NCBI GenBank assembly: GCA_002269645.1
Contig: NIVC01001774.1
Location: 124,001 to 188,000, forward strand
Direction of reading: 5' to 3'
Length of the DNA stretch: 64,000 bases
Source of the DNA: Macrostomum lignano
Taxonomy: Eukaryota
The position numbers and the translations under genes are program-made. Positions within the stretch are counted from its first letter, which is position 1. Each line of letters begins with the position of its first letter. Shown piece after piece: positions 1-64,000 of the stretch. Below the pieces are notes generated by a model. That model was not told where the DNA came from. It did not search any database and was given only the letters and a program-made list of their open reading frames with translations.

Positions 1-30
1 TTGCGGTTGCATAGACAACCTTGGGAAGTA

Positions 31-678
31 ATAAGAACTTGAATTATTAGTTAATTAGATATAAGCAACTGTATGATAAGTTAGTTAGAGGTAAGCACCT
101 GGATGATTAGTTAGTTAGAGATAAGCACCTGGATGATTAGTTAGTTAGAGATAAGCACCTGGATGATTGGTTAGTTAGAGGTAAGCACCTGGATGATTAG
201 TTAGTTAGAGATAAGCACCTGGATGATTGGTTAGTTAGAGATAAGCACCTGGATGATTAGTTAGTTAGAGATAAGCACCTGGATGATTAGTTAGTTAGAG
301 GTAAGCACCTGGATGATTATTTAGTTAGAGGTAAGCACCTGGATGATTGGTTAATTAGAGATAAGCACCTGGATGATTAGTTAGTTAGAGATAAGCACCT
401 GGATGATTAGTTAATTAGAGATAAGCACCTGGGTGATTAGTTAATTAGCGATAAGCACCTGGATGATTAGTTAGTTAGAGATAAGCACCTGGATGGTTAG
501 TTAATTAGAGATAAGCACCTGGATGATTAGTTAATTAGAGATAAGCACCTGGATGATTAGTTAATTAGAGATAAGCACCTGGATGATTAGTTAATTAGAG
601 ATAAGCACCTGGATGATTAGTTAATTAGAGATAAGCACCTGGATGATTAGTTAATTAGAGATAAGTACTTGGATAATT
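31..678. repeat. 30-bp tandem minisatellite (ATAAGCACCTGGATGATTAGTTAATTAGAG), about 21 copies
   Basis: Period 30 visible directly; end units degenerate, centre homogeneous; probably intronic to the gene whose last exons follow. Confidence 0.97.
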
Positions 679-783
679 ATAAAATGATAAAATATCTAAG
701 TGATGAATCAATTTTGCGGTAATAGGAAAGAAAACACGGCTAAAATCATAAATCAATCACTCACAATTTGCCAAATATGGCAG

Positions 784-2497
784 GCCTGGGCCTCCGAGTC
801 CAGCGGAATGTCGTACTACGCCACTCGGATGCGCTTCCGATTGCGCGAGTACCCGGCCTCCGCCTGGCCAGTTTTCTACGGCCAGGATAACATACTGGTT
901 GAGCGCAAATTCTATACCAATGTTCGGGCTGAGTACTGCGGACCCCGCACCCCTGCATCCAAGCTGGCCGGCTGTTTGGCCACTCTGGACGGGCACGAGC
1001 TCATTCTGATGCCGCCTAGTGGCCGGCTGGCCGCTCTGCCCGGCATACAGAAACTGCAGAGTCTCGGACAGGGACACATGCTGTCCCCTGTGCGCCTAGG
1101 GCTTGCCGATCACTACCTGTTCTATGGGGCCGATCTGAGGTGTGCGAGTTATTCACTTGACACATCATTTCAACTTATTCATTGTCTCAGATCCTCACTT
1201 CTCACAGATCCCCCTGCACTGCCTCAGATCCTCACTTCTCACAGACCCCCCTGCATTGTCTCAGATCCTCACTTCTCCCAGACCCCCCTGCACTGCCTCA
1301 GATCCCCACTTCTTCCAGATCCCCCTGCAATGTCTCAGATCCTCACTTCTCCCAGATCCCCCTGCATTGTCTCAGATCCTCACTTCTCCCAGATCCCCCT
1401 GCATTGTCTCAGATCCTCACTTCTTCCAGATCCCCCTGCATTGTCTCAGATCCTCACTTCTCCCAGGTCCCCCTGCATTGTCTCAGATCCCCCTGCACTG
1501 TCTCAGATCCTCACTTCTCCCAGATGCCCCTGCATTGTCTCAGATCCCCCTGCACTGTCTCAGATCCTCACTTCTTCCAGATCCCCCTGCATTGTCTCAG
1601 ATCCCCACTTCTTCCAGATCCCCCTGCACTGTCTCAGATCCTCACTTCTCCCAGATCCCCCTGCATTGTCTCAGATCCCCCTGCACTGTCTCAGATCCTC
1701 ACTTCTCCCAGATCCCCCTGCATTGTCTCAGATCCTCACTTCTCCCAGATCCCCCTGCACTGTCTCAGATCCTCACTTCTCCCAGATCCCCCTGCATTGT
1801 CTCAGATCCCCACTTCTTCCAGATCCCCCTGCAATGTCTCAGATCCTCACTTCTCCCAGATCCCCCTGCATTGTCTCAGATCCTCACTTCTCCCAGATCC
1901 CCCTGCACTGCCTCAGATCCTCACTTCTCCCAGATCCCCCTGCACTGCCTCAGATCCTCACTTCTCCCAGATCCCCCTGCACTGCCTCAGATCCTCACTT
2001 CTCCCAGATCCCCCTGCATTGTCTCAGATCCCCACTTCTTCCAGATCCCCCTGCATTGTCTCAGATCCCCACTTCTCCCAGATCCCCCTGCATTGTCTCA
2101 GATCCTCACTTCTCCCAGATCCCCCTGCACTGCCTCAGATCCTCACTTCTCCCAGATCCCCCTGCACTGTCTCAGATCCTCACTTCTCCCAGATCCCCCT
2201 GCACTGTCTCAGATCCTCGCTTCTCCCAGATCCCCCTGCATTGTCTCATTCGAACTTCTTTTCAAAAAACCGAATTTCAGGCGGCTAGGCCGTTCGGATC
2301 GAGGCGAGAAACGCTGCCGAGCCTTCACCCTGATGTCACTTCACGAAGGCCTGGGCGGCGGCGGTGCTGATGTCGGCGGTAGCGGCGGCTTCCTCGGGCA
2401 CACGATCGTGTTCCCAAAGAAGGAAGAGGATCAGTTCAAACCGTTTTTCACCCAGGCCATGCGCATTCTTGACGAGCTGGGCCGCTCGTCTGTGTGA
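784..2497 (+). CDS. Last two coding exons (784-1139, 2281-2497) of an unidentified protein; 5' part outside the window
   Basis: GC-rich non-repetitive open frames on both sides of the array; donor AG|GTGTGC at 1140 and acceptor TTTCAG| at 2280 are both phase 2, giving ...DHYLFYGADLR-RLGRSDRGEKRCRAFTLMSLHEG...LGHTIVFPKKEEDQFKPFF...SSV*; 784 acceptor is weak; family not recognised. Confidence 0.65.
1182..2247. repeat. 37-bp intronic minisatellite (CCCCTGCATTGTCTCAGATCCTCACTTCTCCCAGATC), about 29 copies with shorter variants
   Basis: Direct periodicity; explains ORFs 700..2370, 1142..2497 and 1182..2288. Confidence 0.97.
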
Positions 2498-2607
2498 TAG
2501 TTATGACTGTTCTGTAACCATAGCATGAATGGGATTTGCTTGGGCTTAATCTGCACACATTTATGTTGGTTGTTAGTTAATATTCACCCCATTCCGATTT
2601 TTATGTG

Positions 2608-2907
2608 TTTTTATTAGTGTGCACCCTGGCGCTCTTTAAGCACAAGCGGCGAGAGGCATTACTGCCCATTCCACCGACTCCCCTGGGCGGGCACACACTC
2701 ACACAGGAGTATACAGCGGCCATCTATCGTTAGGCATGTACACTTCACCGCGTCTTGAGGGTTGAGGCCCCTCAAGAGCGTTAATTGCATGAGCAGAGCC
2801 AAGCTGAGATTCCAATTCAGCCCCAAATTAATGTGACTGCACTTGGAATCGAGCCCGGGCCGCTGGCACATGAGAGCGCCGCGCCAGACCACTGCGGCTA
2901 CGGCAAC
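2608..2907 (-). mobile_element. tRNA-derived SINE
   Basis: Minus-strand head GTTGCCGTAGCCGCAGTGGT...GGGCTCGATTCC with A- and B-box-like motifs; body 2690-2775 resembles 24325-24415; A-rich 3' end. Confidence 0.65.
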
Positions 2908-3944
2908 TCTCCGTATTCTATCAGTGGAAAACAATTAAAATTTCAAACTATTCCAGCCAAACGCACTACTAGCCTACTTGCAAGTAGTTAAATGCGCGAG
3001 TTTCAGTTGTTTACCAATAATTATATTTTTGTCAATGCTTCTCTGTCTCGATAAATGATTAATTTTTTGTCTAGATTGATAATTGATGTATTGGACTGCA
3101 TGTATTCATTAAAAATAGGCCATTTTAGCTGTGGCGAAAATTATCCTAATGTAAATATCAGCCCTCGCTGAGTATGTGTGTAAAAATATTTAATCAAAGA
3201 TAATACGTGCCTATACTAATCAGACTCAATCAGTGTGGTGCTTTTTCTACACAAAGCTATACCTTTTTTCTGTGATGACGTTTGTATTAATTATCCTTAT
3301 ATACTGCTAATAGTAATGACTTTTTTTAGTCCAATAGCGTATGTTTTTTTTACAGAATTGCACAATATACTACTGATTACTAATTAAATTAAGTAGAGGA
3401 TTCCAATAAATTAGGCTTCAATATCATCGAAATTTGTGTATTATTTTTTTAGATAAACCAATTAAAGGCTTAGCCAGGTGTTGATACACGTTGAAAATGC
3501 GATTTGATTTCATTTTTTTACCCAGATGGCCTCCAGTTTTATTGGAGATTTTTTTCTTCTGTTTACAAATTGCTTGTGATTAATATGCACGCCACTGTAG
3601 TGCCTAGTGTATCCAAGGCCTTCAATTTGAACTCCGATTTCATAAGCATTATTTTTGTCATTCAAATTCCTCCATTACTGTAATTATTGTTGTACTTTTT
3701 AACAATAACCCATTTGCTGTTTGATGAGCTAATTGTGCCATTGCATGCCCTGCATATGTTGCAGATATTTCATTCTTGTTTTTAATAATGAACTTCTTAT
3801 TAATATAGCGCTTCCAGCACACTTCTCCCAAGTATATTCAAATATACATTTCATATTTAATATTCTTTTATTACAATTGCTTTTCACTATGCACATTATT
3901 TATCTGTGACGTCTCCGCTTGTTAATTGCAATGTTAAGACCGCT

Positions 3945-4970
3945 TCAGTCACCTTCAGTGTCACTCTCACCACCTCATTTCAGTCACTCTCACTACACCT
4001 CATTTCAGTCACTCTCACTACACCTCATTTCAGTCACTCTCACTACACCTCATTTCAGTCACTCTCATTACACCTCATTTCAGTCACTCTCATTACACCT
4101 CATTTCAGTCACTTTTACTACACCTCATTTCAGTCACTCTCACTGCACCTCATTTCAGTCACTCTCACTACACCTCATTTCAGTCACTCTCACTGCACCT
4201 CATTTCAGTCACTTTTACTACACCTCATTTCAGTCACTCTCACTACACCTCATTTCAGTCACTCTCATTACACCTCATTTCAGTCACTTTTACTACACCT
4301 CATTTCAGTCACTCTCACTGCACCTCATTTCAGTCACTCTCACTGCACCTCATTTCAGTCACTCTCACTGCACCTCATTTCAGTCACTTTTACTACACCT
4401 CATTTCAGTCACTCTCACTACACCTCATTTCAGTCACTCTCACTGCACCTCATTTCAGTCACTCTCACTACACCTCATTTCAGTCACTTTTACTACACCT
4501 CATTTCAGTCACTCTCACTGCACCTCATTTCAGTCACTCTCACTTCACCTCATTTCAGTCACTCTCACTGCACCTCATTTCAGTCACTCTCACTGCACCT
4601 CATTTCAGTCACTCTCACTACACCTCATTTCAGTCACTTTTACTACACCTCATTTCAGTCACTCTCACTGCACCTCATTTCAGTCACTCTCACTGCACCT
4701 CATTTCAGTCACTCTCACTGCACCTCATTTCAGTCACTCTCACTGCACCTCATTTCAGTCACTCTCACTACACCTCATTTCAGTCACTTTTACTACACCT
4801 CATTTCAGTCACTCTCACTGCACCTCATTTCAGTCACTCTCACTGCACCTCATTTCAGTCACTCTCACTGCACCTCATTTCAGTCACTCTCACTGCACCT
4901 CATTTCAGTCACTCTCACTACACCTCACTTCAGTCACCCTCAATAACTTCATTTTAGTCACTCTCACTCT
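3945..4970. repeat. 25-bp minisatellite (CACCTCATTTCAGTCACTCTCACTA), about 40 copies
   Basis: Direct periodicity. Confidence 0.97.
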
Positions 4971-5166
4971 CACTGCTTCATTTTTGTCACTCTTCTTCAG
5001 AATCAGAGAATACATCTGACCCTAACAGCTAGCTGAAACGCTAATCCCTACTAGGTGTGAGTAGTAAGTAATTAGCGCTAACATTGCTCTCACTTCTATT
5101 ATTTACTTTCATGTTGCTGCATCAGGTGCCGAGGTGACCAAACACTAATAGCAGAATAGGCTAAAC

Positions 5167-5174
5167 TGACGTCA
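5167..5174. promoter_or_regulatory. Palindromic CRE-like site TGACGTCA upstream of UBL3
   Basis: Exact CRE consensus about 170 bp upstream of the ATG; function not shown. Confidence 0.3.
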
Positions 5175-5340
5175 TCATGCCGCTTCTAAAAAGCTGTCAT
5201 TAAATTCATAATTCTAGCATATAGTTATTGTGCATTGTCATTCAGCATCTCCTGTCATATCAGTTCCAACAAGTTCGCTTGCACTAACAGACGGCATCCG
5301 GCATCCTAAGGAAAAATCTGAACGGTCAGCAAATAAAACC

Positions 5341-7423
5341 ATGGCCACCGTCCCCGCCGCTGTGCCCTCGGACCGGGTGAACCTTCGCCTGCTGTTGGTC
5401 AGCGGCAGCTCGCACTGCTTCTTGTTCAGTCCGGACGACTGCGCCCAGGAGATTACAGACTTTGTCTATAATAACTGGCCTGAAGGTGGGCACTAATGCG
5501 GCCTCGCTCATTTCAGTAATCGCCTTCAGTTGATTCCAGGAATCGCCCCAAATCAGCCCCAAGAATCACCCCAAAGCAGCTCCAAGAATTACCCCAAATC
5601 AGCCCCAAGAATCACCCCAAATCAGCCCCAAGAATCGCCCCAAATCAGCCCCAAGAATCGCCCCAAATCAACCCCAAGAATCGCCCCAAATCAGCCCCAA
5701 GAATCGCCCCAAATCAACCCCAAGAATCGCCCCAAATCAACCCCAAGAATCGCCCCAAATCAGCCCCAAGAATCGCCCCAAATCAGCCCCAAGAATCGCC
5801 CCAAATCAGCCCCAAGAATCACCCCAAAGCAGCTCCAAGAATCACCCCAAATCAGCCCCAAGAATCACCCCAAAGCAGCCCCAAGAATCACCCCAAAGCA
5901 GCTCCAAGAATCACCCCAAATCAGCCCCAAGAATCACCCCAAATCAGCCCCAAGAATCGCCCCAAATCAGCCCCAAGAATCGCCCCAAATCAGCCCCAAG
6001 AATCACCCCAAATGAGCTCCAAGAATCACCCCAAATCAGCCCCAAGAATCACCCCAAATCAGCCCCAAGAATCGCCCCAAATCAGCCCCAAGAATCGCCC
6101 CAAATCAGCCCCAAGAATCACCCCAAATCAGCCCCAAGAATCGCCCAAATCAGCCCCAAGAATCGCCCCAAATCAGCCCCAAGAATCACCCCAAATGAGC
6201 TCCAAGAATCACCCCAAATCAACCCCAAGAATCACCCAAATCAGCCCCAAGAATCACCCCAAATCAACCCCAAGAATCACCCAAATCAACCCCAAGAATC
6301 ACCCAAATCAGCCCCAAGAATCACCCCAAATGAGCTCCAAGAATCACCCCAAATATCGCCCCCCATCAGCCCCAAGAATCACCCCAAATATCGCCCCAAA
6401 TCCGCCCCAAGAATCACCCCAAATCAGCCCCAAATATCGCCCCAAATCCGCCCCAAGAATCACCCCAAATCAGCCCCAAATATCGCCCCAAATCAGCCCC
6501 AAATATCGCCCCAAATCAGCCCCAAATATCGCCCCAAATCAGCCCCAAGAATCACCCCAAAGCAGCCCCTGAGAACCAACCCTTCAATCAGCCCTAATCG
6601 CTCCAACCGCCTCCCGCTCTCTGCAGACTGGTCGCAAGCCGAACGGCCAGCCTCCAACATTCTGCGCCTCATCTATCAGGGCCGGTTTCTGCACCGCAGC
6701 GTTACTCTGGCCGCTCTGCGACTGCCCCCGGGCGGCACCACCGTTATGCATTTAGTTGCCAGGGACTCTGCTCCCGAGCCGCGCGCCGATGGTGAGCGAA
6801 CTGATGATCATTATTTTGTCGCGAATACTGCCCTCGGTTGTCCGCAGCCCTGCCCTCCCAATACCTCAGGAATCGATCCCAGTCCTCAAGTGTCAATTCC
6901 AGTCCTTAGGAATCGATCCCAGTCCTCAGGAATCGATCTCAGTCCTCAGGAATCCATCCCAGTCCTCAGGAATCCATCCCAGTCCTCAGGAATCGATCTC
7001 AGTCCTCAGGAATCCATCCCAGTCCTCAGAAATCCATCCCAGTCCTCAGTAATCGATCCCAGTCCTCAGGAATCAATCCCAGTCCTCAGAAATCCATCCC
7101 AGTCCTCAGGAATCAATCCCAGTCCTCAGTAATCGATCCCAGTCCTCAGTAATCGATCCCAGTCCTCAGTAATCGATCCCAGTCCTCAGAAATCAATCCC
7201 AGTCCTCAGAAATCCATCCCAGTCCTCAGGAATCCATCCCAGTCCTCAGCAATCAATCCCAGTCCTTAGGAATCGATCCCAGTCCTTAGGAATCGATCCC
7301 AGTCCTTAGGAATCGATCCAAGTCCTCAGGTATATCAAACCACTCTTTCGTGCAGACGAGCGTCGCCGCGCTAAAGGAGGAATCTGCTGCTGCTGCTGCA
7401 ACGGCTGCTGCTGTGTACTTTAG
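5341..7423 (+). CDS. UBL3: Ubiquitin-like protein 3 (membrane-anchored ubiquitin fold); exons 5341-5485, 6627-6791, 7356-7423
   Basis: VNLRLLLVSG..FLFSP.D....I...VYNNWP, NILRLIYQGRFLH..VTL.AL.LP.G.TTVMHLVAR and a CAAX end match the UBL3 family; both GT-AG introns are phase 1 and join in frame. Confidence 0.95.
5540..6570. repeat. 23-bp minisatellite (CCCCAAATCAGCCCCAAGAATCR) in UBL3 intron 1, about 45 copies
   Basis: Direct periodicity. Confidence 0.96.
6864..7330. repeat. 20-bp minisatellite (GAATCGATCCCAGTCCTCAG) in UBL3 intron 2, about 23 copies
   Basis: Direct periodicity. Confidence 0.96.
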
Positions 7424-7934
7424 CGCCCCCCCCCCGACTGGCTTGGCGTTTTCGGTCAAGTCGCTCCGTTTTTCTCTCTGAGCTTTCTTTGATCCTTCAC
7501 AGCAATCAACAATAGCCCTTACTTAAAGAAGAGTTAAAATGTAGAAAACCATCCAGTTTGACTGATTTTTCTTAAATTGAATGCGTTTATTGTTTTATTG
7601 GACACTGACAGGCATACCTCCACGTTTTATAGCAATTTTTTCTCTGTATTTCTATTATAAGTTGGTCCGTATGTTATTAACGTTTTATTGTGTTGCAAAT
7701 TTTCTAGTGCATCTGTAAATTTGAATTTTTTGTACACAAACTTTTATTTAGACTCTTGTTGGTATGGACTAGTCTGTGTCGCGTTTTTTGTTTGTTTAAC
7801 TGCATGTTTTCATTTTTTCGAAATTTTCATCGCCTAATTTTTTCGATAACTCGATAACTTTAGGTATTTCTTAATTACTCAAAACGTATTTTTCTCCGTG
7901 TAACGAAAGCACCCACCGCTCAGTTAAAAAATGT

Positions 7935-8572
7935 GATCGAGTGCTCAGTTTGATGATCTGAGAGAGTGCCCAGTTAGATGATCTGATCGAGTGCTCAGTT
8001 AGATGATCTGAGAGAGTGCTCAGTTGATGATCTGTTAGAGTGCTCAGTTAGATGATTTAAGAGAGTGCTCAGTTAGATGATCTAAGAGAGTGCTCAGTTG
8101 ATGATCTGTTAGAGTGCTCAGTTAGATGATCTGAGAGAGTGCTCAGTTAGATGATCTGAGAGAGTGCTCAGTTAGATGATCTGAGAGAGTGCTCAGTTAG
8201 ATGGCCTGAGAGAGTGCTCAGTTAGATGGTCTGAGAGAGTGCTCAGTTAGATGATCTGAGAGAGTGCTCAGTTAGATGGCCTGAGAGAGTGCTCAGTTAG
8301 ATGGCCTGAGAGAGTGCTCAGTTAGATGATCTGAGAGAGTGCTCAGTTAGATGATCTGATAGAGTGCCCAGTTAGATGATTTGATAGAGTGCTCAGTTAG
8401 ATGATCTGAGAGAGTGCTCAGTTAGATGATCTGAGAGAGTGCCCAGTTAGATGATCTGAGAGAGTGCCCAGTTAGATGATCTGAGAGAGTGCCCAGTTAG
8501 ATGATCTGAGAGAGTGCCCAGTTAGATGATCTGAGAGAGTGCCCAGTTAGATGATCCAATTAAGTGCTCAGT
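7935..8572. repeat. 25-bp minisatellite (GAGAGTGCTCAGTTAGATGATCTGA), about 25 copies
   Basis: Direct periodicity; each unit has a CTCAG/CTGAG inverted repeat. Confidence 0.96.
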
Positions 8573-9169
8573 TCGTGGATGCCATGAAGTGCTGATATTG
8601 CTGGATTTCTGTCAAAATTCGATTCTTAAGTTCTTAAACAAAGGAATTCTCGACTAAACTACTTGTAGATGTCAGTAGTAGTATATGGATTCCGCATAAT
8701 TTCTATTTTAGCCGCTTGATAATGTATTTCCCGTCATTGTAAGTTCTTCTCACCCCCTGTTTAATATGTAAAATTTTTGTAAATAACGTCCTGCACATTA
8801 CACTTCCTACTGTAAGTTTTTGTCATGATTGTGAAATATATATTTTTCGATTTTTTCTTTAACAGTGGAACTGCTTGTGTCTAACGCAAATATTTGATTA
8901 TATTCTAGCAATTCTTATCAATGCTTATTATTTAATATTGTGTGTGTCCACTGGAATTGTTTGTACACAGAAGTGAACATTTTAGCAACAAAAAAATATA
9001 AGTATACACATTTATAAGATTTTAGCGGTCACAGAGAGATACAGTCTGATCTATAATTTGCTGGTTATGGGTTTATGTTTATTCATTTATAAAGTTACGA
9101 AAATTTCGTTTTGACGTAATGCTGCGCCGTATCGCTCTTGCGGCAAATTGGCTTTGAGCTTGGTCTACC

Positions 9170-9446
9170 CCCGATTCGCCGATCCCAGCTCGCCGAATCC
9201 TGGTTCGCCGATTCCTGGTTCGCCGAAATTCCTTATTTGCCGAAATTCCTTATTTGCCGAAATTCCTTATTTGCCGAAATTCCTTATTTGCCGAAATTCC
9301 TTATTTGCCGAAATTCCTTATTTGCCGAAATTCCTTATTTGCCGAAATTCCTTATTTGCCGAAATTCCTTATTTGCCGAAATTCCTCTTTTGCCGAATCC
9401 CGATTCGCCGATTCCTGATTTGCCGAAATTCCTGATTTGCCGAATT
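9170..9446. repeat. 17-bp minisatellite (GCCGAAATTCCTTATTT), about 16 copies
   Basis: Direct periodicity with degenerate GCCGAATC flanking units. Confidence 0.95.
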
Positions 9447-9746
9447 CACATATTCGGCCAATTCGTACTACGTCGAATATCTGGTAATGCCTGTGGCCTG
9501 TGCTAGCTAATAGATAGGCCATTCTTTGTTTGAACTTTTAGTACATTTTTGCTTGTTTTCATTTACTCTACTATTTCTTAAGTATTAGTAGAGATAGTAT
9601 TAGTATTTATAGTAAGTCTTTAGTTTAGACTTTAGAAATACTTTAGAAATAGTAGTGTCTAGTAATATTACTATTTAGAAATAGTAGTATTACCGTAGAA
9701 AGTCAATGGCCGCCTGCGTGTACAGTATTGGCGCGCTATGTATATT

Positions 9747-10046
9747 GGGTTGTAGCCTAGTGGTTAGATCGTCGGACTCACGACTGAAAGGTCGGGGGTT
9801 CGATTCTCGATCCTACCGGAACAATTTGTGTCCTTGAGCAAGGCACTTAACTACCCCCAGCTAATGCTGGCACCCATTTTACAGCTGGCGAGAACTGAAG
9901 CAATGCAGAGTTGAGGGTGTGTGGCGACCCTCAGTCCTTGGACTGAACAGCCGGACGCAGCCTTCAGATGCGCCGGTTGGACATCTGGCCCAATTGGGGC
10001 AGGTGTAATCAATTATTATTATTACTAATATTATTATTATTATTAT
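9747..10046 (+). mobile_element. tRNA-derived SINE with CORE-like central domain and (ATT)n tail
   Basis: A-box TAGCCTAGTGG, B-box GGTTCGATTC, then TGTGTCCTTGAGCAAGGCACTTAAC (resembles the CORE-SINE core from recall), ending in ATT repeats. Confidence 0.8.
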
Positions 10047-10405
10047 ATGCTCAGGAGTCGGCGGAATGAGCAGAATTGCCTTGCCGTCAGCGCTGGGTTG
10101 TGGGACGATGCCGCCCAAGGCATTGTAAAGAACTTTTACAAGTCAAATCTGCCATTAATTGAAAATTGATAAGAGCAGGCATACTGCTATGATTTTACTA
10201 AACTAATTAAAAATTTACGACTAAGTTATAGACTCGCCCATTGTGTTATCTGATTGTCAATTCAACTGTCCCTCGCCACGCGCAATCAATGTACATCATA
10301 CTCTCCGCCCAAGCGACCAATTAGCTCACCCACCCCATCTGTCGTCCAATCAAATCAGATTTAATGGTGAGAAATAATGGCTACTCAAAAGTGTGTTAAA
10401 TTGAC

Positions 10406-11056
10406 TACCCTTAAGTGGGTTCCGGGGCATGTGGGGATCCGAGGAAATGAGCTGGCTGACACCCTTGCAAAAGTTGGTGCCTCCGGCTCCTCTCTCGGCC
10501 CCGAACCTCTTGTCCCGATTCCTGGCTGTGTCATCGACTCGCGCATCAAAGCGTGGATCAGGACTCAGCACCGCTCGACTTGGGCGAACCGCACGAACTG
10601 CAGGCAATCCAGAGGCGCTGTCCCTCAGCCCTCTCACCAGCTCCGGAAGCTCCTCTTGCGCCTCTCGCGCAGAGACATCCGGGCTGCCACCATGACCCTC
10701 TCTGGTCACGGCTGCTTCTCCAGGCACCAGTACTTGCAGGGCAACGCCACCAACGCCACCTGTAGTTTCTGCAACTCAGGTGACAAACCGCTGAGCATTT
10801 CGTCAGCATCTGTCCCGCCTTCACGCGGGCCAGACTCACTTACCTCGGGCCACACACATCTATTACTGAAGCGTGCAAACCCGAAAACTTCAATCAGCTC
10901 ATGCGCTACCTTCGGGCCACCCGCAGGGCTGAACTCTCCTTTCCAGAGAGCACTATAGCTGCTGGCGACACTGGGGGACCTCCCTGGGCGGCGCCAACCC
11001 TCCGTCCATAGCGACGCGTCGGCCGTCGGCCCTCCGGGACGGCGCAGCTAAGTCAA
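10406..11056 (+). mobile_element. 5'-truncated non-LTR retrotransposon (I group, RNase H C-terminus plus C-terminal zinc knuckle)
   Basis: KWVPGHVGIRGNELADTLAK (RNase H end), LSGHG...CSFC..[frameshift]TAEHFVSICP; perfect 13-bp TSD GTGTTAAATTGAC at 10393-10405 and 11057-11069. Confidence 0.9.
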
Positions 11057-11743
11057 GTGTTAAATTGACGGTAAAAATTCTATACAATGCACTTGTATGT
11101 TGCATCGTTGAATAATGGCCAGAACCACTCGTGCGGGCTACCATTGCCTCAGGGAGTCAAGAGCGGTGGTGCGAAAGTTTGTTTTTCATGACTGGACACT
11201 TGGCGGGGGGTTGTCGGAATCACAGACTGTTATATCTACATTCGTTCGAATTGGCACCCTGCTATTTACGATATAAATTATATACAGTACGCACATACTG
11301 TATATAATGAGCATCTGCAGAGTTCATGTTAAATTTACACCCCCATTCAACAATAATAGGCCGGAATCAGTGCACCACCTGAGTGACGGGGTGACCCCCT
11401 AAGGTAGCGTATATATAGACTTATCACATCAAATGAGCCACCAAATCACACGAGCCTTAAAGGAATTGTGCAAATTTTTCTCACTGCACTTTTTGCTGCA
11501 ATCAAATTCATTCTGTCAATATTGCGTCATAATTTACCCCTGTAATAAACCCCAAAACCACGTGAGTCTGATCGCTATAAAGAATTCTAATTTATTAGCT
11601 AGAACTGTTGCGTAATCGATTTGACTTTTAATTGTTCAACTGTACAGTTGGTGCCTTATTTAGTGACGCACAATGCTCAGCGGCTATAAAACTCTGGCAG
11701 AGCAGATCGACGCACGGTCTATGCTTTCTCGATCGTCCCAGCT

Positions 11744-14700
11744 ATGCAGAGATCCACAGTCAGGCATCAGCAGAGCCTGCCACTCAGCCAGCCCTCCAAT
11801 GCTAACAGAGGTTTTGTTCTGCGGCAACAAACCTCGCTGCAGACTGCAGCTGCTGATGGTGCACCTTCGGGGCAGCAATTTGTGCAGATTGTGCAAAATT
11901 CCACAGGTGGACAGCGGCAGCCGCCTCAGGTGGTGTATCTGAGACCAGTGAGCTCTTCGAGTGCCGCACCGCCGGGCTCTGGCGCTGCGCTTCGGATGTT
12001 GGTAAGAAAGCGATGGGAATTAACAGGTGGGATTCCGCTCCACGGGCCGCCCCGAATCGGTTAAATAGCTATTCCTCATCAGAGAGTTAATGCCAAGGAC
12101 AACTTAAGTAGATATATATGTTACTTAAGTAGTCCTTGGTTAATGCTCCGGTAATACTACTCACTCTACTGAAATTTTAGCCATCGTCTTCAGTAGTACC
12201 TAATGGAGCTTTTGTTGCCAGAAGTTCGATGCGCACCCAGCAACAGCTGCAACCACGGCAGCAACTGCATCCACCGCAGCAACTGCATCCACTACAGCAA
12301 CTGCAACCACCGCAGCAACTGCAACCACCGCAGCAACTGCAACCACCACAGCAACTGCAACCACCGCAGCAACTGCATCCACCGCAGCAACTGCAACCAC
12401 CGCAGCAACTGCAACCACCCCAACAGCCACGTCAGCAGCAGCTACAGAGTTTGGCACAGTTTGTCACTATCTCTGAACCGGTGAGATAACGTTGATCTCG
12501 TGATAATTTTACCAATTAGCTACCTGTAGAATTGAGAACATCTGCCACTCAACTACCTGTAGAATTCAGACCATCTACCAATTAGCTACCTGTGGAATTG
12601 AGAACATCTACCAATCGGCTACCTGTAGAATTGAGAACAGCTACCAATCAGCTACCTGTAGAATCGAGAACAGCTACCACTCAGCTACCTGTAGAATTGA
12701 GAACAGCTACCACTCAGCTACCTGTAGAATTGAGAACATCTACCAATCAGCTACCTGTAGAATTGAGAACAGCTACCAATCAGCTACCTGTAGAATTGAG
12801 AACAGCTACCAATCAGCTACCTGTAGAATTGAGAACAACTACCACTCAGCTACCTGTAGAATTGAGAACAGCTACCACTCAGCTACCTGTAGAATTGAGA
12901 ACATCTACCAATCAGCTACCTGTAGAATTGAGAACAGCTACCAATCAGCTACCTGTAGAATTGAGAACAGCTACCAATCAGCTACCTGTAGAATCGAGAA
13001 CAGCTACCACTCAGCTACCTGTAGAATTCAGACCATCTACCAATCAGCTACCTGTAGAATTGAGAACAGCTACCAATCAGCTACCTGTAGAATCGAGAAC
13101 AGCTACCACTCAGCTACCTGTAGAATTCAGACCATCTACCAATCAGCTACCTGTGGAATTGAGAACATCTACCAATCGGCTACCTGTAGAATTGAGAACA
13201 GCTACCAATCAGCTACCTGTAGAATCGAGAACAGCTACCACTCAGCTACCTGTAGAATTCAGACCATCTACCAATCAGCTACCTGTAGAATTGAGAACAG
13301 CTACCAATCAGCTACCTGTAGAATTGAGAACAACTACCACTCAGCTACCTGTAGAATCGAGAACAGCTACCACTCAGCTACCTGTAGAATTCAGACCATC
13401 TACCAATCAGCTACCTGTAGAATTGAGAACAGCTACCAATCAGCTACCTGTAGAATTGAGAACAACTACCACTCAGCTACCTGTAGAATTGAGAACAGCT
13501 ACCACTCAGCTACCTGTAGAATTGAGAACATCTACCAATCAGCTACCTGTAGAATTGAGAACAGCTACCAATCAGCTACCTGTAGAATTGAGAACAGCTA
13601 CCAATCAGCTACCTGTAGAATTGAGAACAGCTACCAATCAGCTACCTGTAGAATCGAGAACAGCTACCACTCAGCTACCTGTAGAATTCAGACCATCTAC
13701 CAATCGGCTACCTGTAGAATTGAGAACAGCTACCACTCAGCTACCTGTAGAATTCAGAACAGCTACCAATCAGCTACCTGTAGAATCGAGAACAGCTACC
13801 ACTCAGCTACCTGTAGAATTCAGACCATCTACCAATCGGCTACCTGTAGAATTGAGAACAGCTACCACTCAGCTACCTGTAGAACTGAGAACAGCTACCA
13901 ATCGGCTACCTGTAGAACTGAGAACAGCTACCACTCAGCTACCTGTAGAATTGAGAACAGCTACCACTCAGCTACCTGTAGAAGGGCAAATAATACTAAA
14001 AAGGAGTCTACAATCGCAGGAGCCTCCACCGCCGTACTGCTTGGTGGACAGTCATCAAAGCTTCGTGCAGCAGATGCAGTTGCTCAGCCTACCGTCCCAG
14101 CCTCCGCCCTACACCGCTGTCGCTTCATCGGCAGTCCCTGCGAGTTCGCAGACTCCAAGATTTGTTTCGTACGCCCCATCCGGAGCATTCGTTCCAGCCT
14201 CGTCGGTGGCAACAGCCGTCCAGCCTCAGGCAAGGAGGGTCGCCTTGGCCCGCTGCGGCACTGCCACCAACACTGCCGGTGTCTGGCAGAGTGGGGTACA
14301 TGTTTTTCCTGCTCTTCTTTCGCTTAAGCTTTAACTGAATTCGTTGGTTTGCTCTGTTCCGCCTCTACACTCTACGCTACTCTGATGAAGTTCTCAGCTT
14401 TTTAATCGAATCTACACTCTTGCCTTCTACTCTCCACTCTACTCCTGTCTTCTACTCTCCACTCTACTCTTGTCTTTTACTCTCCACCCTACTCCTGTCT
14501 TCTACTCTCCCCCCTACTCCTGTCTTCTACTCTCCACTCTACTCCTGTCTTCTACTCTCCAACCTACTCCTGTCTTCTACTCTCCCCCCTACTCCTGTCT
14601 TCTACTCTCCACTCTACTCCTGTCTTCTACTCTCCAACCTACTCCTGTCTTCTACTCTCCCCCCTACTCCTGTCTTCTACTCTCCACTCTACTCCTGTCT

Positions 14701-17510
14701 TCTACTCTCCAACCTACTCCTGTCTTCTACTCTCCCCCCTACTCCTGTCTTCTACTCTCCACTCTACTCCTGTCTTCTACTCTCCACTCTACTCCTGTCT
14801 TCTACTCTCCAACCTACTCCTGTCTTCTACTCTCCACTCTACTCCTGTCTTCTACTCTCCACTCTACTCTTGTCTTCTACTCTCCAACCTACTCCTGTCT
14901 TCTACTCTCCACTCTACTCCTGTCTTCTACTCTCCACTCTACTCCTGTCTTCTACTCTCCAACCTACTCCTGTCTTCTACTCTCCACTCTACTCCTGTCT
15001 TCTACTCTCCACCCTACTCTGTCTTTTAATCTCCACTCTAATCTATCTTCTACTCTCTGCTCAACTGCCTTCTACTCCACTCCACTCTACTCTGTCTTCT
15101 ACTCTCCACTCTACTCCTGTCTTCTACTCTCCACCCTACTCCTGTCTTCTACTCTCCAACCTACTCTTGTCTTCTACTCTCCAACCTACTCCTGTCTTCT
15201 ACTCTCCACTCTACTCCTGTCTTCTACTCTCCACCCTACTCCTGTCTTCTACTCTCCAACCTACTCTTGTCTTCTACTCTCCAACCTACTCCTGTCTTCT
15301 ACTCTCCACTCTACTCCTGTCTTCTACTCTCCAACCTACTCTTGTCTTCTACTCTCCAACCTACTCCTGTCTTCTACTCTCCACTCTACTCCTGTCTTCT
15401 ACTCTCCACCCTACTCCAGTCTTCTACTCTCCACCCTACTCTGTCTTCTACTCTCCACCCTACTCTGTCTTCTACTCTCCACCCTACTCCTGTCTTCTAC
15501 TCTCCACCCTACTCCTGTCTTCTACTCTCCACTCTACTCCTGTCTTCTACTCTCCACCCTACTCTTGTCTTCTACTCTCCAACCTACTCTTGTCTTCTAC
15601 TCTACAACCTACTCCTGTCTTCTACTCTCCACTCTACTCCTGTCTTCTACTCTCCAACCTACTCTTGTCTTCTACTCTCCAACCTACTCCTGTCTTCTAC
15701 TCTCCACTCTACTCCTGTCTTCTACTCTCCACCCTACTCCAGTCTTCTACTCTCCACCCTACTCTGTCTTCTACTCTCCACCCTACTCTTGTCTTCTACT
15801 CTCCACCCTACTCCTGTCTTCTACTCTCCACCCTACTCCTGTCTTCTACTCTCCACCCTACTCCTGTCTTCTACTCTCCACTCTACTCCTGTCTTCTACT
15901 CTCCACCCTACTCTGTCTTCTACTCTCCACCCTACTCCTGTCTTCTACTCTCCACTCTACTCCTGTCTTCTACTCTCCACTCTACTCCTGTCTTCTACTC
16001 TCCACCCTACTCCTGTCTTCTACTCTCCACTCTACTCCTGTCTTCTACTCTCCACCCTACTCCTGTCTTCTACTCTCCACCCTACTCCTGTCTTCTACTC
16101 TCCAACCTACTCCTGTCTTCTACTCTCCACTCTACTCCTGTCTTCTACTCTCCACTCTACTCCTGTCTTCTACTCTCCACCCTACTCTGTCTTTTAATCT
16201 CCACTCTAATCTATCTTCTACTCTCTGCTCAACTGCCTTCTACTCCACTCCACTCTACTCTGTCTTCTAATTTTCTCTACTGCCTACTCCATCTTCTACT
16301 CCACTCTACTCTGTCTTCTACTCCACTCTATTGCCTTCTACTCTACACTACTGTCTTCTACTCTCTGCTCAACTGTCTTCTACTCCACTTCACTCTACCT
16401 GTTTTCTAATTTTCTCTACTGTCTACTCCATCTTCTACTCCACTCTAATCTGTATTCTACTCCACTCCACTGTTTTCTACTCTCTGCTCAACTGTCTTCT
16501 ACTCCACTCCACTCTACTCTGTTTTCTACTCTACTCTACTCTGTCTTCTACTTTATATTCTACAGTACCTTGTATTTTATACTATTCTCACCTGTCAACT
16601 CTACACTGTAAGAGCGTACCTTCTGCCATATAAAATTTATAGTTCCTCTGCAGTCATAGCTACGATACAGTCTATTAAGTGCTGTTTTGATACACTATAT
16701 ACTCGTATTTTACGAGCTGCTTTTAAACCAATAGCATCAGTTAAATGTCTGGTCAAAATATTTTTCTACTTTCCAATCATTATTCAAGGCTGCAACCAGT
16801 GTTGCAAAAACCATCACGACTATTGCATCATCGGCTGGTGCTGATGGACACAGCAGCCTTCCAAGGATTGTACTTTTAAAGTCCACTGGTGGTTCAACTT
16901 CTGCGCCTGCGGCGGTTATGGCGGCTCCAACTGGTGTCCGCTCTGCTTGTTTGTCTTCAGCAGCGTCTACTCAGGTTTGTCATTTTTTCTCCGCTCTTTG
17001 ATTGGTTGGCTTCAGGCTGTTAATTAATTAATTAGCTTTTCACCATCATCCGCTCTGTTTTCGCAGCCAATTGCTTCGACTCTAGCCAACAGCAGCAGAA
17101 GCAGTGGTCTTACTGCACAGTCAGACTCTCCTGAGCCGTCTGCACCTCCGCCGCCAGAGAATTTTATCACTTGTTCGGTGCGTCTTGCCCACATTCACCT
17201 CACTTCCCTTCTATCCCTTACCCCTAGGCTGACTGCAGAGCCAACACCCACCCCACTCCCTTTCCGTCCCTTACCCTTAGGCCGACTTCAAGGCCAACAC
17301 CCACCCCACTCTCTTTCGTCCCTTACCCCTAGGCTGACTTCAGAGCCAACATGCACCCCATTCCCCTTCTGTCCCTCACCCCAAAGATAGAGCCACCACG
17401 CACCCCACTCCGCCTCCCGATTCGGTCAGGTTCAGCTCCGGTCAACAGCTTCCTCGGTATGCGTTCCGACTGCTTTTCTGCGAACTGTGACAGTGCAGCA
17501 ACCACCAATA

Positions 17511-17557
<47 letters not shown>

Positions 17558-18041
17558 GCAGTCGCAATTGGAGCAGCCAGAGCAAGATAAGCAAGACCAA
17601 AAGAAGAAAATCAACAAAAAGAAAATAAAACAGCAAAAATCTCTGCCTGAAGACGTCGCTGCCGCCGCCGCTGCCGCCGCCGCTGCCGCCGCCGCTACCA
17701 GCTCTGACGCTGATGAATCAGCGGAGAAGCGTCGCATCACAGCCCAGCTGCTCAAGTGCGACCGCTGCCAAAGCGACTTCAGCTGTCTGCACCCGATTCA
17801 AAAGCCACAGCCGAGACCAAACGCAGACTTGGCAGCCGACGATCGATCGGACGACGGTTTGGCTTCCGAAGACGACGAGGACGAGCTCATGTGCGGGCGC
17901 TGCAGCTCCAGGATCAGCTTATCTAGCAGGCTCGGCTACTGGCAGCGGCACCGGCTGCCGGACACCGTTGCCGCTCTGCGCGACTTGTTCAAAGGCCAGC
18001 TGTCTAGCGGTCGGAGCCGCCAGCCCTTCCAGATGGTCAAG
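11744..18041 (+). CDS. Q/P/S-rich protein with PPxY motifs and a C-terminal C4 zinc finger resembling GATAD2/p66 CR2; exons 11744-12001, 12181-12480, 14020-14229 (or -14295), 16789-16974, 17067-17177, 17430-18041
   Basis: Six open exons linked by phase-0 introns; CDRCQSDFSC...LMCGRC resembles GATAD2 CAQCKTDFTC...IMCENC (recalled) with a long acidic insert; start codon, the exon-3 donor and the 3' end are uncertain. Confidence 0.65.
12238..12440 (+). repeat. Coding 18-bp repeat (CAGCAACTGCAACCACCG, QQLQPP) inside exon 12181-12480
   Basis: In-frame repeat between acceptor TTTTAG|12181 and donor CCG|GTGAG 12481. Confidence 0.8.
12510..13983. repeat. 33-bp minisatellite (CAGCTACCTGTAGAATTGAGAACAGCTACCAAT), about 44 copies
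   Basis: Direct periodicity; open in the frame of the downstream exon. Confidence 0.97.
14400..16560. repeat. 25-bp C/T-rich intronic minisatellite (CTACTCCTGTCTTCTACTCTCCACT), roughly 85 copies, decaying at the 3' end
   Basis: Direct periodicity. Confidence 0.97.
17205..17400. repeat. Approximately 55-bp degenerate tandem repeat (3-4 copies) in intron 17178-17429
   Basis: CCTTACCCCTAGGCTGACT.CAGAGCCAACA recurs. Confidence 0.7.
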
Positions 18042-18055
18042 GTTGGTGCTGTTGC

Positions 18056-18057
<2 letters not shown>

Positions 18058-18101
<44 letters not shown>

Positions 18102-21100
18102 GATGCCAACCACCTAACGTCAATGGCTAGGGGCCTCCTCCCTGGCCCCCCATGGTGGGTGGCCTCTCCACCACTCCCAATAATTCAAGCTTACTCCGGC
18201 TGTTCACAGACCGCCCGAAGGCCACTGTAACACCACGCCCTCCTCCTTCCATCCGTCGCCGGGCAGTCCCAGACATGCTGCATTGTCTCGTCTTCCATGC
18301 CGCAGCAACGGCATAATTGCTTTCGTCCTGGAGCCCTATCCTCTTCCTGTAGGCTGCCAATTCGGTTGAGTGGCCAGTCCGCATTCTTCTGAAGCTCACC
18401 TCCTCCCTCCTGCTGCTGAACCACGGGTCCCTATTCCTACCACACGTGCTCTCGTACACCCTCAACATTCTCTCCTGTCTCCAGCCACTTATCCGCGTAC
18501 CATACCGCCTCGCTCTTTTCGCCACCGTGCTAGCCATCGCTCTAGTGCCATCATGCTTCACCTCTCCTACCGCTTCGCAGCCACCTCGTCCGCCTCCTCA
18601 TTTCCTCTGATTCCGCAGTGACTATAGGGATCTAGAGCAGGATCAACAGCTTCCCCGCCTGGTCCAGCTTGCCGAACTCTTCTCTGATGAGCTTTACCAG
18701 CGGGTTTCTGCCACCTTTGCTGACCATCTGGAGGCCACTCTTGGTATTTGTACATAACACCGCTTTCGTCCAACTATACCGCGTTTCTATCAGCCATCTT
18801 GTCGCTTCCCAAATAGCGTAGAGCTCCGCTTGCGTCGACGATGCGATCCTGCCTCCCGACACTTTCCTAGACGCCAGGGTCCGCTCCAAGTCGCCACTCT
18901 TCGCAACCATTCCGCCACCTTCGGCTCCATAGTCGTTCACTCGACCGTCCGTGAAAATAACGACATTCGCCCCTTCGCTGGCTTCCTTGATGCCAGCGGT
19001 GCCTAGTTTTCTGCAATCCTCTTCCTCGGCCGGCCGGGAGCCTTCCGCTTGGATCGACACACCCTCCACGTTATTCCTGGTCTTTCTTTTACCACGTCCT
19101 CGAACCTTGTTATATCCAGCTGCCACATCTTCATCAACTCCGAAGCCCACCAGTTCCAGCACCGCCTATTCAAGCGGCTACTCCCTCTGTCTTCCGACAA
19201 TCTCCTTCTGATCGAGCCATCTCTACACCTGAGCATTCTATCCAGCTTCTGGACAGCTCTACAGCTCGCCAGCCCACGGAGCTCCATCGGTGCCGCTCTC
19301 TTCCCTGACTCCCTCGATCGGCGTTGTAGCCATCAGACCTCCAATCACTCTCGTAGCTCTTCTCTGGAGCACTTCCAGCTTAGCCCAGCTCTCCTCTCCA
19401 AGCCACGGCATCCAGACAGTCGATCCATACATAATTTTACTCTCAACAATCGCCTCGTGCTTGCTTTGCCAACCCCAGTCGCTGCCCGCCAGCTTCCTGA
19501 GCAGCTAGACGCATCCCTTACAGGCCTAGCAGATCTCTTGCACGTGCTTACCGAAACTCAGCTTACTATCATAGGTAACGCCTAGGAATTTAGGGTTCTT
19601 TTCCCAAATCAGGCTTCCCTCTCAGGCTGATGACCACTTCGCTAGGGATACGCTTTCGCCCGCTAACACTGAACAGAGTCAAAGTGCATTTACTGGGAGC
19701 CACCGGCAACAGCCACCTTTTGCTCCAGTCTTCCACCAGCTCTATCACCTCCTTAATCTTCACCGCAGCTCTTCTGCTATTGTTCTCACACGCCCAAGCC
19801 GCCAGGTCATCTGCGAACCCGCTCACTTCAACACCTTCCATTGCCCCTATCTCCTCCAACAGGTCGTCAATGAAAATCAGGAACAGGACCGGCGACAGCA
19901 CGGAGCCCTGTGGCAGCATTTGCTTCAAACACACAACCGTGCCATCTCTATCCTGATAGCGGACGACCGCTAGCCGGTTTGCCAGCCAATTTCTGATCCA
20001 TTTCACCATTCGTCTTGCTCAATCCTTTCTGTAACGCTTTCTATGGAAGCCCATGCCTTCACACCTTATCGAACGCCCTTTCAAAGTCCACCAGGGTCAG
20101 GACTCCGCCGTCCCCTCTCTGGAGGGCATCTTCCATCGCCTGAGAGAGTCTGAGGAGCTGGTTGATCATCTTCCCACCCGGAATACCGCTTGACTGTCAC
20201 TGAGGCCCTTCCTTTCCAAGTAGAATTGCATTCTGCTCGCCAATATCATTTCCATCCATTTTCCTACGCAGGACGCGAGGCATACCGGTCTATACGACCC
20301 GACCTCTGCTGCATCCTTTCCTGGCTTGAGCAGCGGGATAATGCGCCTTCTCCTCCAGCTTTGTGGGACGACCGCACTGCTATACGACCAGTTAAACAGC
20401 TCGTGGTAGACCTCAATCATACTATCAGGCAGCTCCTTGGGCAGCTTAGGGTGGATCCCTTCAGGGCCAGCTGCTTTGTTGCCGTCCAAATCCTTCATGC
20501 TGAGCTCACTGCTCTCACTCGTGTCTGGTCCCTCCTCGCTCAACATTTGAGACACCTGCCGTTTCGCCCATCTATGGCTTCTGGGGACACGCACGTGGCT
20601 GACCCTCGCGTATTCTCTCGGAAATGCTCCCGCTTTGGCTCCATCCCATCTGTACTCCTTGCCGCCGTGCTCGAGGACCCTGCTCTTTTCATCTCCGATC
20701 TTGCCCTTAATTTGGTTGAGCACTCTCCACATCTTTAACGATGTCGCATTAGCTTCTAGGTGTTGCCGCCATTCCTGTCTCTTCTTCCCGCTGATCATTT
20801 CCTTGGCTTTGCAATCGAGCTCCGTCCAACGTTCGTCGTTCCCTTCCTTCCTCGCCCTGTTTCTTTCTTCAAGCATCAGCTGGACCTCCTCGTCAACCAG
20901 GTTTCTATTCCTGGATACATTTCCTCGCTGCCGCCAGGATGACTTGCCTCGCACCGGCTTCCACGCCTGCAACGCTGCTACAGTTGAATCTGTACTCTCT
21001 GCATCCTTTATCAATTTGTTCTCTGAACGCCTGCCAATCGGCCTTCTTCCAATTCCAGCGGACAATCCGCCTAGCTTTGGTTTCGGAATCTCTACCGCCA

Positions 21101-22131
21101 GCCTGCATCACTATAGGAAGATGGTCAGAGCTCAGCTTCTGGAGGGTGCTCCAGGACCACGACTGCTCCTTAGAGCCGTGACAGAAGGTGACGTCGAGAG
21201 CTGACCGCACTCCTGTGCCCTTTCCCACCCTCGTGGCAAGGCCGTCATTCAGACACACCATGCCTCTGTCGTCCGCCCATTCAACCAGCGTCGACCCCCT
21301 CACCTCCTCGTCTATCATGCCATCCCAGACCTCGTCATACGCATTGAAGTCTCCTCCTACTAACCTTTTCTCCCCTCCAGGCAATGTGTACAGCGCATCT
21401 CTCCAGCTTCCGTCTTCGCCCGGGGCATGTAGCGGTTTAGCACGCTCAGCTTCTCCGCCATCGCTTCAAGCCTCCCTCCAGCACTCTCTTCTGGGACTCT
21501 CAGACTCCTATAGCACAGTCTCTCTCTAATTAAAATGGCCCGGCCTCCGCCTCTCGCCTTCCAGCATCCCCTCCACTCTGCGCCTGCCGCGTCTCAACAG
21601 CGCGTACCCTGGAAAGACGGGGTCCGGGTCCGCAGCCCTCAGCTTCGTTTCCTGTATCAGCGCAATGTCCATCACCTCCTCCTCCAGCAGGTTAGCTAGC
21701 TCGGCTGTTTTAGTGTGCAGGTGGTCGCAGTTTCACTGAAGCACCCTCCAGCTGGGTAGCTTTCCGGCGGCAGTGTCACATTCTATAGCGTTCCCGCCAC
21801 CCCTCTCTCAGCCTCTCTCTTGCTTCCGGCACGATCTGCAAGGTCCGAGACGCATTCCCTGCATTTCCACCCACCGCTAGATCTCCAGCCGTCTAAACGC
21901 TTTCTACTCACTTCCCCAACGCAGCACCAATGCATCCTCTTAGAACACAGCGCGCAGCACGCTCCGACGTTCTTTCTACAGTAACGGAGACATTCCGCAC
22001 AGCGGACCGCTTTATAGTTTGGTAAATTGGCATTATGTCCTCTTTCGTTCGGCAGTTGACTCTGACGAGCTCCCGCCTTAACACAGCACGCCACGTGAAA
22101 GCTTGAGGACTGTGCTGCAATCCTTCCTTTT
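18058..22131 (-). mobile_element. Near full-length I-group/Ingi-like LINE (PHD finger, APE, RT, RNase H, C-terminal knuckle), disrupted by frameshifts and stops
   Basis: PHD-like Cys cluster (21783-22094); APE motifs IQETK, GGDFNA, SSDHLPI; RT motifs SYRPVCLAS, LPQGSVLSP, FADD; RNase H IFTDG, AELYAI, HCGIRGNEEAD; (AAC)n tail at about 18058-18101; 16-bp TSD GTTGGTGCTGTTGCTG at 18042-18057 and 22132-22147; clade assignment tentative. Confidence 0.93.
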
Positions 22132-22381
22132 GTTGGTGCTGTTGCTGGTGTGTGTGTAAATCAGTATCCCTCAGGGTGCCTGTTAAAGAAACTCCTCATG
22201 TAATTTCTGATGGCTCTCTTTCATAGCAAGTGTTTCTCAAATGGTGACCTTTTGAAGGCCGATTTTTCTAAAAAAAATACTTTTTTACAATGTTATGTTT
22301 AAAAAAGCTGCTAGTAGAAATGCGGTTATTTTATTCTCGAATTTTCTATCAATTTAAACAAAACCGTGAACCACCGTCCAG

Positions 22382-22897
22382 GTGTACGACATTGACGAGT
22401 TGACCACCGGCTGTCAGGTGGCGTTCCGCCGCAGCCTCGGCTACTACCATCACGCCATCGTGGCCGACGTTGGCGCCGAGTTCTTCGACTCGATCGAGTA
22501 CGACTTCCAGTTGCGCCGAGGTGGCGGCAGTTCCGGAGACGGCGGCGGCAGGACCTGCGTGCGCCGGCGTAGCCGGGAGTTTAAGCGGGAGCAGCCGAGC
22601 CTCTATAGGGTGGACTACCACAGCCTCGACTGCTATGCGCCGGACATTGTAGTTGACAGGGCCAATAGAAGGCTGAACGAGACACAGTACAGTCTCATTA
22701 GGAGCAACTGCGAGCACCTGGCTGTGTGGGCCAAAACCGGCGCCTGGGAGTCCTATCAGCTGCGCCAGCTCGAGCAGAAGCTGACTAGGAGCGGTGGCGA
22801 GAGTCAGTCCGTTCGGGTGGAACCCATTCTCATCCGGGATCCCGAACAGGAGGAGGCCGGGGAGAGAACCCGCAGCAACCGGCCGCTGCAGGTCTGA
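22382..22897 (+). CDS. Exon encoding an LRAT/HRASLS-type (permuted NlpC/P60) acyltransferase domain
   Basis: YYHHAIV (catalytic His region) and YSLIRSNCEHLAVWAKTG (NCEH motif); starts at acceptor CCAG|22382, phase 0; no internal Met, so an upstream exon is needed. Confidence 0.85.
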   Translation: MYDIDELTTGCQVAFRRSLGYYHHAIVADVGAEFFDSIEYDFQLRRGGGSSGDGGGRTCVRRRSREFKREQPSLYRVDYHSLDCYAPDIVVDRANRRLNETQYSLIRSNCEHLAVWAKTGAWESYQLRQLEQKLTRSGGESQSVRVEPILIRDPEQEEAGERTRSNRPLQV

Positions 22898-23377
22898 GTG
22901 CAGGTACACTTTAAATTGAGTGTCAGTTTAAACTTTATTGCATAATACATATGACAACCTCTATTGGTTGGTCAGTTCCATTAGTGCCCTCCCTCTCTCT
23001 TGTCTCTGATTGGTCAGTTCCATTCATTCTCTCTCTCTCTCTCCCTCTCTCTCCCTCTTAAATGTGCACAATTGCACAGTGTTTTTGGATTTCGCCGTTT
23101 TAAAAAACTGACTACCCATTCTCTTACGGTGTCGTTGGGTCATTATTAAAGAAATTTGATGTTATTTTTTGTAACAAATCCTTTGTGTGCCGTCTGTGCG
23201 AGTACTGCTCAAAATTTGAAGTTCAGTTTTTTGTTTAAAAAATATTTTTATTTGTTTAATAATAAACTGTCTCGTATCATATCGGTGCTTAGAGCTTTCT
23301 GTCTTATACGATAGCAACAATAGCAATACGAAATGAAAAATAGTTCATCTATTTAGGCCTTAATTTTTTCTGCTTGC

Positions 23378-23747
<370 letters not shown>

Positions 23748-24101
23748 GTTGATAATGTTGATAATGTTGATCTACATAGCGATTATGCCCTCACAAGTCT
23801 GTTACAACAAAGGTTAAAGCATTCGGAGGAAGAAGAGGAACTTTTTGAGGTGTTTGCCACGTCAGAACATGACAGCATCCAAGAATTCGTCAAGTTTCAG
23901 GCACGTTGGAGTTGGGACTCCAACCACGTGACTCTGGTTGTTTTCCTAGGCAGAAAGCTTATTTGCAAGAGCTTAAAAGTAAAAATGAATGCATGATTTT
24001 TTGACGCCTTGGGCAACTTGGCCCGCGCCTTGGGTAACTTATTGTGATTATGTGCTACAAAGTAGCTCGTATAAAGCAGATTTTATAATTAAATACGAGC
24101 G

Positions 24102-24514
24102 TAGTAGTAGTAGGCAAAGTTATCCCCTGCCAACCCCGTACTCTCAAGGCAATGTACAGTGTAAAGTGTACAGCCGGTGTGTTGAAATGTCTATGGCCAG
24201 GAGTTGTCTTATTTAGTCGCTCTTTTGCTAGTTCACTTAACTGTAAAAATGGGTACCAGCATTAGCTGGGGTAGTTGAGGGTTACTTTGCCTTCTTGTGT
24301 GCGGCCTATTCTTGCGGTGGTAGAATACACACGCTCACGCAGGGTGTACAGCGACCTTTTGACAGTCTAATCGTCAGGCATGTACACTCTCTGTGCCTTG
24401 GGGGTTGGCCTCCATCGCTGTGAATCGTACGACAACTCGCAGGGCCAATTTTCGCACGGAATCGAACCAGGGGTCGTGGCACGAGAGTCGGCTGCTCTGC
24501 CCCCATGGTTGGAG
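24102..24514 (-). mobile_element. tRNA-derived SINE with (TAC)n tail
   Basis: Minus-strand B-box GGTTCGATTCC; shares one block with the SINE at 2.6 kb and another with the SINE at 9.8 kb; ends TGCCTACTACTACTAC. Confidence 0.7.
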
Positions 24515-24939
24515 TTTATAGCGATTTATTCACTCTGCGATGCACCCGTGCTGTGCTTCGTTATATCTCAAAAAGTTACTGTCAAATTCAGCAATTCTTT
24601 TTCTAGCGATAAAATCTTGATAGTATTTTGAATTTTTTAAATCTTTCTTTCATCCAGTTTAATTCCGGGCATCAGAAATCATTTCAAATATTGTCGTTTG
24701 ACTTTCTCGAATTGTCACGTTTAATTTCCGGAGTTGCCGCTCTCCGTGCAAGAAAATAATCGGTGGTGCTGACGCGAATAACTGCATTGAAATTTGCCAA
24801 TTCAGCGGCTTCAATTTGTTGGAACCGGTCACGCGACAGTTTAATAGAGTTAGAATAGGACTGGCTTTCTAAATTATTGATACATGGACTACCTGACACT
24901 AGATACATGGTCTAATTATCAAAGCAGACAATTACTCGA

Positions 24940-27900
24940 GTTCAAGGACTACTCGGCCCTATAAACTACCCAATTTCAAGGACAACTCAGTCCCGAAAAC
25001 AACTCAATCTCAAGGACAACTCAGCCCCGAAAGCTACTCAATCTCAAAGACAACTCAGCCCCGAAAGCTACTCAATCTCAAAGACAACTCAGCCCCAAAA
25101 GCTACTCAATCTCAAAGACAACTCAGTCCCGAAAACTACCCAATTTCAAAGACAACTCAGCCTCGAAAGCTACCCAATTTCAAAGACAACTCAGCCTCGA
25201 AAGCTACCCAATTTCAAAGGCAACTCAGCCTCGAAAGCTACTCAATTTCAAAGACAACTCAGCCTCGAAAGCTACCCAATTTCAAAGACAACTCAGCCTC
25301 GAAAGCTACTCAATTTTAAAAGCAACTCAGCCCCGAAAACTACTCAATTTCAAGGACAACTCAGCCTCGAAAGCTACCCAATTTCAAAGGCAACTCAGCC
25401 TCGAAAGCTACTCAATTTCAAAGGCAACTCAGCCTCGAAAGCTACTCAATCTCAAAGACAACTCAGCCCCGAAAACTACTCAATCTCAAAGACAACTCAG
25501 CCCCGAAAACTACTCAATCTCAAAGACAACTCAGTCCCGAAAACTACCCAATTTCAAAGACAACTCAGCCCCGAAAACTACCCAATTTCAAAGACAACTC
25601 AGCCCCGAAAGCTACTCAATTTCAAAGACTACTCAGTCCCGAAAGCTACCCAATTTCAAAGACAACTCAGCCCCGAAAACTACCCAATTTCAAGGACAAC
25701 TCAGCCCCGAAAGCTACTCAATTTCAAAGACTACTCAGTCCCGAAAGCTACCCAATTTCAAAGACTACTCAGTCCCGAAAGCTACCCAATTTCAAAGACT
25801 ACTCAGCCTCGAAAGCTACTCAATTTCAAAGGCAACTCAGCCTCGAAAGCTACTCAATTTCAAAGACAACTCAGCCTCGAAAGCTACCCAATTTCAAAGA
25901 CTACTCAGCCTCGAAAGCTACTCAATTTCAAAGACAACTCAGCCCCGAAAACTACCCAATTTCAAAGACAACTCAGCCCCGAAAACTACCCAATTTCAAA
26001 GACAACTCAGCCCCGAAAGCTACCCAATTTCAAAGACTACTCGGCCTCGAAAGCTACTCAATTTCAAAGACAACTCAGCCCCGAAAACTACTCAATTTCA
26101 AAGACAACTCAGTCCCGAAAACTACCCAATGTCAAGGACAACTCAGCCCCGAAAACTACCCAATTTCAAGGACAACTCAGCCCCGAAAACTACCCAATTT
26201 CAAGGACAACTCAGCCCCGAAAGCTACTCAATTTCAAAGACTACTCAGTCCCGAAAGCTACCCAATTTCAAAGACTACTCAGTCCCGAAAGCTACCCAAT
26301 TTCAAAGACTACTCAGCCTCGAAAGCTACTCAATTTCAAAGGCAACTCAGCCTCGAAAGCTACTCAATTTCAAAGACTACTCAGCCTCGAAAGCTACCCA
26401 ATTTCAAAGACTACTCAGCCCCGAAAACTACCCAATTTCAAAGACAACTCAGTCCCGAAAACTACCCAATGTCAAGGACAACTCAGCCCCGAAAACTACC
26501 CAATTTCAAGGACAACTCAGCCCCGAAAACTACCCAATTTCAAGGACAACTCAGCCCCGAAAGCTACTCAATTTCAAAGACTACTCAGTCCCGAAAGCTA
26601 CCCAATTTCAAAGACTACTCAGTCCCGAAAGCTACCCAATTTCAAAGACTACTCAGCCTCGAAAGCTACTCAATTTCAAAGGCAACTCAGCCTCGAAAGC
26701 TACTCAATTTCAAAGACTACTCAGCCTCGAAAGCTACCCAATTTCAAAGACAACTCAGCCTCGAAAGCTACTCAATTTCAAAGACAACTCAGCCTCGAAA
26801 GCTACCCAATTTCAAAGACTACTCAGCCTCGAAAGCTACTCAATTTCAAAGACAACTCAGCCTCGAAAGCTACCCAATTTCAAAGACTACTCAGCCTCGA
26901 AAGCTACTCAATTTCAAAGACAACTCAGCCTCGAAAGCTACTCAATTTCAAAGACAACTCAGCCTCGAAAGCTACCCAATGTCAAGGACAACTCAGTCCC
27001 GAAAACTACCCAATTTCAAAGACTACTCAGTCCCGAAAACTACCCAATTTCAAAGACTACTCAGCCCCGAAAACTACCCAATTTCAAAGACTACTCAGCC
27101 CCGAAAACTACCCAATTTCAAAGACAACTCAGTCCCGAAAGCTACTCAATTTCAAAGACAACTCAGTCCCGAAAGCTACCCAATTTCAAAGACTACTCAT
27201 CTCCGAAAACTACCCAATTTCAAAGACAACTCAGCCTCGAAAGCTACCCAATTTCAAAGACTACTCAGCCTCGAAAGCTACTCAATTTCAAAGGCAACTC
27301 AGCCTCGAAAGCTACTCAATTTCAAAGACTACTCAGCCTCGAAAGCTACTCAATTTCAAAGACTACTCAGCCTCGAAAGCTACTCAATTTCAAAGACAAC
27401 TCAGCCTCGAAAGCTACCCAATTTCAAAGACTACTCAGCCTCGAAAGCTACTCAATTTCAAAGACAACTCAGCCTCGAAAGCTACTCAATTTCAAAGACA
27501 ACTCAGCCTCGAAAGCTACCCAATGTCAAGGACAACTCAGTCCCGAAAACTACCCAATTTCAAAGACAACTCAGCCTCGAAAGCTACCCAATTTCAAAGA
27601 CTACTCAGCCTCGAAAGCTACTCAATTTCAAAGACAACTCAGCCTCGAAAGCTACTCAATTTCAAAGACAACTCAGCCTCGAAAGCTACCCAATGTCAAG
27701 GACAACTCAGTCCCGAAAACTACCCAATTTCAAAGACTACTCAGCCCCGAAAACTACCCAATTTCAAAGACAACTCAGTCCCGAAAGCTACCCAATTTCA
27801 AAGACTACTCAGCCCCGAAAACTACCCAATTTCAAAGACAACTCAGTCCCGAAAACTACCCAATTTCAAAGACAACTCAGTCCCGAAAACTACCCAATTT

Positions 27901-28075
27901 CAAAGACTACTCAGTCCCGAAAACTACCCAATTTCAAAGACTACTCAGCCTCGAAAGCTACTCAATTTCAAAGACAACTCAGCCTCGAAAGCTACTCAAT
28001 TTCAAAGACAACTCAGCCTCGAAAGCTACCCAATGTCAAGGACTACTCAGCCCCGAAGAATACCCCATTTCAAGG
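24940..28075. repeat. 34-bp minisatellite (AAGACAACTCAGCCTCGAAAGCTACCCAATTTCA), about 92 copies
   Basis: Direct periodicity; largest array in the window; explains ORFs 26129-28121. Confidence 0.98.
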
Positions 28076-29149
28076 TCAGCTGAGCGCATCAAAAAAATCT
28101 GAGCAGTTTTGGATCATCTAACTTTCTACTCACAACGCTACAGTTAATATATAAAAATGTTCCGCACAACAGATGACAACGAAAAATGGTTATAACAGTG
28201 AGTCATGTAGTAAAAATACGTTGAGTGCAGAGTTTCCACAGTTTAAACTGTGACTGAATTAGCTAAATAAACTTAGTCAATCGAAGCCTACAATCCTAAA
28301 AATACAAAACATGCGCTTGTACAGCCAGAAACGGTACAGCATATTATCGCATATAATAAATTATTAAACACGAGTTGACAGCTGGCCTCACACGAAACGG
28401 ACACAATTTTAATTAAAGTTGATGACAAAAGAATCATGATCACAGGCCCGTGACAGGAATGACCTGAATCTTGGTCGGTGTCTTAACGACTGGGACAGAA
28501 AATAGATAATGCAAAGGGAAAAATAATTACTCTAACACCAGCCGGTAATTATCATGCCTGTATAATCGTAACCGTTTTTGGTTATCAGAGTTTTAATCAG
28601 AGTCAAACGAAATTACTGAGATACTTCGTAGAATGTATTAGCAACCGGTCTTTGTGGCGTCATAAGGGTCTTAAGGGCCAAGTCACATGTTGCAGCCCTC
28701 ACAGCAGCCATGGATCCCGCACCCATGTCAGCAGCTCCCCAGATAGCAACACGGGAAATCTTCAAGAAACTGAGCAGCATGTATTTCTTAGAATTTTCTG
28801 ATTTTTCAGTGGCTTCCTTGCACTCAGAATAGCCCCGAATCACGCGCCAACCTCGTGGGCGTTCTAGAAAATTCTAAAGCTTTCTACCTCCCATGCATAT
28901 TTAGTTGGATATGCCAAGGGTACCGCTTTTTCGCTCTAGTCAGACAAAGTACGTCAAGTTAAAAAGAATGTTTGATGAGTTAATAAAATGATGTAAAACC
29001 TTTAAAAAATTACGAGTAATAAAATCTCCCCCTCTCTGACCTGTCTTCTCCCGATCCTCGCTTCCTCAACCATATTCAACCTTAATACATACTCCCCTTC
29101 GCCTTCCCATCTCACTCTACTCATTATCGCCCTCTACTCCTTTTCATCC

Positions 29150-30115
29150 ACGACCCCTCATCCCCTACTCCTCATCCCCTCTCATCCCCTCTCATCCCCT
29201 CTCATCCCCTACTCCTCACGTCCCCTCTCATCCCCTACTCCTCATCCCCTCTCATCCCCTACTCCTCATCCCCTCTCATCCCCTCTCATCCCCTACTCCT
29301 CACGTCCCCTCTCATCCCCTACTCCTCATCCCCCCTCATCCCCTACTCCTCATCCCCTCTCATCCCCTACTCCTCATCCCCTCTCATCCCCTACTCCTCA
29401 TCCCCTACTCCTCATCCCTTCTCATCCCCTACTCCTCATCCCCTCTCATCCCCTACTCCTCACGTCCCCTCTCATCCCCTACTCCTCATCCCCTCTCATC
29501 CCCTACTCCTCATCCCCTCTCATCCCCTACTCCTCTCATCCCTCTCATCCCCTACTCCTCATCCCCTCTCATCCCCTACTCCTCATCCCCTCTCATCCCC
29601 TACTCCTCACGTCCCCTCTCATCCCCTACTCCTCATCCCCTCTCATCCCCTACTCCTCATCCCCTCTCATCCCCTACTCCTCACGTCCCCTCTCATCCCC
29701 TACTCCTCATCCCCTCTCATCCCCTACTCCTCACGTCCCCTCTCATCCCCTACTCCTCATCCCCTCTCATCCCCTACTCCTCTCATCCCTCTCATCCCCT
29801 ACTCCTCTCATCCCTCTCATCCCCTACTCCTCTCATCCCCTCTCATCCCCTACTCCTCACGTCCCCTCTCATCCCCTACTCCTCATCCCCTCTCATCCCC
29901 TACTCCTCATCCCCTCTCATCCCCTACTCCTCATCCCCTCTCATCCCCTACTCCTCATCCCCTCTCATCCCCTACTCCTCATCCCCTCTCATCCCCTACT
30001 CCTCACGTCCCCTCTCATCCCCTACTCCTCATCCCCTCTCATCCCCTACTCCTCATCATTATCCCCTACTCCTCATCATTATCCCCTACTCCTCATCATT
30101 ATCCCCTACTCATCC
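29150..30115. repeat. 24-bp C-rich minisatellite (CCTCATCCCCTCTCATCCCCTACT), about 40 copies
   Basis: Direct periodicity just downstream of the GPCR stop. Confidence 0.96.
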
Positions 30116-30180
30116 CTCTGTTCTCCTCTTCCCCTTCAGTACCACATTCCTTCAATCCTCTTCATCCCTCCCAGCCTCAG

Positions 30181-32347
30181 TCAGTCCTTTCCGATCTCCG
30201 TCGTGTTCCGGTCTCTTTCAGCAGGACTCGGTCTCAGCTGCGCCAAGGAAACTCCGCCGCTGGTCCCCGAGGCCTGTCGTGGGCCGCCGCCACCGCCGCC
30301 GCCGCCGCCGCGAAGGCCGCAGCAGCTGAGTAGAAAGGCGCGAAAATTGGGCATTATAATAAAAAAGATGACGGGATTCACGGCGCTATTCATGCTGATT
30401 AGAAACGAGTCGAGCAGCTGCAGGAACCAAGTCCCAGTCGAGTCCTCGTCAAGGCTGTCTAGAATGAACGTGACCGAGTCCAAGGCAAACAGGGCCACGA
30501 AGGCGAAGCTGGTGACTCCGGCGGTGACGGTCAGTCGTCTGGCGGCTGAGCTCGCCGACTTTCTCTGCCTGTCCGCGCCGCTGGCATTGCCGACGCCGCT
30601 GCTGGACCGGAGCAGGGCGACCACGATGGCCGAGTAGGTGACCAGGAACAGCAGGAACGGCAGGATCCAGAACAGGACTAAATTGGCCACGCCGAAGCCT
30701 GTGAGCTGAGCGGCGGTCAGGTGGTCCCAGTTGCAGTAGCGGTGCACACTTGGCGAGCTGTCGGCGCTATCGCTTCCGCTGCCGTTGAGCGTCTGCGGCG
30801 AGACCAGACTCTGCGAGTATGGCGCGAAGACCAGGCAGAACGGCACCTGCAGAGTGGGATAGTAGCTTGGATTAGTGTCTTACATGCAGTGTTCTAGTGT
30901 CTCAGTGTCTCAGTGTGTCAGTGTCTCAGTGTCTCAGTGTTTCAGTGTCTCAGTGTCTCAGTGTCTCAGTGTCACAGTGTCTCAGTGTCTCATTATTTCA
31001 GTATCTCAGTGTCTCAATGTCTCAGTGTCTCAGTGTCTTAGTGTCTCAGTGTCTCATTATCTCAGTGTCTCAGTGTCTTAGTGTCTCAGTGTCTCATTAT
31101 CTCAGTATCTCAGTGTCTCAGTGTCTCAGTGTCACAGTGTCTCAGTGTCACAGTGTCTCAGTGTCTCAGTGTCTCAGTGTCTTAGTGTCTCAGTGTCTCA
31201 GTATCTCAGTGTCTAAGTGTCTCAGTGTCTCAGTGTCTCAGTATCTCAGTGTCTCAGTATCTCAGTGTCTCAGTGTCTCAGTGTCTCATTATCTCAGTAT
31301 CTCAGTGTCTCAGTGTCTCAGTGTCACAGTGTCTCAGTGTCACAGTGTCTCAGTGTCTCAGTGTCTCAGTGTCTTAGTGTCTCAGTGTCTCAGTATCTCA
31401 GTGTCTAAGTGTCTCAGTGTCTCAGTGTCTCAGTATCTCAGTGTCTCAGTATCTCAGTGTCTCAGTGTCTCAGTGTCTCAGTATCTCAGTGTCTCAGTGT
31501 CTCAGTATCTCAGTGTCTCAGTATCTCAGTGTCTCATTATCTCAGTGTCTCAGTATCTCAGTGTCTCAGTATCTCGGTGTCTCAGTGTCTCAGTGTCTCA
31601 GTATCTCAGTTTCTCAGTATCTCAGTGTCTCAGTATCTCAGTTTCTCAGTATCTCAGTGTCTCAGTATCTCAGTGTCTCAGTATCTCAGTGTCTCAGTAT
31701 CTCAGTGTCTCAGTATCTCAGTGTCTCAGTGTCTCAGTCTGGTTTTGCCTGTCTGTCCCACAGCGTCTCCTGTCTTCCAATTCAAAGGGAATTCTTGCCT
31801 GCAAAAAGAAGGGCGAAGCGGTCACCAGTCCCATGAGGCAGTACAGCACAGTTTTCTTATGCAGTTTGTACCACAGCGGACTGCAGAGACAGAGGCAGCG
31901 TTCCAAGGACAGAGCCACCAGATTGTAGACACTCATGCTGACGAAGGTCCAGTAGATCAGTTGACTGAACACGATGGCGCAGAATGCCGTCCAAGCCACC
32001 TCCGAGCTGCCTCCATTCTGTAGCGGTTCCAGGATGAACGACTTCCGGTACTGCACCAGCAGCAGGCTGGACAGCATGACGCCCAGGTCGATGACAGACT
32101 GGCTGCGAAACAGGACAGTGCAGGCCCAGTTGCCGATCTTTTCACGAAAGGTGAAACCGAGGAACAGCAGGTTCAGGAGGCAACCGATCGACTGGATGGC
32201 GGTCTTTGCGATGTCGAATCCCACTTGGAAATTCATTTTTCGGTGCTGATTTCGGGGGCTAAGGAAACTTGATAGAGAGTCGGCAGAGGGCCAGTTGCGG
32301 GTTAAGCTGGGAGGGTTTTTATTTACACGGCTCTGCAGCCCAGCCAT
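30181..32347 (-). CDS. Class A (rhodopsin-like) GPCR; exons 32347-31799 (ATG 32347 or 32236) and 30846-30181
   Basis: Seven hydrophobic segments; NL in TM1, D in TM2, LSLERC (DRY-like), MNSAVNPVIF (NPxxY-like); joined by a phase-0 CAG|GCAAGA...CTGCAG| intron that completes TM4. Confidence 0.88.
30895..31740. repeat. 8-bp tandem repeat (TGTCTCAG)n filling the GPCR intron
   Basis: Direct periodicity. Confidence 0.97.
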
Positions 32348-32569
32348 TGGACGACGCAATGGACAGTGTAAAGTAGGCGGTCATCAGGGGACTGTTCTCA
32401 ATACTGAAGAAGCGGGCTAACTGGTGATATTGAGCACAGACTCACACAGAATGTACGCAGCGGCCCTGACTTGAATGTCAATTAATCGGACGCAGGCGGA
32501 ATTGGATCAATGAACTGGTCGGTTAGACAGCTACGAGCGTATCAACATGAGATGTTGACTTCATCAACA

Positions 32570-32752
32570 TCCAGTTGTGAAGTCAGTGACCGTCATGAGA
32601 TAATCTGGCTGTAAAGTCTGTGACCATCATGAGATAATCTGGTTGTAAAGTCTGTGACCATCATGAGATAATCTGGTTGTGAAGTCTGTGACCGTCATGA
32701 GATAATCTGGCTGTGAAGTCAGTGACCGTCATGAGACAATCTGGTTGTGAAT
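32570..32752. repeat. 34-bp tandem repeat (GTGACCATCATGAGATAATCTGGTTGTAAAGTCT), about 5 copies
   Basis: Direct periodicity. Confidence 0.9.
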
Positions 32753-33483
32753 TCATTTTCAATGCAATCAGAATGAACAGCTAAAAATTGTAGGTTCGAA
32801 CCTATAGCTGCATGGGTATACTTCTTTAAATTGCATTCTTCCGTTCCAGACCTAAAAAAATTGCATGACATAATGACTTCTCTTTTAAATTGTTCCTTCT
32901 TCTAACAAATCAATGTAATCAAAGGCAATAATGGAAAGGTTGTTTACCCCTAACTTCTTCTTTACAAATCAAAGGTAAGCAAAGGCAATGGAAAGGCTGT
33001 TTACTCCTAAACTATACCTGTCTTTATATGAGTCGTTGGGAACAAATTTTGCTCTAAGCAGGGGCCTAAATGAACAAGAACAAAATTTATCGATGATATC
33101 ACAGGCAACTTCCCCAATCCGAATGCTATTTTTTGGATTGAACCAATATTTTGAGAGGGAAACAAGCTATATCTACATGTAGCTATTAACCAAGTCCCAA
33201 ACTACACTGACATGCATCATCTACTCAAGTTCAGGTCCTTCCATCCAGAGCACTCGTTTGGAGAGGAATCCACAGGTTCTCAGATTGGCAAGTTTATTTG
33301 ACAAAAGATCCGACTTCTTTGAAGCAATCAATAATACCATTGACCCGGGACAGGGGAATTCCTAACAAGAGGATTTTAAAACTGGTTTCAGTAGTACCAG
33401 CTAAAGGTACAAAATAGTTGCTCTCGGCCCACTGCCTCTTTGTACTAGTTGCTTTTAATTTGTAAGCCCTTGACCAGCTTCAA

Positions 33484-33740
33484 AGGGCCTGTCAACTTAA
33501 GCTCAAGTGGAGCTTAGTGGAGCCCTAAATTGGAGCCCGATTGCAGTAACCTATGTACTCAAATGATATATACATGCACGTCATTCTGCGTACTGCAGTG
33601 ACACCAGAAGCTGGATTTCGAAGCTGGAGCTGGATTTCGCAAAAAGGTGACAAAAATTGGACCATGGGATGTAAGGAGAGAACAAGCAATTAGGGGGATA
33701 GTTAGGGACTCCAATTTATGAGATTAAGATGACAGGCCCT
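33484..33740. mobile_element. MITE with 21-bp terminal inverted repeats (PIF/Harbinger-like termini)
   Basis: AGGGCCTGTCAACTTAAGCTC vs GAGATTAAGATGACAGGCCCT, 2 mismatches; no clean TSD seen, so superfamily is tentative. Confidence 0.65.
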
Positions 33741-34566
33741 TTTATAATCTTAAAATCATCTCAATTTTATCAACCTGCCGTACTGCAAACAATTATATAG
33801 TAATCAACAAACAGCAACAAGATATTGCATGCCGACGCGAAAGGTCAAAAGGAATATACATAAGGATCACCGCGAACAAAATTATTCGTAAAAGCATCGA
33901 TTTCTCAGCTATGTCAGAGTCAGAGGAATGACCTCCTGCAACTTGGTACAAATGAAGTGCTACCTTATATCCTCTTAAGTCGCGACAACCTCTATACAGT
34001 ACTACAGTATGCGCAGGCGCTTGTTGGTCCGACCAGTCCAGTGCAGCTATATAACTTGTAGCGGTGCTGAAAAAATAAGGCGTGGGGTGGTGGTTCTTAG
34101 GTAATTTGATTTATCGCGGAATTTTTTAGAATTGCAATACGTGCTACTATAGAAAAGAGTTGCCAAAATTACGCTTATGCATAGATTTAAATAAAAAATG
34201 TTTTTTTGACTTTTTAATTAATATCCAAAACTCTAGTATACTGAGGTGAGTTTTAACGTAATAAATTATTCCTTTAGCATTAGAATTGTTATATTAAGTG
34301 GTGGTTTATATCGCTTTCAGATTCAAACAGCATCATCTTAAGTAGAGATCGAACTCAGGTCGCGCGCGCGCTTGATAGATAGCCTATCCGACCGGTTGCA
34401 CTCAATGGTGGTTAGTTTGGTTAATTTCCGTCATCAATCATTTTCAAATTACCTAGGTCGTCTCTAGCTTAAGACAAAATCGTTAAATTTTACTTGGTAA
34501 CGACGAGCAGTTTTGTTGCATTTGACACCACACTTTGACCTAAACATTGTCAAATTTACTCTTGCA

Positions 34567-37500
34567 ATGTCTGAGGTAAGCTTTAAAATTTTAATCAGTA
34601 TATTATATTCTCAATCTCAACTAAAGTCTTCACGACTTTAACTCCTAAAAAGTGACTGGCCAGTGTCCAACATGGGAACTTTTCCTGCCAAACTGACTAG
34701 AGTGAGACAATATAACATTGAATATTTTTTAGAATATTTCCAAACCAAAATGGCACTTTCACATTTAATGAAACAATTATACCTAGACCTATTTAATTGC
34801 AGCTGAAATATTTATATTAATAATCAGATGCTCTTTGTTTATAATCATTTATTACACTTTATCTCTACCTATAAATATAAAAATAAAATGAAAATAAAAC
34901 TGAGTTAAATATATATTAAAACAATGCTTATTGCCATTGTTAGGCCTATGGCATGTCTATGTCTATAGTATTATCATAATTCTAACATTATTTAGGCCTT
35001 AAATACTACTCTTAGTATTATAGTAATAAATAAACTAGACACTATTGACTTAAAAATTTCAATAATATATTATACGAGGCCAACTCCTCCGTTGGCGGAG
35101 TAAGGGGAAGAACTCCCATCGCCAGAATTTCATTTTCTGAAATCCATCAGCTGAATCCAATGACACGAATCCCATCGTCCAAATCCTCTCCAAATTCTCT
35201 ATTAAGCTCCCAAAAACCATGTTGTTTTACCTGTTTGCAAAAACTGACTGCCTGTCATCATCCAGACTGACTCTCGCCTGTCTCCTCTCTCCTCTTTGCT
35301 CTCTCATCTCTAATCTCTCCTATCTCCTCTCTGCTCTCATCTCCTCGCTTATCTATCATTTCTCATCTCTCATCTCTACTCTCTTATCTCTCCTCTCTGC
35401 GCTCTCATATTTACTCTCTTCTTTCTCCTCACTACTTTCTCCTCTACTTTTTCCTCTCTCCTCTTTTATCTCTGCTCTCTTCTCTCTCCTCTCCTTTATC
35501 TCCTGTCTGCTCACTCATCTCTCTACTTTCTCCCCTCTCCTCTCTCCCTTATAATCTCGCTTCTCTCTCCTCTCTCTCCCCTCATCTCTACTCATTTATC
35601 TCTTCTCTCTCGTCTTTCGGCTCTACTCCCTCCTGTCTCCTCTTTCTCCTCTCTTACCCCTCTCCTCTCTCCTCTCAATTCCCTCATCTCTTCTCTCGCC
35701 TTTATTCTCTTTTTTTCTTTTCTCTAATCTGTCCCTTTTAATTCTCTCTTTTCATGTTCTCTTTCATCTAATCTTTTATCTACTCTAGCCTTTTCTCTTT
35801 TCTCTATTCCCTTTCAATTTAACCATTTCATCCTCTCCATGAAACAGCTATCATCAAAATCCTCTCCGTTAAACTGCAATCTAGCTTGTATCATCTCCTT
35901 CAAGCTACAATCCATCGATTTAAAAAAATACTATCTCTATCAAATTTCAGTCAATCAAGACTATGATGTGACGTTGTCAGTTTAAGGTGGTCCCGAAAAG
36001 GGCCGTTGGACTGCTGTTCTCCATAGTCATTCAACCCTTCAGTTTCACCGTTTCAACTAAACTTTTCCATTCGTTTATTGCGACGTTTACTTGTAGTAGT
36101 GCCCAACGATTTTGTGGCAATTTATAATTCATTGTATATTTTGCTATCCTCTCTCGCAACCGTATAAAATTGGCACGATCGATAATTTTAAGTTCTCTCG
36201 CCAGCCAATGAAATCACTCGTGCTCGCGCTACACCCCCTCTGCGCTCTTTTATTAAACCCCCGCCTGGCGGCGGGCACCCCTCACGCTTTTTCGTCTCTC
36301 CCCGCCTGTTCCTTGTTTCCTTCCCTGCGGCCTCTTAGCTGTCTTATCTGTTTGTCTGGCTGCCTCGAGCCTCCTTATTTCTCACCACGGCCCTTCTGTC
36401 TGGGCCAGCCTGCTCACACACTTACTTGACTGTTTCACGCCACGACCGACGCCAACTCACCACTACGTTTCACTGCCTTCACTGTGCTCATAGCCACTGC
36501 TCACGTCACGTCGCCATTGTGTCATTCGCCTGCCACTTGACTTCATATCCAAATTATATTCAACCCATTGCTGCAGCCGCCAGTGCCCAGAAAGCTATAG
36601 TCTGTTTATTGCCAGTAACAGCCAAACTTAATACTGATATTAACAATAAAGACAACTACGGCAGTTCCTGCCTTTATCGCCAAGTGCTCCGCTACAAAAT
36701 CCGCTTTACAAGAATTGACTTCAACTTATTTTGGGACTAAAACGGCCCTTTTAAGGGTCACCGCATAGCTGGCCGCTACGCCAATAACGTGACAATGAAA
36801 CTGAAGTCTATAAAAATATGATTTTTACTTGTCTGGGTATACGTCAAAAAATCTTCCAAATCTTCCAAATCCTCCATAAAACCTCTGAAATATCATAGCA
36901 TGTTTTCCCTGTTTACAAAAATTGACTGCCATCGTCCAGACTGAGACTCTCTCCTGTCGCCTCTCTCCTCTTTGCTCCTTTATCTAATCTCTTCTTTCTG
37001 CTTCCTGCTCTCCATCTCCTCTCTCATCTCTACTCTTACTTTCTTATCAATCACCTCCCATCTCTCATCTCTCCTCTCTACGCTCTCATCTCTATTTTCT
37101 CATCTCTATTCTCTCATCTTTTCCCTTTGCTCTCTCATTTGTTTTTTCATCTCTCTCTTCTCTCCCTTCTCTTCTCGCTTCTCTCTCTCCCCTCTTCTCT
37201 CTATCTCTTCTCTCCTGTCTTCTCTCATTTCTCTCTATCTCTCCTCTTCTCTCTCATCTCTCATCTCTACTCGCTTATCTATCGCCTCTCCTCTACCCTG
37301 TCCTCTCTCTCTCCTCTTTTTTCTCTCTCGTATCTCCTCTCTGCTCTCAATTCTCATACTCCTATTTTCTCTCTTACCCTCTCCCTCTTCATCTCTCATC
37401 TTTCCCCTCTTCTCTCTACCGTCTCCTGTCTCATCTCTCCTCTCTCTTCTCTCTCCTCTGTACTATCTTATCCCTCCTCTCTCCTCCCATCTTTCCTCCC

Positions 37501-40500
37501 TCCTTTGCTCTCTCATTTTCCTCTCTCCCCTCCTTTCTTCCCTCTACTTTCTCTTCTCTTCGCTCTCCCTCTTCATCATTCCCGCCTCACTCCCCTCTTC
37601 TCTCCCCTCTGGCTCTGTCGTCTTTAATCTCTTATCTCTCATATCTACTGTCTTTCTATCATCTTTCTATCCTCTCTTCTCCTTGAAATCTCTCTTCTCT
37701 TTACTCTCTTATCTGACGGACTGAAAGCGCCGATAATCAAACCAATTGAAATTTGTTACCAGCCTCCTCCATTACTGAATTTACTCAAATGATAGCTGGC
37801 CTGAATTTGTGTACTCAACCCCCCCCCCAACTACAATCTTGGCAGAAATTTTAAAAGTATGGAATCGTTTTTTCAATGCTGTGCTTTTTGTTTTCATATT
37901 TAAAGCAAATAACTTAAATCCCCGAATTCAGCGTTGCAAGATCCTTCCAGCAATATAAGTCTCTCCTCTCAAAGTTAAAAAAAAGGAACAGTTAACGTCT
38001 GAACTTCCCGGTTCAAAGCATTAAGTATCGAGTGTACATTCACCTGCCTGCTGTTTATTCATTGAATTCACTGCCCAGCTAATATACAGACAGGCTGCCT
38101 TTTGAAAGGCGCCGATAGTAAAACCAATTGAATCTCGACACAGTCCTATCTATCTGTTTACAATGTACATTGCTATGTACACTCAGCCCAAACCAACCCT
38201 CCGTTCTGGAGGGAAGCATTAAATTTAACTGAACCCCCAACACGCGGGGGTTTTATTAGCATTGAACCCAGAACACGCATCAACCACCCCTCCAATACAC
38301 AGCGACCTGCGGGGGGAGGTTGGGGTGGTTGTTTTTACAATAATGCCACTGGAGAGGCAAAGTGGCCAAAGAAGGTTAAGAAAACAGTTTTTTGCTTTTT
38401 TAACGGACTTGACTTTTAATTTTTCAACATTAAAATAGCCTATTTGTTGCGTAGGAAAATTTTGAATTGATATATGTAAGTCCCGCATTTGAGTTGCCAG
38501 CCGTCTAGGAGGAGATACGCGTTAAACCCGGCCGGTCGATCGACCCACTCAGCTTTAGATATAAGATTTATAGGCATAGTTCTAGTTTACTTTGTTATAT
38601 TCCAACCCCCCTACCCTTGAATAGAGGGCGAAATAATTTAATGCAGTAAACTAGAACTATGCCTATTTATAATATATATATCATTTATTAGCAATATTTT
38701 ACTTTATTGCGTTTAATTTTTTTAATGGTTCTTTTTAAATTTCAGAACATAAAGATGGTAGGAAGATAAAAGGTAAGTGTCTTTAAGTGTCAGGTAAGTC
38801 AATTAGTCAGTAATAATGAGCCACCCAGTACAGGAAGTTGCCAAACTCCTTTCTAAGAAAGAGCCCGAGCCAGAGATACTCACTGAGATGGCTTTCAAAC
38901 AGAGATTTGGAAGTGCCATGCATCGCCTGGAACTTTGCCTTGCCATGGGCCCACGACCCCTCAATGGTGTTTGTGTGGATCGATGGGTCGTTAAGGTCAG
39001 CAAAATGGAGTTGATGATTCACGACATCATGGTTCTGCAAGCCATTGTAGGCCTGAAATGAGAAAGAAAAGTGAAAAATAATTAAATGCAGTAAAGTAAA
39101 AGATTGTAGGCCTGTAGCCATTGTAGGCCCGAAATGAGAAAGAAAAGTGAAAAATAATTAAACACAGTAAAGTAAAAGATTGCCCATTTATCTAATCTGT
39201 CATTTCTATATAGAAATAAGGTAGGGTAATAAAATATAATTTAATTAATTATACTCGTATTTTCCTTTTTCTTATATTTTTGAGAAGTAGAAAGTTATTA
39301 TTATTATTATTATAAATATTGTGTTATTTTGATTTTAAATAAGAATTAGGCTTTGTCAAAACTAATATTATTACTATTAGCATATTAAATGTTGATATAT
39401 ATGTAGGTATATATAAATAATATATATTTTATTTTATTAGCTAGATTTTTTCTTTTGAAACTTAGATGAGAATTATGATATCAAAGCATTTTTACTAGTT
39501 TATTAAAACCCTATTGCAGCCAAGGTCTAAACCATGCCTTAGATATATTTCTCTTTCCCATTTTAGACACTTAATTCTATGTATACCCTCTTTGCATATG
39601 CCATGCCCCTTGTGTATACTTAGAAACCTTCCTTTTATATCCTATACCCCTATATATATCCTTATACCTATATATTGCACTGTTTCTAACTTAATCTATG
39701 TTGGATACTATCTATAAAAATGCGAATGGCCATTGGCTATAATAGGATAATAAGTTATTAATTATTTATAACTGTTTGCTCTAGAACTTTATTTTATACT
39801 ATATTTTGGTATCTATATTCAATCCCTTTTATTATATAAATCTATATTTAAGGTTAGTTTAACTAGTTTGTTTGTAACAAACTAGTTTGTTTGTTATGGT
39901 CATATATATATGACCATATTGATCATAATAAGTTGTATAAAATTTCTCTTGTCTTTTATTATTCATGCTTATAATAATCAACCCTCAATGACATTATGAA
40001 ATGTGTATGACAGACCATAGGATGGTCAAAATCTATTATTGACATGTAAATATTACCATAGACAACTAAAATACAAGGATAAGCCTACTATATTATATTC
40101 AAAAATTGTGCAAAATTTACTAGAGGCTAGTTTTGCTGAAAAAGTATATTTAGCAAGATAAGACAAGGTAAGAAGCTTTCAGTTTTTTAAGCCACTAAAT
40201 TCCTAATATCTCATATTTTAAATTGCAATTTTTTGTTCATTGTGCATTTGCAAGTTTGTCAAAAAAGTTACAAAACAGTATTTACAGAAAATGGCAATGT
40301 GTCCTAGAAATTTAGTAAGTCATCTACAAGTAAAGTCCAGAAAGAGTGATATTATAAAGTTATAGTATCATATGTGGCTTTGATGTGATTTACTTACTTT
40401 TCTTTTATAAATATACTAGCTAGCCTAATTGTGTTAATTCAGAATCTAACAAAAAACTATTAAACTCTTTAGTCGGAATTCAATGACTACGCTGAGAAGG

Positions 40501-40730
40501 TGAAGAAGTTGAAGTCTCGTCCCACTGATGCTGAGATGCTGGACTTATATGGCCTATTTAAGCAGGCCACTGTTGGCGATGTGAACACCGAGCGACCTGG
40601 CTTGCTGGATCTGAAAGGCAAAGCCAAGTGGGACAGCTGGAGCCAGCGCAAGGGCACTGAGCAAGGCCAGGCCCGTAGCAACTATGTGGAGCTGGCTAAA
40701 CGACTAATTGAGCAATATGGATTGGAATGA
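34567..40730 (+). CDS. ACBP: Acyl-CoA-binding protein; 9-nt first exon 34567-34575 (ATG TCT GAG|GTAAGC) and exon 40473-40730
   Basis: LYGLFKQATVGDVNTERPGLLDLKGKAKWDSW is the ACBP signature; acceptor CTTTAG|40473 is phase 0 and matches an MSE micro-exon like the MSQ first exon of vertebrate DBI; exon 1 assignment is inferred. Confidence 0.9.
35180..37725. repeat. Two diverged direct copies (about 35180-35830 and 36870-37725) of a unique leader plus CT-rich low-complexity tract
   Basis: CATGTT..CCTGTTT.CAAAAA.TGACTGCC...TCCAGACTGA precedes both tracts. Confidence 0.75.
35985..36762. mobile_element. Possible non-autonomous DNA element with imperfect inverted ends
   Basis: GGTGGTCCCGAAAAGGGCCGTT (35986-36007) is roughly inverse to AACGGCCCTTTTAAGGGTCACC (36741-36762); no TSD identified. 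Confidence 0.35.
38228..38566 (-). mobile_element. Non-autonomous Helitron-like element
   Basis: Minus strand starts TC after an A (TCTTATATCTAAAGCTGAG, reminiscent of Lep1-type Helitron 5' ends from recall); GC hairpin AACCCCC-7nt-GGGGGTT at the 3' end; A|T insertion site without TSD; terminus CAGT is not canonical CTRR. Confidence 0.55.
38573..38663. mobile_element. 91-bp MITE, probably Merlin-type
   Basis: Perfect 19-bp TIR GGCATAGTTCTAGTTTACT; 8-bp TSD TATTTATA once the adjacent Helitron-like insert is removed; Merlin transposase exon 143 bp away. Confidence 0.75.
38807..39052 (-). mobile_element. Terminal exon of a Merlin/IS1595(ISXO2)-like DDE transposase
   Basis: AYNGLQNHDVVNH..HF...IHTNTIEGSW...K..G......HLSEYLW matches the ISXO2 C-terminus including the catalytic Glu; preceded by a polypyrimidine tract and CAG acceptor; upstream exons not found. 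Confidence 0.85.
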
Positions 40731-41113
40731 TTGATAGACAGAGATTGCACTCTGTGTTGGTTGGCAGTTTTACAATACAAATATGCTATGTTTATTTGTT
40801 TATTAATCAGCTTTTCTACTATTTGATCCACTTAAATTATTTATGTTGGAATATAATAGTTATTATCCTTTCTTTTCTAATTTTTGGATATCATCTAGGT
40901 ATTTAGGTATATAATATTATTTAGCACACTAATCTCATTTCTAGTCAATTGCTTTTTTCGTTGAAATAGCAAACTGCTTACTCTCCCGAGTTTAAAAATC
41001 TGTTAAAAACTAATATTAAATTAATATTAAATATTAAATCAGCTTAAATATTGGAGATCTCGTTTCTGTCTCTTTTGGTTTGGAATTGTAAAACATTAGC
41101 TTAAAAAATCCCA

Positions 41114-42218
41114 TTGGGTGGAATTCCCACTGTAGGATCTGATGAGTGGAATTCCCACTGTAGGATCTGATGAGTGGAATTCCCACTGTAGGATCTGATG
41201 AGTGGAATTCCCACTGTAGGATCTGATGAGTGGAATTCCCACTGTAGGATCTGATGAGTGGAATTCCCACTGTAGGATCTGATGGGTGGAATTCCCACTG
41301 TAGGATCTGATGGGTGGAATTCCCACTGTAGGATCTGATGGGTGGAATTCCCACTGTAGGATCTGATGAGTGGAATTCCCACTGTAGGATCTGATGAGTG
41401 GAATTCCCACTGTAGGATCTGATGAGTGGAATTCCCACTGTAGGATCTGATGAGTGGAATTCCCACTGTAGGATCTGATGAGTGGAATTCCCATTGTAGG
41501 ATCTGATGGGTGGAATTCCCACTGTAGGATCTAATGGGTGGAATTCCCATTGTAGGATCTGATGAGTGGAATTCCCATTGTAGGATCTGATGGGTGGAAT
41601 TCCCACTGTAGGATCTGATGGGTGGAATTCCCACTGTAGGATCTGATGAGTGGAATTCCCATTGTAGGATCTGATGGGTGGAATTTCCATTGTAGGATCT
41701 GATGAGTGGAATTCCCACTGTAGGATCTAATGGGTGGAATTCCCACTGTAGGATCTGATGAGTGGAATTCCCATTGTAGGATCTGATGGGTGGAATTTCC
41801 ATTGTAGGATCTGATGAGTGGAATTCCCACTGTAGGATCTAATGGGTGGAATTCCCACTGTAGGATCTGATGAGTGGAATTCCCATTGTAGGATCTGATG
41901 AGTGGAATTTCCATTGTAGGATCTGATGGGTGGAATTCCCACTGTAGGATCTAATGGGTGGAATTCCCACTGTAGGATCTGATGAGTGGAATTCCCATTG
42001 TAGGATCTGATGGGTGGAATTTCCATTGTAGGATCTGATGAGTGGAATTCCCACTGTAGGATCTAATGGGTGGAATTCCCACTGTAGGATCTGATGAGTG
42101 GAATTCCCATTGTAGGATCTGATGAGTGGAATTTCCATTGTAGGATCTGATGAGTGGAATTCCCACTGTAGGATCTGATGAGTGGAATTCCCACTGTAGG
42201 ATCTGATGAGTGGAATTA
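41114..42218. repeat. 28-bp minisatellite (GTGGAATTCCCACTGTAGGATCTGATGA), about 39 copies, with a 112-bp higher-order unit
   Basis: Direct periodicity; variants recur every 4 monomers in the 3' half. Confidence 0.97.
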
Positions 42219-42564
42219 CCTCTCAAGTACCCGGGTCTAGCGTGCTCCCTCTCGGTCACGAATGGTTAGAATCGATTACCAATGCTAAATCCCGGGAGTT
42301 ATCTATACTTTAGTATATTGGATTACATGTATTATTCTAGCGTCGAACGAACTCTTCCTACCAAAGTTCACTGTGTACGTTTTATACAGTGTGTAATGCT
42401 GTTTGCGCCCATAGACAGCCAAGCCATGCAGTCAGCCAGACATCAGACGCGATCTTTTAATAAAGCTACTCAAAAGGTCAAAGAGAACTCTAGCAAAGAA
42501 CTCTCAGAGATTGCACTATTCTATTTCGTGCGAACAAACGCCGTAGTAAAGGCAAAGCCGAGAT

Positions 42565-45500
42565 ATGCTGCTGCGAGTGCTGCCTTCCACGCTTTCCCGC
42601 TGTCTGAGGCCAGTAAGCCGCTCCTACTATGTTGACCAGCTGTCTCTTGGCGAACCGTTTCACCCCGTTCCAAACCGGCATCCTGTAACTATGGAAGCGG
42701 AAAAAGTATTCGAGCAGCACCTGGACTCCAATCAGAAGGTGTTTGTACACGGCGGGGCCGCCACGCCAAATCACCTAATAGATAGCATGGTGCAAGTTGG
42801 ACTGAAGCGCAAGTTAAAAAACATCAGCGTGATGCACATCCACACTGAAGGTCCGGCCGCCTACAATACCGAAGCTTGCCAAGGCGTATTCCGCAGCAAT
42901 TCGCTGTTCACTTCGGCCAATTGCCGGGAAGCTATCGGCGCTGGTCGGGGCGATTTTACGCCGATATTTTTGTCGGAAATTCCGCTACTATTTCGACGGG
43001 GCGCGGTGAAACTTGACCTGGCGCTTATTATGGTGACGCCGCCTGATAGGCATGGATTCTGCAGTCTGGGACCGTCGGTTGATTGTGCCAGGTCCGCCAT
43101 TCAGAATGCCCGGGTTATTGTGGCTCAGGTGAGTCGCTGCCGACTCTGAATTGAGGTTCCCAACTTTTGACTACCGATAATTTGGGAGTTATTGTAAGGA
43201 TCTAATTGCATTGAGGCTGCACAACAACGAAAGCATAGTTTTAATGCTTGCATAGAGATCACAGACATCTTGAAGATTAGAATAGCTAATAAAGTACCCT
43301 TTTTCTATTTCGAGACTTAAAACTCTTTATGGTTTAATTTGTATGCTTGTTTCCTTAATTACTGATTTATTGTTGAGCTTTTTTGTAAGATGAAAAATCC
43401 CAAGTATTTTTTGTGCTGACTGCAGTGTGGTATCCTGCAAATCTTTAAGAATTCAGAGGTCGCCCACTGAACAGTAGCAAGAAAAGAATGTTAAGGAAAT
43501 CTTTTGTGAGGTCCTGGCTCAGCGGTTATTGAGGTCCTGGCTCAGCGGTTATTGAGGTCCTGGCTCAGCGGTTATTGAGGTCCTGGCTCAGCGGTTATTG
43601 AGGTCCTGGCTCAGCGGTTATTGAGGTCCTGGCTCAGCGGTTATTGAGGTCCTGGCTCAGCGGTTATTGAGGTCCTGGCTCAGCGGTTATTGAGGTCCTG
43701 GCTCAGCGGTTATTGAGGTCCTGGCTCAGCGGTTATTGAGGTCCTGGCTCAGCGGTTATTGAGGTCCTGGCTCAGCGGTTATTGAGGTCCTGGCTCAGCG
43801 GTTATTGAGGTCCTGGCTCAGCGGTTATTGAGGTCCTGGCTCAGCGGTTATTGAGGTCCTGGCTCAGCGGTTATTGAGGTCCTGGCTCAGCGGTTATTGA
43901 GGTCCTGGCTCAGCGGTTATTGAGGTCCTGGCTCAGCGGTTATTGAAATCCTGGCTCAGCGGTTATTGAGGTCCTGGCTCAGCGGTTATTGAGGTCCTGG
44001 CTCAGCGGTTATTGAGGTCCTGGCTCAGCGGTTATTGAAATCCTGGCTCAGCGGTTATTGAGCTAAAACCAGTTACAAGGGGTATAAGACTCAGAAACCG
44101 GTACTGGCTGAGTTGGAATCTAAATGTTGACCACCTCTAGAGACTCACAAGACAATTAAGAATAGTTCTTCAAGTTTCCTAGTGAGCTAGCTACCTTGCT
44201 CTAGAGAGGGTACATAAAAATTAGGCATTCCGATTTGAAATCAGGACGGCAAAACGCAGGGCCGCTCGTCTCCTATTGGTTCAACAGTCTGCAGCCAATC
44301 ATATTTCGCGCAGCCTCCATACACTACTCTTGTAGAAAGAATCGATTAAGGAAGCCTGCAAACCCGATTAAACAAAAGGTTGAAAATAAAAAAAAACTAA
44401 TTCGTGACACACGCTTTTATAGAGCCATTTTAAATTTTATTATTTAAACAAATATAAAATAGAACACTGCAAAACTTTGTTGCTTGCATCCCTAAAACAG
44501 TTTTTTAAATGTACTAATAATATGACGAAGCGTTTACTCATTAAATTTAAAGTAATAGTTACTCCGGCCGTTTACCTTAAAACAACAGGTAAATCCAAAC
44601 TTGCCGCGCACCCGCGGCGACTCGGCCATTCACAGCTCGCACATTGACTGCATGGTGCAGATGCAGCAGCCGCTGCACGAGATGCCGCCTAAAAAGATTA
44701 ACCCTCAGGAGCAGCGAATCGGTCAGCTGATTGCTGAGAAACTGGTAGCTGACGGCTCCACCCTGCAGACTGGCATCGGCAGCATACCCGACGCCGTGCT
44801 AGCCTCGCTGAAGGGTCACAAAAACCTCGGCGTTCACACAGAGATGTTCTCCGACGGCGTAGTTGATCTGACAGAATGCGGCGCCGTCACGAATGCTTTG
44901 AAGCGAATAAGACCTGGCAAAATTGTCAGCGGCTTCGTTATTGGCACTAAAAAGGTGTTCGATTTTATTGACGAGAATGCCATGGTGGAGCTGTGCGATA
45001 TTCACTTCGTTAATAAGGTATGCTGCCGTCAAGTGGAATCGGATTGTAAGGGGATATAAATATTGCAACTATAGTTGTAAATAGCTACCTGATAACAGGT
45101 GCGATTTCTGTGAGTTGTAAATCTAATTGTCTGATAGCAGGTGAGATTTATGTGAGTTGTAAATCTAATTGTCTGATAGCAGGTGAGATTTATGTGAATT
45201 GTAAATCTAATTGTCTGATAGCAGGTAAGATTTATGTGAGTTGTAAATCTAATTGTCTGATAACTGGTAAGAATTCTGCATTCTCAATCAACTCGCAGGT
45301 GGCCATCATCAGCCAGAATCCCCGCGTCACCGCCATCAATTCGTGCATCGAGATTGACCTCACCGGCCAGGTAGTCAGCGACTCGATCGGACCCCGCATC
45401 TACTCGGGCGTGGGCGGCCAGATCGACTTCATGCGCGGCGCCGCTTTGTCCAGCGACGGCCTCGGCGTGCCGATCATCGCGCTGCAGTCTTCGACTAAGA

Positions 45501-46123
45501 AGGGCGGCAGCAAGATTGTGCCGTTCATTCGGGAGGGTCAGTGCGGGTCCCTGCTGTCCTCAGATCCTTCAGTGCGGATCCCTGCTGTCCTCAGATCCTT
45601 CAGTGCGAGACCCTGCTGTCCTCAGATCCTTCAGTGCGGGTCCTTGCTGTCCTCAGATCCTTCAGTGCGGGTCATTGCTGTCCTCAGATCCTTCAGTGCG
45701 GGTCCCTGCAGTCCTCAGATCCTTCAGTGCGGGTCCCTGCTGTCCTCAGATCCTTCAGTGCGGGTCCTTGCTGTCCTCAGATCCTTCAGTGCGGGTCATT
45801 GCTGTCCTCAGATCCTTCAGTGCGGGTCCCTGCAGTCCTCAGATCCTTCAGTGCGGGTCCCTGCTGCCATCCAATCCAACACAGAGAAGCCTAACCATCC
45901 GTACTGAACACCATCCTTCCCCTCCATTGCCGCAGGCGCCGGTGTCGTGACAACCCGAGCGCATGTTCACTACGTGGTCACCGAGCACGGCATCGCGCAC
46001 CTGTGGGGCAAGAACCTGCGCCAGCGAGCCCACCACCTCATCAACATTGCCCACCCTGATCATCGCGAGTCGCTGGAGAAGGCCGCCTTCAAGCGCTTGC
46101 GTTGTATGCCATCGGCTGATTAA
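42565..46123 (+). CDS. Acetyl-CoA hydrolase/transferase family protein (4-hydroxybutyrate CoA-transferase / ASCT subfamily IB-like), 472 aa; exons 42565-43128, 44589-45017, 45299-45536, 45936-46123
   Basis: VHGGAATP, PPDRHGFCSLG, LQTGIGSIP, GVHTEMFSDG (catalytic Glu), GVGGQIDF, VVTTRAHVHYVVTEHG; all introns GT-AG with consistent phases 0, 0, 1; Arg/Ser/Leu-rich N-terminus resembling a mitochondrial presequence. Confidence 0.95.
43508..44062. repeat. 23-bp near-perfect minisatellite (GAGGTCCTGGCTCAGCGGTTATT), about 24 copies, in intron 1
   Basis: Direct periodicity. Confidence 0.98.
45085..45268. repeat. 42-bp tandem repeat, about 4 copies, in intron 2
   Basis: ATAGCAGGTGAGATTTATGTGAGTTGTAAATCTAATTGTCTG recurs. 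Confidence 0.92.
45539..45865. repeat. 31-bp minisatellite (CAGTGCGGGTCCCTGCTGTCCTCAGATCCTT), about 10 copies, in intron 3
   Basis: Direct periodicity starting within the splice donor. Confidence 0.96.
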
Positions 46124-46616
46124 TAACTCGCTGATATTCTCAAACCCAAAATGAACTACGAATTGTCTTATTTATCCTACTATTATTAGTAAAGTAGTGC
46201 GATTCCGACTAATAACAAAAAAGGCATTTATTTTGTATAATCTATAATACTCGTAAGACAACAGATGTCTTTTATTTCAACTTGTCTTTTTAATGTTTTT
46301 CTTCAACTTTTCATTGTTTTGCTTTTGTGAAACAGCTAATTCGAAATAAATGATCCTATGCCTTTAGGTATGATTTTTCTCTTATTTACTTTTTAAGAGA
46401 GCATGAAAGTAGGTTGTCTGCAGTTTCGTCAAGATCAACCTATGGATTAACGGATAAGTTCGTATAACTATCGTGTAATGCGTCAGGAATGTACTTTTAC
46501 GTCTTCAAGAACGGAGCCACGCTTAGAGCTTCTGTTTCGAGTAGTCACTAAGGAGTTTAATCATCAGAAACAAATATTTTTATTCCGCATTTTCAGCTTC
46601 CTATTATAAACCACCG

Positions 46617-49600
46617 ATGGATCGCAAATCGAATTCCATGCTGCATTTGCTGCATAGGGAGCGGCCGCCCCCGGCCACCGCTACCTCTCCCAGCCAGTTC
46701 TATCGGCGTCCTTTGCCTAGCAACTGTATCGCGTTCAGCAGCGCCGAGGGAAAGGCCATCTTTCAGGTAATGTTTTACTTATGCTTGCCCTCCTTTGTGC
46801 ACCTTTGTACCCTTCCTTTTTTCTTCTTTCTTCCCACTTTCCTTTCTTCCCACTTCCCTCTCCTTTCTTCCCACTTCCCTCTCCTTCCTTTCCCACTTCC
46901 TTCTTCTTCCTTTCCCACTTCCCTCTCCTTCCTTTCCCACTTCCCTCTCCTTCCTTTCCCACTTCCCTCTCCTTCCTTTCCCACTTCCTTCTTCTTCCTT
47001 TCCCACTTCCCTCTCCTTCCTTTCCCACTTCCCTCTCCTTCCTTTCCTACTTCCCTCTCCTTCCTTTTCCACTTCCCTCTCCTTCCTTTCCCGCTTCCCT
47101 CTCCTTCCTTTCCCGCTTCCCTCTCCTTCCTTTCCCACTTCCCTCTCCTTCCTTTCCCACTTCCCTCTCCTTCCTTTCCCACTTCCCTCTCCTTCCTTTC
47201 CCACTTCCCTCTCCTTCCTTTCCCACTTCCCTCTCCTTCCTTTCCCGCTTCCCTCTCCTTCCTTTCCCACTTCCCTCTCCTTCCTTTCCCGCTTCCCTCT
47301 CCTTCTTTTCCCACTTCCCTCTCCTTCCTTTCCCGCTTCCTTCTTCTTCCTTTCCCGCTTCCCTCTCTTTCCTTTCCCGCTTCCCTCTCCTTCCTTTCCC
47401 GCTTCCCTCTCCTTCCTTTCCCACTTCCCTCTCCTTCCTTTCCCACTTCCCTCTCCTTCCTTTCCCGCTTCCCTCTCCTTCCTTTCCCAATTCCTTCTTC
47501 TTCCTTTCCTGCTTCCCTCTCCTTCCTTTCCCACTTCCCTCTCCTTCCTTTCCCACTTCCCTCTCCTTCCTTTCCCACTTCCCTCTCCTTCCTTTCCCAC
47601 TTCCCTCTCCTTCCTTTCCCGCTTCCCTCTCCTTCCTTTCCCGCTTCCCTCTCCTTCCTTTCCCACTTCCTTCTTCTTCCTTTCCTGCTTCCCTCTCCTT
47701 CCTTTCCCACTTCCCTCTCCTTCCTTTCCCACTTCCCTCTCCTTCCTTTCCCACTTCCCTCTCCTTCCTTTCCCGCTTCCTTCTCCTTCCTTTCCCACTT
47801 CCTTCTTCTTCCTTTCCCGCTTCCCTCTCCTTCCTTTCCCGCTTCCCTCTCCTTCCTTTCCCACTTCCCTCTCCTTCCTTTCCCACTTCCCTCTCCTTCC
47901 TTTCCCGCTTCCTTCTTCTTCCTTTCCCGCTTCCTTCTTCTTCCTTTCCCACTTCCTTCTTCTTCCTTTCCTGCTTCCCTCTCCTTCCTTTCCCACTTCC
48001 CTCTCCTTCCTTTCCCACTTCCCTCTCCTTCCTTTCCCACTTCCCTCTCCTTCCTTTCCCGCTTCCCTCTCTTTCCTTTCCCGCTTCCCTCTCTCCTTTC
48101 CCGCTTCCCTCTCTTTCCTTTCCCGCTTCCCTCTCCTTCCTCTCCCGTTCTCCTCTGTGTTCTCACCTTCGCCGCAATCCGGCAGACAATTCGGTCACTT
48201 GCAATTGACATCGCCATATTTAGGAGGCTCTGAAGACTGGCAACATGGAGGGCTACTTCCGGTTGGCGTCTCAGTTTGTGACGCAAGACCACCCGGCCTA
48301 CTGCGGCCTGGCCACGCTAGTGATGTGCCTAAACAGCCTAGAGGTGGATCCCGGACGCGTTTGGAAAGGACCCTGGCGCTGGTTTCACGAGGAGATGCTG
48401 GACTGCTGCGTTCCGCTTAGTAAAGTGCGCAGTTCCGGCATCACAATGAGCGAGTTCATCTGTCTGGCTGAGTGCAACTCGCTGCAGGTAACCGTCCAGT
48501 GTACCATCACTCCAGTGTACCATCACTCCAGTGTACCATCACTCCAGTGTACCATCACTGCAGTGTACCATCACTCCAGTGTACCATCACTCCAGTGTAG
48601 CATCACTCCAGTGTAGCATCACTCCAGTGTACCATCACTCCAGTGTACCATCACTCCAGTGTAGCATCACTCCAGTGTAGCATCACTGCAGTGTACCATC
48701 ACTCCAGTGTACCATCACTCCAGTGTAGCATCACTCCAGTGTACCATCACTGCAGTGTACCATCACTCCAGTGTACCATCACTCCAGTGTAGCATCACTC
48801 CAGTGTACCATCACTCCAGTGTACCATCACTCCAGTGTACCATCACTCCAGTGTACCATCACTCCAGTGTACCATCACTCCAGTGTACCATCACTCCAGT
48901 GTACCATCACTGCAGTGTACCATCACTCCAGTGTAGCATCACTCCAGTGTAGCATCACTCCAGTGTACCATCACTCCAGTGTACCATCACTCCAGTGTAG
49001 CATCACTCCAGTGTAGCATCACTCCAGTGTACCATCACTCCAGTGTACCATCACTCCAGTGTAGCATCACTCCAGTGTAGCATCACTCCAGTGTACCATC
49101 ACTCCAGTGTAGCATCACTCCAGTGTACCATCACTCCAGTGTAGCATCACTCCAGTGTACCATCACTGCAGTGTACCATCACTCCAGTGTAGCATCACTC
49201 CAGTGTACCATCACTGCAGTGTAGCATCACTCCAGTGTAGCATCACTCCAGTGTAGCATCACTCCAGTGTACCATCACTCCAGTGTACCATCACTCCAGT
49301 GTAGCATCACTCCAGTGTACCATCACTCCAGTGTACCATCACTCCAGTGTACCATCACTCCAGTGTAGCATCACTCCAGTGTAGCATCACTCCAGTGTAC
49401 CATCACTCCAGTGTACCATCACTCCAGTGTACCATCACTCCAGTGTACCATCACTCCAGTGTACCATCACTCCAGTGTACCATCACTCCAGTGTACCATC
49501 ACTCCAGTGTACCATCACTCCAGTGTAGCATCACTCCAGTGTAGCATCACTCCAGTGTACCATCACTCCAGTGTACCATCACTCCAGTGTAGCATCACTC

Positions 49601-50970
49601 CAGTGTACCATCACTCCAGTGTACCATCACTCCAGTGTAGCATCACTCCAGTGTAGCATCACTCCAGTGTAGCATCACTCCAGTGTAGCATCACTCCAGT
49701 GTACCATCACTCCAGTGTACCATCACTCCAGTGTACCATCACTCCAGTGTACCATCACTGCAGTGTACCATCACTGCAGTGTACCATCACTCCAGTGTAG
49801 CATCACTCCAGTGTAGCATCACTCCAGTGTAGCATCACTCCAGTGTAGCATCACTCCAGTGTAGCATCACTCCAGTGTAGCATCACTCCAGTGTAGCATC
49901 ACTCCAGTGTAGCATCACTCCAGTGTACCATCACTCCAGTGTAGCATCACTCCAGTGTAGCATCACTCCAGTGTAGCATCACTCCAGTGTAGCATCACTC
50001 CAGTGTACCATCACTCCAGTGTAGCATCACTCCAGTGTACCATCACTCCAGTGTAGCATCACTCCAGTGTAGCATCACTCCAGTGTACCATCACTCCAGT
50101 GTACCATCACTCCAGTGTAGCATCACTCCAGTGTACCATCACTCCAGTGTAGCATCACTCCAGTGTAGCATCACTCCAGTGTAGCATCACTCCAGTGTAC
50201 CATCACTCCAGTGTAGCATCACTCCAGTGTAGCATCACTCCAGTGTACCATCACTCCAGTGTACCATCACTCCAGTGTAGCATCACTCCAGTGTAGCATC
50301 ACTCCAGTGTACCATCACTCCAGTGTACCATCACTCCAGTGTACCATCACTCCAGTGTAGCATCACTCCAGTGTAGCATCACTCCAGTGTAGCATCACTC
50401 CAGTGTAGCATCACTCCAGTGTAGCATCACTCCAGTGTAGCATCACTCCAGTGTACCATCACTCCAGTGTACCATCACTCCAGTGTAGCATCACTCCAGT
50501 GTAGCATCACTCCAGTGTACCATCACTCCAGTGTACCATCACTCCAGTGTACCATCACTCCAGTGTACCATCACTCCAGTGTAGCATCACTCCAGTGTAG
50601 CATCACTCCAGTGTACCATCACTCCAGTGTACCATCACTTCAGTGTACCATCACTTCAGTGTACCATCACTCCAGTGTACCATCACTCCAGTGTACCATC
50701 ACTCCAGTGTACCATCACTGCAGTGTACCATCACTCCAGTGTACCATCACTCCAGTGTAGCATCACTCCAGTGTACCATCACTGCAGTGTACCATCACTC
50801 CAGTGTACCATCACTCCAGTGTACCATCACACCAGTGTACCATCACTCCAGTGTACCATCACTCCAGTGTACCATCACTCCAGTGTACCATCACTGCAGT
50901 GTAGCAAAATTGAACGTGAAAAAGCGAATAGTAATAAGAACGTGAACGTGTAATAAGCGAAATAGATTAG

Positions 50971-51005
<35 letters not shown>

Positions 51006-51422
51006 CGCACGTATGCGGGTCGACTGTTGCCATTGACTTTAACTTCATTTTTAAGGTGTTGCTAACTAATTACCTCTCTTTGCCCCCCCCTCCCTTCGCT
51101 AATCGGCAGGTGGAGCAGCTGGTGATGGCCACGGAGGCGGCCAGCATAGAAGAGTTCGAGCGGGCTGCCCAAGTCTGCAGCCAGTCGGAGGAGAAAATCC
51201 TGGTTGTCAGCTACGGCCGACAAGGCCTCGATCAGACCGGTGACGGCCATTTTGCGCCTATCGGCGGCTACCATCCCGAGCGCCGGCTGCTGCTGGTGAT
51301 GGACACGGCCAGGTTCAAGTATCCGGCGCACTGGGTGCCTCTGGAGCGGATGTGGACTGCGCTGCACTACCCGGACCCGGTGAGCGAGTGCTGCTTGCTG
51401 ATTGTCTGTCTGTCTGTCTGCC

Positions 51423-51463
<41 letters not shown>

Positions 51464-51466
51464 GCC

Positions 51467-51531
<65 letters not shown>

Positions 51532-51545
51532 GTCCATCTATCTAC

Positions 51546-51597
<52 letters not shown>

Positions 51598-54438
51598 ATA
51601 TCTATCTATAGAAGCTGGTTCCAGCAGGTAGTTCCTCTGGATAAAAGCGCTTACCGCGCCCATTGGCTTTTCAGCTGCCTAATTGGTTTCCGGTGATCTT
51701 GTGTGCGTGCTTTCAGCTTGATTGGCTGCGGCTATCTCGCTATCTACTTATCTATCTATCTGAGGCAGCGCTGGCTGTACTTATGACTAAGTGACTAGCC
51801 TCTGATGCTTACCTGCAAATCGAGCTCGATAAAGATAGCCGAGAGGTGACGACAATCGCGACGCCTTTGGGTCTCTTCGGCTACAAAAGGCTCGTTCCCG
51901 GGCTGAAATCTGCATCGGCCATTTTCCAGAAAGCCATGGAAACAATCCTACAGGATGTCAGCAACAAGATTGTCTACCAGGATGACGTCCTCCTGGGAGC
52001 TAAATCCAACGCCGAATTAAGGAGCAAAGTGCAGCACGTTCTCCAGACGATGCGAGCTACTGGAATGACAATCAACCTAGAAAAGTCCAATCTGAGCGCA
52101 ACGGAGGTCAGATTCCTCGGTTACAGCATCAGCGCGAGCGGGATCACCCCGGACCCCAATCTGGTCGGAAAAATTCGCTCCGTGAACTCGCCGAAGGACA
52201 GAAAGCAGCTCGAATCGTTTCTAGGACTTTCCAACTTCTTCGGGAGGTTTATTAAGAATTACTCTGACGTCATAGAACCGCTCAATCAACTCCGGGGCCG
52301 AAACGTTGAGTTCGTCTGGGGCCCAACCCAGGAAGCTGCCTTCACGCGAATCAAGGATCTGCTCTGCAGCGAGCCTGTAATCAAGCCGTATGACAAGCAC
52401 AAAGAGACCACGCTCACTACCGATGCTAGCGAGAAAGCCATCGGAGCGATCCTCTCGCAGGGAAACCACCCGATCATGTGATGTACTTCAGCCGGAGACT
52501 GAGCAGTGCAGAAGCACGGTATTCAAACATCGAGAGAGAGGCGCTGGCGATCGTCTGGGCTATGGAGCGTGCGAAACAGTTCCTATTAGGGTCGCGCTTC
52601 ACACTCAGAACGGATCATCGCCCGCTGGAATTCATCTTCGGGTCGAGGCGCCAGTTGCCGAAGGTTGCCAATGCGAGACTTCTCCGATGGGCAATCAAAC
52701 TGATGGCCTTTGACTATGACATCATCTACACTAAAGGCGAATCGATTCCGCAAGTAGATGCACTTTCACGGCTGGATTTCGAAGGTGACAGCAGCAACGA
52801 GCTGACAGAGCGGTCGGAAAGCATCATTCACTGGACTAGGAGGCTGTGATTCCGTGGCAGGAGCTGAAATCAGAGACCCAAAGGGACCGGTTGCTGGTTG
52901 ATATCATGAAACGCGTTGCTATCAACAGATGGTCAAACTGCTCGCCAGCTGAACGACCTTTCAAGGCCATCCGACACGCCCTCACGACCGACGACGGAGT
53001 TCTCTGCTACGGTGATCGCCCAGTCATCCCGGCTGTCCTCCGACAAAGCGTTCTTGGAATCGTGCACGATACGCATCAGGGATCTGGCTCAACGCGCGCT
53101 CGCCTACAGAACTCAGCCTGGTGGCCTGGATATTGCAACGACGTCGAGGCCTACGTTCGAGGTTGCTCGACCTGCTCAAGACTGCGCCCGAGTGGTCTGG
53201 AGAGTATCCACAGGTGGCCCGACGAAGAAAAGCCGTGGCACAGAGTCCAAATGGATCATGCGTGCGTGCCGAGGGTCGGACTCCTGATCATTCTAGTTAA
53301 CGCTATGTCCGGCTGGCCCGAGGCCGTACGAGTGCAAAACAGGGACGCGGCGACAGTCAAGCGGTTGTTGCAGTCGGTCTTTGCTAGGAACGGCGTGCCT
53401 CATGTGCTGGTCAGCGACAACGCCGCCGAGTTCCACGACGCCAATCTGGTCGCCTGGCTGGAATGAATCGGCTGCCGCGCCATCAAGACTCCCCCGCGAC
53501 ACCCTCAATCTAACGGCTTGGCCGAGCGGATGCTCCAGTCTATCAAGAGAGCATCTGCGGCGCCGGACCAGTCCGAAAGCTACGAGTCGTTCCTGTCCAG
53601 GGTACTCCTAAACTACAGGTGTGTGCCGCATGCTGGGCGCCAGCAGAGCCCGTCGACAACTACGCAACCCGATAACCATGCGCACACCAATTGGAGCGAG
53701 CCTGTGGTACACGCCTGGAGATCAGCAGCGTCAGGAGCGAGCTGAGTTCGTCGTGCAGAAAGGGACCAACACTGCCCTAATCGCTCGTCAAGGCGGTCGC
53801 ATCGCCCTGGCGCATGCGGATCAGCTGAGCCGCGTTGTAGAAGACCAGGTCCAGCCAAACCGATTAGGCCAGAGCCTACCTATCGAACTCGGTCAGGACC
53901 CGCTTGGCGAACTCGGTCAGGACCCGCCTGGCGAACTCGGTCAGGACCCGCCTGGCGAACTCGGTCAGGACCCGCCTGGCGAACTCGGTCAGGACCCGCC
54001 TGGCGAACTCTGTCAGGACCCGCCTGGCGAACTCTGTCAGGACCCGCCTGGCGAACTCGGTCAGGACCCGCTCGGCGAGCTCAGTCGGGACCCGTCCACC
54101 GAATCCGAACAAGGCCCAAGTCAAACAGCAGCACGTCGCTACCCAGCTCGGTCAACTCGAGGCGTGCCCCCTATCCGTTTCGAAGGGGGGAGATGAGGCA
54201 GCGCTGGCTGTACTTATGATTAAGTGACTAGCTGATTAACTATTGAAATATTGACTGTACATCCAGTGTACCCACCACCCCGGCTTCGTGCCCCGTGCGC
54301 CCCGCCACCCCAATGCGTATATTATATATTGAGCATCGTTTGTGTTAGCATCGTTTATGATATATCGAAACTGAGACATCGTTTATTTTACCAAATAATC
54401 GTGCTACTCAGTTGAACTCTTAGTTAAACGGCGCGACA

Positions 54439-54520
<82 letters not shown>

Positions 54521-55479
54521 GTTTATCTATCTATCTATCTATGTATCTATCTATCTATCTATCTATCTGTCTACCTATTTATCTACCCACCTACCTACCT
54601 ATCTCACTGTCTCAGGTTACCGGCCAGCCCCGCGGCTACTGCATTTTGACCCGCGCGTTCGGCTCAGCGCCCGCACCCAGGTTATTTCGCATCTCGCGTC
54701 GCTTCCTAGCCGCCGTCATGGCCACCAGGCGGCCGGGCGTTGACGACCTTCACTGTCCGGCCGACGCCGCATCAGCGTCGAAGCTGCAGGCTGCCTCCGC
54801 CGGCCGGGCGTCGCTGCTGCGCCTGGTTGAAGCCTTCGGCAACTGGCTAGAGCAGACTCGTGATGCCGCCGACGGAGCTAAAAGCCCCGCCGCCGATTCC
54901 GACGCCGACGTCGACGCCAATGCCACCTCCGACACCGACTGGCTGGCCACATTTGCGGCTGCCGCTGGCCACCTACGCGGACTCTGCGAGACTCTGCGGC
55001 TGCGGGAGCTGCCGATCGGGCCGCAATTCGACGCCCAGCTCGTTGCCGAAGCCGCCACCGCCGCCGCCGCCGCCGATTCCGGCGACGGTGTCAACGAAGA
55101 AGTCGACGAACTCGTCGCGACACTCGGCGCTCTCGCCGCCCTGGCCGCCTGTCCACCGGCGGCAGTCGTTTTCGACGCGTTTGCCGGCTGGCGATTCCCC
55201 GTCGCTGGCGGCGTCGAGGAGGCGACGGCGGGAGGCGACGCTCTTGATGAAGCTGAGGATGCTGAGCCGGCGGCCGGAGACCCGGGCATGCTGGCCCTGG
55301 CGCTGCTGATGTCGTGGCCGCTGGACCGGCTGGAGCTCGGCAGCTGGGCCGCCGCCCTGGCCGCCGCCCGCGATCGCGCCATGTCCGACCTGCCCGCTGT
55401 AGCCGTCGACGAGATGCGAACGATTCAACGGAGGCTGGGCTCCCTCATCAGGCGGCATCATCTGTGCTGCAGCTGTTAG
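46617..55479 (+). CDS. PCS: Phytochelatin synthase (glutathione gamma-glutamylcysteinyltransferase), about 515 aa; exons 46617-46766, 48224-48487, 51110-51379, 54616-55479
   Basis: [38 protein letters not shown] (Cys), [26 protein letters not shown] (His), [10 protein letters not shown] (Asp), [10 protein letters not shown]; three phase-0 GT-AG introns. Confidence 0.96.
46830..48142. repeat. 22-bp polypyrimidine minisatellite (CCCACTTCCCTCTCCTTCCTTT), about 60 copies, in PCS intron 1
   Basis: Direct periodicity. Confidence 0.97.
48497..50903. repeat. 16-bp minisatellite (CCAGTGTASCATCACT), about 150 copies, in PCS intron 2
   Basis: Direct periodicity with two main variants (GTAC / GTAG). 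Confidence 0.98.
51403..51608. repeat. Compound (TCTG)n(TCTA)n microsatellite at the start of PCS intron 3
   Basis: Direct; a (TATC)n tract resumes at 54439-54600 after the retrotransposon. Confidence 0.95.
51761..54438 (+). mobile_element. Ty3/Gypsy LTR retrotransposon (RT-RNase H-integrase, K02A2.6/Mag-like), internally deleted
   Basis: [20 protein letters not shown] and [14 protein letters not shown] RNase H, HHCC plus D,D35E integrase; PPT GAAGGGGGGAGA; 245-bp 3' LTR TG...CA (54194-54438); 39-bp 5' LTR stub (51761-51799, 1 mismatch); 5-bp TSD CTATC; several frameshifts and stops. Confidence 0.95.
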
Positions 55480-55745
55480 AGAGTCTGACCAACGTCGCAG
55501 TTAGTCTCATCCATGTTTTCCGGCAGGCATTGTGACAGGCATTTTCTTAAACCCCAGTCAAACTGGTCGATAATGTAGTTTAGTAACTCAGCAGTAAAAT
55601 GAATATTGCATATTTGTTCCCACTTATGGCAAACTGATTGGCCCGCCATTTGACACGCCATATTTTGTACAAAACAGGTGGCTGGTGCAAGGATTTTAAA
55701 TATCCTTTTGCTAATTGGCGTTCAAAGTGTGAAATATTTATGGTA

Positions 55746-56000
55746 CAGGGGGGTCGACAAACTTTTTACCTCCGGCCAGATAGAGAACCCGGGCCAAAGT
55801 AGGGGAGATAGGAGAGGGAATAGAAAAGAGAAATATAAAAAAGGAAAGGCGAGAGAATAAAGGAAGAGAGAAGAGAAAGGTAAGAGAAGACAGCTGACAA
55901 GAGGCACAAACATTGAGCGGGCCGGATTGCTATTGCGAAGTTTTAAAGGACCCGAGGGCTGGATTGAGAGGCTTTGCGGGTCGTAGTTTGCTGACCCCTG
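55746..56000. mobile_element. hAT-type MITE, 255 bp
   Basis: Ends CAGGGGGGTCGACAAAC ... GTTTGCTGACCCCTG; degenerate 8-bp TSD TTATGGTA / CTATAGTA. Confidence 0.75.
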
Positions 56001-56054
56001 CTATAGTAGAACTTTATTAGTACCTTAGATAATCACGCTTGTCTATTACCACGT

Positions 56055-56552
56055 CGCTCCAGAAAAATCACCCCCAAATTACTCCAGAAAAATCACCCCA
56101 AACCACCCAGGAAAATCACACCTGACCATTTTAAAAAATCGCTTTAAACCACTCCAGAAAAATCGCCCCAAACCACTCCAGAAAAATCGCTTTAAACCAC
56201 TCCAGAAAAATCACCCCAAACCATCCAGAAAAATCACCCCAAACCACTCCAGAAAAATCACCCCAAACCACTCAAGAAAAATCACCCCAAACCACTCAAG
56301 AAAAATCACCCCAAACCACTCCAGAAAAATCACCCCAAACCACTCCAGAAAAATCGCCCCAAACCACTCCAGAAACATCACCCCAAACCACTCCTGAAAA
56401 ATCACCCCAAACCACTCAAGAAAAATCACCCCAAACCACTCCAGAAAAATCGCCCCAAACCACTCCAGAAAAATCGCCCCAAACCACTCCAGAAAAATCG
56501 CCCCATACCACTCCAGAAAAATCGCCCCAAACCACTCCAGAAAAATCGCCCA
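56055..56552. repeat. 24-bp minisatellite (AAACCACTCCAGAAAAATCACCCC), about 21 copies
   Basis: Direct periodicity. Confidence 0.95.
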
Positions 56553-57061
56553 AAACTGTACACTTTCTCAAACTTTTTGTACAATTCATTCAAGGCCTTT
56601 AGGAACTCTTGCCTTGGGTTTATTATAAAACTCAATTTCCATACATTCAGCTTTAATCTTGCCGCAAATTGCCTCAATAATCTCATATTTACGAGTATTT
56701 GTTTCATTCGGTATTTTTAAATCCTTTAAGTTTGTTTGCTCTCTGACCCTGAAATCCCACTCAATCTACAACTACTCTGAATCACGTGATTTTCCGTTTG
56801 TTTTTCGGTCTCGTAGTTTTGCTTACAGAAGAAGAAGACAAAGACCTGTGCTTTTAAAACTCCAGACTTCTAGATTGTAAGTCAATGCTGATCAGATAGA
56901 AGCTCAATTATTTTACTGTTTTATTGAACGTCATAATTCAGCTTTTATTAGTATTAGAGACTGTGCTTTTTAAGTTTTTTTGATTTTCCTTTAATACCTA
57001 AACTAACTTCGATGCAAGCAGTCTGCAGAAACCGCTGCCTTATATTCAACTTTTGGCTCGT

Positions 57062-57712
57062 GCACATTCCCCACCCACCCCAATGTACACTCTATCCTGT
57101 ATATTCCCCACCAACCCCAATTTACACTCTATCCTGTCCAATCACCACCCACCCCAATGTACAATCCTGTGTATCCCCACCCACCCCAATGTACACACTA
57201 TCCTGTCTATCCCCACGCGCCTCAATGTACTCACTATCCTATCCATTCCCCCTGCACCCACCCCAATGTACACACAAACCTGTCCATTCTTCACCCACCC
57301 CAATGTACATACTATCCTGTCCATTCCCTACTCACCCCACTGTACACACTATCCTGTCCATTCCCCACTCACCCCACTGTACACACTATCCTGTCCATCC
57401 CCACCCACCCCACTGTACACACTATCCTGTCCATTCCCCACTCACCCCACTGTACACAATATCCTGTCCATTCCCCACTCACCCCACTGTACACACTATC
57501 CTGTCCATTCCCCACTCACCCCACTGTACACACTATCCTGTCCATTCCCCACTCACCCCACTGTACACAATATCCTGTCCATTCCCCACTCACCCCACTG
57601 TACACACTATCCTGTCCATCCCCACCCACCCCAATGTACACTATCCTGTCCATTTCCCGCTCACCCCACGGTACACACTATCCTGTCCATCCCCACCCAC
57701 CCCAATGTACAC
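57062..57712. repeat. 36-37-bp minisatellite (CCCCACTGTACACACTATCCTGTCCATTCCCCACTCA), about 18 copies
   Basis: Direct periodicity with degenerate 5' units. Confidence 0.93.
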
Positions 57713-58319
57713 AACATATGGTATACTGTCAATGGCCATCTTTTGCAGAGTGCTTGCATCCGCTCGTATAAAATGCAATGGAGAGTGTTTTACTTTTGAC
57801 AGTTGCTATATGCATATTTTGTTAGACAATGCCTTCAGCTCTCGGGCACACAAATCCCTTCTTGCTGCACTGTCCTCTAAGCGCTGAATTTATGCGTGCT
57901 TTTTGTAGCTTGAGCACAGATTGTTGTCGAAGTTTTTTAAGGACATTGTGTACTTTTTTATCCAATATTCGCAGCGTATTAACTAATATACTTCAGAGCC
58001 TTTGAAGAAATGAATTTTATCGATTTATAAATTTAGACATCCTCAATAAATATTGCAATATTTCCTTGATTTTAATTTTTTAGTCTGACTTCTGTAATTT
58101 ACTTTGCTCATATCCTGCTCAGAGATAAATCGTTGGGTTCAAAGTACGAGTACTGCGAAAGGCGTGCATTTTTTATAATTATAGCTTTATCTCATTTAAG
58201 TCATGGCTGAATTTGGGGGCACAGCCGCGTCGAACCATATACGAGTATAAATGGAATGTCATTCTGGCTGCAGCTTGGACTGCGCATGGTCTTATAAAAA
58301 ATCAAGCGCTAAACAATAA

Positions 58320-58756
58320 ATGGATCCGAAGCAGCAGTACATCGCTGTGAAGAACCGTAAGTTAATTTTTCGGAAAGCTGAATCAATTAAAGTCTTATAC
58401 TGAGTCTAAAAATGCCGCAAATCCTGCATATTCGAACAGAAAAACCGTCTGCATTGCTACTGGCTGCGTATGATCAATCGGAGTCTGCATGTTCGAGCCG
58501 TGTGAGCAGCTGCAGCAGCGGAAACAGTTCCACAAATAGTTCTCAAACTCGACTGGCGCTGCACTCGGAGCTGTCCATGCGCTGCTGGATGCGCAACCGC
58601 TGCGAGGAGGCCCAGCTTCAGCGCCGCCTGGCTGTCCTGGAGACTCAACGCCAGCAAGCCTGGTTGCGAGCGACTCGTGAAGCCGATAATTTGATGCTCA
58701 AGGCTAGGCAGCAAACTTATCCGACTCAGAACTCATACATGTACCAGGGCATGTAA
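58320..58756 (+). CDS. Small uncharacterised protein, 117 aa; exons 58320-58356 and 58440-58756
   Basis: AAAATG context, strong donor C|GTAAGT, 83-nt intron, phase-1 acceptor AACAG| keeps the frame; GC-rich island in AT-rich DNA; Ser-rich linker then a helical Q/R/E-rich segment. Confidence 0.6.
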
Positions 58757-59100
58757 ATTCATGAACATGTATACTATGATCTACTCCCTTATGCTGATGC
58801 TTGCATATACGTCCGTTGTTACCCAGGTGCCAAATATAAATGCTTATTTAAAGTATGAATGCACGTAACATACACAGTTCATTCCGTTGATTAGGACTGT
58901 CGTGGAATTAAATAAACACGCGGTAAGCATTTATACATGTACTACCTTCAGTGCATGATTTTTTAGCGAGCGATATCTTGCGTTACTTCAATGCTGAGGT
59001 GCATTTTAGCAATAAATAAAATAATTATTGCATACGTATTAGTAGTTAATTAGTGTCTCGTTCGCGATACGATTCCATCTTATAAAAAGTATACCTTTAA

Positions 59101-59644
59101 GGGCGAAGTTAAAATCGACAGTACACAGCTGGGCCTGGCCCTTTCGATTTTTTAAACTAGAAAATGAACAAACGAATAATTTTTTTGAAATATGCGATTA
59201 AAGGAGGGTTTAACTGCTTTTTCTTCGGTATATGTATGCATGTACAGCTTGGTAACTTAACTTATTACTTCCATGCATTGCAGTAAGTTAGTAGCTTTCA
59301 TCAGAAGCTAATACAACTGGATTACAAGTAAAACTTGTCTTAAAATTTTATATTTTAAAGTCGTTAACTCTGAGTTGTTAACTTAATGAAAAAATATCAG
59401 ATGGAAATGTACTTTAGTCAAAGACCCTGGTTTGAAACTATACATGGGGCCGTAAAAAAGCGAACTTCACTGATGCTTTCTTTTTTATAAGTGACTAACA
59501 TAAAATGTTTTAACAGACAACCTGTACAGAATGTTGCTGAATTAACGGTTTTTTTAATGTTATATTGTTTAACGCTTTCTGTTTTAGAACGCATTTACTG
59601 ATCTAATTTCAAACTATGCGAAGTTAAAATTTTAATACTTGGCC
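59101..59644. mobile_element. Possible Kolobok-like non-autonomous element
   Basis: Flanked by TTAA on both sides; weak inverted ends GGGCGAAGTTAAAA / TTTTAATACTTGGCC. Confidence 0.25.
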
Positions 59645-61955
59645 TTAAGACCGATCGTGTAATTATTTTTGCAATAATAATTAACTCATGTTAATAATTA
59701 TCTTATGTTTATTCCTAGCAAAGTTTTATGATGACCTACTTTATTCTTAGCTGAAAGCTACTACAAAAAACCGGATATATTGATAATATAAAATATCCCT
59801 AACCTAAGTAGACCCTAAGCCTAAGCCTTAGGCTAAGGCAATGTCCTATTTTCCTTTCCTGTGTTAAATTAATTATTTTCACACTAATTTGACACAATGT
59901 CATGATTCATGCATGGCCATGACAAAATAAACTTATGTTAAGGCTGCAGTCCTAGCCTAAGTATAATTTTTGGCTTGGCCTAGAGCTGGAGGCAAGAACA
60001 GCAATATGTTTTTGGCAATCAATAGGTCTTTCATCTTTGCACTCTTAGAAGTAAGCAAATCTTAAAATGGTTAGGGCATAGTTTAGCTAAATAACTAAAT
60101 TCAATCAAATGAAAAATAATTTCATGAACAAAACTATAATAGTCTAATGCCCAGCTATTAAATCAAGTTTATTGCTAATAAATTATTTAATTAAATAGTT
60201 AACACCCCTACTTGGACTAGGTTTTTAAAACTGTTTTTTGTGTACAGAGTGTATATCCTAATATGCACCCTAAATTAAAAAATTATACCTTGAAATTGAA
60301 AATTAGATACAATTTAGGTGTGGTCTCATAACTTATTTTTACTTTGAAGCCTCATTTGCATTGCCTTAAAATAAGAAAAAAGAAATTACACTTTGAGCCT
60401 TAAAATTGCACATTGAAATTGAGCATAGGGTGTAATTTCATACCTTGCCTGTGGCAAAAAATTAAAAATAGAGGTGGCCTTTACTATTAAATAATAAATT
60501 TATTTATTAGCAAACAAATTGATAGCAAATAAAAGTTATACCCTATGGCTATGGCCTATATAATTCTATATTTCTAAGTTTTAATTATTATTTTAACTTC
60601 CATAAGGCTTCAATTAAATAATAATAAGTTGACTATTTATTAGAGTTTATTACAAGCAAATTAAATATTATACTAATTAAACAAGTTAAGCAATGCTACT
60701 TAAACATAAGAACTAGCAATATTGTATATACAGTGTGCACTAGTAGAGATTAAATCAAAGGTAAACTATTAGGCTGTCAAGCACAAATAGAATTTAAGGA
60801 TTAAGGGTAAGCCAAGTAAAGAAAAAAGAGAGAGGGAACAAAAAAAAAGAAAAAAAATTGAGCAATGCCAAAGAACAAAATATAAATAAAAGTTGGGGAG
60901 CAAGAGGTAGATAAAGAGGAATAGGCGCTGGGGACAAGGCCTGGATACCAAAGGCCAAAACACAGAGATGGGAAAATGTTGCAAAAAACACAGTGGAAAC
61001 AAAAAAATAAACCAGATAGTGGGTGCACAAACCAGGGAAAAAAGCAGGGAGGCCAGGCCCAAGAACTAGGAAGATGACAAAATTTCATCATAGGGAGCAC
61101 CTCATGATGGACAGATAAGGCCAACCCATGTAACAATAAAAAGAGGGGAAGGTCACACGGTGGTCCATAAAATAATAAACGAAATTTGAAAACAGTAAAT
61201 TTAATCATTTTGTGATAGCCCCTATTACCACACTATCTTATCTATCTTTTATCTAATTTCCTATAATTAGACAGTATAGGCGTAACTTATAACTTTAATA
61301 AAATGAAATCTAAGGACAATCCCAAATCAATGGTATCCTACTTTATACTGTCTATGCTTAAAAGTTTGATTCAGAATTCTACTTCTATGTCAGAAAATTT
61401 ATAAGTAGTATGAAGATGCCTGCATCTTTTTGTAACTAGTGAACAAATTAGCTTATTTTTAGATGTAGGCCTTCATACTACTTGTGAATTTTCCTGCATA
61501 GAAGTAGAATGCTAAATCAAATTTTATTATTGTCATATAATGCTTAATAGTATGGTCATAGTAATGAGTTATTATCTAGTTATTCTTATAGAAGTAAATT
61601 ATTTTTTTGCCAATGGTATAATAATGCTGCTATCTTATGAGATTGTCTAAAAGTGCAGAATAGCTTTATATATATTGCATCTGAATCTTGTCTATAAGGG
61701 TCAGCCACCAAGGAATAGATTGTATATGCATGCTTGACATTGAGAAATTCACCTTGCTAACTTATGTATTACTATGTATTTATGTGTTAAATTTATATTA
61801 TATGCAGAAAATTTTTTAGTCAAATGAATTCAAACTTGTTGAATTTCAGACATGCCTTGAAAATCTATAAGCAAAAGTATAATTAGCATAGTCTCATACT
61901 TTTTGGACACCCCACATCATACATGCGCAACCTTGAGAATCACCCGGCTGTTTCT

Positions 61956-62006
61956 ATTGGCAACGCATACATGTAAGTCGCTATTGGCTGAGAGCAGTCA
62001 CGTGAC
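61956..62006 (+). promoter_or_regulatory. Putative promoter of the U1A gene: two inverted CCAAT boxes and palindromic E-box GTCACGTGAC
   Basis: ATTGG at 61956 and 61983; GTCACGTGAC at 61997-62006; about 130 bp upstream of the ATG. Confidence 0.45.
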
Positions 62007-62137
62007 TACTATTCCGTCTAATAGCGACTTACATGTTTTTGTTGCCAATTAGAAATGGCCGAGTGAATCCTAAGGTTGCGCCCAAGCATGCCCCACATGA
62101 TAAGTCTAAGCCTATTGTTTCACAAAATTTTCAGGCA

Positions 62138-62842
62138 ATGGAAGCCCCACCAATCAACAACACTGTGTACATTCGCAATCTCAATGAGAAGATTAAACGA
62201 GACGAATTAAAAAAGTCCCTATACGCCATATTCTCTCAGTTTGGCCAAATCCTCGACATCATCACTTCGCGTACGATGAAGATGAAGGGCCAGGCTTTTG
62301 TGGTGTTCAACGATCAGGCCTCAGCGGCCAATGCCGTCCGGTCAATGCAGGGCTTCCCATTCTTTGAGAAGTCAATGATGCTGGCATTCGCTCGGACAGA
62401 CTCGGACGTCATTGCCAAACGCAAGGGTACGTTTGTTGAACGGCCGAAACGGCTGGCCACCGCCACCGTTGCAGCCTCCGGCAAGGACAGCCGGAAGAAG
62501 AGAAAAGCCGCCGCTGGCAAAGGCGGCCTGGCCGCGGCCGCAGCCGCTTTAAAGTCGGAATCGTCGGCCCAGCAGCCAATTGATCCCAGCAGCATTCCGG
62601 AGCAGCCGCCCAACCAGATCCTGTTCCTGACTAACCTGCCGGCCAGTTCTAATCACGCCATGCTGACTGTGCTGTTCACCCAGTTCGCCGGGTTCAAGGA
62701 GGTCCGCATGGTGCCCGGCCGCACCGACATCGCATTTGTCGAATTCAACACCGAGGTTGAGAGCACGCACGCCAAGAACTCTTTGAACGGATTCTGCATC
62801 GAGCCGGAGTACCCCATGAGAATCACATTCGCTAAGAAGTAG
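62138..62842 (+). CDS. SNRPA: U1A/U2B''/SNF family snRNP protein (two RRMs), intronless CDS, 234 aa
   Basis: NNTVYIRNLNEKIKRDELKKSLYAIFSQFGQILDI...KMKGQAFVVF; second RRM PPNQILFLTNLP...FKEVRMVPGRTDIAFVEF...MRITFAKK; ATG 4 nt after a TTTCAG acceptor; U1A vs U2B'' not resolved. Confidence 0.93.
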   Translation: MEAPPINNTVYIRNLNEKIKRDELKKSLYAIFSQFGQILDIITSRTMKMKGQAFVVFNDQASAANAVRSMQGFPFFEKSMMLAFARTDSDVIAKRKGTFVERPKRLATATVAASGKDSRKKRKAAAGKGGLAAAAAALKSESSAQQPIDPSSIPEQPPNQILFLTNLPASSNHAMLTVLFTQFAGFKEVRMVPGRTDIAFVEFNTEVESTHAKNSLNGFCIEPEYPMRITFAKK

Positions 62843-63232
62843 ATCCGCTTAAGTCGGGGGTTCGAATCCGGCGTGGTGTGTTTTTAGCGTTTCAATAATG
62901 ATTGAATTGAAATATTCGAAAAAATTGTCATGCTTTTCAATTGTAAATCATATGATTGTGTCGACTTTTTTTAAATTGCGCTTAGTAAATATATAAAAGC
63001 ATATGCTTATTGTGTTCAAAATAATGTAACTGACTTATTGTTATTGTCTTTGCTGCGTAAGTTTGTTGTTAATTAAAATAAACTGCTTTGATTGTGCAGT
63101 TTTTGCTATGCTTAATAAGTTGCATGCAGTCTGTGGGTGTGCACTTTTCTGCTTTTTATATATTCTTTGTAATAAAATACTAGGTTTATGTTTCGTTAGA
63201 CTTAGGTATGAATAGGGTGTTTGTTGAGGATT

Positions 63233-63655
63233 GATAATCCACTAGCTCTCTCGGATAATCCACTAGCTCTCTCGTATAATCCACTAGCTCTCTCGGATAA
63301 TCCACTAGCTCTCTCGGATAATCCACTAGCTCTCTCGGATAATCCACTAGCTCTCTCGGATAATCCACTAGCTCTCTCGGATAATCCACTAGCTCTCTCG
63401 GATAATCCACTAGCTCTCTCGGATAATCCACTAGCTCTCTCGGATAATCCACTAGCTCTCTCGGATAATCCACTAGCTCTTTCGGACAATCCTCTAGCTC
63501 TCTCGGATAATCCAGATAATCCACTAGCTCTCTCGCGGAAAAACCATAGGCTCTCCTGGATAATCCATTAGCTCTCTCCTGGATAATCCATTAGATCCTA
63601 GATAATCCATTAGCTCTCTTACGGATAATCCATTAGCTCTATCGGATAATCCATT
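63233..63655. repeat. 21-bp minisatellite (GGATAATCCACTAGCTCTCTC), about 20 copies
   Basis: Direct periodicity. Confidence 0.96.
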
Positions 63656-64000
63656 TACAATAAGAGGGTCAGAACCATAGGCATTATTTTGTTGTTTAAA
63701 ATAAGTATTTTGAGATTTAATAAAAATTTATGCTCAATACTTCACGCCTAAGAGTCAATTAAGTCTCCTTAAACTACAGAAACTGCACTCTGATCCTCGT
63801 GTTTTGCTATACGAGTTTGGCATACAGAAAGTGCCAAAGAGCTGCCAATAATAAGCTGCTCAAATTGAAATTAGTCTGAATTAAAGAACAGAAACTTCAT
63901 TCGACTAATGCCATGCAAGCTGCTTGGAAATTTTTAGCGAAAGCTCGCTTTTACAAAAGATTATGGCTTCCCCCTGACAATTTATGTTGCTGCGCCGCTA

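Follow-up and report, generated by a model that had tools for sequence, protein, structure and literature searches.

The locus in the analysed window, a 64,000-nt stretch of Macrostomum lignano contig NIVC01001774.1, is probably an uncharacterised member of a lineage-expanded family in which a zinc module and a linker stand before an LRAT domain, with its two conserved parts rejoined by cis-splicing from 18041 to 22382. The initial annotation had put this join forward as a candidate novel architecture, a GATAD2-like zinc finger spliced onto an LRAT/NlpC-P60 catalytic domain. Comparison with relatives bears out the join itself. The claim of novelty does not hold, as the same arrangement recurs among the annotated M. 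lignano paralogs, in three groups or more, and in several metagenomic eukaryotic sequences; because these paralogs and relatives carry the zinc module and the LRAT domain contiguously, the 'fusion' is the normal architecture of the family and not a new one. In window coordinates, the features of the locus are:

11744-11746, plus strand: start ATG
11744-12001, plus strand: putative exon 1, Q-rich, with ATG start, open frame and donor TTG/gtaaga (canonical GT)
12181-12480, plus strand: putative exon 2, (QQLQPP)n repeat, phase 0/0
12510-13983, plus strand: 33-nt minisatellite, 44.7 copies, 0 indels
13972-14295, plus strand: putative exon 3, two PPxY motifs, acceptor CAG/CTA at 13971/13972
14023-14037 and 14101-14112, plus strand: PPxY motifs of putative exon 3
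16789-16974, plus strand: putative exon 4, Ser/Ala/Thr-rich
17067-17177, plus strand: putative exon 5
17430-18041, plus strand: exon 6, with polyQ, basic stretch, polyA, zinc module and linker
17757-17768, 17787-17795 and 17892-17903, plus strand: zinc-module motifs CDRC, LHP and CGRC of exon 6
17952-18041, plus strand: conserved linker of exon 6, RLPDTVAALRDLFKGQLSSGRSRQPFQMVK
18042-22381, plus strand: intron 6, 4340 nt, GT...AG, phase 0
18058-22131, minus strand: degenerate non-LTR retrotransposon (LINE), antisense to the gene (PF14529, PF00078)
18058-18102: (AAC)n tail of the LINE
22382-22897, plus strand: exon 7, LRAT / NlpC-P60 domain (Pfam LRAT), 45-aa polar tail and stop
22448-22453, 22496-22498 and 22709-22711, plus strand: predicted catalytic residues, namely HH, Glu of SIEY and Cys of NCEH

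Both sides of the join read as first described. Exon 6 ends in phase 0 with ...CAG ATG GTC AAG/GTTGGT at 18041, and exon 7 starts in phase 0 with ccgtccag/GTG TAC GAC at 22382 and continues to the TGA at 22895-22897, with an in-frame TGA 15 nt upstream (22367-22369) and no Met in 171 codons; the LRAT frame thus opens just 15 nt before the exon, without a Met, and needs an upstream exon. In the paralogs P0003, P0004 and P0015 (Mlig027228, Mlig032654/009919 and Mlig018064), both halves are matched in single stretches (e.g. query 18-259), and zinc module, linker and LRAT domain are uninterrupted in Mlig027228, Mlig032654 and Mlig018064 as well as in the metagenome relatives. Alignments A1 and A2 are gap-free at the join (…QPFQMVK/VYDIDEL against …RPYACVKVSDIDEL), with R106, L114, R115, S123 and P130 conserved before it and L142, R152, H158 and H159 after it. 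Exon 6 corresponds by homology to the last of the paralogs' zinc modules plus the linker (P0003 residues 281-353 match it by tblastn at E 7e-4), and it retains intact zinc ligands and linker invariants. With the window left out of its construction, a family HMM recognizes exon 6 alone at 30.6 bits and the spliced product as one domain at 178.2 bits (HMM positions 3-216), while the LRAT exon alone reaches 132.3 bits on the family HMM. Moreover, the AlphaFold2 model of A2 (pLDDT 82.3, pTM 0.81) predicts with confidence a β-strand (residues 103-106) that crosses the join at residues 105/106. The gap-free colinearity with contiguous relatives and the single HMM domain strongly support exons 6 and 7 as parts of a single coding unit, with the join at 18041^22382, from which we infer the splicing itself.

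The module boundary lies within one exon in five relatives (paralog loci L001-L003, and P0064 and P0036, which are single ORFs), and none of the five has an intron at the position of the join, which makes the interruption lineage-specific. Most of intron 6 is the LINE, whose broken minus-strand ORFs match an endonuclease (PF14529, E 9e-13) and a reverse transcriptase (PF00078, E 9e-16), and which is bounded at 18042-18057 and 22132-22147 by a perfect 16-nt target-site duplication, GTTGGTGCTGTTGCTG. Once the LINE and one of the two copies are taken out, what remains is exactly the 250 nt that had been given for the intron without the element. Within the window, the intron 6 sequence matches only itself, and so gives no sign of a repeated element. 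These observations fit a history in which the family plan, a Cys/His zinc-binding module and conserved linker directly before a PLAAT-like NlpC/P60 thiol-acyltransferase/phospholipase domain, would have been split precisely after the Lys codon and before the Val codon of ...VK/V.DIDEL... by a GT-AG intron in phase 0; this intron would first have been 250 nt long and later have taken in the 4.1-kb antisense LINE, and cis-splicing would restore the contiguous zinc module–linker–LRAT unit. The donor, GTTGG at 18042, departs from GT[GA]AG, which 65% of cis donors in M. lignano carry (PMC8629364), and now lies 4.3 kb from its acceptor; this off-motif, distant donor and the lack of the intron in all five relatives are points against the cis-join.

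The same intron lends itself to another reading, which we regard as unlikely, namely that the 35-nt M. lignano spliced leader (SL; CGGTCTCTTACTGCGAAGACTCAATTTATTGCATG) is trans-spliced at 22381/22382 to yield a stand-alone 172-aa LRAT enzyme. The SL ends in ATG (PMC8629364) and, because the acceptor is in phase 0, these last three bases would provide an in-frame start (AUG/GUG UAC...). The upstream zinc-finger protein would then end by read-through at a stop that is now at 18228-18230 and was at 22201-22203 before the LINE arrived, or alternatively through the 22175 acceptor as …MVK-GAC-stop; the acceptor dinucleotide in question (22173-22174), raised in the initial annotation, is present in the sequence. 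In M. lignano, trans-splicing affects approximately 30% of genes and, with repeats removed, operon spacers measure ~100 nt (PMC8629364), which favours gene fission, as do the repeat-adjusted distance of ~180 nt between the pre-LINE stop and the acceptor, the weak, non-consensus and distant cis donor, and the existence of LRAT-only relatives with short leaders in Branchiostoma and others. However, zinc module, linker and LRAT are contiguous both ancestrally and across the family, the conserved exon 6 linker is understandable only as attached to LRAT, with the predicted β-strand crossing the join, and the interruption ends exactly at GT...AG in phase 0. Furthermore, the acceptor, GTCCAG, is only a partial fit to [T/C]TNCAG, the motif of trans-acceptors (PMC8629364), and neither AATAAA nor ATTAAA occurs between 22203 and 22381. 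There is a small chance that the locus represents domain fission in progress, a single transcription unit giving rise both to an LRAT enzyme on its own and to a distinct PPxY/zinc-finger protein. An ancestral single-exon zinc-module–LRAT gene would in that case have gained an intron precisely where the two domains meet, the phase 0 of all exons and the AUG-ending SL would allow the acceptor to be trans-spliced, and the LINE insertion would weaken the cis donor and tip the balance; cis- and trans-splicing might also operate side by side, the trans-spliced form being an alternative isoform. We also considered ATG/GTGACC at 22241-22243, listed earlier as a possible start of a separate LRAT gene. 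It is present, and as a stand-alone mini-exon start it is possible by sequence, with the GT as its sole support; the conserved Lys and the linker would be lost, and this candidate was rejected.

In the cis-spliced product, which we prefer, exon 7 supplies an LRAT domain with the His and NCEH motifs intact, as originally described (YYHHAIV at 22442-22462, NCEH at 22706-22717). It matches Pfam PF04970 (LRAT) at 37.5 bits, above the curated cut-off of 24.3 bits (E 3.3e-9, profile positions 8-118 of 120), and both the Cys of SNCEHLA and the His of YYHHAIV are invariant in 11 family members. The column immediately preceding the conserved Y/F is more variable, with H in seven members, E in three and N in one, the window having E (SIEY). 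As a single sequence, the LRAT exon found no match among PDB sequences by phmmer, indicating that the domain is divergent; the family profile matches the PLAAT3/HRASLS2 structures (4dot/4dpz) at E 1e-9. The best Foldseek match is PLAAT4 (7zot_A; E 5.4e-4, probability 1.0, TM 0.60 target-normalised), with 2lkt, 4q95, and NlpC/P60 and CHAP enzymes next. As modelled, the exon 7 domain has the papain-like α+β fold of PLAAT N-terminal domains.

The window product thus shares the LRAT/NlpC-P60 papain-like fold with LRAT and the PLAAT/HRASLS proteins (among them PLAAT3, the group XVI phospholipase A2, and PLAAT4/TIG3), and, like the vertebrate PLAAT/LRAT proteins, it has a nucleophilic Cys within NCEH and a His within a β-strand motif. 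At what may be the third polar position, it has Glu in place of the PLAAT His, in a loop where the alignment to PLAAT3 (His35) is inexact. Whereas vertebrate PLAAT1-5 and LRAT have a C-terminal membrane anchor, no such hydrophobic anchor is found in the window product, whose 45-aa tail after the LRAT domain is polar and charged; conversely, the extra N-terminal zinc module and long low-complexity region distinguish it from PLAAT/HRASLS. By analogy, it would act as these enzymes do, with the NCEH Cys as the nucleophile that accepts the acyl group, the HHAIV His as the base and, by prediction, the Glu of SIEY at the third polar position; the zinc module is likewise predicted to pack against the catalytic domain.

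The M. lignano paralogs, PAA49922.1 (Mlig027228, 620 aa), PAA87291.1 and PAA91352.1 (Mlig032654/Mlig009919) and PAA83958.1 (Mlig018064, 668 aa), are annotated solely as hypothetical or 'LRAT domain-containing protein'. Like the window gene, they have a terminal zinc module (C..C/LHP ... acidic loop ... CxxC), a linker (R-x-P-x-T-V-x-x-L-R ... G-x-P) and an LRAT domain with HH and NCEH, and the window shows 27-37% identity to them over the module, gap-free at its splice join. They differ from it in having the module in one exon, which intron 6 splits in the window, in carrying several more Cys-pair zinc ribbons N-terminally, where the window has a Q/P-rich region, and in a ~130-aa C-terminal extension, in place of which the window gene stops 45 aa past the domain. 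Consistently, tblastn of the paralogs against the window gave matches in exons 6 and 7 only, the upstream exons being Q/P/S-rich, and no similarity to the C-terminal extension was found downstream of the window stop. That the window copy lacks this extension and the multiple N-terminal zinc ribbons is a further observation that counts against the cis-joined model.

The proposed likeness to GATAD2 fails. The CDRC-x41-CGRC pattern can be read on the sequence as reported, and this C4-type pattern beside a Q-rich region is all that speaks for a new kind of fusion, between an LRAT enzyme and a chromatin protein of GATAD2/p66 type. The initial annotation had itself made the label depend on a GATAD2 profile match, and none was found: the window product gave no GATA (PF00320) or P66_CC match at E <= 1, the paralogs gave none either, and hmmscan of the 593-aa N-terminal part detected no P66_CC coiled coil (CR1, which binds MBD2/3). 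The spacing, C-x2-C-x41-C-x2-C, differs from the x17-18 of the GATA type, the Foldseek matches include no GATA finger, and in the paralogs the first Cys of the zinc module is replaced, the His of LHP being conserved instead. GATAD2A/B, p66 subunits of NuRD, have a GATA-type finger (CR2) and a P66_CC coiled coil, whereas the window has neither and no fold match, sharing with them only a four-Cys pattern and glutamine-rich low complexity. Given also that many database proteins have the same architecture, such a fusion is highly improbable.

Upstream of exon 6, the exon-3 start implied by the initial model, 13984, has no AG directly before it. The in-phase acceptor is the CAG/CTA site at 13971/13972, or an equivalent site in any upstream in-frame unit of the 33-nt minisatellite, and with this correction the predicted product is at least 768 aa long instead of ~730. 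Read in the exon 3 frame, the minisatellite stays open, as LPVELRTATNQ units, and may be either an intronic or a coding repeat; its codon positions have no synonymous bias, and unit-to-unit variation is mostly non-synonymous, which gives no sign of constraint. Both PPxY motifs are present as had been stated. These Q/P-rich PPxY exons may belong to the zinc module–LRAT transcript, and, if putative exons 1-5 are real, they would place WW-domain docking sites where the paralogs have their multi-zinc-ribbon N-terminus.

The sole public model of the locus is A0A1I8JNV2 (UniProt/UniRef; P0001), an ab-initio model from M. lignano recovered by exhaustive HMMER search at 98% identity, and the locus accordingly already bears the UniProt name 'LRAT domain-containing protein'. 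This model falls onto the window in pieces, mostly 100% identical, and is faulty, its path including spurious LINE-antisense exons. Exact look-up of nine candidate products in the protein collection found none of them (LRAT-only versions with V, M or GTG start, plus the A/E allele; exons 6 and 7 joined, with and without the SL Met; and the full-length fusion with either of two exon-3 starts). A word-index protein search with the zinc module and LRAT gave no matches, and with profile A2 it returned LRAT proteins of other taxa only and none from M. lignano, whose set the index apparently lacks, so that a missing match there carries little weight. A literature search for zinc-ribbon plus LRAT architectures, or for Macrostomum and LRAT, found nothing relevant.

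The absence of a transcript-based protein for the locus from these protein searches and exact look-ups would also be expected of a decaying, non-functional paralog, a duplicate no longer correctly expressed. This view, which we consider very unlikely, draws further on the LINE in a critical intron, the non-consensus donor and the loss of paralog features at both ends, where the C-terminal extension is gone and the N-terminus replaced. PMC10468722 describes M. lignano as a recent polyploid with many redundant copies, which points the same way. Nevertheless, all seven putative exon frames are open, the 171-codon LRAT exon keeps its high family HMM score together with the Cys, the His and the invariant positions, and the zinc ligands and linker invariants survive in exon 6. 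An antisense LINE inside an intron is usually tolerated, which likewise counts against decay.

The value of these findings lies mainly in annotation, and current understanding is not overturned: the public annotation A0A1I8JNV2 is wrong in its LINE-antisense exons, and the family comparison supplies the correct 3′ structure. The combination of a lineage-specific intron at a domain boundary with an SL that donates an AUG offers a small, testable case of how trans-splicing might permit gene fission. Macrostomum has an expanded zinc-module–LRAT family, which also occurs in other aquatic eukaryotes and, being without a described function, is a reasonable target for studies of non-vertebrate PLAAT-like enzymes.

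When the region 11500-23200 was read and the proposed exons were translated, a putative seven-exon gene was obtained on the + strand (11744-22897), with a zinc module and linker in exon 6 (17430-18041) and an LRAT domain in exon 7 (22382-22897). Its main landmarks, taken from the sequence read and translation, are as follows.

11744, + strand: start codon ATG
18041, + strand: end of the zinc-finger exon, ...ATG GTC AAG^GTTGGT
22382, + strand: start of the LRAT exon, ccgtccag^GTG TAC GAC; stop TGA at 22895-22897
23145-23150: ATTAAA, candidate poly(A) signal

The LRAT exon is closed upstream in its frame by TGA at 22367-22369 (15 nt 5′), and its 171 codons include no methionine. The initial annotation had described donor, acceptor, upstream TGA and the methionine-less exon accurately, and the motifs it listed (CDRC-x41-CGRC, two PPxY and NCEH) are all found in the translated exons, as is the His motif YYHHAIV. 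The LRAT domain is confirmed by Pfam PF04970, which scores 37.5 bits (cut-off 24.3), and no membrane anchor was found in the gene product. Both ends of all seven proposed exons are in phase 0, and of the six proposed donors two match GT[GA]AG and four do not. The implied start of exon 3 at 13984 could not be upheld, as no AG lies directly 5′ of it; the phase is kept instead by the acceptor CAG^CTA at 13971^13972 or by its counterpart in any of the 33-nt repeat units farther upstream. Repeats and neighbouring coding features are listed below.

12510-13983: 33-nt minisatellite, 44.7 copies, 91% matches, no indels, open in the exon 3 frame
14416-16323: 25-nt minisatellite, about 77 copies, in putative intron 3
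17196-17382: 53-nt repeat, 3.5 copies, in putative intron 5
23378-23745: (TAGA)n microsatellite, about 92 copies, about 500 nt 3′ of the LRAT stop
10377-10958, + strand: RNase H fragment (another retroelement)
42565-45907, + strand: acetyl-CoA hydrolase/transferase N- and C-terminal domains
50975-51631, + strand: phytochelatin synthase exon
62033-62842, + strand: RRM protein

Read in the exon 3 frame, the 33-nt minisatellite would encode LPVELRTATNQ-type units; the differences among its units are mostly non-synonymous, and the first stop-free acceptor within it (12585^12586) would lengthen the protein to about 1230 aa. One gene holds several large tandem arrays.

With the zinc-finger and LRAT peptide as query, HMMER was run exhaustively against 1.84 billion representatives and returned 872 matches. 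The top one, P0001 (UniRef A0A1I8JNV2, 'LRAT domain-containing protein', Macrostomum lignano), is 98% identical, and tblastn places it on the window mostly as 100%-identical pieces, several of them on the antisense strand within a LINE. It is composed (16884-22888) of out-of-frame exon 4/5 pieces, part of exon 6, four to five LINE-antisense pseudo-exons and the LRAT exon. Because of these near-identical pieces, several of them antisense in the LINE, P0001 is an ab-initio mis-model of this same locus and is evidence for no splice. Exact look-ups of nine candidate products gave no match, and a word-index protein search returned no M. lignano proteins.

Three more M. lignano proteins, the paralogs P0003 (PAA49922.1, Mlig027228), P0004 (Mlig032654/009919) and P0015 (PAA83958.1, Mlig018064), span both query halves in one stretch, as where query 18-259 aligns with P0004 221-468. 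The window's ...RLPDTVAALRDLFKGQLSSGRSRQPFQMVK^VYDIDELTTGCQVAFRRSLGYYHHAIV aligns with ...RIPQTVSALRRAVKGRFSRGKMGRPYACVKVSDIDELKPADQLDFRRSLYSHHAIV of P0003, the join being gap-free and having invariant residues on either side. Against an HMM of ten relatives, the window left out, the spliced product forms one domain of 178.2 bits (HMM positions 3-216); scored separately, exon 6 reaches 30.6 bits and the LRAT exon 132.3 bits. The 18041^22382 splice that the initial annotation had proposed is, by this homology, well supported. AlphaFold2, run with an alignment of the window module and its relatives, gives the 252-residue module a mean pLDDT of 82.3 and a pTM of 0.81, which suggests a zinc module packed confidently against the LRAT domain, and predicts a β-strand (103-106) straddling the join at 105|106.

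About 30% of M. lignano genes are trans-spliced to a 35-nt leader ending in ATG, and the species has operons with short spacers (PMC8629364). Since acceptor 22382 is in phase 0, the leader AUG would be in frame there and would yield a free 172-aa LRAT protein, and the cis donor, GTTGG, departs from the consensus and is now separated from the acceptor by 4.3 kb. As the source of the main product, such trans-splicing is nevertheless unlikely, given that zinc module-LRAT contiguity is family-wide, that exon 6 holds a conserved linker and the predicted β-strand crosses the join, and that no poly(A) signal lies between the pre-LINE stop (22201-03) and 22382; it may occur alongside cis-splicing. Because every exon is in phase 0 at both ends, the leader's terminal ATG would be in frame at every proposed acceptor, including 17430 and 22382.

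Cis-splicing would remove intron 6 (18042-22381), whose insert is a degenerate minus-strand LINE with endonuclease (PF14529) and reverse transcriptase (PF00078) matches on broken ORFs, an (AAC)n tail and a perfect 16-nt target-site duplication, GTTGGTGCTGTTGCTG, on both sides (18042-18057 and 22132-22147). Taking out the LINE and one duplication copy leaves exactly 250 nt, as initially calculated. The zinc-module/LRAT boundary lies within a single exon in the P0003, P0015 and P0153 loci (residues 93-620, 165-668 and 267-450, respectively), and the relatives P0064 and P0036, from metagenome contigs, are each one uninterrupted ORF; compared with these five relatives, intron 6 is apparently restricted to the window copy. 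Because the relatives are uninterrupted there, the 250-nt interruption can be placed precisely at a codon boundary within a conserved segment, with GT...AG ends and in phase 0. Such an arrangement, not expected from random disruption, is consistent with a spliceosomal intron, either acquired in this lineage or lost from every other one. An imperfect 8-nt direct repeat flanks the intron (exon 6 end GTCAAG^GT, 18035-18043; intron end GTCCAG^GT, 22375-22383) and would suit a candidate footprint of intron gain by insertion or duplication.

The label 'GATAD2-like' is refuted by the criterion that the initial annotation itself set: GATA (PF00320), P66_CC and the other Pfam zinc-finger families have no match in the window protein or in its paralogs, LRAT being their sole consistent Pfam match, and no GATA finger is among the fold-search matches. 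The Cys spacing is 41 in the window gene and variable among paralogs. As P0003 and P0015 have the first Cys substituted and retain the His of the conserved LHP motif, the zinc ligand set may be C/C-H-C-C. For the catalytic half, the fold search found PLAAT4, TIG3, an HRASLS3/LRAT chimera and NlpC/P60 and CHAP enzymes, and the family profile matches PLAAT3 and HRASLS2 structures (E 1e-9) in the LRAT part only. The PDB chain that Foldseek ranked first for the predicted module (17724-18041 plus 22382-22819), above PLAAT4, was E7 in the respiratory supercomplex of Euglena gracilis (8iuf), with E 6.5e-5, 213 columns and an rmsd of 16 Å.

By homology to PLAAT/LRAT enzymes, catalysis would proceed through a thioester acyl-enzyme intermediate on the NCEH Cys, with the HHAIV His as base and the SIEY Glu at the third polar position, where the family has H, E or N. 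With every frame and catalytic residue intact, the locus is very improbable as a decaying paralog. Should putative exons 1-5 belong to the gene, their two PPxY motifs might be docking sites for WW-domain proteins.

The claim of a novel architecture is unsupported, as Cys-pair modules followed by LRAT already occur in other database proteins, often with a glycine-rich hydrophobic C-terminus (e.g. P0097, P0032, P0013, P0011 and P0064); Mytilus and Branchiostoma have LRAT proteins that belong to the same subfamily and carry no zinc module. The window gene carries one zinc module, preceded by a Q/P/S-rich region, whereas its paralogs have several zinc ribbons, and it lacks their C-terminal extension of ~130 aa. 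A literature search found no paper describing the zinc-module and LRAT family. The family is thus databased but uncharacterised, the window gene is one more, mis-annotated member of it, and the public protein model A0A1I8JNV2 needs correction.
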